Shown piece by piece: positions 1-64,000 of a DNA stretch of 64,000 bases. The notes under the pieces were generated by a model. The model was not told where the DNA came from and searched no databases. It saw only the letters and a list, made by a program, of their open reading frames with translations. Source of the DNA: Macrostomum lignano (taxonomy: Eukaryota); contig NIVC01001061.1 of the NCBI GenBank assembly GCA_002269645.1, positions 186,001-250,000 on the forward strand, in the 5' to 3' direction. How positions within the stretch are numbered: position 1 is the first letter of the stretch; each line of letters begins with the position of its first letter. The translations under genes were made by a program, and so were the position numbers.

Positions 1-3000
1 TGCGCAGGTTCGGGCATTGAATGCCTGCAATGCGGGGATGGTCGCATTCTCATTTTGTAATGTGTCCTGTGTCCTGTGTCCTGTGTCCTGTATACTGTGT
101 TCTGTGTCCTGTGTCCTGTGTCCTGTGTCCTGTGTCCTGTATACTGTGTTCTGTGTCCTGTGTCCTGTGTCCTGTGTCCTGTGTCCTGTATACTGTGTTC
201 TGTGTCCTGTGTCCTGTGTCCTGTATTCTGTGTCCTGTGTCCTGAGTCCTGTATTCTGTGTTCTGTGTCCTGTGTCCTGTATCCTGTGTCCTGTGTCCTG
301 AGTCCTGTGTCCTGTGTCCTGAGTCCTGTGTCCTGTGTCCTGTGTCCTGAGTCCTGTGTCCTGTGTCCTGTGTCCTGTGTCCTGTGTCCTGTGTCCTGTG
401 TCCTGTGTCCTGTGTCTTTTGTCCTGTATCCTGTGTCCAGTGTCCTGTGTCCTGTGTCTTGTGTCCTGTGTCCTGTGTCCTGTGTCCTGTGTCCTGTGTC
501 CTGTTTCCTGTTTCCTGTGTCCTGTGTCCTGTATCCTGTGTCTTGTGTCCTGTGTCCTGTATCCTGTGTCCTGTTTCCTGTTTCCTGTTTCCTGTTTCCT
601 GTTTCCTGTTTCCTGTGTCCTGTGTTCTGTGTCCTGTGTCCTGTCCTGTGTCCTGTGTCCTGTGTCCTGTGTCCTGTGTCCTGTGTCTTTTGTCCTGTAT
701 CCTGTGTCCAGTGTCCTGTGTCCTGTATTCTGTGTCCTGTGTCCTGTTTCCTGTGTCCTGTGTCCTGCGTTCTATATCCTGTGTTCTGTGTCCTGTGTCC
801 TGTTTCCTGTGTCCTGTGTCCTGTTTCCTGTGTCCTGTGTCCTGTGTCCTGCGTTCTGTATCCTGTGTCCTGTGTCCTGTTTCCTGTGTCCTGTGTCCTG
901 TGTCCTGCGTCCTGTGTCCTGTGTCCTGTGTCCTGTGTCCTGTGTCCTGTATTCTGTGACCTGTGTCATGTGTCCTGTATTCTGTGTCCTGTGTCCTGTG
1001 TCCTGCATCCTGTGTCCTGTGTCCTGTATTCTGTGTCCTGTGTCCTGTGTCCTGTGTCCTGTTTCCTGTATTCTGTGTAATGTAGTTTGTGTCCTGTGCC
1101 TGATGATTAGCAAGAGTAGACAGGCGGCCCCTTCATACATGACAAGCTTGCTGCCTTTTATTAAAGGGCAATTGAGCAGCCTTGAGGATAAAGGGAAAAC
1201 AGTACAGCAACCGTAAAGATCCCTTTGCCAGCTCACTTTTGCACTCGGGCACGCTGCCACTCCAGCGTCCGTCGGCATTGCAGGTGCGGACTTGGCCTGT
1301 AATAAAGATGTGGAAAATTTTTCGAATCACACTACTGATTGTTGACAATAGTAGCATGCTGAGAAAATAGTTAACAGATTTTGTCTGGGTCTTACAGTCG
1401 GAAATTTTTTCCGTCTCAGAGCGGCAGGTGAGCCGGTAGCCTTCGAAGCAGAAATATGACACCTTCTGCTGGTAGGTGTAGTTCCAGTTCAGGTGCTTCC
1501 CGTTGGCTGGGTCGCCAGGGTGGCCGCAGCTCACCACTGCGGGCGCCGAAGAGGGAGAGAACGGATGAAGGGGAGATGGGTGAGAGAGGGAGAGAGTGGA
1601 TGAAGGGGAGATGGGTGAGAGAGGGAGAGAGTGGATGAAGGGGAGATGGGTGAGAGAGGGAGAGAACGGATGAAGGGGAGATGGGTGAGAGAGGGAGAGA
1701 ACGGATGAAGGGGATGGGTGAGAGAGGGAGAGAGCAGATGAGCATACAATATGCCTCACCTGAGCACACAATATGCCTCGCCTGAGCACACAATATGCCT
1801 CACCTGAGCACACAATATGCCTCACCTGAGCACACAATATGCCTCACCTGAGCACACAATATGCCTCACCTGAGCACACAATATAGCTCACCTGAGCACA
1901 CAATATGCCTCACATGAGCACACAATATGCCTCACCTGAGCACACAATATCCCTCATATTCCACTGGCCGCGGGTGCAGATGGCAGAGACGGTCAGGTCG
2001 GGCCGGTCAGACCGATAGCCAGGCGCGCAGGCGTACACGAACTGGTCCCCCGATGCGTACTCGGGCGCCTCAGGCGGGGCTCGAACCACCACCGTGTTCG
2101 GTATGCGGGCAGGCGGACTGCACTTCTCTGATTCGTTGGTCGATTTGGCAGTTTTGGCAGTGAGAACTGTGAGCATCCCCTCCGCCTTCTTCCCCACCCC
2201 ATGAGAATCCCCTCCGCCCTCTTCCCATTCTATGAGAATCCCCTCCGCCCTCTTCCCCATTCTATGAGAATCCCATCCGCCTTCTTCCCCACCCCATGAG
2301 AATCCCCATCTCTCCACGTGAGGAATCGCCCCCTCACTCACCCTCGCGGGAGCAGCGGGGCATCGGGTGGCTCCACTTCAGGTTGCCCTGGCACACAATC
2401 GTGTCAGTGGAGCCCTCCAACGAGAAAGGCGGCCTGCACGATACCTGAATCACCTGGCCGACGGAGTTCTCGTTGAGATAGGCTGGACCCTTTTCAATTT
2501 TGTATCCGTTTACAACTTCGGGAAGAGGGGAACAGTCAGCGTCTGCGGCGGAAGGAAGTTTGAAATATCTTTAAAATCTCAAAAATAATAAATTTTGCCT
2601 TCACACAGTCACTCTATTCACACAAATCACTCTATTCACAGAAACTCCATTCACAAACTCAATCCATTCACAGAAACTCCATTCACACAGTTCACTACAT
2701 TCACTCAGTCCCTCTATTCACAAATCGTTTCATTCACACAGTCACTCTTTTCACGCAGTCACGCCATTCACGCAGTCAATATACACACAAATCACTCAGT
2801 TCAAACTATCACTATTCACTAATCACTCCATTCACACAAGTCACTCTATTCACGCAGTCGCTGCATTCACACAGTGTGACGTACTGTAGCGGACGCACAC
2901 GGCGCCGCAGAGCGATCTGTCGCAGGCGCAGCGGATGCCCGACTCGCCGCAGTCCGCATCGACCCGGCAGGAGCGCCGCGGGCATCCGCTGACCTGGCTG

Positions 3001-3830
3001 TGGGGCTTCGGCGGCGGGCATTGCTGAGCTGACTGGGCCGCGTCCGCCTGCAGCTCGGCTGTGTGAACAGGCAGCGTGTTGTGAGCATTATGAGCGTAAC
3101 TGTGAATTAGAAGTATTCTGTGTGAATGAGAAGTGCTCTGTGTGAATGAGAAGTGCTCTGTGTGAATTAGAAGTATTCTGTGTGAATGAGAAGTATTCTG
3201 TGTGAATGAGAAGTATTATGTGTGAATGAGAAGTATTATGTGTGAATGAGAAGTATTCTGTGTGAATGAGAAGTATTCTGTGTGAATGAGAAGTATTCTG
3301 TGTGAATGAGAAGTATTCTGTGTGAATGAGAAGTATTCTGTGTGAATGAGAAGTATTCTGTGTGAATGAGAAGTATTCTGTGTGAATGAGAAGTATTCTG
3401 TGTGAATGAGAAGTATTCTGTGTGAATGAGAAGTATTCTGTGTGAATGAGAAGTATTCTGTGTGAATGAGAAGTATTCTGTGTGAATGAGAAGTATTCTG
3501 TGTGAATGAGAAGTATTCTGTGTGAATGAGAAGTATTCTGTGTGAATGAGAAGTATTCTGTGTGAATGAGAAGTATTCTGTGTGAATGAGAAGTATTCTG
3601 TGTGAATGAGAAGCATTCAGTGTGAATGAGAAGTATTCTGTGTGAATGAGATGCATTCTGTGTGAATGAGAAGTATTCTATGTGAATGGAAAACTAATGA
3701 GCGAGAACTTGCTGCATAGTTGGGAAACAATGGACGGCTTCGGACATTAACGTTCGCAGCATGGTGGGCCACTCACAGTTTCGGTAGAAGTCAATGGAAT
3801 TCTGGATGGACACAGCGGTTGCCAGGCCAC
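1..3830 (-). CDS. lev-9: WAP + sushi/CCP-repeat secreted protein, LEV-9-like (3'-partial, continues off the left edge)
   Basis: Phase-compatible GT-AG exons on the minus strand: 3777-3830 (tentative, GLATAVSIQNSIDFYRN), 2885-3058 (WAP-like CPPPKPHSQVSGCPRRSCRVDADCGESGIRCACDRSLCGAVC), 2342-2542 (CCP CSPLPEVVNG..VSCRPPFSLEG..IVCQGNLKWSHPMPRC), 1936-2166 (CCP), 1396-1536 + 1237-1296 (CCP CGHPGDPANG..FCFEGYRL..RTCNADGRWSGSVPEC), 1-24 (SIQCPNLR, next CCP). A possible first exon lies at 5359-5398. WAP followed by CCP repeats is the known C. elegans LEV-9 architecture; orthology is inferred from architecture only. Confidence 0.8.
62..1078. repeat. 7-bp minisatellite (TGTCCTG)n, intronic
   Basis: Directly visible; lies in the intron between LEV-9-like exons 1237-1296 and 1-24. 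Confidence 0.97.
1550..1740. repeat. ~35-bp purine-rich tandem repeat
   Basis: GAGAGGGAGAGA(A/G)(C/T)GGATGAAGGGGAGATGGGTGA repeated about 5 times, next to the acceptor at 1537-1538. Confidence 0.85.
1743..1950. repeat. 22-bp tandem repeat containing the exon/intron junction
   Basis: ATATGCCTCACCTGAGCACACA x9; the reverse complement is TGTGTGCTCAG|GTGAGGCATAT. Confidence 0.93.
2600..2875. repeat. Degenerate ATTCACAC-containing tandem repeat
   Basis: Recurring CACTC(T/C)ATTCAC(A/G)CA motif. Confidence 0.7.
3100..3687. repeat. 20-bp tandem repeat (TGTGAATGAGAAGTATTCTG)n
   Basis: About 29 near-identical units, directly visible. Confidence 0.97.
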
Positions 3831-4491
3831 CTGCAATGTAGAAGTCCGTGTTATTTTACCCATTTATAGCTCAAACGAGGCGGGCTAACCACTGCCACTC
3901 ACCCAGGCAGGCCAACTGCAGGCACAGCGGAAGCAACTTCTGCAACATTCCACCTGAAAGAAACTTTTCAAAGTTTCACTGTTCAGCCTTCAAAGTGTTG
4001 AAGAGAGGCTTTGAAAAAGAGGGCTGTGGCAACAGCGAGAGTTTGCTGGTGGCAGCTGCAGATGAAGCTGCATGGGGGGGAGGGGCTGCCACAACTCCCC
4101 TCTGAAGGAGGCTGGATTGGCTGCCCCTGGCCAGGGAGATGTAGAAAAAGTTGGGATCTCGGGAAGCCTTTCTGAGTCATCTTGTCCTGCGGGACACGTG
4201 ACATGGGAGAATTGCCCAGCTCCTCTAATCCCTTAGGCGGCCAGGGAAGCTCAGTAGGAGGCCTTCAGAGGAGAGAATGAATTCCTAGCATTGGTATAGC
4301 CTGATGCCCCGGGACTGATGCGGCATCTCCTGCTGTCAACTTGAGGAACACAGAGCCCGTCACGGAGATAAGGAGGCTTACAAAGTAGACTGAACCTTGG
4401 AGGAGGGAAGGGCGAGTTTTTGTGCTGCTTTTCTTTCTTATTCATCGATCGCCACTCACTTGATATCCCATCTCTGAGCGAATCGATTTCT

Positions 4492-5350
4492 GACAGGCTG
4501 TGTCTCTGTCTAACAGGCTGTGTCTCTGTCTAACAGGCTGTGTCTCTGTCTAACAGGCTGTGTCTCTGTCTAACAGGCTGTGTCTCTGTCTAACAGGCTG
4601 TGTCTCTATCTAACAGGCTGTGTCTGTGTCTAACAGGCTGTGTCTCTGTCTAACAGGCTGTGTCTCTGTCTAACAGGCTGTGTCTGTGTCTAACAGGCTG
4701 TGTCTCTGTCTAACAGGCTGTGTCTGTGTCTAACAGGCTGTGTCTCTGTCTAACAGGCTGTGTCTCTATCTAACAGGCTGTATCTCTGTCTAACAGGCTG
4801 TGTCTGTGTGTAACAGGCTGTGTCTCTGTCTAACAGGCTGTGTCTCTATCTAACAGGCTGTATCTCTGTCTAACAGGCTGTGTCTCTGTCTAACAGGCTG
4901 TATCTCTGTCTAACAGGCTGTGTCTGTGTCTAACAGGCTGTTTCTTTATCTAACAGGCTGTATATTTATCTAACAGGCTGTGTCTCTGTCTAACAGGCTG
5001 TGTCTGTGTCTAACAGGCTGTGTCTTTATCTAACAGGCTCTATTTTTATCTAACAAGCTGTGTCATGTCTAACAGGCTGTGTCTGTGTCTAACAGGCTGT
5101 GTCTCTGTCTAACAGGCTGTGTCTCTGTCTAACAGGCTGTGTCTTTATCTAACAGACTGTGTCTTTATCTAACAGGCTGTGTCTTTATCTAACAGGCTGT
5201 GTCTGTGTCTAACAGGCTGTGTCTTTATCTAACAGGCTGTATCTCTGTCTAACAGGCTGTGTCTCTGTCTAACAGGCTGTGTCTCTGTCAGGCTGTGTCT
5301 CTATCTAACAGGCTGTGTCTCTATCTAACAGGCTGTGTCTCTATCTAACA
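4492..5350. repeat. 20-bp tandem repeat (TAACAGGCTGTGTCTCTGTC)n
   Basis: About 42 units, directly visible. Confidence 0.97.
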
Positions 5351-6096
5351 GTCAATACCTACGCCCGCACAGCAGCATCCGAGCCCCAATTTAGACATGA
5401 ATATTTCAGCCGGAGTGAACACGTGCTTTTCCGGGTGCAGTTGCAAACGCATGCGCGCCCCAGCGCAAACTGTAGGCATGCAGTGCATTCGGGCTGTACT
5501 TGATCATTCGCAGCTGTTCCAGCAGGGCCAAGAGGCCTCTGCAGATCATGACCGAAGCAAAAATTTCATGCAGTAGAAAAAAACACAGCCACTGTTTCTG
5601 GGAATAACAGTTTATCCCATTCTCCTGTCTTGGGATAATCCGTGTTTAAATCCCCCTCCCCCCCAAGCCCTGCCCTTCCCAGGGAGCCTGGGACCGCCTT
5701 CAGTCAACAGTTTTGCCTGCTTGCAAAAGGATAAACAAAAAGAGGCTGCTAGAAGAAAAAGACTGAGGGTAGGGGAGCGAGAGAAGGAAGCGGGAGAGAG
5801 CGCGTGTCTTGAACAGGTTGTAATGAAGAACGGACTGGAGACTGCGTGAGCGCCTTGATGAAGGAGACTGGCTTATCAAATTGCGCCTACCTCACGGCTT
5901 GCCGCAGCCTCCCCTGGCAAGTTTTGCAAGTCCCTGCAGGGGCTCGTCAGGAATTGGACGGTCACTTAGGGGAGCGCATGATGGAGAAGGATGGCTGCTG
6001 GGTCTCTATATAAGTACTGGACTAACTTGGCGATTTCTGGCCTCACTGAGGCTTCACTGCTGACTTGCAGACTTTAATTTGCAACTAGTGGGGACA

Positions 6097-6492
<396 letters not shown>

Positions 6493-6851
6493 CAGGCACT
6501 CAGGCAGACTAAATAGCACAAAGAAGAAAGGAGAGCAGAGCAGGTGTGAAGTCCACAAAGTCGCTAAGCATGGGCAACACTCAACTATTCAACCCAACCC
6601 GCCTCTCTTAGAAAGTTGAGCTGGCTTCACCTTCCATCTCCATTTGCTGTTCAAAGTATTGTTTGTCAGGCCTGCAAACTCAGATCCCCTGAGACACGTG
6701 AGGCTGCGGCATCTTAGCTGCAGGGTTTCCCGCGGGTTTCTCTTCTGCTTCCACAATGCAAAGCTGGGCCTGAATAATGAATAATGCATATCTGGGGCGC
6801 CGCAGGACACCTGCCAGGAAATTTGGGAACTCAGGCCCTGAATTGCCTGTA

Positions 6852-7921
<1,070 letters not shown>

Positions 7922-8280
7922 TGCAGTGTACTACATACGCCAAATTAAGCCCTTGCCCAGGGTCATATGCTTTCTTCCCTTAATTAGGCAACTGATAAAG
8001 TCCAGCTGCTTTTGCAGCGCCTGATGAAGCGACTCGTTTGCATAATTAAATCTGTTAACTACTGACTGAACACTTGCTATCGATTGTTAACAGAGGTATC
8101 TGGGGAATTCAAGTCATCAGGATTGATCGGGCCTTAGCAACTAAACTCTACTTCCCTCAGTCTTTTCAAACTGAATCAACGGTAAATTGTCTGAATACTT
8201 AATTAAAGTCGTTACTAACAGACACTTTCTGGTCGAATTTGCTCCCGTTTCTACTAAGAAATCGATCGATTTTCTTGTTA

Positions 8281-8552
8281 CAGGACGTAAAACTGAATGA
8301 TCGTGTAACTTTTGGAGGTCCAATTCCTGGAAATAATACACGGCAGGAAAGGAACAAAAAGTGAAGTTAATGTCACTTGTGAGTGTTTGAAATTTAGTGG
8401 CTTATGAAATAACAAAAGAATATGGAAATGAAACTTTCACTACGAGTACTATATAAAGTACAACAGAGTAACAGAAATGGTAATCTTCACTTCCTCAGAT
8501 CTCTGCAGTGAATTTTTTCAGGAAATGGGCCCTAAAAAATTTTTACGTCCTT
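8281..8552. mobile_element. MITE-like element (same family as 48065-48408)
   Basis: The left end CAGGACGTAAAA..TTTTTGGAGGTCCAATTCCTGGAAATAATACAC is imperfectly inverted to the right end GTGAATTTTTTCAGGAAATGGGCCCTAAAAAATTTTTACGTCCTT. The same terminal motif occurs at 48065. Confidence 0.6.
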
Positions 8553-8571
8553 TTGTACTACCGTGGGATTA

Positions 8572-8660
8572 GAGTCGGCGGTATGAGCATTAATGCCTCT
8601 CGCCGGTTGTGTGACAATGTCGCTTAAACCCTGGCGCCAGGGTGCACACCCCGGCCCCTC
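8572..8660 (+). mobile_element. 3' fragment of the tRNA-derived SINE
   Basis: GAGTCGGCGG..TAATGCCTCTCGCCGGTTGTGTG..ATGTCGCTTAAA..GCGCCAGGGTGCACAC matches 32376-32460. Confidence 0.85.
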
Positions 8661-8814
8661 ATGTCTCTAACTAAAAAACTAAACTTGTGAAGAGTTCAAC
8701 TACGCCGCATCATATGCGACAGTTTCATAGGCTAAGTGGATTTCTAAAGTCCATAGAAGCTGCTTTAGCAAAGGATTTTATTCTGCTCCAGATGCAAATT
8801 CTGCAACTCTGCGT

Positions 8815-9405
8815 GTGGCTGCTCTGGTCCCTGCGGTGCTGTCCGAGTCCTGCAGCTCCGCCAGGCTGAAATTCCACCGAACCACCGGACTGGACTGCGT
8901 GAGCTCCGACTTCACCAGCACCGTGTCCGGTCTGTGCACTCCGCTCGAATGCAGCTACGTCTGCGCTAGGAATGACAAGTGTCAGGCCTTCTCAGTGCTG
9001 ACAGCTGGCGCCTGTCAGTGCAAGCTGTTCCTGTTCGATGCGTGCAGTCACCGTGTGCAGTCTGTGCCGAGCTGCACTCACCAGGTGACTGTGTATGTGA
9101 GGTCTCTGCCCGGCGTACCTCCGGGTCGACTGTGTCCGTCCGGATACGAGCACACGAGATACGGCACCTCGTACAAGGTGGTCACGAATGAGTCAGTCAG
9201 CTGGAGTTTCGCCCGTCAGAGATGCAGCACAGATGCTGGACTGTCGAAGCTCGCTGACTCACCGCTCATACAGCTACTTTCTCGGCGGTTCCGGCCTACC
9301 ATCCGGCACCCAAGCCAGTTCAAACAAACCGCTGCTTTTAGCGCTTGCCTCGCTGTCATTCGTATGCAATCCACCGAATTGATTAACCCGATGGTGCCAT
9401 GTTGA
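8815..9405 (+). CDS. Cys-rich ORF: PAN/apple-like domain followed by the start of a C-type-lectin domain (possibly partial or pseudogene)
   Basis: PAN-like spacing C..C...CARNDKCQAFSV......C.LF, then CPSGY......SYKVVTNESVSWSFARQRC, typical of a CTLD N-terminus. The rest of the CTLD is not recognisable. A signal-peptide-like ATG at 8792 (MQILQLCVWLLWSL) is in another frame. Confidence 0.5.
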   Translation: MAALVPAVLSESCSSARLKFHRTTGLDCVSSDFTSTVSGLCTPLECSYVCARNDKCQAFSVLTAGACQCKLFLFDACSHRVQSVPSCTHQVTVYVRSLPGVPPGRLCPSGYEHTRYGTSYKVVTNESVSWSFARQRCSTDAGLSKLADSPLIQLLSRRFRPTIRHPSQFKQTAAFSACLAVIRMQSTELINPMVPC

Positions 9406-9630
9406 GCACATGGTCAGCTGTGTCTTGTCAGCTGCTCACAGTGGTAGATGGGAATCAATAAATAAATTCAGTCGCTAACAAGCAGAAAATTCCAGGACTC
9501 AAAAAAGCTTTAAGAGAAAATTTTTAGCGATAGCTCTCACACGTGTCTATTTTAAAAAACTCCCCCACCTGTTCGCACAGAACCTTTGACTGTCAGCGAC
9601 TTTTGAGTGTAGGAGGCAGACAAAGTCGCT

Positions 9631-10530
9631 GGCAGTCAAATGTCCGGCAGTCAAATGTCCGGCAATCAAATGTCCGGCAATCAAATGTCCGGCAGTCAAA
9701 TGTCCGGCAATCAAATGTCCGGCAATCAAATGTCCGGCAGTCAAATGTCCGGCAATCAAATGTCCGGCAATCAAATGTCCGGCAGTCAAATGTCCGGCAA
9801 TCAAATGTCCGGCAATCAAATGTCCGGCAATCAAATGTCCGGCAGTCAAATGTCCGGCAGTCAAACTTCCGGCAGGCAAATGTCCGGCAATCAAATGTCC
9901 GGCAATCAAATGTCCGGCAATCAAATGTCCGGCAGTCAAATGTCCGGCAGTCAAACTTCCGGCAGGCAAATGTCCGGCAATCAAATGTCCGGCAATCAAA
10001 TGTCCGGCAGTCAAATGACCGGCAGTCAAATGTCCGGCAGGCAAATGGCCGGCAGGCAAATGACCGGCAGGCAAATGACCGGCAGTCAAATGTCCGGCAG
10101 TCAAACTTCCGGCAGGCAAATGTCCGGCAATCAAATGTCCGGCAATCAAATGTCCGGCAATCAAATGTCCGGCAGTCAAATGTCCGGCAGTCAAATTTCC
10201 GGCAGGCAAATGTCCGGCAATCAAATGTCCGGCAATCAAATGTCCGGCAGTCAAATGTCCGGCAGTCAAATTTCCGGCAGGCAAATGTCCGGCAATCAAA
10301 TGTCCGGCAATCAAATGTCCGGCAGTCAAATGTCCGGCAGTCAAATGACCGGCAGTCAAATGTCCGGCAATCAAATGTCCGGCAATCAAATGTCCGGCAG
10401 TCAAATGTCCGGCAGTCAAATGACCGGCAGTCAAATGTCCGGCAGGCAAATGACCGGCAGTCAAATGACCGGCAGTCAAATGTCCGGCAGTCAAATGTCC
10501 GGCAGTCAAATGACCGGCAGGCAAATGGCC
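9631..10530. repeat. 15-bp tandem repeat (GGCAGTCAAATGTCC)n
   Basis: About 60 units with AATC/AGTC/AGGC variants; preceded by a hairpin at 9585-9640. Confidence 0.96.
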
Positions 10531-12005
10531 GGTGTTAGGGTTTCTGTTCTCCGGAGTTAAGGATCTCCAGCACGAAAAATTTCACGATTTTACGATCGCC
10601 CGCACGGATATCAGAAACCATGACAGAGATCGCCGCCATGCTAGACTCTCCGGAGTACTAGATCTTATTATCCTAGAAAATAAGAGCTATATTAAACTTC
10701 TCTGACTGTAGAAAGCCCAGCACGTGAGCAGCTTAACTTGCGCAACTTTCTTCGATAAGGTTATCTATCTAGTACATCGTACATTCACATGTAATACATT
10801 CACTTTTACACTGCGGAGATAGGAGCTAAGAACGATCTTATCTTACGATGGCTTTATAGAACGGGCCTAAAATCAATTCGAAGAGGCGTAATCAGGGAAA
10901 AGAGCATACATTTTAGCAACCAAAATGCCTTAGATCCCAGAATTTCGAGCATTTAGGTGATCTAAAGGGTGGCAATTAAGATGCGATAAACCCGGAGTAA
11001 GCAGGTCTACATTGTGACCAGGTGCCTCGGTCGCAACGTTAATCGATTAGAAGGTCTCACTAGACGTCTCAACGGCAAACATCTCAAGAAATGCTTTCTA
11101 CAAGTACATTTTTACTACCATTTACCATTCATGCATCGATGAAAATTGCTAAATAGGTAGAGAAGGCAACTATACACAATGCTCGTAATAAGATTAAAAT
11201 TTCCGACTTAATAAAAACGGAGACATCGGTAACCGGAGATCCTAAACCAAACCTTAGTTTTTGCACATGTATCGGAGATCGGCAAACGGTGCCAGAATCT
11301 CCGGGGGGGACAACAGAATCTGGTTTAGGATCTCCGGTAGGGGAGACCTGGCCATGCCCCGGAGATCCCACAATAGTTATGGATCTCCTATCGCGGAGAC
11401 TCATAACCGTTTGTAGTCTCCGAAGGCGATCCTAAACCCTTTAAGGTCTCCGGTCGGAGATCCCAGCCCGTTTGCAGTCTCCGGATCGGCGACCCAAAAC
11501 TGGCCGGAGCCCCGGAGATTATAAACCGTAACACTGGCAGTAAAAACTCTAGAACCAGTTTACATAATTAAAACCCCGTCACATCAAACGCAAGCATGAG
11601 TGCGGATCAGAAGGATAAGAAGGGGAGATTCGTTAAATGTTTGATTTTATTGTACAGATTTTTCCACAACAATTTGATAAACAAGGTATATTTGATTTCA
11701 TAGGAATGACGCATCCAGAAAATAAAACTTATCAGCTGTTTGCAGTTCAAATTCGATGTTCCAAAATAATGATTCAAGTAACTTGAAAAGAGTGTGCTTT
11801 AGGGAAAAAAACTCGCATTTATCACAGGGAGTAGGTATATGACAGGAAAATAGTTAAGTTCGATTCAAATTTTAGTTAATTAGGTTGATTTTTAATCCTT
11901 TAGTAGTTATAGAAAATTTCAAGAAAAATAAGTAGATTCCATAACACGCCTTCTTTTACCAAAGTGATTGTTGATGAGTAGTATATCTGTCCTCGCTGCC
12001 ACAGT

Positions 12006-16971
<4,966 letters not shown>

Positions 16972-17899
16972 GGTTCACTCTCAAATCAATGACTAGTCAG
17001 CCTTCGATGCGTCAAAGATGCCTGCAGGTCCCGGGAGAAGTGAGCTCACAGATACTGCTCAAATCAAATTGACAGTCTAAATGGGAGAGCGAAAAACGAG
17101 ACTTGCCCCGCCGACAGCTCTTAAGTAGAGAAGACAGGAGACACGGACAGGGGAGGGAAGGGCCTCAGTCTCCCTTTGATTGAGCCAGGGGGTGGGGAAT
17201 CGGTCGCCACGTCAACAAAAGCCCACAGCCCTAGCAACCAGTAGCTACAAACCGAGCCCACTCGAGCACGTCCAGTAGGCAAATTCCCGACCAGGAAAAA
17301 TATCTGAAAAGACAGAACTGCCCATTGGCAGTAACCAAGGGGGTGAGGAGGGGTCGGGGCCCGAGCTGGGAGCGCAGAGCGGAACCGACAGTCATCTATC
17401 AAGGTAAAACAATAGTCCTGTGGGGATGCTGCGGGGATTTGGCTGCTAAGCTGGCCTCGCCCAAAAGCCTGCGCAAGAAGTCAAGCGAAAAGCTCCCAAC
17501 CGATCCCATGCGCTCGCTCTCTGCCCCCTAACGGTTTAGTTGGTTGCTAGGGCCAACAATGGGAACACAACTGAGACACACATTGGGAAGAGAGAGACAG
17601 GCAGAAGACAGAACAAAGCTACAGAGGTAGCTGGGTCCGAGACCAAGTCTCTTTCAATAAAATGCTAATTAATCAAACGGGGAGGCCAGGATTAAATGGC
17701 ACAAAGTGCTTTGTTCAAGCGGCTCAGGGATTGGAGATGAGGGAGATGCCAACATTTCCCGAATGAGAATTCTCGATGGGGATTGAAAAATAGCCACTTT
17801 TCACATTGTGCACCGCGCTGTGCAACCAATGGACTTTTGCTCAGAATGCTTTTCTATTTTTCTCGTATCTATCGTTATTCCACATTTTCTCCTTTCCAT

Positions 17900-18265
17900 T
17901 CTACTTCTCTCCCTCCCAGTCTACTTCTCTCCCTCCCAATCTACTTCTCTCCCTCCCAATCTACTTCTCTCCCTCCCAATCTACTTCCCTCCCTCCCAGT
18001 CTACTTCTCTCCCTCCCAGTCTACTTCTCTCCTTCCCAGTCTACTTCTCTCCCTCCCACTCTACTTCTCTCCCTCCCACTCTACTTCTCTCCCTCCCACT
18101 CTACTTCTCTCCCTCCCAATCTACTTCTCTCCCTCCCAATCTACTTCCCTCCCTCCCAATCTACTTCCCTCCCTCCCAATCTACTTTCCTCCCTCCCAAT
18201 CTACTTTCCTCCCTCCCAATCTACTTCTCTCCCTCCCAATCTACTTCTTTCTCTCCCGATCTACT
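17900..18265. repeat. 20-bp pyrimidine-rich repeat (TCTACTTCTCTCCCTCCCAA)n
   Basis: Directly visible. Confidence 0.93.
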
Positions 18266-18883
18266 TCTTACACTACTCTCCACTTGTGCTATCCTTTTTA
18301 AATCTCATTTTTCTCCCCACCAAGCAGCCGCTTCGCAGACCGAATCCTTCCACTCCAGCCTCTAACAAAGGCGATTAGCAAAGCAATTAAATTTAATTGC
18401 TAATAATTAAATGCAGGCGAATCGGACAAATGAAGCGAGCGGTTTAACTGCAGTGAAAATTTCAATTTAGTTAACAATTTCTGTTAGAAATTTAACAGGT
18501 AACTCTTCAAATTTGTATTTTTAATTTGCTGTAGGAGGCCAGTTTACACGGTAGAGCTATCACAGAAGCAATGGACGGGAAACATCCGTTGGAAACAAAT
18601 TATTTGAATTATCATTCGCTAAAAACTCCTACCGTCTACTTGAATAGGGTTAGACAAGGCATAGACAATAAAAAGATGAAGACAGCAATTGCTTGACTCG
18701 TAACCAAAGCAAAGCCCAACAAACACAGAACAAGCGAGGCGGATAGCGGAGTTCAAAAACCCAAACTGCAACTTGCTTGCTGCAGAAAACAGTTAAAAAG
18801 AGATATTTCAGCCAGTAGCCAGAATTCACTCGACTCTTTTTGCAAAATAGCTCAGTTACTCAAAATTCAATAGCATGGGGCAT

Positions 18884-19580
18884 CAGTGTACACGGACAGG
18901 GAGGGTGCTGAGGAGCCAGTGTACACAGACAGGGAGGGTGCTGAGGAGCCAGTGTACACAGACAGGGAGGGTGCTGAGGAGCCAGTGTACACAGACAGGG
19001 AGGGTGCTGAGGAGCCAGTGTACACAGACAGGGAGGGTGCTGAGGAGCCAGTGTACACAGACAGGGAGGGTGCTGAGGAGCCAGTGTACACGGACAGGGA
19101 GGGTGCTGAGGAGCCAGTGTACACGGACAGGGAGGGTGCTGAGGAGCCAGTGTACACAGACAGGGAGGGTGCTGAGGAGCCAGTGTACACAGACAGGGAG
19201 GGTGCTGAGGAGCCAGTGTACACAGACAGGGAGGGTGCTGAGGAGCCAGTGTACACAGACAGGGAGGGTGCTGAGGAGCCAGTGTACACAGACAGGGAGG
19301 GTGCTGAGGAGCCAGTGTACACGGACAGGGAGGGTGCTGAGGAGCCAGTGTACACGGACAGGGAGGGTGCTGAGGAGCCTGTGTACACAGACAGGGAGGG
19401 TGCTGAGGAGCCAGTGTACACAGACAGGGAGGGTGCTGAGGAGCCAGTGTACACAGACAAGGCGCAAAGGAGCCAGAGTACACAGACAGGGAGGGCGCAC
19501 AGGAGCCAGAGTACACAGACAGGGAGGGCGCACAGGAGCCAGAGTACACAGACAGGGAGGGCGCCGGGGAGCCAGTGTAC
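18884..19580. repeat. 33-bp tandem repeat (GTGTACACAGACAGGGAGGGTGCTGAGGAGCCA)n
   Basis: About 20 units directly downstream of the coiled-coil gene. Confidence 0.96.
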
Positions 19581-19619
19581 ACAGTCAGCATTAACAGCAA
19601 GGCGAAGGCGGGCAGCAGC

Positions 19620-21992
19620 CTAGCTGATGTACCAGTCCCATTTTCTCGAGTCGCCTTCACTCATGAGGTCGTCGGGCAGGTCAAGAGTCTCGCTGGCCAG
19701 CGCGGCCGCAGCGCAGTCGTAGCTCAGCAGGCGCATCGCCCGGCTAAGGTCGCTGTCGTCGACATCCTCGCCAGCAGCCAGCTGGGCAGCAGAGTCGCCA
19801 TCAACAGTTGCCGGGGCCATAGCGGCGGCCAGTCGGTCAACGCCAGCCTGGTTGGCCTGGGCCAGCCTGCCGAGCTCCTCCTCCACTGTCTGCATCTCGG
19901 CGTGCGCCTGCCGGCAGCAGCGCTCCAGGTGAGCGGCGCAGACCAGCGGCGATTGGTTGGCGCGCAAGTCGTGCCTCAGCTCGGCCAGCGAGTCCAGGCC
20001 GGCCCAGATCTCTCTGAGCAGCCGCTCGCATCGGTCAGCCGAGGTCTCCTCCTGGGAGCCGCCGCCGCCGCCGCTGCGGAGCCGTTGCTCCTCGGCCGCC
20101 AGCTCGAGCTGCTCTTCGGCCAGCCGGTCGCGCTCCGCCTCAACCAGGTCGGCGGCCTCGGCCTCGGCCAGGCGTTGCCGACTGTCCGACAGGCCGGCCA
20201 GGGCCAGCTCGGCGTCCGACTCAAGCTGGGCGAGCCGGTCCTGCAGCCGGCCGAGCTCGGACTCGGCGGCCGGATCGCGCAGCTGGTCCAGCTGGGCCCG
20301 CAGGTGCCGGTGCTGAGCGGGCGAAGTGCCGTCCAGCAGCCAGGCCAGGTAGTCGTCGTAGGCGCACTGGGAAAGAGTAGAAGACGACGGAGTGTAAAGT
20401 AATTTTCGATACATATTGACAGTTAAAGATCTTATGATAGCGATTGTAAAGTAGTTTTTGATACATATCGGCAGTAAAATACGCTAAACGACGGAGTGTT
20501 AAGTAATTTTCGATACATATCGGCAGTAAAATACCTTATACGACGGAGTGTAAAGTAATTTTCGATACATATCGGCTATAACAAAAACGTTTTACGAAGT
20601 TATATAGTCTCAGTGTAAAGAACCCGGTTAAACGTTTTTTTCTCGATACATATCGACCCGCTTAGAGTACGCGACGTAAATATTCTTAACATGCTAAAAT
20701 GCCACTACAAGTAGACAGTGACAAACCTTAATTCGATGCAGCACAGAGCCAAACGTATTAGACTGCCTGATAATCTCTTCAAGAGCGGCTGAGTACAGCT
20801 GCAGCCGGTGAAAACTGGGCCCGGTCGAGTTGCCAAAGTGAATCCGCAAATTCTGCGAGAAAAATGAGCTTTATGCACAATAATTACCGGTATGAACTTT
20901 AATTTTGCGCGAAAATTTCATGTAATTATTGGACTGTGATTTTGGGATTAATCATTAAGAACGGTGAATAAGTGCTTCGTGATGCGTGAATTGCATACCT
21001 TCCAGAACATTTCTGAGTTCATCCAGGTCAGAGTCACTTTAAGGTGAGGATTGAGAGAGCAGAGAAATAAATATATTAATTATAAGTAAAGTAAAATACT
21101 CGGGTCATAGACACATGGACTCGGGTCATAGACACATGGACTCGGGTCATAGATACATGGACTCGGGTCATAGACACATGGACTCGGGTCATAGACACAT
21201 GGACTCGGGTCATAGACACATGGACTCGGGTCATAGACACATGGACTCGGGTCATAGATACATGGACTCGGGTCATAGACACATGGACTCGGGTCATAGA
21301 CACATGGACTCGGGTCATAGACACATGGATTCCGGTCATAGACACATGGATTCCGGTCATAGACACATGGACTCGCGCCATAGACACATGGATTCCGGTC
21401 AGAAACCAGTGCCAATCCCACAGATTCAATTCACCTCCTGCAGCCTCAGCTCGAGGTCCCGCACAGCACCGTAGCCGCTCATGAGGTCCTGCTCGGTGGT
21501 GTCCTGCTCCCGCACCAGCCGTTTCCGCACCAGCTGGGCCCGACGATAATTGGCCGCGTGGCTGCCGTCGCTTCCTGTCTCGACGGGCGCCAGGAAGCGC
21601 TGCGGCGGCGCCGTCGGCGGCAGAATCTCTTCAACTAGAGCTTCCCGGTGCAGCTCCGGCTGCTGAGGAGCCTTGGGTTGCTGCTGCTGATGCTGCTTTG
21701 GCGCCGGAAGTCGCACCCGTCGCACCGGCACGCTCGTGTCTGTTGACCCAACAGCGCCATTCGGCGATCCGGCGCCGTCCGCCCGTTCCAGCAGGCGATT
21801 CCGCTGCGGCGGATCTGGCGGCTTGTACAGCCGCGACTCGTTGAGGTGACCGACGGTGAATTCGCGTACGTCTGATTTGTGCGCCGCCTCGAGACCGTCA
21901 AGAAGTCGGCCCAGCGGCGCTGGCGGCGGCGTCGGGACGGCCGACGGCGCCGGAGGCCGACGAGCGGCGGCGGCGGCAACTACAGGCGGCGG
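19620..21992 (-). CDS. C6orf118-like / TSNAXIP1_N-domain coiled-coil protein (5'-partial)
   Basis: Phase-0 exons 21435-21992 (..LLDGLEAAHKSDVREFTVGHLNESRLY..QDLMSGYGAVRDLELRLQE), 20727-20852 (NLRIHFGNSTGPSFHRLQLYSAALEEIIRQSNTFGSVLHRIK) and 19620-20366 (CAYDDYLAWLL..coiled coil..*). Family assignment is from recalled motifs, not a search; start exon not found. Confidence 0.7.
21100..21400. repeat. 21-bp tandem repeat (GACTCGGGTCATAGACACATG)n, intronic
   Basis: About 14 units. Confidence 0.95.
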
Positions 21993-22493
21993 CTGAAGTT
22001 TTAAGAAAAAAGAATATTATTTTGGCTTTGCCTACTCATAGTAGTCAAAGTTCTAGCAAAAAGTTCTCTAAAACAGGAAGTTTCGAGCTTGTGGAAGCGA
22101 CCGAGATTAACCCCTGTTCCTTAATTTTGCCAGTACAATTAAAATAAATACGCGCAAACAAGCCCAATCAGTTTCAAAGTTAATATATTAATCATATTTG
22201 CATTAAGAACTAACGGAAACGAAAAGAATGGCACTAGACTTCGCGCTAGTGAGTTCGAGAGCAAGACTGGGTAAACAATGGGAAAATCGGCCTTCAAAAC
22301 AAAGTTTCTATTATTCAATAGACAGCACCAAGAAACACTGGTGTGAAAAAAAATTACAGAGCAAAGCTTCAACGGGAATACAGAAGCAGAACGTGTAGGA
22401 AATCTGTTAGAAGGCATGAACACTTTTTATTGCAGTTTGAGGCTGAAAGCACAAAATAATTGATGGTCATAAACAAAGGCAAACATAGACAAC

Positions 22494-22712
22494 CATGACT
22501 TCTGGTCATTGACATACCTATGACTTCTGGCCATTGACATACCTATGACTTCTGGTCATTGACATACCTATGACTTCTGGTCATTGACATACCTATGACT
22601 TCTGGTCATTGATATACCCATGACTTCTGGTCATTGATATACCCATGACTTCTGGTCATTGACATACCCATGACTTCTGGTCATTGATATACCTATGACT
22701 TCTGGTCATAGA
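22494..22712. repeat. 25-bp tandem repeat (GACATACCTATGACTTCTGGTCATT)n
   Basis: About 8 units; each contains the small palindrome ATGAC-N5-GTCAT. Confidence 0.92.
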
Positions 22713-22973
22713 CATAAACGTGGGTAATACACAGAAAATAATAAGCAACGATAATTTAAAAATCAAAAATTAAAAACATCATGAACCAGCGAGTTTGCTA
22801 TAATCACTACTTACTGCTAATTGATAACCAATGACTTGCTACTATTTCGTAATTTCAACATGAAACATTTCGCATGGCACAATAAAATAAAAAAGAATGC
22901 AATGAGATGAAACAAAATTAAAAAACCGCTTAGTCAATTCAAGCAATCGAACAAAAAACGCAAAAAATCCGAA

Positions 22974-25900
22974 TCAACGCTTGATTCCGGGGAAGCTGTA
23001 CTTGGCCGATTTGACAAAACGGACGCCTTCCGCCGGCCGATGCAGCTCAAATATCATCACCTGCAGAGGATGGGCATGAAAATAGTGCTAAAAGAAATGC
23101 CTTTTTTGTGCACTGGGCAATTTTTAATGTGATTATTTAATTGCCTTAATTCCAATGCTAACATTGAACTTTGTTATGGGAATGAGGTTGGAAAGAGGGG
23201 AAGGTATATCAAAGAGGGAAAAAAGGGAGGTGGAAGAGAGCAGATCAGAGAGGGGAGAGAGCAGGGCAGAGAGGGGAGAGAGCAGGGTAGAGAGGGGAGA
23301 GAGCAGGGCAGAGAGGGAGAGAGCAGGGTAGAGAGGGAGAGAGCAGGGCAGAGAGGGGAGAGAGCAGGATAGAGGGGAGAGAGCAGGCAGAGAGGGCAGA
23401 GAGCAGGATAGAGGGGAGAGAGCAGGGCAGAGAGGGGAGAGAGCAGGATAGAGAGGGAGAGAGCAGGGCAGAGAGGGGAGAGAGCAGGATAGATGGGAGA
23501 GAGCAGGGTAGAGAGGGGAGAGAGCAGGGTAGAGAGGGGAGAGAGCAGGATAGAGGGGAGAGAGCAGGGCAGAGAGGGGAGAGAGCAGGGCATAGAGGGG
23601 AGAGAGCAGGGCAGAGAGGGGAGAGAGCAGGGCAGAGAGGGGAGAGAGCAGGGCAGAGAGGGGAGAGAGCAGGGCAGAGAGGGGAGAGAGCAGGGCAGAG
23701 AGGGGAGAGAGCAGGATAGAGGGGAGAGAGCAGGGCAGAGAGGGGAGAGAGCAGGGTAGAGAGGGGAGAGAGCAGGGCAGAGAGGGGAGAGAGCAGGATA
23801 GAGGGGAGAGAGCAGGGCAGAGAGGGGAGAGAGCAGGATAGAGGGGAGAGAGCAGGGCAGAGAGGGGAGAGAGCAGGGTAGAGGGGAGAGAGCAGGATAG
23901 AGGGGAGAGAGCAGGGCAGAGAGGGGAGAGAGCAGGGCAGAGAGGGGAGAGAGCAGGGCATAGAGGGGAGAGAGCAGGGCAGAGAGGGAGAGAGCAGGGC
24001 AGAGAGGGGAGAGAGCAGGGCAGAGAGGGGAGAGAGCAGGATAGAGGGGAGAGAGCAGGGCAGAGAGGGGAGAGAGCAGGGCAGAGAGGGGAGAGAGCAG
24101 GATAGATGGGAGAGAGCAGGGTAGAGAGGGGAGAGAGCAGGGTAGAGAGGGGAGAGAGCAGGATAGATGGGAGAGAGCAGGGTAGAGAGGGGAGAGAGCA
24201 GGGTAGAGAGGGGAGAGAGCAGGGCATAGAGGGGAGAGAGCAGGGCAGAGAGGGGAGAGAGCAGGGTAGAGAGGGGAGAGAGCAGGGCAGAGAGGGGAGA
24301 GAGCAGGGCATAGAGGGGAGAGAGCAGGGCAGAGAGGGGAGAGAGCAGGGCAGAGAGGGGAGAGAGCAGGGCATAGAGGGGAGAGAGCAGGGTAGAGAGG
24401 GGAGAGAGCAGGATAGAGGTGAGAGAGCAGGGAAGAGAGGGGAGAGAGCAGGGCAGAGAGGGGAGAGAGCAGGATAGATGGGAGAGAGCAGGGTAGAGAG
24501 GGGAGAGAGCAGGGCAGAGAGGGGAGAGAGCAGGGCATAGAGGGGAGAGAGCAGGGCATAGAGGGGAGAGAGCAGGGCAGAGAGGGGAGAGAGCAGGGCA
24601 TAGAGGGGAGAGAGCAGGGCAGAGAGGGGAGAGAGCAGGGCAGAGAGGGAGAGAGCAGGGCAGAGAGGGGAGAGAGCAGGGCATAGAGGGGAGAGAGCAG
24701 GGCAGAGAGGGGAGAGAGCAGGATAGAGGGGAGAGAGCAGGGCAGAGAGGGGAGAGAGCAGGGCAGAGAGGGGAGAGAGCAGGGTAGAGAGGGGAGAGAG
24801 CAGGATAGAGGTGAGAGAGCAGGGAAGAGAGGGGAGAGAGCAGGGCAGAGAGGGGAGAGAGCAGGATAGATGGGAGAGAGCAGGGTAGAGAGGGGAGAGA
24901 GCAGGGCAGAGAGGGGAGAGAGCAGGGTAGAGAGGGGAGAGAGCAGGGTAGAGAGGGGAGAGAGCAGGATAGATGGCAGAGAGCAGGGTAGAGAGGGGAG
25001 AGAGCAGGGTAGAGAGGGGAGAGAGCAGGGTAGAGAGGGGAGAGAGCAGGGTAGAGAGGGGAGAGAGCAGGGTAGAGAGGGGAGACAGCAGGGCAGAGAG
25101 GGGAGAGAGCAGGGTAGAGAGGGGAGAGAGCAGGGCAGAGAGGGGAGAGAGCAGGGCAGAGAGGGGAGAGAGCAGGGCAGAGAGGGGAGAGAGCAGGATA
25201 GAGGGGAGAGAGCAGGGCAGAGAGGGGAGAGAGCAGGGCAGAGAGGGGAGAGAGCAGGGCAGAGAGGGGAGAGAGCAGGGCATAGAGGGGAGAGAGCAGG
25301 GCAGAGAGGGGAGAGAGCAGGGCATAGAGGGGAGAGAGCAGGGCAGAGAGGGAGAGAGCAGGGCATAGAGGGGAGAGAGCAGGGCAGAGAGGGGAGAGAG
25401 CAGGGCAGAGAGGGGAGAGCAGGGCAGAGAGGGGAGAGAGCAGGGCAGAGAGGGAGAGAGCAGGGCAGAGAGGGGAGAGCAGGGTAGAGAGGGGAGAGAG
25501 CAGGATAGAGGGGAGAGAGCAGGGAAGAGAGGGGAGAGAGCAGGGTAGAGAGGGGAAAGAGCAGGGCAGAGAGGGGAGAGAGCAGGATAGAGGGGAGAGA
25601 GCAGGGCAGAGAGGGGAGAGAGCAGGATAGAGGGGAGAGAGCAGGGCAGAGAGGGGAGAGAGCAGGGTAGAGAGGGGAGAGAGCAGGGCAGAGAGGGGAG
25701 AGAGCAGGATAGATGGGAGAGAGGAGGGTAGAGAGGGGAGAGAGCAGGGTAGAGAGGGGAGAGAGCAGGGTAGAGAGGGGAGAGAGCAGGGTAGAGAGGG
25801 GAGAGAGCAGGGCAGAGAGGGGAGAGAGCAGGATAGAGGGGAGAGAGCAGGGCAGAGAGGGGAGAGAGCAGGATAGAGGGGAGAGAGCAGGGCAGAGAGG

Positions 25901-28900
25901 GGAGAGAGCAGGGTAGAGGGGAGAGAGCAGGATAGAGGGGAGAGAGCAGGGCAGAGAGGGGAGAGAGCAGGGCATAGAGGGGAGAGAGCAGGGCAGAGAG
26001 GGGAGAGAGCAGGGCAGAGAGGGGAGAGAGCAGGGCAGAGAGGGGAGAGAGCAGGGCAGAGAGGGGAGAGAGCAGGATAGAGGGGAGAGAGCAGGGCAGA
26101 GAGGGGAGAGAGCAGGGCAGAGAGGGGAGAGAGCAGGGCATAGAGGGGAGAGAGGAGGGCAGAGAGGGGAGAGAGCAGGGCATAGAGGGGAGAGAGGAGG
26201 GCAGAGAGGGGAGAGAGCAGGGCAGAGAGGGGAGAGAGCAGGGCAGAGAGGGGAGAGAGCAGGGCAGAGAGGGGAGAGAGCAGGGCAGAGAGGGGAGAGA
26301 GCAGGGCAGAGAGGGAGAGAGCAGGGCAGAGAGGGAGAGAGCAGGGCATAGAGGGGAGAGAGCAGGGCAGAGAGGGGAGAGAGCAGGGCAGAGAGGGGAG
26401 AGAGCAGGGCAGAGAGGGGAGAGAGCAGGGCAGAGAGGGGAGAGAGCAGGATAGAGGGGAGAGAGCAGGGCATAGAGGGGAGAGAGCAGGGCAGAGAGGG
26501 GAGAGAGCAGGGCAGAGAGGGGAGAGAGCAGGGCATAGAGGGGAGAGAGCAGGGCAGAGAGGGGAGAGAGCAGGGCAGAGAGGGGAGAGAGCAGGGCAGA
26601 GAGGGGAGAGAGCAGGGCATAGAGGGGAGAGAGCAGGGCAGAGAGGGGAGAGAGCAGGGCATAGAGGGGAGAGAGCAGGGCAGAGAGGGGAGAGAGCAGG
26701 GCAGAGAGGGGAGAGAGCAGGGCAGAGAGGGGAGAGAGCAGGGCATAGAGGGGAGAGAGCAGGGCAGAGAGGGGAGAGAGCAGGATAGAGGGGAGAGAGC
26801 AGGGCAGAGAGGGGAGAGAGCAGGATAGAGGGGAGAGAGCAGGATAGAGGGGAGAGAGCAGGGCAGAGAGGGGAGAGAGCAGGGCAGAGAGGGGAGAGAG
26901 CAGGGCATAGAGGGGAGAGAGCAGGGCAGAGAGGGGAGAGAGCAGGGCAGAGAGGGGAGAGAGCAGGGCAGAGAGGGGAGAGAGCAGGGCAGAGAGGGGA
27001 GAGAGCAGGGCAGAGAGGGGAGAGAGCAGGATAGAGGGGAGAGAGCAGGGCAGAGAGGGGAGAGAGCAGGATAGAGGGGAGAGAGCAGGGCAGAGAGGGG
27101 AGAGAGCAGGGCATAGAGGGGAGAGAGCAGGGCAGAGAGGGGAGAGAGCAGGGCAGAGAGGGGAGAGAGCAGGGCAGAGAGGGGAGAGAGCAGGGCATAG
27201 AGGGGAGAGAGCAGGGCAGAGAGGGGAGAGAGCAGGGCATAGAGGGGAGAGAGCAGGGCAGAGAGGGGAGAGAGCAGGGCAGAGAGGGGAGAGAGCAGGG
27301 CAGAGAGGGGAGAGAGCAGGGCATAGAGGGGAGAGAGCAGGGCAGAGAGGGGAGAGAGCAGGATAGAGGGGAGAGAGCAGGGCAGAGAGGGGAGAGAGCA
27401 GGATAGAGGGGAGAGAGCAGGATAGAGGGGAGAGAGCAGGGCAGAGAGGGGAGAGAGCAGGGCAGAGAGGGGAGAGAGCAGGGCATAGAGGGGAGAGAGC
27501 AGGGCAGAGAGGGGAGAGAGCAGGGCAGAGAGGGGAGAGAGCAGGGCAGAGAGGGGAGAGAGCAGGGCAGAGAGGGGAGAGAGCAGGGCAGAGAGGGGAG
27601 AGAGCAGGATAGAGGGGAGAGAGCAGGGCAGAGAGGGGAGAGAGCAGGATAGAGGGGAGAGAGCAGATAGGCAGAGGTAAATAGGGGGGAGATGAATCGC
27701 AGATAGAGAGCGAGAAGAGATGATATGTAGGGAGAGAGAGAGAGACAGAGATAGGAGGAACAGAAGAACAAGCAGCAAAGAGGAAACAAAAGGATCTGGG
27801 ACAGAATGCAGGAGAATTCCAATCCTCTCCTAGAAGTTATCAATCACCTCGTTCTGTCCCGAGCGCAGAAACGGAGCCGGCAGGTACAGAGTCTTCTGCG
27901 GGCCGACATTCCAGTACCGGCCGATGTTCTCCCCGTTGACGAACACGACGCCCTTGACCCAGTCCGACATGTCGACGAAGGTGTCACGCGGCAGCTCATC
28001 GGCGCCGATGTCTAGCAGGACACGGTGCAGACTGGGGCCGGGGAGACGGCGGGCGCCGCGGTGGCGGGAGCTCCGGCTGTGCCGTTGGCAGTGGCGACTG
28101 GAACCTTAGGCGGGACGGGCGGCTTGCGCACGGGTTTCCAGGCCTCGTTGCTACCCAGCAGTTTGGCCAGGAACGGCTTGCGAAAGTCCAACGAGACAAT
28201 CTTGTAGCTGCGAAGCGGCCGGCCGTCCAGGGCCAGCTGGCCCGGCGATTGCACGCCTGGCGACGACTTGCTCGAAGCCGCCGGCACCGCCGCAGACACG
28301 CCTTTGCGTTGGCGATTAAACGAACTTGACTGGAAGGTGGCGTAGTTCACCCGGCCGAGGTTTTCAACAAGGACGTCGAGGACGCTGGAAGACGAGGATG
28401 CTGCTTGATCGGCGACAGCGGCGGCAGCAGCTTTGCGGCTGGGTAGCGACTTGGCCAGGCTGAGGTGGGTGACAGGCGGGGCGGCCTCAGGCAGCGGGTG
28501 GTACACCACTCCGGACATGGGGTCGGCCGGGTCGATAGGAGCACCGTTGACGAGCACCTGCGTGTGATTGACAGACATGCCAGTGCGATGCTGCTGTATT
28601 TCATTTTTTAATAACTCCAAATCCAAAGACTTAAGTAGAGGCCTCAACTGTCCCAGGATTATCAATAGATCCCTCACAGGATTCTCAATGGATCCCAACA
28701 GGATTATCAATAGATTCCCCACAGGATTCTTAATGGATCCCAACAGGATTATCAATAGATCCCCACAGGATTATCAATAGATCCCAACAGGATTATCAAT
28801 AGATCCCAACAGGATTATCAATAGATCCCCACAGGATTATCAATAGATCCCCTAGGATTACTAATAGATCCCCACAGGATTCTTAATAGATCTCTATAAG

Positions 28901-31900
28901 ATTACCAATAGATCCCCATAGGATTATCAATAGATCCCCACAGGATCATCAATAGATCCCCACAGGATTATCAATAGATCCCCATAGGATTATCAATAGA
29001 TCCCCACAGGATTCTCAATAGATCCCCTCAGGATTACCAATAGATCCCCACAGGATCATCAATAGATCCCCACAGGATTATCAATAGATCCCTACAGGAT
29101 TACCAATAGATCCCCACAGGATTATCAATAGATCTTCACAGGATTATCAATAGATCCCCACAGGATTCTCAATAGATCCCCACAGGATTATCAATAGATC
29201 CCCACAGGATTATCAATAGATCCCCACAGGATTACCAATAGATCCCCACAGGATTATCAATAGATCTCCACAGGATTATCAATAGATCCCCACAGGATTA
29301 GCCATAGATCTCCACAGGATTATCAATAGATCCCCACAGGATTATCAATAGATCCCCACAGGATTACCAATAGATCCCCACAGGATTATCAATAGATCTC
29401 CACAGGATTATCAATAGATCCCCACAGGATTAGCCATAGATCTCCACAGGATTATCAATAGATCCCCATAGGATTATCAATAGATCCCACAGGATTACCA
29501 ATAGATCCCCACAGGATCATCAATAGATCCCCACAGGATTACCAATAGATCCCCACAGGATCATCAATAGATCCCCACAGGATTATCAATGGATCACCAC
29601 AGGATTCTCAGTAGATTCCCCACATGATTCTTAATAGATCCCCACAGGATCATCAATAGATCCCCACAGGATTATCAATAGGTCCCCACATGATTCTCAA
29701 TAGATCCCCACAGGATTCTCAATAGATTCCCCTAGGATTCTCAATAGATTCCCCCAGGACATTCAAAAGAGAGCTATAATAAATCAGCCATACCTGAGCC
29801 CTGTCAGCAACGTGGCCAAAAATAGTGAGGTCCTTAGCGGACTCAAAAGCGGACCGGTACAGAATAAAGCCGTAGTTCTGGTGCACCTCCTCCATGAACT
29901 TTAGAGTCTCGGACATTGTTGTCTTCTAAAAGAAGGCAAGTTTATAAATACGTATAATCGCACAATAGGATTAAAAAAGTGACTTGTACACAATAGACAA
30001 ACTTACATCGACCATTTCAACAAGTTTGTCCCAGTGCATGGTCCATTTCACTGGCCAACTACCTGAAATGTCAGATATCTTATTAAGCAGTGAAGATTTT
30101 TATCCAAACTTGGAGTAACTTTAGTCAGGAGTGATTTCGGTCAGTTGTAATTTCGGTCAGGAGTGATTTTCGTCATGTGTAATTTCAGTCAGGTGTGATT
30201 TCGGTAAGGTTTAATTTGGTCAGGGGCAATTTCGGTCAGGTGTGATCTCGGTCAGGTGTAATTTGGGTCAGGGGTAATTTCGGTCAGGTGTGATTTTGGT
30301 CAGGGGTAATTTCGGTCAGGTGTGATCTCGGTCAGGTGTAATTTGGGTCAGGGGTAATTTCGGTCAGGTGTGATTTTGGTCAGGGGTAATTTCGGTCAGG
30401 TGTGATCTCGGTCAGGTGTAATTTGGGTCAGGGGTAATTTCGGTCAGGTGTGATTTTGGTCAGGGGTAATTTCGGTCAGGTGTGATCTCGGTCAGGTGTA
30501 ATTTGGGTCAGGTGTAATTTCGGTCAGGTGTAATTTCGGTCAGGTGTGATCTCGGTCAGGTGTAATTTCGGTCAGGTGTGATCTCGGTCAGATGTAATTT
30601 CGGTCAGGTGTAATTTCGGTCAGGTGTAATTTCGGTCAGGTGTGATCTCGGTCAGGTGTAATTTCGGTCAGGTGTGATCTCGGTCAGGTGTAATTTGGGT
30701 CAGGGGTAATTTCGGTCAGGTGTGATTTTGGTCAGGGGTAATTTCGGTCAGGTGTGATCTCGGTCAGGTGTAATTTGGGTCAGGGGTAATTTCGGTCAGG
30801 TATAATTTTGGTCAGGGGTAATTTCGGTCAGGTGTGATCTCGGTCAGGTGTAATTTGGGTCAGGGGTAATTTCGGTCAGGTGTGATTTTGGTCAGGGGTA
30901 ATTTCGGTCAGGTGTGATCTCGGTCAGGTGTAATTTGGGTCAGGGGTAATTTCGGTCAGGTGTGATTTTGGTCAGGGGTAATTTTGGTCAGGGGTAATTT
31001 CGGTCAGGTGTGATTTTGGTCAGGGGTAATTTCGGTCAGGTGTGATCTCGGTCAGGTGTAATTTCGGTCAGGTATAATTTCGGTCAGATGTAAATTCGGT
31101 CAGGTGTGATCTCGGTCAGGTGTAATTTGGGTCAGGGGTAATTTCGGTCAGGTGTGATTTTGGTCAGGGGTAATTTCGGTCAGGTGTGATCTCGGTCAGG
31201 TGTAATTTCGGTCAGGTATAATTTCGGTCAGATGTAATTTCGGTCAGGTGTGATCTCGGTCAGGTGTAATTTGGGTCAGGGGTAATTTCGGTCAGGTGTG
31301 ATTTTGGTCAGGGGTAATTTCGGTCAGGTGTGATCTCGGTCAGGTGTAATTTCGGTCAGGTATAATTTCGGTCAGATGTAATTTCGGTCAGGTATAATTT
31401 CGGTCAGGTGTTATTTCGGACAAGTTTTTCCTGTATAATTTTTCAATGATTTTTCAATTATAATTTTTACGCCTGTTAATAACTTTTGTTTTTTGTTATA
31501 TAAAATAAAAACCCGGAAATTTTGAAACATTATAACAAAGATTTTTTAAAAAGAAGCATTTTTTGAGATAAAAGCAATTTTAGGTTCATTAGTTTGATTA
31601 TTGACCAGAATGACCCCTATTGGCCCCAATTGACCCTATATGCCTCACCGTAGTCTTTAGTAGGAATCGGGGCCGGTATATCCGGCAAGCTTTTCACGGC
31701 AGTTTTAGACAGCCTGGCCAGCATGAGCTCGCGAATTCGGTGATATTTTTCAGTTGGCTGCCCGTTCTCGCTCAGCGGGGCGTCATAATCGTAGCTGGTG
31801 ATTAGCGGCGATCCGGTGATGCCGTTGTAGCCGTTCATGAAACCGAAATTGGTGCCGCCGTGGAACATGTACAGATTGATGCTGGCGCCCTGGTCTAGCA

Positions 31901-34900
31901 GGCTGGTGACCGAGTCTACCAGGTCTGGCAGGCTGATCACCTGCGATGATGGGGTGCGATGTTGGTGATTAGTCAATGACCGGCATGTGATCTTTTAAGT
32001 GACAGCCATGTGATATGGAGAGCGATCCTGAAAAACCGCCACTAGACCTTTTAACTGTCGCGTGTCCTCTAAACCAACCGTCATGTAGGTTTCAACCTAA
32101 CCTTCACGTGAAGGGGGGCCGTAGCCCAGCGGTAGCGCAGCTGCTCTGGTGTGCCAGCGACCCAGGCTCGATTCCAAGTGCAGTCACATTAATTTGGGGC
32201 TGAATTGGAATCTCGGCTTGGCTCTGCTCGTGCAATTAACGGCCTTGAGAGCCAACCCCCCAAGGCGCAGTGAAGTGTACATGCCTAACGATAATATAAA
32301 GTTAGGGCCGCTGTACACTCCTGTGTGAGCGTGTGCCTGCGTACGTATCCGCGCGCTTGTATGCCTGCTCAGGGGAGTCGGCGGAATGGGCAGTAATGCC
32401 TCTCGCCGGTTGTGTGCCTATGTCGCTTAAAGTGCGCCAGGGTGCACACAACCCCGCTGCCTCTAATAAAAAAAACCTTCACGTGACCTTTAAACTAACC
32501 GTCACTCGACATTCAAAATAACCGTCACTTGACCTTTAATCTAACGATCACGTGACCTTCAAACTAACCTTCCCATGACCTTTAAACTAACCATCATTTG
32601 ACCTTTAAACTAACCATCACGTGACCCTTGGACTAACCACCCAGTGACACCCAACGACCTTCAAATGGCCAAAAAATCTGCGACGCAACAAATTTAGAAG
32701 ACAAACCTGATTCTTATCCTTGGCTCCCCAGGGCAAGAACCAGCCAGTCCACAGTTCGGCAGCAAATATTGGCAAATTGGGGTTCCAGCCTTTGACGATG
32801 GACTGCAGCCACTTGGCATGCGCCTTGCTGTTGTAGTTGATGCCGGCGAACGCCCCGGCCAACGCCTTGGCGTGCCGGATGCCTTCGTCGCCGTCGCTGG
32901 TAAACAGGGCTTCCACTACACCGCTGCGGCGCATCGAGTCTGCCAGGTGCTGCAGGTAGCGGCCGTTGTCGCCGTAGCTGCCGTACTCGTTCTCCACCTG
33001 AGTGAATGAATGTCAGTGAGTGAGTGAGTGAGTGAGTGAGTGAGTGAGTGAGTGAGTGAGTGAGTGAGTGAGTGAGTGAGTAAGTTAGTGAGTGAGTGAG
33101 TTAGTGAAAGAGTGAGTGAGTGAGTGAGTGAGTGAGTGAGTGAGTGAGTGAGTGAGTGAGTGAGTGAGTGAGTGAGTGAGTGAGTGAGTTAGTGAAAGAG
33201 TGAGTGAGTGAGTGAGTGAGTGAGTGAGTGAGTGAGTGAGTGAGTGAGTGAGTGAGTGAGTGAGCGAAAGAGTGAGTGAGTGAGTGAGTGAGTGAGTGAG
33301 CGAAAGAGTGAGTGAGTGAGTGAGTGAGTGAGTGAGTGAGTGAGTGAGTGAGTGAGTGAGTGAGTGAGTGAGTGAGCGAAAGAGTGAGTGAGTGAGTGAG
33401 TGAGTGAGTGAGTGAGTGAGCGACTGACTGAGTGAGTGAGTGAGTGAGTGAGCGAGTGAATGAGTGTCAGTGAGTGAGTGAGTGAGTGAGTGAGTGAGTG
33501 AGTGAGTTAGTGAGTGAGTGAGTGAGCGAGTGAATGAGTGTCAGTGAGTGAGTGAGCGAGTGAATGAGTGTCAGTGAGTGAGTGAGTGAGTGAATGAGTG
33601 TCAGTGAGTGAGCGGGTGAGCAAAAGCCAACACTAAAAGCAAACCTGAAAGGCAATGATTGGCCCGCCGCGGCTCATCTGCAGGTCGGCAACCTCGTTGA
33701 TGACCACTCTGAGGTAGTCCTCGGCGGCCTGCGTGAATCCCATGTACATGCTGCGGACTCGCATGTTCGGATCGGACAGGAGCCACCTGCGGTTGCAGGA
33801 GAATGGAGTCGAATGATATCAATAAGAATGCATCAAAATTTTGGCCTCTCTATGCTTAGAGAAAAAAAACTATCACAGCCTCCTATGGTAGAGCTCACCC
33901 CTAGAGTACATAGAAATCGAAATCTCACCCCTAGAGTACATAGAAATCGAAATCTCACCCCTAGAGTACATAGAAATCGAAATCTCACCCCTAGAGTACA
34001 TAGAAATCGAAATCTCACCCCTAGAGTACATAGAAATCGAAATCTCACCCCTAGAGTACATAGAAATCGAAATCTCACCCCTTGAGTAAATAGAAATCCA
34101 AATCTCACCTCTAGAGTACATAGAAGATGAAATCTCATCCCTATGAGTACATAGAAATCGAAATCCCACCCCTAGAGTACATAGAAATCGAAATCTCACC
34201 CCTAGAGTACATAGAAATCGAAATCTCACCCCTAGAGTACATAGAAATCGAAATCTCACCCCTAGAGTACATAGAAATCGAAATCTCACCCCTTGAGTAA
34301 ATAGAAATCCAAATCTCACCTCTAGAGTACATAGAAGATGAAATCTCATCCCTATGAGTACATATAAATCGAAATCTCACCCTTATGAGTACAAAGAAAA
34401 TGAAATCTCATCCTTGCGAACATAGAAATCGAAATCTCACCCCTAGAGTACATAGAAATCGAAATCTCACCCCTAGAGTACATAGAAATCGAAATCTCAT
34501 CCCTAGAGTACATAGAAAATTAAATCTTACCTTATGAGTACAAATAAAATGAAATCTCATCCTTGCGAACATAGAAATCGAAATCTCACCCCTAGAGTAC
34601 ATAGAAATCGAAATCTCACCCCTAGAGTACATAGAAATCGAAATCTCACCCCTAGAGTACATAGAAATCGAAATCTCACCCCTAGAGTACATAGAAATCG
34701 AAATCTCACCCTAGAGTACATAGAAATCGAAATCTCATCCTTGCGAACATAGAAATCGAAATCTCACCCCTAGAGTACATAGAAATCGAAATCTCATCCT
34801 TGCGAACATAGAAATCGAAATCTCACCCCTAGAGTACATAGAAATCGAAATCTCATCCCTAGAGTACATAGAAATATAAATATCACCCCTAGAGTACATA

Positions 34901-37900
34901 GAAATCGAAATCTCACCCCTAGAGTACATAGAAATCGAAATCTCGCCCCTAGAGTGCATAGAAATCGAAATCTCATCCCTAGAGTACATAGAAATATAAA
35001 TATCACCCCTAGAGTACATAGAAATCGAAATCTCACCCCTAGAGTACATAGAAATCGAAATCTCGCCCCTAGAGTGCATAGAAATCAAAATTTCACCCCT
35101 AGAGTACATAGAATGCAAGCAAAAGGCAGAGAATTACTGACCCGGGCATGCCGCCGAACTCCCACTCGGAGCAGATAAACGGGCCCGGCCTGAAAATTAC
35201 GTAGAGCCCCAGCTCCTGGGCCAGCTTGAAAAATTTTCTACAATTTTTTATCGAACGGAACGCGTGCATTAGCTCAACTTTGATAAAATGCCCTTCAAAA
35301 TGCATTGCGTCAGATCTCAGTTCCCGTCGGCCAGGCCCCTAAACTCTCGATACCTCCTACTGCTCTACCTCTCCCTTTTACTGCTCTGCCACTCCGTTCT
35401 ACTGCTCTACCTCTCCCTTCTACTGCTCTACCTCTCCCTCCTACTGCTCTACCTCTCCATCCTACTGCTCTACTTTTCCCTTCTACTGCTCTACCTCTCC
35501 CTTCTACTGCTCTACCTCTCCATTCTACTGCTCTACCTCTCCCTTCTACTGCTCTGCCACTCACTTCTACTGCTCTACCTCTCCCTTCTACTGCTCTACC
35601 TCTCCCTCCTACTGCTCTACCTCTCCATCCTACTGCTCTACTTTTCCCTTCTACTGCTCTACCTCTCCCTCCTACTGCTCTATCTCTCCCTCCTACTGCT
35701 CTACCTCTCCCTCCTACAGCAATACCTTCCATTCTATGAATCTACCTCTCCCTCTACAACTCTCCCTCTCTATTCTATGACTCCCCCACTCTCTCTCTCT
35801 CCGACTCTACCACCATCCCTACAGGAATAGAGCTATGGCACAACCTCACAATCAGCCTCTGAGACCCTGCCTCACTAGTGCTGTCCTTCTTCACCAGTGT
35901 GAATATCATAGTTATATACCAATTAGATGGCTACGCAAGAGTATTAATGGACTAACTAACCTGACATTGAGCATGCCATTGAAATTGAAGTTGCCTTTAG
36001 TATCCTCGTGTAGATTCCAAGGTGCGTAGCTAATTGAAAAAAAGAAACAATTTCATGCGCAAATAAAGACACAGGTGTTCAAACAAACAAACACAATATA
36101 GGTATAAACAGAATTGATTACAGGTAGAGTAACTCACGTCTCTACAGTATTGAAACCGGCTGCCTTCAGCTTGAGCAGCCTATCACGCCAATAATCCTGT
36201 GGCACGCGGAAGTAATGAATTGCTCCAGATAGAATTTGAAACTTCACCCCATTCAGGTAGAATTGTCGGTCTCGAAATGTTAGGCTGGCCTGGTTCAGGT
36301 TGGGAGGTTCAGACTGGGTTATTCAAGCGTCAGAGGTTGGGGAGGGGTTCAGACTGGGCTACTCAAGTGTCAGAGGTTGTGGAGAGGTTCAGACTGGGCT
36401 ATTCAAGTGTCAGAGGTTGGGGAGGGGTTCAGACTGGGCTATTCAAGTGTCAGAGGTTGGGGAGGGGTTCAGACTGGGCTACTCAAGTGTCAGGGGTTGG
36501 GGAGGGGTTCAGACTGGGCTATTCAAGTGTCAGAGGTTGGGGAGGGGTTCAGACTGGGCTATTCAAGTGTCAGAGGTTGGGGAGGGGTTCAGACTGGGCT
36601 ACTCAAGTGTCAGGGGTTGGGGAGGGGTTCAGACTGGGCTATTCAAGTGTCAGAGGTTGGGGAGGGGTTCAGACTGGGCTACTCAAGTGTCAGGGGTTGG
36701 GGAGGGGTTCAGACTGGGCTATTCAAGTGTCAGAGGTTGGGGAGGGGTTCAGACTGGGCTACTCAAGTGTCAGAGGTTGTGGAGAGGTTCAGACTGGGCT
36801 ATTCAAGTGTCAGAGGTTGGGGAGGGGTTCAGACTGGGCTATTCAAGTGTCAGAGGTTGGGGAGGGGTTCAGACTGGGCTACTCAAGTGTCAGGGGTTGG
36901 GGAGGGGTTCAGACTGGGCTATTCAAGTGTCAGAGGTTGGGGAGGGGTTCAGACTGGGCTACTCAAGTGTCAGGGGTTGTGGAGAGGTTCAGACTGGGCT
37001 ATTCAAGTGTCAGAGGTTGGGGAGGGGTTCAGACTGGGCTATTCAAGTGTCAGAGGTTGGGGAGGGGTTCAGACTGGGCTACTCAAGTGTCAGGGGTTGG
37101 GGAGGGGTTCAGACTGGGCTATTCAAGTGTCAGAGGTTGGGGAGGGGTTCAGACTGGGCTACTCAAGTGTCAGGGGTTGGGGAGGGGTTCAGACTGGGCT
37201 ACTCAAGTGTCAGAGGTTGGGGAGGGGTTCAGACTGGGCTACTCAAGTGTCAGAGGTTGGGGAGGGGTTCAGACTGGGCTATTCAAGTGTCAGAGGTTGG
37301 GGAGGGGTTCAGACTGGGCTACTCAAGTGTCAGGGGTTGGGGAGGGGTTCAGACTGGGCTACTCAAGTGTCAGGGGTTGTGGAGAGGTTCAGACTGGGCT
37401 ATTCAAGTGTCAGAGGTTGGGGAGGGGTTCAGACTGGGCTATTCAAGTGTCAGAGGTTGGGGAGGGGTTCAGACTGGGCTACTCAAGTGTCAGGGGTTGG
37501 GGAGGGGTTCAGACTGGGCTATTCAAGTGTCAGAGGTTGGGGAGGGGTTCAGACTGGGCTACTCAAGTGTCAGGGGTTGGGGAGGGGTTCAGACTGGGCT
37601 ACTCAAGTGTCAGAGGTTGGGGAGGGGTTCAGACTGGGCTACTCAAGTGTCAGAGGTTGGGGAGGGGTTCAGACTGGGCTATTCAAGTGTCAGAGGTTGG
37701 GGAGGGGTTCAGACTGGGCTACTCAAGTGTCAGGGGTTGGGGAGGGGTTCAGACTGGGCTACTCAAGTGTCAGAGGTTGGGGAGGGGTTCAGACTGGGCT
37801 ACTCAAGTGTCAGGGGTTGGGGAGGGGTTCAGACTGGGCTACTCAAGTGTCAGAGGTTGGGGAGGGGTTCAGACTGGGCTACTCAAGTGTCAGAGGTTGG

Positions 37901-40900
37901 GAAGGGGTTCAGAGTGGGCTACTCAAGTGTCAGAGGTTGGGGAGGGGTTCAGACTGGGTTATTGAAGGGTTCAGATGGCTATTCAAGACTGGGAAACATA
38001 GCAATGATTTTGCTAAAGGCATGAACAATTGGCAAGACTTGTATTTTGAATTATAAATATTTTACATAGTAATGTTAGAAATCTCTATAATACTTTACTT
38101 AATCTGTATTTGCCAAATAGTTAAATTAGTTTTATTTCTTGGTAAATATAGCATTATAAATTCAAGCCAATTTTGTTTTCCAATGCTATTTATAGATAAC
38201 AAGGTTAACTTATTTTTTACTAAGCATACTAAGTAAAAGTTTTTGTGCAAATGCAATCACAATGCCTAATAAGCAAAATGTAGAAAATTTTAAAACACCA
38301 AAAGTTTTATAATTTTTCTTACTTAACCAATTATCAAAGTAAGGTGTCTTTTTACTTAGGCAAATGAGATTTATCAAATCAAAAAAATAGTAAAACTATA
38401 ACTATCAAAATCTCACTAGAGTTCATATCATGTTTTTGATCTTCTAATTTTAATAAAGCCTAGTCTAAGTGGAACTGCACTCAGGACAATGTATATATTG
38501 TTATTATTGAGGCTATCATTTTAATATAATGGTACTAAACAATATATGCTTAAAAGCTAGCCTTAGGCGTAAAATGCCTAGGGATCATATAAAAATGTTT
38601 TTAGCTATTTTTGCTACTACCAATGCCTTTAATTCTTTTTTCCCTTTAAAGCAGACATAAATTACTAAAAGTTATTTCCTAACTAGGGATGACAAAGCTA
38701 ATCTGTTAAAAAATTAAAACAATTAGAAGTTGTTAATACTTCGGGTGTGTCATAAGTAATGTCACTGCAGGCCTCTGTCTAAAATATGTAGGCACATGGA
38801 CTTGTGGGTAGTGTAGCTGCAAAGTATACTTAGTGAAGCAATAGCAGTGCATTTGAGACGTGCATAGGTTGTTTATGGCCCAAGCTATCGCAAGAATACG
38901 CCAAGCAGATTTAGCAAGTGCAACGCGATGAAAAACCATCTATGCAGCGAACAAAAATCACCATGAATCTCGACATGACGCCTGCACCAAGCAGATCCGC
39001 AAGGTGTTTAGCAGCCGGGGCTTGAATGACATCCTAAACTGCCTGGTTGCTGAGGATGAAAGCTGGCTCCACCTGGATGGCAAGGGCAGCAAGGCAGACA
39101 ATCGCTGCTGGCTGGGAGCTGGGGACTTCAGGCCGATGGTGACTAGGAAGTCCATCTCGGACAAGAAGACCATGCTGCTGGTAGCCTTCACGCCAAACAA
39201 ACGAGTCTCCATCTGCACAACTCCACCGAACACCAAGGTCGATGGCCAGTATTTTATCGACTTTGTCCGGCACACTGGAGACCTCTGGCGCACTGAGCCG
39301 CACTCTCCGGTCAAATCCATGTCACCGGGACGAAGTTCTGTGGCAGATGGACACCGCACGGCTGCACATCTGAAGGCTGTTTCGAATTTTCTGCCTGTAC
39401 GGCGAGTGAATATGCTCTGACAGTCCCTACAGCCCAGACTTCAACTTTTGCAAGAGATTCCTGTTCAAATGGCTGAAGGCTGACTTTTCCAAGAAGAGTT
39501 GCAAACCATGAAGAGGTCAAACAGGCCGCGTTGCACTGGTTATGGCAGTTGAAGGAAAAACACCTGCAGGCTGAGGTGGACAAGCTGTATGAGCACCGCC
39601 AGAGGGTGATTGATATTGGGGGACTCTATGTTGTTGAGTGGTACAGCTTTGTTAATCTGCGATTGCAAGTTTGTCTGTTTTCACATCAGTGACATTACTT
39701 ATGACACACCCGAAGTATTTCAAGTATATCTACTAGAAAAAATTGGTTAAAAATTAAAAAAATAATTTTTGCTTTGCATTTTCTACTTACTTTTTATACT
39801 CAAAACTTAAATTTTTTTTTCAATTTTAAAAATATAAAAGCAACTATTTTTATGGGTGACAGTTTTTTAACAGCCATTTTTATAAAAAAATAATAATATA
39901 GTTTGTTAATATCCCAATGAAAGCCCAATAAAGATTTATTTTTTCCTTATTATTAAGTACTTTTCTCTTCTTTCTAGTTTATACTTGATTTTCATACTAT
40001 GTGGTTGCATTGCAAAGTTATTTATTTGCAAAAAAACAATTTTTTATTAACTTTACTTTTTGTATGCATAGTGGCAAGTTATAGGACCCTCACTAATATC
40101 CTTAGGCCCTACTCCTAAGATGACATTTATGCCAAGAAAATTCCAATGCATAGAAACCTTCTCAGGTCAATAGCTTAGTGAATCTGATAGATAACATAGG
40201 TGCAATGTAGCAACATGGCATAATGCAGGCTATGCAATGTTTAAAATATAGCATATCAATTTATATAAAAAGATAAAATATTATTTTTTAGAAATCTATC
40301 TAACTATATTTGAAACTACACTTTAAATCTCTTAAAAATAATCTATATAAGACATAACATTTTTTAATTTTGAAATATTTTATGGTCCACATTTTATCAT
40401 AAAATTTTTTAATATTGTTAGAAAAATTTAGCTATATTACAAAAATAATATTTAAACAAACTTTGGCTTAGGTCCTACATAGTTCTTAACAAAATTGACT
40501 AAATTTTGGCATTATGATAAAACTTTTTTCTAGTGCACAATACACATTTTGTCCAAAAAATGTTCTAGCATACAGTGGACATAATATTAACTATGGCCTA
40601 GGCCAGGGGTTAGCAAACTTTGGCTTGCAGGCTAGTTCCCATACTCTCAAATTTATTACACAGTATGCCAGAAAAAATGACCCCTTACACAATAAATTTA
40701 TATAAAACTGTAAGTTTATACTATAAAAAAACAAATTTATTTGTCATATTAATATATACTAGACAATGGACATTATCAAAAAGGCATTGCAACAATAAAG
40801 GACATTTCCTACATTGTGACAATAGATTGTTCCATATGCTAGATACTTTAAGCCAATCATATTTTTCATGTCAATATAGACCTAAGAATTTTCTAGTATA

Positions 40901-43900
40901 CAAGCTGTTACAACCCACAGATTTTGAACCCAGGGAATTCCAATCCCCGGAACTATTTTTGCATATATTGAGATTAAACTCAAACAAAAACTTTTATAAG
41001 TTGGGATAGAGTTAAACATAAAGTAGAGTACATTCATGCAAAATTAGGATTTGAGGCAAACATTGACATTGTTGGCTGGGGTGCTGCACAGAATATTAGG
41101 AAAACTCTGGCCTCTACCTTTGCCTCTCCCTATGTCCCTTGTATCCTTTGAAACTTCTATCTTCCTTTCTGTTTTCTCACTTCTCTCTTGTCTCTTGTCT
41201 CTTCTCTCTCCTCTCATCTCTTCTTTCTTCTCTCCTCTGTCCCCTCTTCTTTTGTCTTTTCCCTCTCCCCTCTTATTCTTTTCTCTCTCCTCTCTTCTCT
41301 TCTTTCTTGTCTCTGCTCTCTATTGGAATAGGTTGACAAAACGCGGACAACTGTCCGTCACATTTTTGGATTCTCCTGGTGTTGCATTGCGCAACAGTGG
41401 TGTCAAGTGATGTGTCAAGTGGCGCGACACTGGAAACCTGGTGTCGTCATGCGTCGCATAGCACGACACAACAATGTGGCAACTTGGCAGCTAGCGTTGT
41501 CATGTGTCACATTGCGGCTTGGATCTATAGCCAAAACCTCGCAAACTGTGTTTCATTGTAATATTTTCACAGTTGTTTCCCAGTATTTAAATGTTCAAAC
41601 ATGTTTGATAATAACTAGTTCTTGAATTGTTCTTTTTTATTTTGACAGTAAAGTAACTAATACTTCAAATATAATTTTTAGAAATGTTACTTGTTGGTTA
41701 CAATGCGTGCGCTGTTTTTCTAAGTGTTGTACCTTTGTTGTTTTACTGTTTTTTGTTTCTAAATTTCATTTCTTTTTCCGCAAAATTGAAACGAATACTC
41801 TCGTCCCTCGCCCCATGGTCTCAGTGTTGGGAGTAAATGGCAGAACAGGAATTGTCTATTGCAACCTGGCTGCTGTGGTATGACAGAGAAATACATAGAC
41901 TTCTTTTTTAAACCGATTGCCCAAGCGCAACCCACTTTCATTAAGGACTCCTATGAGTTCAAGGCATACCTTATGGATAAAAACTGCATGTGGCGATAGG
42001 TTTGACTCTGGCAACCTGTGATGTCTCCATTCTACAAGTACTTCATTCCATAGCTTGTGATATGCATAATTTGCATTGATTGTACATATGGGTAGAACCA
42101 TAGATCAAAGTAAGTTAAACCAGTGATAGCCAATTTCAATTATTAAACCAACTTCAATAATGCAACACATGAATATAAAAGTTGTATGTAACTCAGCAAG
42201 GTTTGGATTGTGTGGCTTTGCCATGTACTCAAATTTGGTCCCTCTGGCCCATGAGCTTGAGTATGCTCTGTCCTGTGTACTTGACTCTAGATTGTTATAG
42301 GCATGTTGGTTGTATGCTTCCTACTTATATAATAAAATCAATTGATGATAAATTCTGCAAGGCACGATTTCTTTTCAAAAACCAAGCTTGACCTGTATTT
42401 GTTAGTGACTTGACTTGCAGTCCATAATGAGCTTCAAGCCTACTTTCAATATTTCTACTCACCTTGCGATATAAAGAAATGAGCCATGCAACGCATGCAC
42501 TATCACACAAAGAAAATTGTCTCAAGATCTGCTTGCTATGCTACAAAAAGGGCTCATCAATGCAACAAATAGGTAATGCCTCACTGAAACATATTTAAGC
42601 ACACTTTTTGTCAAACTACAATGCGAATGATAAGCAGCTACTTGCAGCACTCTGTGCCTGATGCAACAAGCTTCTGGCTGACATTGACAAGGGCATTAAA
42701 GTGCTAAATGTTTTGATGAACTCATCTGAGGTCATAAAGGTGAGCCCAACAAAGATTACACAACAGTCCAGCAGTTGTGCTTGCAAAATATGTGAGACTG
42801 CCCAGTTCAACATGATTAGGAAAGGCCTGGGAACATGGAAACCAGAGCCACATTTGCTTGGACAACCCCAAGCTGTATCCCAAGTGTTCAGATCCAGATC
42901 ATGGTCTGCCACCGGCATAACCTGTTGTCATCTGCCAGCACTGCCACTCAATGGTCGGCAGAGGTTTGCTTCACTACTGCATGCAACACAGCAATGAGAA
43001 AATCTATTCAGTAAGTTGTCGCTAGACCGACGAGGTGCCAAAATCTATGCAGGTGACATGATTAAAGCTAAGGCTGCTTTTACCAACTCAAACTCTAGCT
43101 TTTAAATGGCAACTAGAGGTTGTGATCTTATAGTGTATGTTGGGCAATGGGCTAGTAGTTCTACATCAATGAGAGGTGGCTGCGCCGTACCAGCAGAGGA
43201 ATTCAGCCAATTCTAGCAGATGCTGTATTTGACTGGTTGGCAGACTAAGTTGGCCACCCAATTTTTTCGAGCATGGAAAGGACACAAAAGCATTGAGCCA
43301 AATTTGCGCAGCAAACTGAGCACCATTGACTCTGCTCTAGATGATTTGTTTGAGTTGACTAATCTAGAAATGGACTGTGCCAAAGGAAAAAGGGAAATGC
43401 ACAGCATTATATTCTGCACTAATCTTCTAGCTCTGATTGGCAGAGTGATAACACGTTGTCAGGTCAGTGTGGATGACAGCGCATTGATAAAAGTTGGCAT
43501 AGACAGCAGAGGCAGCTTCTTGAAGTTTTGTGTTAGCATTGTGCCTGCTCAAGGTTTAAAAGATCAACCTACTGGAATTGCAGCACATACACAGAAGGCA
43601 CATGCCATTTCCATTTTGAGGATAGGAGTCTGTAAACTGCTCCTGCTTGGCATTGCTGAAACTGTTTCTGAGTCCAACAATAATCTGCAGCAGATCCTGA
43701 ATCTTTTTAATTTTCAAGGATTTTCATTCTGTACAGTCAGTTGATATGAAAATTTTAAATGCGATCCTGGGACTTCAGTGCTGCAGCAGCACCCATCCCT
43801 GCCCTTGGTGTAAGACTGCCAAGATTGATTTTTCTAATCCAGACCACATGAATGTGTTGAGATTGATTGGCAATATTTGGCTACAGGCATTTGAGTACCA

Positions 43901-46900
43901 GCACACTGTAGAAGAAAAAGCGCCGCGCAATGTGTCTGCTGCTGCTTTCAAAAGCTATGTGCATCCTCCTCTGCTCGAAGTTCCAGATAGCACGATGGTG
44001 CTCCAGGCCATTCCACCAATGGGGCTGCATCTCTTGCTTGGCGTGACCAATTGACTATTCGAAGAACTGGACACTCAACTGCAAGGACTCAAAGACTGTC
44101 AGATAAGCACAGATGACTGGCTATAGCAGCTTGGCCTTCGACAACCATTGCAGAACAGTGGGAACTTTGCCAGAAATGCCTGCGAGTGTCTTCTAAATGG
44201 TGTCAACATTTTGATTGCAATGCTGGCTCAGCACAATGTGTTTTTGGCAATGCCTATAGCTCATGCCCTATGCTGCTTCCACAATGTAAAGGCCTCATGC
44301 TTTGGTATGAGTGTGTGTGTGGAGACTTTGAGAATCAAGTCCGGGCATTCGAAGAAGCCTATATTGATCTTGGAATCTGCGTCACCCCAAAAGTCCACGC
44401 TATTATTGACCACATTGTCCAGTTTTGAACATGTCCAATCTAGCTGGAGAACTAAAGAAGGGACTTGGCTTCTGGTCTCAGCAAGTGGTTAAGACTGCAC
44501 ACCACAATTTCAACAGCATGTGGCAAGACTTTCAGATTAATTTTCATCATCCATTGTATCCAGATTGATTGGGCAAGTGTGTTGTTGCATACTGCTCTTG
44601 TCATGCCTAAACAAAATGTGAACTAGACTGCAAATTAGGATTATACATTTCTCTTTATTGGAATGAACAAATAGTTTTTAGTCAGACCCTTTAGACCATT
44701 TTAAAATTCTATTCCAGCTTTGCAATGCATGCATAGAGATTGTTGGTTCACTATAAAATGAAATCTAAAAAAGACAAGATAAGCTAGCTATTGTCTTATC
44801 CCGATAGGACCCTAGTTATTTTTTCTTTTATTTATTATTGAATTAATGACAGGAATACACTAGGTAGCTGGTGGAAACCTTAATTTAAATTCTTTCTTTC
44901 TTTCTAATTTAAAAACTTATATTGCAAAAGTCAATGGTAAAAAGCAAAAAGAATTTAATTAAGTTTTCTACTAGCTACTAGAATTATTTCTATGGTAAAC
45001 TTATATTACAGAAGTCCTTGTTCTTACCCATCATCATGGAAAGGGAATAGCTTCCTTTGAAAACTCAGTAGAATTTAATAGGATATGCCTATGGTTCCAA
45101 GGGCCAAAATCGCATGAATACGAGAGCATATGCAGCAAATTTACAGGCTCACAGCCAATGAGATGGTAGCTATGTATGAGGAGGGAATAATAGCTACAAC
45201 TCAAAAGCAAGTGATAGAAAAATATCTGGGATAATATGCCTTCCATGCCTTGCATCACTCAAGCACAATTTTGTGCATTGCTTCTTTGTCTGCTTTTATT
45301 TAGCATTCTCTGTACTTTATGAGTGTTTTTTGTTATATTTAGTCACAATTATTCATTGATATTTCAATTTATACTTTATACTTTGGATTTTGAAGGGCAA
45401 TGGAATACCTATGAATTATAATGAAAAGTTTCTTAAGATCATATTTTTCAAATTTCACAAACTCATGTAGACATTCATTTTTTGCATCACGCATATTGAA
45501 AACTAATAGTAATTAGGTCATATGGTAATAAAGTGCTGTAGATCAGAGATAGCTTGGCAGATTTTTTGATATTGCACATATGCTATGCTAAGGTCTAGAT
45601 GAGTGTGTAAATCATTGTCATTTCAGGCTGATTCTATTTTCACCTTTAGATGGCTTTGAGACATGTGTTAAGATTAAGACTAAGTACAATGCCAGTACAT
45701 ATAATAATGAAAATAAATATTTATATATCTTAAAAAGTATATTATTTTAAAACTAGAAGCAGAAGCATTTTTTATTAGAGGCAGGGGAGTTGTATGCACC
45801 CTGGCACACTTAGAGCAACATAGGCGCATAACTGGCAAGAGGCATTACTACCCATTCTACCAACTTCCCTAAGCAGGCATATAAGCATGCGGATACATAC
45901 ACAAGCACATACTCACATAGGAGTGAATAGTGGCCCTAACTTTATGTTATCATTAGGCATGTACACTTTACTGCACCTTGGGGGTTGGCTCTCAAGGCCA
46001 TTAATTGTGCGAGTAGAGCCAAGCCAAGATTCTAATTTAGCCCCAAATTAATATGACTACACTTAGAATCAAGCTTGGGTTGTTGGCATACCAGAGTAGC
46101 TGCATTACCGCTGGGCTATGGCCCTCCCTGAAGCACAAGCATACAATCTAAAAATATTTTCCCCAAGGGACCCATAGTATATATGTACACTAACTTTTTG
46201 TATATAAATTTTGTAAGCTAAACAATTGTTTATAAATGAAAATGCATTATTATCATTGAATGGGATCATAATAATGCTCATAATAGCCAGCCAATCATAT
46301 TTAATAGCAAACTGTCTCTGCCTTTAATATTTGTAACTGTAGCATCCCTTCTTATCAATATAAGTTCTTTTTTCTTTAGATATTTAAAATTTATATCATA
46401 TTTCTTTAAAATATTGCTATATACAAAATTACCTTTAGAAAAAATGACAACCCATTTTAACTCTTTTTGCAAGACTTGCAATATTTATTTATGAAAAATA
46501 AGCTTTACTAGCTATGTAGCTATACTATAATTTTTCTTCTCAAAAAGTTATGTTGTCTGCCAGCAGACAAAAATATAGTAAACAAAATGACTGCACACTA
46601 ATTTATAGGCCTATAAGCCAAAAAATGGCATGAATTTTTATACTAAAATTAGTACACCAACTTGAAAGGGGCATTTGGATGCCAGAATTTTTATATATAT
46701 ATAACCTTCTAGAGTCTAGAATTCATAAGGATCCTATGACAATATCCTACTTTAAATTTATTAAATACAATTTACCTTTGACATCACAATAACTTATAAG
46801 TGTAAATTTGACATTAATAACTAGTTGACCTATACAATGGATAAAATACTTCATGGAGAATCCTGACTAGCACACACTCAAGCATGATTCATTAAATAGC

Positions 46901-47155
46901 CAATGGGAAGAAAGAACTAGTTCTTCTCTGTACAAAACAATTTAGATTGGTAAATAAACTTACTCGTTTTATTTGCTCAGCAACTTGCTTATCTTCCTTA
47001 TCATCAATATGACTATGAGCGACATTTTCTGGTTCGTGCTGATTGGTACTTTGTTGTGACATTGTACTGACATAGTAAACAAAAAAGAAGGCAACAATGA
47101 ATGACACTCCGATCAGAAGCTTTAGCCGCGCTGAATGTCTTCTTCTTGAAAACAT
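22974..47155 (-). CDS. GH35 beta-galactosidase (GLB1L2/GLB1L3-like), 11 exons, N-terminal membrane anchor, one apparent frameshift
   Basis: Exons 46964-47155, 36138-36289 ([33 protein letters not shown]), 35961-36029 (YAPWNLHE), 35142-35237 ([16 protein letters not shown]), 33645-33786 (GGPIIAFQ), 32707-32997 (VENEYGSY acid/base; AAELWTGWF nucleophile), 31649-31940 ([21 protein letters not shown]), 30007-30062, 29794-29925, 27848-28557 ([37 protein letters not shown]) and 22974-23060. All are GT-AG and phase-compatible except a 1-nt shift near 28040-28043. Confidence 0.93.
23235..27665. repeat. ~4.4-kb purine-rich satellite (~19-21-bp AGAGAGGGGAGAGAGCAGGGC variants), intronic
   Basis: Fills beta-gal intron 10; the long six-frame ORFs here are artefacts of the repeat. 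Confidence 0.97.
28655..29755. repeat. 22-bp tandem repeat (GGATTATCAATAGATCCCCACA)n, intronic
   Basis: About 50 units in beta-gal intron 9. Confidence 0.96.
30122..31425. repeat. 16-bp tandem repeat (GTAATTTCGGTCAGGT)n with 80-bp higher-order period, intronic
   Basis: The variant TGTGATCTCG recurs at 30241, 30321, 30401 and 30481. Confidence 0.95.
32112..32473 (+). mobile_element. Full-length tRNA-derived SINE (~360 bp), young copy
   Basis: Head AGGGGGGCCGTAGCCCAGCGGTAG (A box) ... GGCTCGATTCC (B box), tail AATAAAAAAAA, and a 13-bp target duplication AACCTTCACGTGA at 32099-32111 and 32474-32486. Confidence 0.92.
33014..33612. repeat. (GAGT)n microsatellite, intronic
   Basis: Directly visible; abuts the acceptor of exon 32707-32997. 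Confidence 0.97.
33890..35112. repeat. 30-bp tandem repeat (CTAGAGTACATAGAAATCGAAATCTCACCC)n, intronic
   Basis: About 40 units. Confidence 0.96.
35350..35720. repeat. 21-bp repeat (CTACTGCTCTACCTCTCCCTT)n, intronic
   Basis: Directly visible. Confidence 0.94.
36300..37985. repeat. 40-bp G-rich tandem repeat (TGGGGAGGGGTTCAGACTGGGCTATTCAAGTGTCAGAGGT)n, intronic
   Basis: About 42 units next to the acceptor at 36290-36291. Confidence 0.97.
38739..39715 (+). mobile_element. Internally deleted Tc1/mariner element (977 bp)
   Basis: Matching TIRs CTTCGGGTGTGTCATAAGTAATGTCACTG flanked by TA on both sides. Transposase remnants: [30 protein letters not shown] and [16 protein letters not shown] (mariner YSPDL-like motif). 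Confidence 0.9.
42700..44610 (+). mobile_element. Decayed Chapaev-type (CMC) transposase
   Basis: Fragmented motifs [75 protein letters not shown] and [17 protein letters not shown], with several stops and frameshifts. Element ends not defined. Confidence 0.75.
45768..46129 (-). mobile_element. Full-length, heavily C>T/G>A-mutated copy of the SINE at 32112-32473
   Basis: The reverse complement aligns end to end with 32112-32473; possible GAAGCA target duplication at 45762-45767 and 46130-46135. Confidence 0.93.
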
Positions 47156-48064
47156 CCTATTGGGTTTTAATTTGCCGATTTTAACCTTTCAATAATGAAG
47201 AGGCAAGATTTAGGCCTTTAACAATTGGCCTCTTAATTCCAAGACTCAAAAAAGATGTAAAACAGATGATTAAAAAATTAAGTACAATGTGAAAATAGAC
47301 GAAATAGTCCTACGCCTATCACTATCACTTGAATAATAATCAGGGCAAGCAATTAGAGGGTAACTAACTGAGTGGTTTATAGAAAGAAAACAGAATATTG
47401 ACACAAAAGATGACCTGGGTCACTATACTGAGTCACTCGACATTTTAGCATTTAGCATGTTAAGCTTGGCAACAGTGAAATTTGTAACTCCTGTCCTGTC
47501 AAAAAATCATTATACCGACAGGTCTATTAAATTATAGCTAGCTTTGTATATACGTCAAAAACACGTATTCACATTTTTATCAAAAAACGTTAAGCACCAT
47601 ATAATTTAGGAATGTTTGTTATAACCCACACCCGTAATCTGTGCCTAAGTTCTAACTAACTAACTAACTAACCAACTAACTAACTAGCTAACTAACTAAC
47701 TAGCTAACTAACTATACTAACTAACTAAGCTGAGCGCTTCACTTGATATTCTTAGAAATGATCTGGAGGCCGGCGCTGTTGATCATCAGTGCATTTTATG
47801 CTTTATTGAGAACTATATCGAACCATCGACAAATTCGTAAAAAAATTGCGCTGGGAAAATCCGATTTGTCGAGAGCATCATACTGCTGGCGCACAGACCA
47901 CCACTGGCTGACATCCGCAGATTTCGTTATACACGCAATACACGCAAATTTCTTCATTTGTATTATAATCACATGCAGCTACAATAGACTATAACAATTG
48001 GGGCTTTGAATAAAGGTAGATCCTGCAAAGAATTTTGCTTAGGACGACTATATATATAGTATAG

Positions 48065-48408
48065 CAGGACGAAAAACTCACAAACCGTGTAATTTTTAGG
48101 AGGCCAATTTCCTGGAAAAATACACTGCGGAGATAGGAAATAATCATTTTTGCATCACATGATCCTTAGTGATTACTTTGATCTGGGAAAGTGACGATTG
48201 CCGTTTCATTTACTTAGAACACACAGCATGGTATTTTATATACGAGTGTAGTGAAAGTTTCATTTTCATATTGTTTTGTTTATTTGTTCATTGTCCATAA
48301 ACATCGTTTAATATGAGATGAAAAAATGATTATTTCCTATCTCCGAAGTGTATTTTCCGGAACTGGCCTCCTAAAAAATTACACGAGGTCATGGCGTTTT
48401 TCGTCTTG
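48065..48408. mobile_element. MITE with long terminal inverted arms
   Basis: CAGGACGAAAAA..CGTGTAATTTTTAGGAGGCCAATTTCCTGGAAAAATACACTGCGGAGATAGGAAATAATCATTTT is inverted to 48321-48408. Confidence 0.8.
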
Positions 48409-50316
48409 TTATTCTGCAGTGGGCCTTGGATCACGTTTCCAAGTGCAGCCAATTCACGCAGGTCTGCATATGAAACTGCCTGATGCAAGAGTGAGTTGGC
48501 CAACGACTGCGGCAATCTCTCAGCTGTCAGCTGCGGGATTTTAAATTCTGCAGCCAATTTAGTCCCGAATTATTAGGGATAATTGTTTCCACTCACAGCA
48601 CCTGCCTCAGCACCAGATGGCATTAATCGTGCTGAAATTGGGCGCAACTTTTTTTCTGATGGACCGGCAAATAAAAAACTAAGCCGGCTGTTTACAGTCC
48701 TACATTTTTCGAACGAGCAATCATGCAATTGCATGGCCCCAGGAGTTACCGGCGAGTTACCTGTAATTTCCTGCGTGACCCAATTGGAAAGCTTGGTTTA
48801 TCTACGTAAATATACGTAGATTTTTTTAACGTAAATTTTACGTGAATGTTGTTCGTGGGTATTACGTATAATTTTCGTGTTCCATGGATATATATAACAA
48901 ACAACTTTTAACTAAAATTTGCTCCACAGTATTTTATTTTTGAATATTGTCTGCATATTTGAACAGGTTCATCATATACTTTCGCGAAGGTCTTCTCTTT
49001 GAGCAGAAGCGTAAAGGCAGCAATAACGATTGTGGTCAATGATTTGCCTTATGCAATTAGTGTTTTATTAAATTAGATTAAGTGTTTCTTTTAATGGGAT
49101 AATTCACAATTTTTTTCCTGAGCATACAACAAAAAATTAGAGTTATATTTGTTTTAACGTGTTGTTTTAAAATCTAAATTTCAAACTGATTTACTCTTCC
49201 ATTCGCGTTCGCGCCCAGGCCGGAAACATGCATGGACTGGACTAAACATGGAAGTGTTTAGTTAGTGAGAGGTGGATTAATTAACACATGTAAACGTAAC
49301 TCCAATTGCGAATTACTCTAATAGTTACAGTGTATAATGGTGATAAGATTTCTTGTCGCTGTTGTTTGATTTCACGACTATAACATGCAGTTAAAAGTCT
49401 CACTGTCTCTGGCTGATTTTGATTGCTAGTCATACTCATAAACACATTGTGAAACCGTTTGGCCCCAATAATTTAAACTGGAATCTGCAGATCTGTTGTA
49501 TTGCATTAAGTTCTAGAACAGATGGTTACTTACATCTCATCCTTCTTATCCTTCTATTTACACAGGCCTACAAATTTTACTTGAAATGCTGAAATCTTAG
49601 ACATTGACAATGTCAATATTTAGCTATTGAGTAGGTCTATTGGCCTATATGTAGCTGTTGACCTATTGTTTCACCAGACTACTAGCTTAGCTAATAACTA
49701 GAATTGTTGGTCAATTGTATTGTACTTATATATTTTATTTTTGCTAGTTGCTAACTATAGTATAATAACTTTTTATGCTTTTGCCAAGATTTGGTTGTGG
49801 GTGGTAGACTGGTAGGTAGCAAAATATTTTCCTTTTTTATAATGATATTTATTGCTAGGTTCGACATTTATTGCTAATTTATTGCTAATTGACATTTATT
49901 GCTAATTTATAATGAACCAGATCATTAAATTTACCATTCTACCAATGTTAATAGGCTAAATAAACAAAATTTTTAAATAAAGTTTAAAATAAATATATCT
50001 TATAGTTTTGCTTTATTGGCAAAGACTAGATAGCCTTGCTGATTATTCTTATATTATAACTAAAGTAATAAAAAAGTCTTATATATAAATAATACCTATT
50101 GCTGCGTATTGCACTAGAGCATCCTCTAACACATTAATCTGCCATAGTTATTCTGTGGTACTGAGAAATATAATTTTAACTTTAATTATGAATATTTTAA
50201 ATTTTGATATTTACTTTTACCCTATTAATTTATTTTACAATTTCTCTTTCTTTCAGTAATATCATATCTATGGTTCCTAATAACCAAAAAAACATGAACG
50301 AAATGTTAAAAAACTT

Positions 50317-52302
50317 ATGAAAAAGATTATTCATAGCAAATATCAAGTAAGAACAGCAAGGTCTAATTCTAATTGTTTGGAATCAGCATCAACTGAATTA
50401 GAGGCATCTTTGTTCTTAGAGGCTTGTTCAACTGATGGACCAAATCTTCAATCTAGATCTAACAGTTCTGAAATTATAGATCAGATAGATCAAAGTTCAA
50501 TTGCAAGCAGTACATCTATTGATGTTTGGCCAGAAGCAAGCTCTACTAGTGAAAATAGTATTCCTGATGATAGCATAAATCAATTTATTAAACAATGGGT
50601 AATCAAATTCAACATTCCTATCTATAGTCTAGATGTACTACTACCACGGCTACAAGAGAAATATCCTACTTTACCCAAGTGTGGTAAAACACTTTTGAAA
50701 GCAAATCTTCCTCAGCCAATTATCCAGGCTATTTCAACTGGCCAAATAGCATACTTTGGTCTGAGGTGTTTTCTTAACAATAAGGACTTTTCCTTCTGTA
50801 ATCAGGCTGATTTGGTTGTTTTTGTTGATGGTTTCTCACTTGCTAAGTCTTCAACTTCATCTTGCTGGGCAGTCTTAGGACTATTAGGATCTAATGAAAC
50901 ACCTTTTGTCATTGCTATCTATCAAGGACATGTAAAACCAACAGCTTCAGAATTGATGTCACCTTTAATTAATGAAATCAATGAGCTTATGTCAGACCCA
51001 AGTCAAACACGTTTAAATTTGAAGTATATTCTGGCTGATACACCTGCTCGAGCACTTATCAAGTGTATTAAAGGACATACTGCTTTTTATTCCTGTGATC
51101 GTTGCGTTATCCGTGGACAAAGAGTTGAAGGTCGAATTGTGTTTGATGACTTTTCTGTAGTGCCACTTAGAAGTAACCAGTCTTTTCGTTCAAAGATTGA
51201 TCATCATCATCATTCAGGAACATCTCCACTATTGGCTCTTGCAACATTCAACATGATATCTCAGCTTCCCTATGACTTCATGCATTTACTTTGCCTTGGA
51301 GTAGTTAAGCGCATGATTTCTTTTTGGCATTGTGGTCCACTTGGAATTTCTAGACTGACTAGTAGGGCTCGAGTAGCAATCTCAGAGAGGCTAGAGTTAA
51401 TACGGACATTTATGCCTTCTGAGTTCAATAGAAAGACTAGACCTCTTGCCCAGTATAAATTATGGAAAGCAACTGAGTTTCGTACTTTCTTGTTGTACAC
51501 TGGAATATGTGCATTAAAGAATAACTGGATTCCACGTCAAATTTTTCGGAACTTCTGTCTACTTTTCATTATTGCTCGAATTATGTGCTCTAGTAGTATT
51601 GAAGGGCATAGGAAGAACATGGTTGCTCGTCTTATTAGAGTTTATTTACAAAGTTGCAAGCAAAGTTATTCTAGAATCTTCTTAGTTTATAATTTGCATG
51701 CACTGCTGCATCTTCCAGATGATTGTGAGTTATATGGTTGTCTTGACTCTTTTAGTGCTTTTCGGTTTGAAAATGCTCTTGGCTTCTTGAGGCGGCGTGT
51801 TAGAAGTGGTAACTTGCCATTCATGCAGCTTGTAAACCGAATTAGAGAAGTAACACAAGTTACAACTGTAAATCTGCAAGGCTCTCAACAGAAAAACATT
51901 GAATTTTTTGAAAAAGTGAGTGACTGCCTTCCAAGAAACATTGCACTGCAAATTGATTTCCAACCAATTTTTTTTGCCCAAGCTAAATTTCAAGGACTGC
52001 AACTATCTGTCAAACATCAGAGAGACAGCTATTTTAGTTTTAATGGTGTAGCTACTAAGCTATCAAAGATTTTTACTCGAGCTGATTGTTCATCCATCTA
52101 TGTCATTGCAAGATGCTTCAAACAAAAAGAAGACTATTTTAATTTTCCATGCAATAGCAAGTCACTTGGAATTTTCATTGCCTCAAAGCTCTCAGATACT
52201 TTTGTAATGTTTGAGCTTACAGATCCAGTTACAAAGCTTTTTGCTATGCCTCTTGGTGAGGATTATGACGAGGAGTCAGTGCTCATTGTTCCAATGATTT
52301 AG
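50317..52302 (+). CDS. EnSpm/CACTA-type transposase (661 aa, uninterrupted)
   Basis: Motifs VFVDGFSLAKSS, ILADTPARALIKCIKGHTAFYSCDRC, PYDFMHLLCLGVVK, WKATEFRTFLLY and YNLHALLHL..YGCLDSFSAFRFENALG. Confidence 0.92.
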   Translation: MKKIIHSKYQVRTARSNSNCLESASTELEASLFLEACSTDGPNLQSRSNSSEIIDQIDQSSIASSTSIDVWPEASSTSENSIPDDSINQFIKQWVIKFNIPIYSLDVLLPRLQEKYPTLPKCGKTLLKANLPQPIIQAISTGQIAYFGLRCFLNNKDFSFCNQADLVVFVDGFSLAKSSTSSCWAVLGLLGSNETPFVIAIYQGHVKPTASELMSPLINEINELMSDPSQTRLNLKYILADTPARALIKCIKGHTAFYSCDRCVIRGQRVEGRIVFDDFSVVPLRSNQSFRSKIDHHHHSGTSPLLALATFNMISQLPYDFMHLLCLGVVKRMISFWHCGPLGISRLTSRARVAISERLELIRTFMPSEFNRKTRPLAQYKLWKATEFRTFLLYTGICALKNNWIPRQIFRNFCLLFIIARIMCSSSIEGHRKNMVARLIRVYLQSCKQSYSRIFLVYNLHALLHLPDDCELYGCLDSFSAFRFENALGFLRRRVRSGNLPFMQLVNRIREVTQVTTVNLQGSQQKNIEFFEKVSDCLPRNIALQIDFQPIFFAQAKFQGLQLSVKHQRDSYFSFNGVATKLSKIFTRADCSSIYVIARCFKQKEDYFNFPCNSKSLGIFIASKLSDTFVMFELTDPVTKLFAMPLGEDYDEESVLIVPMI

Positions 52303-52476
52303 CTGGAACAGCTAGGATTACAAGCTTAACTAGGTAAATGTTTTTCAAGATATATTATTAATTCATTTGAAATATAATTCCTGAAATATACTTGAAATAC
52401 TTGAAGATTTCTCTGATTTCGATAATCATTCCAATCCCAAGTAAAAAGATTGTTACTCTTATTACACCACTTTCAG

Positions 52477-54281
52477 TGCATTCGAGCAACCAGGCTTTCA
52501 CAATAGTCGAGTTTCTGGAGGACAAGTCAGTTGATTATGTACCATCGATTTGGCTATTAGCTTCGGACAGTGTTGCCTACCCCACTTCGCAATCAACTAG
52601 TCGAGTCGCCTCTTTACGTTCAAAAATGGAAAAGCCTACAGCTACACTTGAGCCACTATGGCGTTCATGCTCTATTAGAGTCTTAGGTATGGCATCAACT
52701 GAACGAAAAGCACGCGAAAAGCTAAAGAAGCTAGAAGCTGCTGCTGCTGCGGGCGAGGATACACCTGGTCTGGAGACTACTGACTCAGAAGCACCTAGGC
52801 AAAGAAAACCAGTTCATCGACTTATCGATATGGAACCAACACAGAAAAAGCGTAAGAAGAATAAATATGTATCAAGTGATGACGAGTCGTCGAAGTCTAA
52901 ATCCGATTCGGAGACTGAATCCGAAACTGATATGCTGCAGCAAGAGGACGTTGGTGATATTGGCTCGCTATTTTCGCTCCATGGTTGTTCTGCCAGTGCC
53001 AGTTCGCATCGACAAGATGACGAGACGTCTGCTGCTAGCGTCGCTAGCTCAAATCCATCAACAGCTGGACAGTCTGCAAGCGCCTACAACTCGGTTCAAC
53101 GACAGAAGCAAGCATCTGCTGCTAGCTTCGCTAGCTCAAATCACTCAGCAGTTGGACAGTCTGCAAGCGCCTGCAACTCGGTTCAACGACAGAAGCAAGC
53201 ATCTGCTGCTAGTGCTAGCGTCGCTAGCTCAAATCACTCAGCAGCTGGACGGTCTGCAAGCGCCTACAACTCGGTTCAACGACAGAAGCAAGCATCTGCT
53301 GCTAGTGCTAGCGTCGCTAGCTCAAATCACTCAGCAGCTGGACGGTCTGCAAGCGCCTACAACTCTGTTCAACGACAGAAGCAAGCATCTGCTGCTAGTG
53401 CTAGCGTCGCTAGCTCAAATCACTCAGCAGCTGGACGGTCTGCAAGCGCCTGCAGCTCGGTTCAACGACAAGAAACAGCCGCTAGCATGAATTTCTCTGG
53501 TCGGTCGGTGTAAGTGCGGGCCTGGGTGATTTCAATGTATAATCCAAACCACTAAAATATTCGCTTTTGAAAGCTTAATTGTCATGCTCTTTAACCTCAT
53601 CCATTCAGTCCTGCTACACCGGTACAATCGGCAGCTGGCTGCTCGCTTGAATACACCAGTGATGATGACGACACCATTGGACCAGGCCCACTGGACAGTC
53701 ATTTGACTCCAAGCCCATCGCGACGGGCGGATAATGCTGCTCCATTGGGTACAAGTTTTTTGTCGCAATTTTGCGCAGAGGAAAACTTTCGTTACACGGG
53801 AGATGACGAGACGACTTTAATGCGTTTAGTTTGCTCCACATTTTCTTTAGCGAAGGAAAATAACCAGCTGCTAAAACAACTGGCGGCTAGTCGTCAAATG
53901 CCCCAGCTTGCAAAGCTAAATTTGCCCTTTGTGCTGCCAGTAAGCACAAAGGACGAATTGGATCAGCTGGAACAGTACTTAAGGATTCCTAAACAATCAA
54001 CCATGCTGGCCTCCTATATCGGCTGCATGGTTTCTGATTCTCAGCGCAAAGCCGTTTTTATGTTAATGCCAAAGTTTATCACTACGCAATTGGCTGCGTC
54101 TTTTAATTACGAAGGCAAAAGAGGTGGAAAGGCTGCCTTCAAGGATTTTGCTAACACAATTTCCTTGGTTAGGCGACTGGTAGCCCAGGGTAGCAAGTCG
54201 GGCAAGTGCGAATCAAATATAGTTAAAACAGCCATTGCCGACTGGCTCCGTCAGGCGCCTGCCCGCCTTAAGGCGACCTAG
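52477..54281 (+). CDS. CACTA accessory protein (ORF2, DUF4806-like C-terminus), spliced; 5' exon not located
   Basis: N-terminal FTIVEFLEDKSVDYVPSIWL motif and ~5 internal 29-31-aa repeats. Intron 53510-53608 (GTAAGT..TTCAG) joins in frame to LPVSTKDELDQLEQYL..FNYEGKRGGKAAF..IADWLRQAP, a DUF4806-like region by recall. Confidence 0.75.
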
Positions 54282-55689
54282 CTGGCTCCCTTGCACTAGT
54301 TCTTATTTGTTTGTTGAAACTTGAAAGCTAGTAGTTATAGAGATCCACAATCCGCGACGGAATTATTTCAGTCAGTTGCATTTTAGTCTTATATGCAGAA
54401 GTAACTACACATGGTGAAGAAATCAGTGGTATACAATCAATCCATGCAGTTAGTAGTTACTTATTTACTTAAAAGTATAAAAAACATCTCCAAATCACAA
54501 AATAGCGTAAGATAGGTCACTTTCCACCTATTACCTACCCTACCCAACTCAATTACCTAGACCTAGAGCTACTCCTAAATTAGTTCTACCCATTAAAAAA
54601 ATTATTTGGGGGAAATAAACTACAATGCTAGAAATCTTCAATCTAGGAAAATAATTTTCACGAGCACTTTAGGAATAATTGATTGCTCCTTTGCCTTTGA
54701 GATTTGACTTGCTTTTTAGACTAATCCACTACTAATGGTAGCTAATCTACAACAGTTACAAATATATTCAAGATATGAGTAGAAAGGCAATTTTCTAAAT
54801 AGAATCCTCGTGCCGAGCCCGTAATGTTACTTTTGCCTCTTCCGTTTCTCTTCCTACCTTAATTCTTGCAGATGCCACCTGCTCTAAAAGCGTGCCGTTT
54901 CTCTTCCTGCCTTGAATCTTGCAAATTTGAATTCAGCCTTTAACTTTTTCTTGTGTCTTTTCTCAATATTTATTTTCGCTCCTATTTTTTAATTAAGTAA
55001 TCTTTTTTGCATGCTGAAATTAGGTGCAAACATTGCAGTCTTTACTTTTTCATGTTCTATAGTTTTGTATACTTGGGTGTTATATATATATTTCATAATG
55101 CCAATAATAAAACATACTATGGGTGCGACTTGAAACAGAACGGTAAAAAATACCGTTAATTCAGTCAAATGTAGTGAAGAAACATATAATTAAGAGTATA
55201 TTTTAATCTTCGCGTTCTGTGTTCCATTACTTAATTACTATTTAAGAAAAATTAAACTGTAAATTGCTTGCCCGAAGAAGTTAAGTGGTGAGAAAAATAT
55301 GCACCAATGGTTTGTGGCTTAAAATCTAATTAGAACCTGACGATTATATTACTATACGAGCTAATTAAGCTGTTTTAGGACGTTAATCTCCTGCGTAGAT
55401 AATACGTACATTATTCGTAAAATCAGATACGTAGATTTAAAGCATTTTCACGCGACACTTTCAACGTGAAATCTACGTAAAATATCTACGTATATTCTAC
55501 CAAAGTTTTGTTGATATTTAACGTAATTTTAACGTAAATTTTGCGTAACTTTTCCAGTTGGGTGAATAAATGGCCAAGCTTTCGTCTCTGAGTGGATGAT
55601 TCGAAATGAGTTACGAACAGATGAGAACGAAAAATTACATTTAGTGACTTAGCAATGAGCTTGGGAAAGAGGTGTAGCTTATTTTATTG

Positions 55690-55950
55690 AGCACCAGAGG
55701 CGCCAGCACCAGAGGCGCCAGCACCAGAGGCGCCAGCACCAGAGGCGCCAGCACCAGAGGCGCCAGCACCAGAGGCGCCAGCACCAGAGGCGCCAGCACC
55801 AGAGGCGCCAGCACCAGAGGCGCCAGCACCAGAGGCGCCAGCACCAGAGGCGCCAGCACCAGAGGCGCCAGCACCAGAGGCGCCAGCACCAGAGGCGCCA
55901 GCACCAGAGGCGCCAGCACCAGAGGCGCCAGCACCAGAGGCGCCAGCGAT
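55690..55950. repeat. 15-bp perfect tandem repeat (GCACCAGAGGCGCCA)n
   Basis: About 17 units. Confidence 0.95.
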
Positions 55951-56073
55951 AGCCCCAGCAGAGCGGCCGTGTCCCACATCCCGGACAACCTTTAATTTTA
56001 CGGATGGTAGAAATACAATTTCCTAACCATCCTTCTACCCTTTGTGGCGATGCGTGGAGAGTAATAGCTGGAC

Positions 56074-56488
56074 ATCAAAGCCAGCCTATGCCTGCCTACA
56101 AGCGCCTGCTATAGCTGGAGCCATTCATGCGAGCCAAGATCATTGAGCAGTGTAGAGTTGCCGGTCAAGCGACTTTCGCGGAAACTGGACCGCCGAACTC
56201 GGGATAGTTAGCTAATTAATATAATGCTAGCACCCAGTGGGAGTTACCATGCTTCATCTCATTTAGAAAGTTACTAATGCGATCGCACGTTCGACTGAAT
56301 GACAATATCGGTAATGATAGGCAGATCACAGTTTGGCCAAGGTGTGCCGTGCTCTACTAGCTGAGCCTCGTGCACACTACTTCAAAAAGAGAAACAACGC
56401 ATCAAATTACTTCACCATTCGATGAAATCAGCTGCGCTGTATCAGTGGGAGGCTGCAGGAAGATGTTTTACAGTAGAAGTTTAGTTTT

Positions 56489-56521
<33 letters not shown>

Positions 56522-57521
56522 CAGCGCACAATCACACAGGGTGTACAGCGGCCCTGACTTTCCCTAGTGTGCACCACAGAATATATACGGCAGAGAAGAA
56601 TCCGGACCTTCACCTGAAGGAATCGTTAAACATCTTGACATTCTCGAATGTTGCCGACTGGGAACTTGCCATGCAGACTTTTTGTTCCATCAGTCTCGAA
56701 CGAGCTGCCGCAAATGGGATTTCTGAAAAGACATTATCTCGGCACTCGTCCCTGTTTTCGCCACGGGGCCGGGGATTAAGGAGCTTAAGGGGTGGGCGGG
56801 CTACGCCACGTTGAAGCTCGACGGCTCAAAGATGAAAGCGACTCAAAGGAAGGCGGACATGGCAAAGGAGAGGAGAAGATCAAAGACGTCTCTGCTGAAC
56901 CCCCCCTCCGAGCGCAGCCCGCTGGCCAAAGGCTCCGCTGTTTTCCTTTGATGCCTGCCTGCATAGTTAATTATGGTCGCGAGCCGCCTTTGTGCCTCAC
57001 TGGCAGCAGCGGCACACAGAGGGGCTTCCTTTGCCGGCTGGGGTCCCCGGCGTCTGTGCCAGGCACGGCATCGACTGCATGACGAATTGGAAAAGCAACA
57101 TCGAAGGTGAATCGGGGTGGAGCCGTCTCCTGACCGAACCAGCCGAACCCAGTTCTGTCGTCTCTACTCTTCATCGAGTTCCAGTTGAAGAGCAGAAGCA
57201 GCTGAAGCTGAACAATTCTTTCTCTTAGTCGAAAATTTGAAAGTTCAACAAACAAGCTGGACGAAAACCCTGATACAATATCGCCATGAAGGCGGCATTA
57301 TTTTGCAAGAATTTTAGGCTGCAAAATGGAAATATTCTCGGCGCGCCTGCAGCAGCCAATGGGAAGCGGGTTCCCCACTCGCCCCCACCCCGACGTCCGC
57401 CCGTAAGGTTGCTGTTGCCAATGGCGAATTACAGACTGACTGAAGGGAGACCCCTGAGCAGCAGGTCTCTTCCGCCGGTGCGGAGCGGGGTGGGCGGCCC
57501 GCAGGGACTCCGGCTTTGATG
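56074..57521. promoter_or_regulatory. Cluster of consensus TCF/LEF binding sites upstream of the TCF gene
   Basis: ATCAAAG 56074-56080, AGATCAAAG 56877-56885, CCTTTGATG 56945-56953 and CTTTGATG 57514-57521. Function is inferred. Confidence 0.5.
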
Positions 57522-57976
57522 CTAAAAAAGATAATTTCAACCCTCCCTCCTTCCTCAAAACGGCCGAATCCCCGAAATCCCCTTTCATTCCGAGGCGAAT
57601 GCAACCCTGCACCGTCTCTGTGCGCGACTTTTATCTTTTTGAATCGTTTGAAGGGACAAAGGCGCGTTTCATTTTCTAGCCCTGGCCTTCTGTAACCAAA
57701 GTCAATAGGACGTAGCATACAGGATAAAATAAAAGGATCGCCCTCCCCTCTCAGCGCCGTCCAACCCTCCGCCAGATCAAACGGCGGTAATCAAATTTCA
57801 CAAAAGCGGGAATTAGAAGCAGAAAGAATCAGAAGAAAAAGAAGACGCTCTAGAGACAGAAGAGCACACAGGAGAGACGGAAAGTTGACAAAAGAAGCAG
57901 ACGACAGAGAGAAAGACAGAGGGGCAAAAGGGCAAAAGCGAGTGAATAAAAGCAAAAAGCGGCGCAAAGCAAGGCA

Positions 57977-60077
57977 ATGTCCGGCTACGAGCATCAAGTG
58001 CAGGACTCGCACGGTGAGAGCGATGCGGCAGCCTCTGTGTATTCAGTCTGGTCCCTCTTTGAAAGCGCTGCTCCTTTGTCCCCCCTCCCCACGAACGTCA
58101 AACCCCCCCCCCCCTATTTATGCATGTCTATAGGCCTTGACTCCCTTCAGGCTCTGCATTTTTTGCTGATAAATAGCAGACAAATTTCACCAGAGGCTCC
58201 TCTGCAGTCCGCAAATCCCACGCGCTTGCAGGCTACGGCCGGCCCGTCTACAACAGCCTGCAGCACTGCAGCTCAGCGTCCGCGGCAGCCGCTGCGGAGT
58301 CTCTGCTGGCTCCGCAACCGCCGCCGCCGCCACCTTCATCGCTGCCGCCGAGTGCCGCAGCAGCTGCCGCATTCTACGGCAGCAGCCCGGTGGACTTTGG
58401 CAGCTGCTGGGCCGCCGGTGGCAACGGCGGCGGCAGCGGCGGCGGCATGGTGGACCACTCGGCTGCGGCGGCGGCGGCAGCTGCGGCCGCTGCTGCTGCG
58501 TACTCGGCCAGCAGCAGCGTTGGCAGCGGCAGCAGATTCGGGATGGTCAGCGGTGGCAGCAATGGCGCAGTCGGATACGGAAGCTTTCATCACCATGCGA
58601 TGTACACAACGCCGCCGCCGCCGCAGCAGCAGCAGCAGCCGCGAGCTATGCAGCATCATCAATACCACACCGGCCTTCCTGTCCAGCATCAGCTGGGCGG
58701 CAGCTGCGACGCCTACGAAGCCGCCATAGGCGGTGCAGCCTCTTCGTCTGCAATGGGCAGCAGAGGCGGTCAATCCGGAGGCCTCGCCGGCGTCAGCAAG
58801 ATGCCAAGCGGCAGCGGCGGTGCCAGCGGCAACAGCGGCGGCATCAAGAAGGTGCCGCACGTCAAGAAGCCACTGAACGCATTCATGCTGTTCATGAAGG
58901 AGATGCGAGCCAAGGTGGTGGCTGAGTGCACTCTCAAGGAGTCGGCGGCTATCAACCAGATTCTGGGACGGAAGGTGAGGGCTGTGCCAGCAATTGCAGC
59001 AGACTGAATGACATGCATTGCGCAAAATTAATAGCAGTTGAGCAAGACGGGGGTCTGAATACGCTCATACTTACTAAAGAGGTGTCTAAACACTCACTAA
59101 ACAGGTGTCTAAACACTCACTAAACAGGTGTCTAAACACTTACTAAACAGGTGTCTAAACACTCACTAAACAGGTGTCTAAACACTCACTAAACAGGTGT
59201 CTAAACACTCACTAAACAGGTGTATAAACACTCACTAAACAGGTGTCTAAACACTCACTAAACAGGTGTCTAAACACTCACTAAACAGGTGTCTAAACAC
59301 TTACTAAACAGGTGTCTAAACACTCACTAAACAGGTGTCTAAACACTCACTAAACAGGTGTCTAAACACTCACTAAACAGGGGTTTAAACACTCAGTAGA
59401 CAGGTGTCTAAAACACTCACTAGACAGGTGTCTAAACACTCACTAAACAGGTGTCTAAACACTCACTAAACACGTGTCTAAACACTCACTAAACAGGTGT
59501 ATAAACACTCACTAAACAGGTGTCTAAACACTCACTAAACAGGTGTCTAAACACTCACTAAACAGGTGTCTAAACACTCACTAAACAGGGGTTTAAACAC
59601 TCAGTAGACAGGTGTCTAAAACACTCACTAGACAGGTGTCTAAACACTCACTAAACAGGTGTCTAAACACTCACTAAACAGGTGTCCAAACACTCACTAA
59701 ACAGGGGTTTAAACACTCAGTAGACAGGTGTCTAAAACACTCACTAGACAGGTGTCTAAACACTCACTAAACAGGTGTCTAAACACTCACTAAACAGGTG
59801 ACTAAACAATCACTATGCAGTTGCCTGAATAAATGCCAAAAGACAGGCATATACTCTAATTCCTCCCCAACAACCCGCAGTGGCACGCTCTGTCCAGAGA
59901 CGAGCAGGCCAGATACTACGAGCTGGCCCGCAAAGAGAAGGAGCTTCACATGCGGATGCACCCCGGCTGGAGCGCCAGAGACAACTACGCGGCCCAGTTG
60001 GCTGCCAAGAAGAAGGCGACAAAAAAGAGGCGGCCGACTTCGGGGGAGCTGCTTTTGCAGCAGCAACAGCAACAGCG

Positions 60078-60133
<56 letters not shown>

Positions 60134-61155
60134 GGCTCCAGCATGACTCAGAGACGGTGCGGAAGGCAATGATCGGTAATTCCATTGACACCGCAGCCGC
60201 TGTGGCCAGCTTTGCTGACATGGCCGGGTACGCCAGCTACCTGAGTGGTCACGTGAAAACCGAATACCGAATGAGCGGGTGAGCGAACCAAACTACAGTA
60301 GGCAGATTGCAGATTCTCTACCAAACTACAGTAGGCGGATTGCAGATTCTCTACCAAACTACAGTAGGCGGATTGCAGATTCTCTACCAAACTACAGTAG
60401 GCGGATTGCAGATTCTCTACCAAACTACAGTAGGCGGATTGCAGATTCTCTACCAAACTACAGTAGGCGGATTGCAGATTCTCTACCAAACTACAGTAGG
60501 CGGATGGCAGATTCTCTACCAAACTACAGTAGGCGGATGGCAGATTCTCTACCAAACTACAGTAGGCGGATTGCAGATTCTCTACCAAACTACAGTAGGC
60601 AGATTGCAGATTCTCTACCAAACTACAGTAGACATTAGTCATTGGTTATAGCCGTCAGACTCACGACTTGAAGGTCGGGGTTCGATTCTATCCCACTGGA
60701 ATAATTTGTGTCCTTGAGCAACGCGCTAAACTCTGCATTGCTTCAGTTCACCCAGCTGTAAAATGGGTGCCAGCATTAGCTGGGGTAATTGAGGGTGTGT
60801 GGCGACCCCCCAGTCCATGGACTGAACAGCCGTACTCTGCCTTCAGATGCGCCGCGCAATAGCTGCGGCTGAGCTGTCGCTGCACATCTGGCCCAATTGG
60901 GGCAGGTGCAATCAGTTATTAATTATTGTTATTACAGTAGACAGATTTCAGCTTCTCCAACAAACTACATTTATGGCTTCTCTAACATTCAGAATGAATG
61001 CTTCAGTCAACTCGCCTTTTTACAGGAGTGACGACGTGTCAGGTCGCTCATCTCAATTCGAAACGTATTCGGGACTCACGCAGCCGCAACAACAGCAGCA
61101 GCAGCAGCAGCAGCAGCAACAAGAGGAAGCTGCAACCTTCACCGAGCTGGCTTAA
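57977..61155 (+). CDS. TCF: TCF/LEF (pangolin-family) HMG-box transcription factor, ~446 aa
   Basis: Exons 57977-58013, 58232-58974 (..[40 protein letters not shown]), 59881-60278 ([36 protein letters not shown] + basic tail + polyQ) and 60993-61155. Phase-compatible GT-AG junctions; the HMG box is unmistakably TCF/LEF; terminal exons are less certain. Confidence 0.93.
59078..59805. repeat. 23-bp tandem repeat (AGGTGTCTAAACACTCACTAAAC)n in the intron splitting the HMG box
   Basis: About 31 units. Confidence 0.96.
60288..60632. repeat. 33-bp tandem repeat (ACCAAACTACAGTAGGCGGATTGCAGATTCTCT)n, intronic
   Basis: About 10 units starting just after the donor at 60279. Confidence 0.95.
60640..60870 (+). 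mobile_element. CORE-type SINE fragment
   Basis: B box GGTTCGATTCT (60679-60689), then TGTGTCCTTGAGCAA..CTAAACTCT..CAGTT..CTGTAAAATGGG (60707-60767), resembling the MIR/CORE domain TGTGACCTTGGGCAAG..CAGTTTCCTCATCTGTAAAATGGG. Confidence 0.7.
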
Positions 61156-61403
61156 GAGCTCACTGAACACATTCGAACTGAGAGACATTCACTGCAATGA
61201 TTTATGACCCATACCCGAAGAACAAATGCCTATGTGTATAATAGCTACAGAGCTTTGGCCCTGTCACAAAATACCACCAACCCGTGTGCTGTGCTGTTGT
61301 CTCTTTCTGATTTTGTCGATCAGCACAAAATCCTGACGCTGTTGTCAGTCAAGAAGAGAATTTCAAAGCAGATTTTTAATGGAATTCTTCATTTGACTGA
61401 CTT

Positions 61404-61936
61404 TATGGCCGAGTGCAGTTCTGCAAGAGTGGCTGCTGCTGCAGTGAATGGGGATTCCCCACTTGATTGGCTTTGTTGTCTATGGCCGAGTGCAGTTCTG
61501 CAACAGTGGCTGCTGCTGCAGTGAATGGGGATTCCCCACTTGATTGGCTTTATTGTCTATGGCCGAGTGCAGTTCTGCAACAGTGGCTGCTGCTGCAGTG
61601 AATGGGGATTCCCCACTTGATTGGCTTTATTGTCTATGGCCGAGTGCAGTTCTGCAACAGTGGCTGCTGCTGCAGTGAATGGGGATTCCCCACTTGATTG
61701 GCTTTATTGTCTATGGCCGAGTGCAGTTCTGCAACAGTGGCTGCTGCTGCAGTGAATGGGGATTCCCCACTTGATTGGCTTTATTGTCTATGGCCGAGTG
61801 CAGTTCTGCAACAGTGGCTGCTGCTGCAGTGAATGGGGATTCCCCACTTGATTGGCTTTATTGTCTATGGCCGAGTGCAGTTCTGCAACAGTGGCTGCTG
61901 CTGCAGTGAATGGGGATTCCCCACTTGATTGGCTTT
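61404..61936. repeat. 77-bp tandem repeat x7 downstream of TCF
   Basis: Units start at 61404, 61481 and so on; each has the palindrome TGGGGATTCCCCA and TGATTGGCT. Confidence 0.96.
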
Positions 61937-62257
61937 AATTATCAACCTGGCCGACAGAAACAACAATACTACTATTCCTAGTAATATTCTCGACACGAAA
62001 TTTCCCTATATAGTTTGCACAAAGCTCGCACAAAAGCATGGATGTTGTTACTCGCTGTTAATCTTTATGTATTAATGATAACAATAAAAACAATGATAAT
62101 CTCTAATACTCTCCCACAATACTACTTCCACGAAGTAGTTTATCGAAAAAATGAGTAAATATAACTGACAAATAAAAAAACTTCAGGAATGATTTTTCTA
62201 GCAATTTATGCTAGATAAAGTTACTCTCAGAATGTTCCTGCATAGCACAAAAAGATC

Positions 62258-63701
62258 ACACTGAGGGATATTGTGGAGAGGACAACAGCTGAGGGATATT
62301 GGGGATGAGGCAGCAGCTCACACTGAGGGATATTGGGGATGAGGCAGCAGCTCACACTGAGGGATATTGAGGATGAGGCAGCAGCTCACACTGAGGGATA
62401 CTGGGGATGAGGCAGCAGCTCACACTGAGGGATATTGGGGATGAGGCAGCAGCTCACACTGAGGGATATTGGGGATGAGGCAGCAGCTCACACTGAGGGA
62501 TACTGGGGGTGAGGCAGCAGCTCACACTGAGGGATATTGGGGATGAGGCAGTAGCTCACACTGAGGGATATTGGGGATGAGGCAGCAGCTCACACTGAGG
62601 GATATTGGGGATGAGGCAGCAGCTCACACTGAGGGATATTGGGGATGAGGCAGCAGCTCACACTGAGGGATATTGGGGATGAGGCAGCAGCTCACACTGA
62701 GGGATATTGGGGATGAGGCAGCAGCTCACACTGAGGGATATTGGGGATGAGGCAGCAGCTCACACTGAGGGATACTGGGGGTGAGGCAGCAGCTCACACT
62801 GAGGGATACTGGGGGTGAGGCAGCAGCTCACACTGAGGGATATTGGGGATGAGGCAGTAGCTCACACTGAGGGATATTGGGGATGAGGCAGCAGCTCACA
62901 CTGAGGGATATTGGGGATGAGGCAGCAGCTCACACTGAGGGATATTGGGGATGAGGCAGCAGCTCACACTGAGGGATACTGGGGATGAGGCAGCAGCTCA
63001 CACTGAGGGATATTGGGAATGAGGCAGCAGCTCACACTGAGGGATATTGGGGATGAGGCAGCAGCTCACACTGAGGGATATTGGGGATGAGGCAGCAGCT
63101 CACACTGAGGGATACTGGGGATGAGGCAGCAGCTCACACTGAGGGATATTGGGGATGAGGCAGCAGCTCACACTGAGGGATATTGGGGATGAGGCAGCAG
63201 CTCACACTGAGGGATACTGGGGATGAGGCAGCAGCTCACACTGAGGGATACTGGGGATGAGGCAGCAGCTCACACTGAGGGATACTGGGGATGAGGCAGC
63301 AGCTCACACTGAGGGATACTGGGGGTGAGGCAGCAGCTCACACTGAGGGATATTGGGGATGAGGCAGCAGCTCACACTGAGGGATATTGGGGATGAGGCA
63401 GCAGCTCACACTGAGGGATATTGGGGATGAGGCAGCAGCTCACACTGAGGGATATTGGGGATGAGGCAGCAGCTCACACTGAGGGATATTGGGGATGAGG
63501 CAGCAGCTCACACTGAGGGATATTGGGGATGAGGCAGCAGCTCACACTGAGGGATATTGGGGATGAGGCAGCAGCTCACACTGAGGGATACTGGGGATGA
63601 GGCAGCAGCTCACACTGAGGGATATTGGGGATGAGGCAGCAGCTCACACTGAGGGATATTGGGGATGAGGCAGCAGCTCACACTGAGGGATATTGGGGAT
63701 G
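62258..63701. repeat. 34-bp tandem repeat (CACACTGAGGGATATTGGGGATGAGGCAGCAGCT)n
   Basis: About 42 units. Confidence 0.97.
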
Positions 63702-63940
63702 AAACAGAAACAGAAATTTGCAATCAAGCAGAAAAGAACCAAGATGCTAAACAACAGAGTTTACTATCAACGAATACTTTTGTCGGCAGCAAAATGCAAT
63801 TATCTTGTCCGAGAGAAACAGATGTTTTTTGAGGACTCATTTACCGCCAATGATTGTGGCTCAAATTTATTTGACACAGACAGCCTGCTAAATGTGTGCG
63901 CTCGAAACATCAATCAGTCTGAGTCGTACTCAACTGTCAC

Positions 63941-64000
63941 CTTTGCTCGCTTCCTCGGCGGCGCGATGGCAGCCGCTCCTCTACTGCTGAGGGTCAGTTT
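63941..64000 (-). CDS. Possible 3' exon of a neighbouring gene entering from the right edge
   Basis: Reads KLTLSSRGAAAIAPPRKRAK followed by a GTGACAG donor-like site; GC-rich like other exons; no homology support. Confidence 0.3.

Follow-up and report, generated by a model that had tools for sequence, protein, structure and literature searches.

The closest described systems to the pattern reported here are the CpG decay of germline-methylated DNA (vertebrate Alu and L1 elements, methylated invertebrate sequences), fungal RIP (RID/DIM-2 in Neurospora) with the CpG hypermutation of basidiomycete transposons, DNMT3-dependent CpA methylation in mammalian germ cells, stem cells and neurons, and vertebrate APOBEC3 editing of retroelements. 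DNMT3-type enzymes prefer cytosines in the order CpG>CpA>CpT>CpC, the same order as in the spectrum described below. Macrostomum lignano keeps DNMT1 and DNMT3 (PMC9246332, PMC11292947), low-level 5mC has been reported in this animal (PMC11292947, PMC9246332, PMC10658182), and its piRNA pathway silences transposons (PMC4604429). We analysed a 64,000-nt window (the whole stretch of DNA under study) of contig NIVC01001061.1 from the M. lignano assembly Mlig_3_7 (GCA_002269645.1), and found that one copy of a SINE, copy B, was an outlier compared to local baselines and to other copies of its family.

The element is non-coding and 362 bp long, with internal box-like motifs (A-box-like, TAGCCCAGCGGTA; B-box-like, GGCTCGATTCC), an A-rich tail (AATAAAAAAAA), target-site duplications (TSDs) and dispersed copies, as is characteristic of a SINE. 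Both full-length copies, A and B, carry TSDs of 11-12 bp; that of copy A is perfect, and the two halves of that of copy B are identical at 11 of 12 positions, the single mismatch being a transversion. On its box motifs only, the element may be classed as a putative tRNA-type SINE; ARAGORN did not call a tRNA in its head, and Rfam gave no tRNA match there at a cut-off as loose as E<=10. The 152 kb examined contained five copies or fragments, and only copy B was hypermutated. No further copies came from searching proteins with the longest reading frame of the SINE or from exact-pattern scans of metagenome contigs; paralogues of the 661-aa transposase led to four more loci in this genome, which added just a diverged copy and a fragment. 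The coordinates of all features are given in Table 1.

Table 1. Positions in the window of the SINE copies, their target-site duplications and the surrounding host gene and patch
Feature	Position	Strand	Remarks
SINE copy B, hypermutated	45768-46129	-	full length, A-rich tail; NIVC01001061.1:231,768-232,129
SINE copy A, young CpG-rich reference (24 CpG)	32112-32473	+	full length
TSD of copy B, tail side, GAAGCAGAAGCA	45756-45767		read from sequence
TSD of copy B, head side, GAAGCACAAGCA	46130-46141		read from sequence
TSD of copy A, head side, (A)CCTTCACGTGA	32100-32111		second half 32475-32486
Partial SINE copy C (3' 100 nt), outgroup	8570-8678	+	4 transitions, 7 transversions, 4 indels; 6/7 CpGs retained
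SINE copy D, diverged, outgroup	L003:657-857		other contig, same genome
SINE fragment E, ~40 nt, outgroup	56521-56563	-	
GLB1-like (glycoside hydrolase 35) exon 1	46964-47155	-	ATG at 47155, GT donor after 46964
GLB1-like exon 2, far end of 10.6-kb intron 1	36138-36313	-	junction agrees with UniRef A0A1I8IYY1
CpG-depleted AT-rich patch, ~7 kb, transposon relics	40001-46890		holds copy B; most of GLB1-like intron 1
Relic DNA-transposon ORFs inside patch	43220-44428	+	

Copies A and B were aligned over 360-361 gap-poor columns, and contexts were read in copy A. From A to B we counted 23 C>T and 23 G>A changes, 4 T>C, 1 A>G, 3 transversions and 1-2 single-base indels, giving a transition to transversion ratio (Ts/Tv) of 51:3, with C:G>T:A changes making up 46 of the 54 differences. 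When both strands were considered, 22 of 48 CpG sites, 17 of 54 CpA sites, 4 of 48 CpT sites and 3 of 56 CpC sites were changed, and about 40% of the cytosines before G or A were lost on both DNA strands. CpA was hit more often than CpT and CpC combined (17/54 versus 7/104, p=9e-5), as were CpG and CpA taken together (p=3e-8). CpG in copy B changed about 9 times as fast as other C>T, and CpA>TpA at about 5.6 times the CpT/CpC rate; expressed as -ln(1-p), the values of 0.61 for CpG and 0.38 for CpA placed the CpA rate at about 60% of the CpG rate. Of the 24 CpG dinucleotides of copy A, 21 were lost in copy B (13 to TG, 5 to CA, 2 to TA and 1 to CC) and 3 were retained. The GC content was 57% in copy A and 45% in copy B, where the CpG observed/expected ratio (o/e) was 0.22. 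The changes were spread evenly over the element and the strands were randomly interleaved (24 runs among 45 ordered changes), with a weak effect of the base at -1 in the order A/T > G > C (A/T 21/38 versus 18/64, p=0.01). The initial annotation had estimated about 45 C>T/G>A differences, about 4 T>C and about 3 transversions, in about 23 CpG, 16 CpA, 4 CpT and 2 CpC contexts split between both strands, and these figures were essentially right.

The polarity of the changes was read from copy C, copy D and fragment E, which match the copy-A state at most A/B differences. At the CpA-type sites with a usable outgroup, 9 of 11 showed the copy-A state and 2 of 11, both in copy D, the copy-B state. 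Since the outgroup copies carry the copy-A state, the changes are derived in copy B; the direction toward T/A that had been proposed from copy C is borne out by that copy and by the other outgroups. We rejected the idea that the CpA changes followed secondarily from CpG decay, in that TG/CA is ancestral according to the outgroups and the CpA-type changes had no association with CpG proximity (p=0.34). Together, these results indicate that the hypermutation of copy B is real, directional, two-stranded and context-specific (CpG >= CpA >> CpT ~ CpC), and that it is not due to chance.

Copy B lies in sense orientation in intron 1 of a GLB1-like gene, starting 835 bp downstream of exon 1, and copy A lies antisense in the 0.6-kb intron between exons 6 and 7 of the same gene, 13 kb from copy B. 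We rebuilt this gene with 9 exons and canonical GT-AG junctions; full-length candidates were 655 or 663 aa, and in a representative search the M. lignano entry UniRef A0A1I8IYY1 was 97% identical to the product. The four full-length candidates (655 or 663 aa) had no match in the protein collection searched. A protein search with the C-terminal exon returned no homeologous or allelic GLB1-like intron 1 from this hidden-polyploid genome, and the ORF at 19620-20414, sought while looking for a homeologous contig, matched no record. The patch around copy B had a GC content of 0.36, a CpG o/e of 0.26, a CpA/TpG o/e of 1.30/1.36 and a TpA o/e of 0.80. With copy B removed, the unique DNA of intron 1 still gave 0.26 for CpG and 1.30/1.36 for CA/TG, against backgrounds of 0.82-0.97 and 1.04-1.17; the CpG o/e was back to 0.9-1.2 just upstream of exon 1 and was 0.8 to 1.0 elsewhere. 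The rest of the GLB1-like gene and two other genes were without CpG depletion, which excluded ordinary gene-body methylation. Neither CpA loss nor TpA gain was seen in the patch surrounding copy B. Because the TpG/CpA excess of the patch fits CpG decay alone, CpG loss is domain-wide, and the CpA>TpA component appears to be confined to the SINE copy rather than shared by the patch.

We tentatively favor focal cytosine methylation of copy B, at both CpG and CpA, followed by deamination. Copy B would have arrived as a normal retrotransposed SINE of ~360 bp, with a precise 5' end, an A-rich tail and a 12-bp TSD, and would have inserted into GLB1-like intron 1 within a patch of transposon relics that may be, or may formerly have been, methylated in the germ line or stem cells. 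Once in place, copy B would have acquired methyl groups on cytosines of both strands, those of CpG and, to an unusual degree, those of CpA; deamination of 5-methylcytosine to thymine would then yield the observed order of contexts, equal strands and few transversions or indels. The CpA part may have come from de novo methylation acting on the SINE (DNMT3-type, possibly small-RNA-guided), with CpG methylation being patch-wide. We infer that DNA methylation was the agent because DNMT1 and DNMT3 are, according to the literature, present in M. lignano. As in 5-methylcytosine decay, CpG>TpG/CpA changes occurred on both strands far above other substitutions, and the DNA around copy B was CpG-depleted with a compensating excess of TpG/CpA. 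The CpG half of the spectrum is therefore the familiar decay of methylated DNA, known in animals and calling for no new process, and the CpA half is the unusual part, which looks like an interesting lead specific to the SINE. The methylation/deamination origin suggested in the initial annotation is plausible in view of the 7-kb CpG-depleted patch and the retained DNMT1 and DNMT3; of the genome-defence process that it put forward as undescribed in animals, the CpG half is not new.

Several observations weigh against focal methylation. The CpA:CpG ratio of about 60% is much above the animal DNMT3 methylation ratio known to us. Since the patch is without CpA loss or TpA gain, one has to assume in addition that CpA targeting is limited to the SINE. 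Only one copy among the five copies or fragments was hypermutated, and a small-RNA-guided model would have to account for the sparing of copies C and D, which are fragments and may be untranscribed.

An enzymatic deamination aimed at the repeat on both strands, either RIP-like and homology-dependent or through a methyltransferase/deaminase converting C to U/T at CpA and CpG, would account for the dominance of C:G>T:A among differences between repeat copies, as in RIP, for the strength of the CpA component and a mild leaning toward A/T at -1, and for a CpA effect that seemingly spares the flanking patch and is restricted to the SINE. According to a review, methylation might be used in a RIP-like manner in organisms other than fungi (PMC9246332). 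We nevertheless consider this explanation unlikely, because the full-length sister copy A in the same gene was untouched, the older copies C and D were unaffected, though short or truncated and part of a set of only five copies or fragments, and CpG was struck at least as often as CpA, unlike in Neurospora RIP. Moreover, the RIP indices were not RIP-like: instead of a low (CpA+TpG)/(ApC+GpT) and a high TpA/ApT reflecting CpA preference, the former was 1.51 in copy B and 1.2-1.8 regionally, and the latter was 1.21 in copy B versus 1.19 in copy A. We know of no RID-type enzyme in M. lignano. Fungal-type homology-driven RIP is not supported, and the repeat-induced process suggested in the initial annotation is accordingly not indicated. 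That M. lignano carries out a repeat-focused two-strand CpA and CpG hypermutation, by strong CpA methylation of single transposon copies or by direct enzymatic deamination, which disables copies and forms an animal counterpart of fungal RIP, is doubtful.

It is also improbable that the changes are older than the insertion, with the T/A states inherited from a source copy or minor subfamily and the CpG loss arising only partly in place. The two CpA-type outgroup sites at which copy D shows the copy-B state would fit such a history, as would the absence of the CpA component from flanking DNA, which is expected if it arose elsewhere. However, three C>T/G>A changes fall in the B-box-like motif of copy B (GGCTCGATTCC to AGCTTGATTCT; the A-box-like motif is intact), yet the intact TSD and exact family 5' end of this copy point to transcription of a Pol III-competent source from an intact internal promoter. 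A source copy would also need the same unusual mutation process, and the CpG o/e of copy B equals the value of the patch.

Ordinary neutral ageing in an AT-rich region with a GC-to-AT mutation bias is very hard to reconcile with the data. The region is AT-rich, and in young-transposon singletons, too, C>T outnumbers T>C about 5-fold per site, but their 21 transitions to 17 transversions differed from the 51:3 of copy B (p=1e-5), as did the 116:97 of minisatellite variants (p=4e-9), where a context effect was absent, and the 101:110 of all other interspersed-repeat pairs (p=3e-11). In these three local baselines Ts/Tv was about 1.0 to 1.2, and neither CpG nor CpA was preferred (C>T in young-transposon singletons: CG 3/352, CA 5/885, CT 5/900, CC 3/404). 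Copies C and D, which sit in CpG-normal DNA and are older than copy B by transversions and indels, also had a Ts/Tv of about 1 and retained 13 of 22 CpGs versus 3 of 24 in copy B (p=0.0016), and CpT and CpC sites in copy B were barely altered (7/104). Chance and neutral ageing are therefore refuted at the level of the window, and ordinary neutral decay in this genome cannot produce the spectrum of copy B.

There is almost no likelihood left that the RNA or cDNA of the SINE was edited prior to its integration, whether C-to-U by an APOBEC/AID-like enzyme or A-to-I by ADAR. AID/APOBEC-like deaminases are present in some lophotrochozoans (PMC5889660), and copies A and B, being inverted within one pre-mRNA, could form double-stranded RNA. 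Edits by APOBEC favour one strand more than 10-fold, and 19 invertebrate genomes showed none (PMC4866542), whereas copy B has 23 changes of each type, randomly interleaved, which depend on the 3' and not the 5' base and show no TC, CC or WRC 5' motif; strand symmetry and 3' context thus rule out APOBEC editing, whose one-stranded form the initial annotation had already set aside. ADAR is ruled out by polarity and by the involvement of two strands, in that A>G would be expected where the outgroups show G/C to be ancestral, and ADAR acts on one RNA strand only. UV damage (dipyrimidine contexts are disfavoured), alkylation (CpC/CpT contexts are disfavoured) and transcription- or R-loop-linked deamination (strand asymmetry is absent) were likewise rejected.

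The M. lignano genome is otherwise not CpG-depleted, and copy B with its patch therefore suggests that cytosine methylation in this animal is patchy and associated with transposon-relic DNA rather than gene bodies. The footprint also suggests that an inserted element can be worn down quickly by cytosine methylation. Were the CpA component general, it would point to an animal with either strong methylation outside CpG or a mutator resembling RIP, and would bear on how mobile elements are restrained in flatworm stem cells and germ line and on the contested claims that parasitic flatworms methylate mainly at CpA. If copy B is a one-off, it would represent ordinary decay of methylated DNA with an odd local spectrum.

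Compared to known systems, copy B shares with vertebrate APOBEC3 editing the clustering of C/G-to-T/A changes in one copy relative to its kin, but APOBEC3 editing is one-stranded and dependent on the 5' neighbour, whereas copy B is two-stranded and dependent on the 3' neighbour. With fungal RIP and basidiomycete transposon hypermutation it shares transition-only, two-strand C-to-T change of a repeat copy and a dinucleotide preference that includes CpA; it differs in showing no sign of homology dependence among the five copies or fragments, of which the sister and older ones escaped, in a CpG loss no weaker than that at CpA (46% versus 31%), in indices unlike those of RIP and in its animal host. 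Mammalian DNMT3-dependent CpA methylation has the same order of contexts (CpG > CpA >> CpT > CpC) and the same strand symmetry, but the CpA:CpG ratio of about 0.6 implied in copy B is far above mammalian values, and to our knowledge so strong a mutational footprint of CpA methylation has not been described. The CpG decay of germline-methylated DNA shares with this locus the two-strand CpG>TpG/CpA changes, the CpG-depleted surroundings with TpG/CpA excess and the presence of DNMT1 and DNMT3; to this, copy B adds an almost equally strong CpA>TpA component that its flanks do not share.

Copy A (the young, CpG-rich reference) and copy B (hypermutated) of the SINE, both on the Mlig_3_7 assembly of Macrostomum lignano (GCA_002269645.1; PMC12801592), were aligned end to end with 1-2 single-base gaps. 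Over 360 aligned positions, the differences from A to B were 23 C>T, 23 G>A, 4 T>C, 1 A>G, and 3 transversions. Contexts were taken from the bases of copy A with both strands folded together, and C>T change was found at 22/48 CpG, 17/54 CpA, 4/48 CpT, and 3/56 CpC sites. The initial annotation, which had reported about 45 C>T/G>A differences on both strands with half of them outside CpG, was therefore accurate in both counts and contexts. CpA was changed more often than CpT and CpC together (p=9e-5), as were CpG and CpA combined (p=3e-8); expressed as -ln(1-p), the rates were 0.61 for CpG, 0.38 for CpA, and 0.07 for CpT/CpC. A/T was weakly preferred as the -1 base (p=0.01). Among CpA triplets, CAG was changed most often (8/18), but not significantly so. 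The 24 CpGs of A had become TG (13), CA (5), TA (2), or CC (1) in B, with 3 kept. The changes were spread evenly along the whole SINE, and those on the plus and minus strands alternated as expected at random (24 runs among 45).

Features of the window and of the four other M. lignano loci (L002-L005) that share the 6.8-kb transposon; contig coordinate (NIVC01001061.1) = window coordinate + 186,000
Feature	Position	Strand	Remarks
SINE copy A	32112-32473	+	
SINE copy B	45768-46129	-	
SINE copy C	8570-8678		3' fragment; outgroup
SINE copy D	L003:657-857 (another contig)		72% identical, truncated; outgroup
SINE fragment E	56521-56563		40 nt; outgroup
GLB1-like exon 1	47155-46964	-	
GLB1-like exon 2	starts 36313	-	
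Relic transposon reading frames	43220-44428	+	in the CpG-depleted patch
Further relic	about 38.9-39.5 kb		read as mariner-like
Young DNA transposon	48778-55563 and L002-L005		6.8 kb, five copies, 98.5-99.9% identical
Its transposase ORF	50317-52302		661 aa; relatives annotated DUF4218 or PF13960
Its subterminal inverted repeats	48809-48826 and 55479-55496		
TCF/LEF-like HMG-box exon	58861-58986 (ORF 58390-59007)	+	Pfam HMG_box, E=7e-10

C, D, and E were the only further pieces of the family recovered, and served as outgroups; protein searches and metagenome scans yielded neither additional SINE copies nor a homeologous locus. In their overlaps they had the same base as A at most positions where A and B differ, and at CpA-type sites with a usable outgroup the copy-A state was found in 9 of 11. 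The changes were thus derived in B, upholding the direction toward T/A proposed initially, and this polarity ruled out that the other copies had undergone A-to-G editing of the ADAR type. Copy C had accumulated 4 transitions, 7 transversions, and 4 indels while keeping 6/7 CpGs; copy D had 19 transitions, 21 transversions, and 16 indels, with 7/15 CpGs kept. The spectra of both old copies resembled the local baselines described below. B had fewer transversions and indels than C or D, and by that measure was younger, yet it had lost 21/24 CpGs, which made it a true outlier.

Three mutation-spectrum baselines were drawn, all from 152 kb of the M. lignano genome. Singletons against the majority among the five copies of the young transposon, which may include assembly errors, comprised 16 C>T, 5 T>C, and 17 transversions, with C>T at 3/352 CpG, 5/885 CpA, 5/900 CpT, and 3/404 CpC sites. 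Variant types within 22 minisatellite arrays of the window, which may include register noise, favoured neither CpG nor CpA; they numbered 68 C>T and 48 T>C, against 97 transversions. All other interspersed-repeat pairs summed to 101:110 transitions to transversions and were symmetric in direction. Compared to these, the 51:3 ratio of B differed at p=1e-5, 4e-9, and 3e-11 respectively, and the three baselines agreed with one another despite the possible noise and errors. Ts/Tv in the repeat-derived spectra was ~1.0-1.2 and CpG hypermutability was essentially absent outside depleted patches, in agreement with the low global 5mC reported for this species. The transposon also carries a DUF4806 gene interrupted by a single 99-nt intron, and its transposase region was CpG-poor in all copies (o/e 0.12-0.54). 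Tandem repeats, chiefly minisatellites with 15-40 bp units, made up ~40% of the window (25.9/64 kb; for example 23235-27666, 36306-37958, and 62256-63702), and one 4.4-kb array was a purine-rich 21-mer with GC skew ~0.7 and AT skew ~0.8. The HMG-box exon lay outside every called gene in the locus listing.

Nine exons of a GLB1-like (glycoside hydrolase 35) gene on the minus strand were rebuilt with canonical AG/GT borders, consistent with the gene call ending at window 47155 and with UniRef A0A1I8IYY1. No full-length reconstruction matched the 655-aa product on record. In the 3' part of the gene (27833-28557), the reading frame changed between the Ala/Pro/Ser-rich exon and the conserved C-terminal block after it (DTFVDMSDW...GRYW...), the two overlapping by ~90 nt; an assembly frameshift or unusual splicing may account for this. 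Several tandem arrays lay inside introns of the gene. The positions of exons 1 and 2 placed B in the 10.6-kb intron 1, in sense orientation and 835 bp below exon 1; A was in the 0.6-kb intron that separates exons 6 and 7, in antisense orientation. Mutually inverted in one pre-mRNA and 13.3 kb apart, the two could form a double-stranded RNA of ~360 bp, on which ADAR or small-RNA pathways might act. A had a perfect target-site duplication of 11-12 bp, and that of B was 12 bp with one transversion. The insertion site of A was a short tandem array with units of about 23/46 bp (32469-32639), and its duplication, (A)CCTTCACGTGA, was a piece of the array unit.

B might also have inherited its states from a subfamily. 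However, its 5' end was exactly the family's first base and its duplication was clean, so its transcript began at the usual internal-promoter start, and its B-box-like motif reads AGCTTGATTCT where the unmutated form is GGCTCGATTCC. Since an altered motif stands in a normally initiated copy, we infer that at least the B-box changes postdate insertion and that B was probably no subfamily master, which argues against the subfamily reading.

B lies in a CpG-depleted, AT-rich patch of intron 1. Without B, the unique DNA at 40001-46890 had GC 0.36 and CpG o/e 0.26, with CpA/TpG o/e 1.30/1.36 and TpA o/e 0.80; in unique DNA of the rest of the window and the flanks of the four other loci, the values were CpG 0.82-0.97, CpA/TpG 1.04-1.17, and TpA 0.65-0.88. 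CpG o/e was back to 0.9-1.2 at 47-49 kb, immediately upstream of exon 1, and no depletion was seen in the other GLB1-like introns and exons or in two further genes in L005. Nowhere else in the window did CpG o/e fall as low (0.15-0.32), or CpA/TpG o/e rise as high (up to 1.6), as in segment 42-45 kb, which looks like a second CpG-decayed element; Pfam recognised neither transposon relic. Small AT-rich patches with CpG o/e 0.16-0.37 also occurred at L003:3000-4000 and L004:2000-3000 and 5000-7000, suggesting a genome that is a mosaic of CpG-depleted islands in unique DNA otherwise at 0.8-1.0. Copies C and D lay in CpG-normal DNA whereas B was stripped within the patch; the CpG fate of a copy thus follows its neighbourhood, the pattern that locally methylated DNA would give. 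Such methylation would look like the transposon-patch type, not the gene-body type.

The CpA changes seem to follow another distribution. The TpG/CpA excess of the patch was about that due from CpG loss alone (an estimated +0.18 o/e units). A CpA loss of 31%, as in B, would give an estimated CpA/TpG o/e of ~0.9 and TpA o/e of ~1.25; 1.33 and 0.80 were observed instead, so CpA>TpA change looks restricted to the SINE and not to the domain. It was not a by-product of CpG decay, since the outgroups have ancestral TG/CA; moreover, mutated CpA sites were no nearer CpGs than unmutated ones (p=0.34).

C>T changes that are two-stranded, randomly interleaved, and dependent on the 3' neighbour point to an agent that would act on double-stranded DNA through an enzyme reading CpG/CpA. 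M. lignano retains DNMT1 and DNMT3, with low-level 5mC reported (PMC11292947, PMC9246332, PMC10658182), and its piRNA pathway silences transposons (PMC4604429); its methylation map is unknown according to a 2022 review. The most economical account of B would be CpG methylation covering the whole patch, de novo CpG and CpA methylation focused on the SINE, and deamination of 5-methylcytosine then yielding C>T. This account is weakened by a very high CpA:CpG ratio and by the SINE-specific targeting that it requires. That an animal might have a CpA/CpG hypermutator focused on repeats is a minority reading, and would be important if borne out genome-wide. Fungal-type RIP, to which the initial annotation had likened the two-strand changes, was not supported: the sister copy A was spared, as were the older copies C and D (too short for a strict test of homology dependence), CpG was changed at least as often as CpA, and the RIP indices were not those of RIP. 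APOBEC-type editing is strand-biased >10-fold and was not found in invertebrates (PMC4866542), whereas the strands in B were interleaved at random; UV, alkylation, and R-loop deamination were rejected because they predict other contexts or strand asymmetry.

Set against the process undescribed in animals that was initially proposed, the two halves of the changes differ. For the CpA half, which consists of just 17 changes in a single copy, we know of no good animal precedent. The CpG half is the well-known decay of methylated DNA, and what is new in it is the location only, among transposon relics in the genome of a free-living flatworm.
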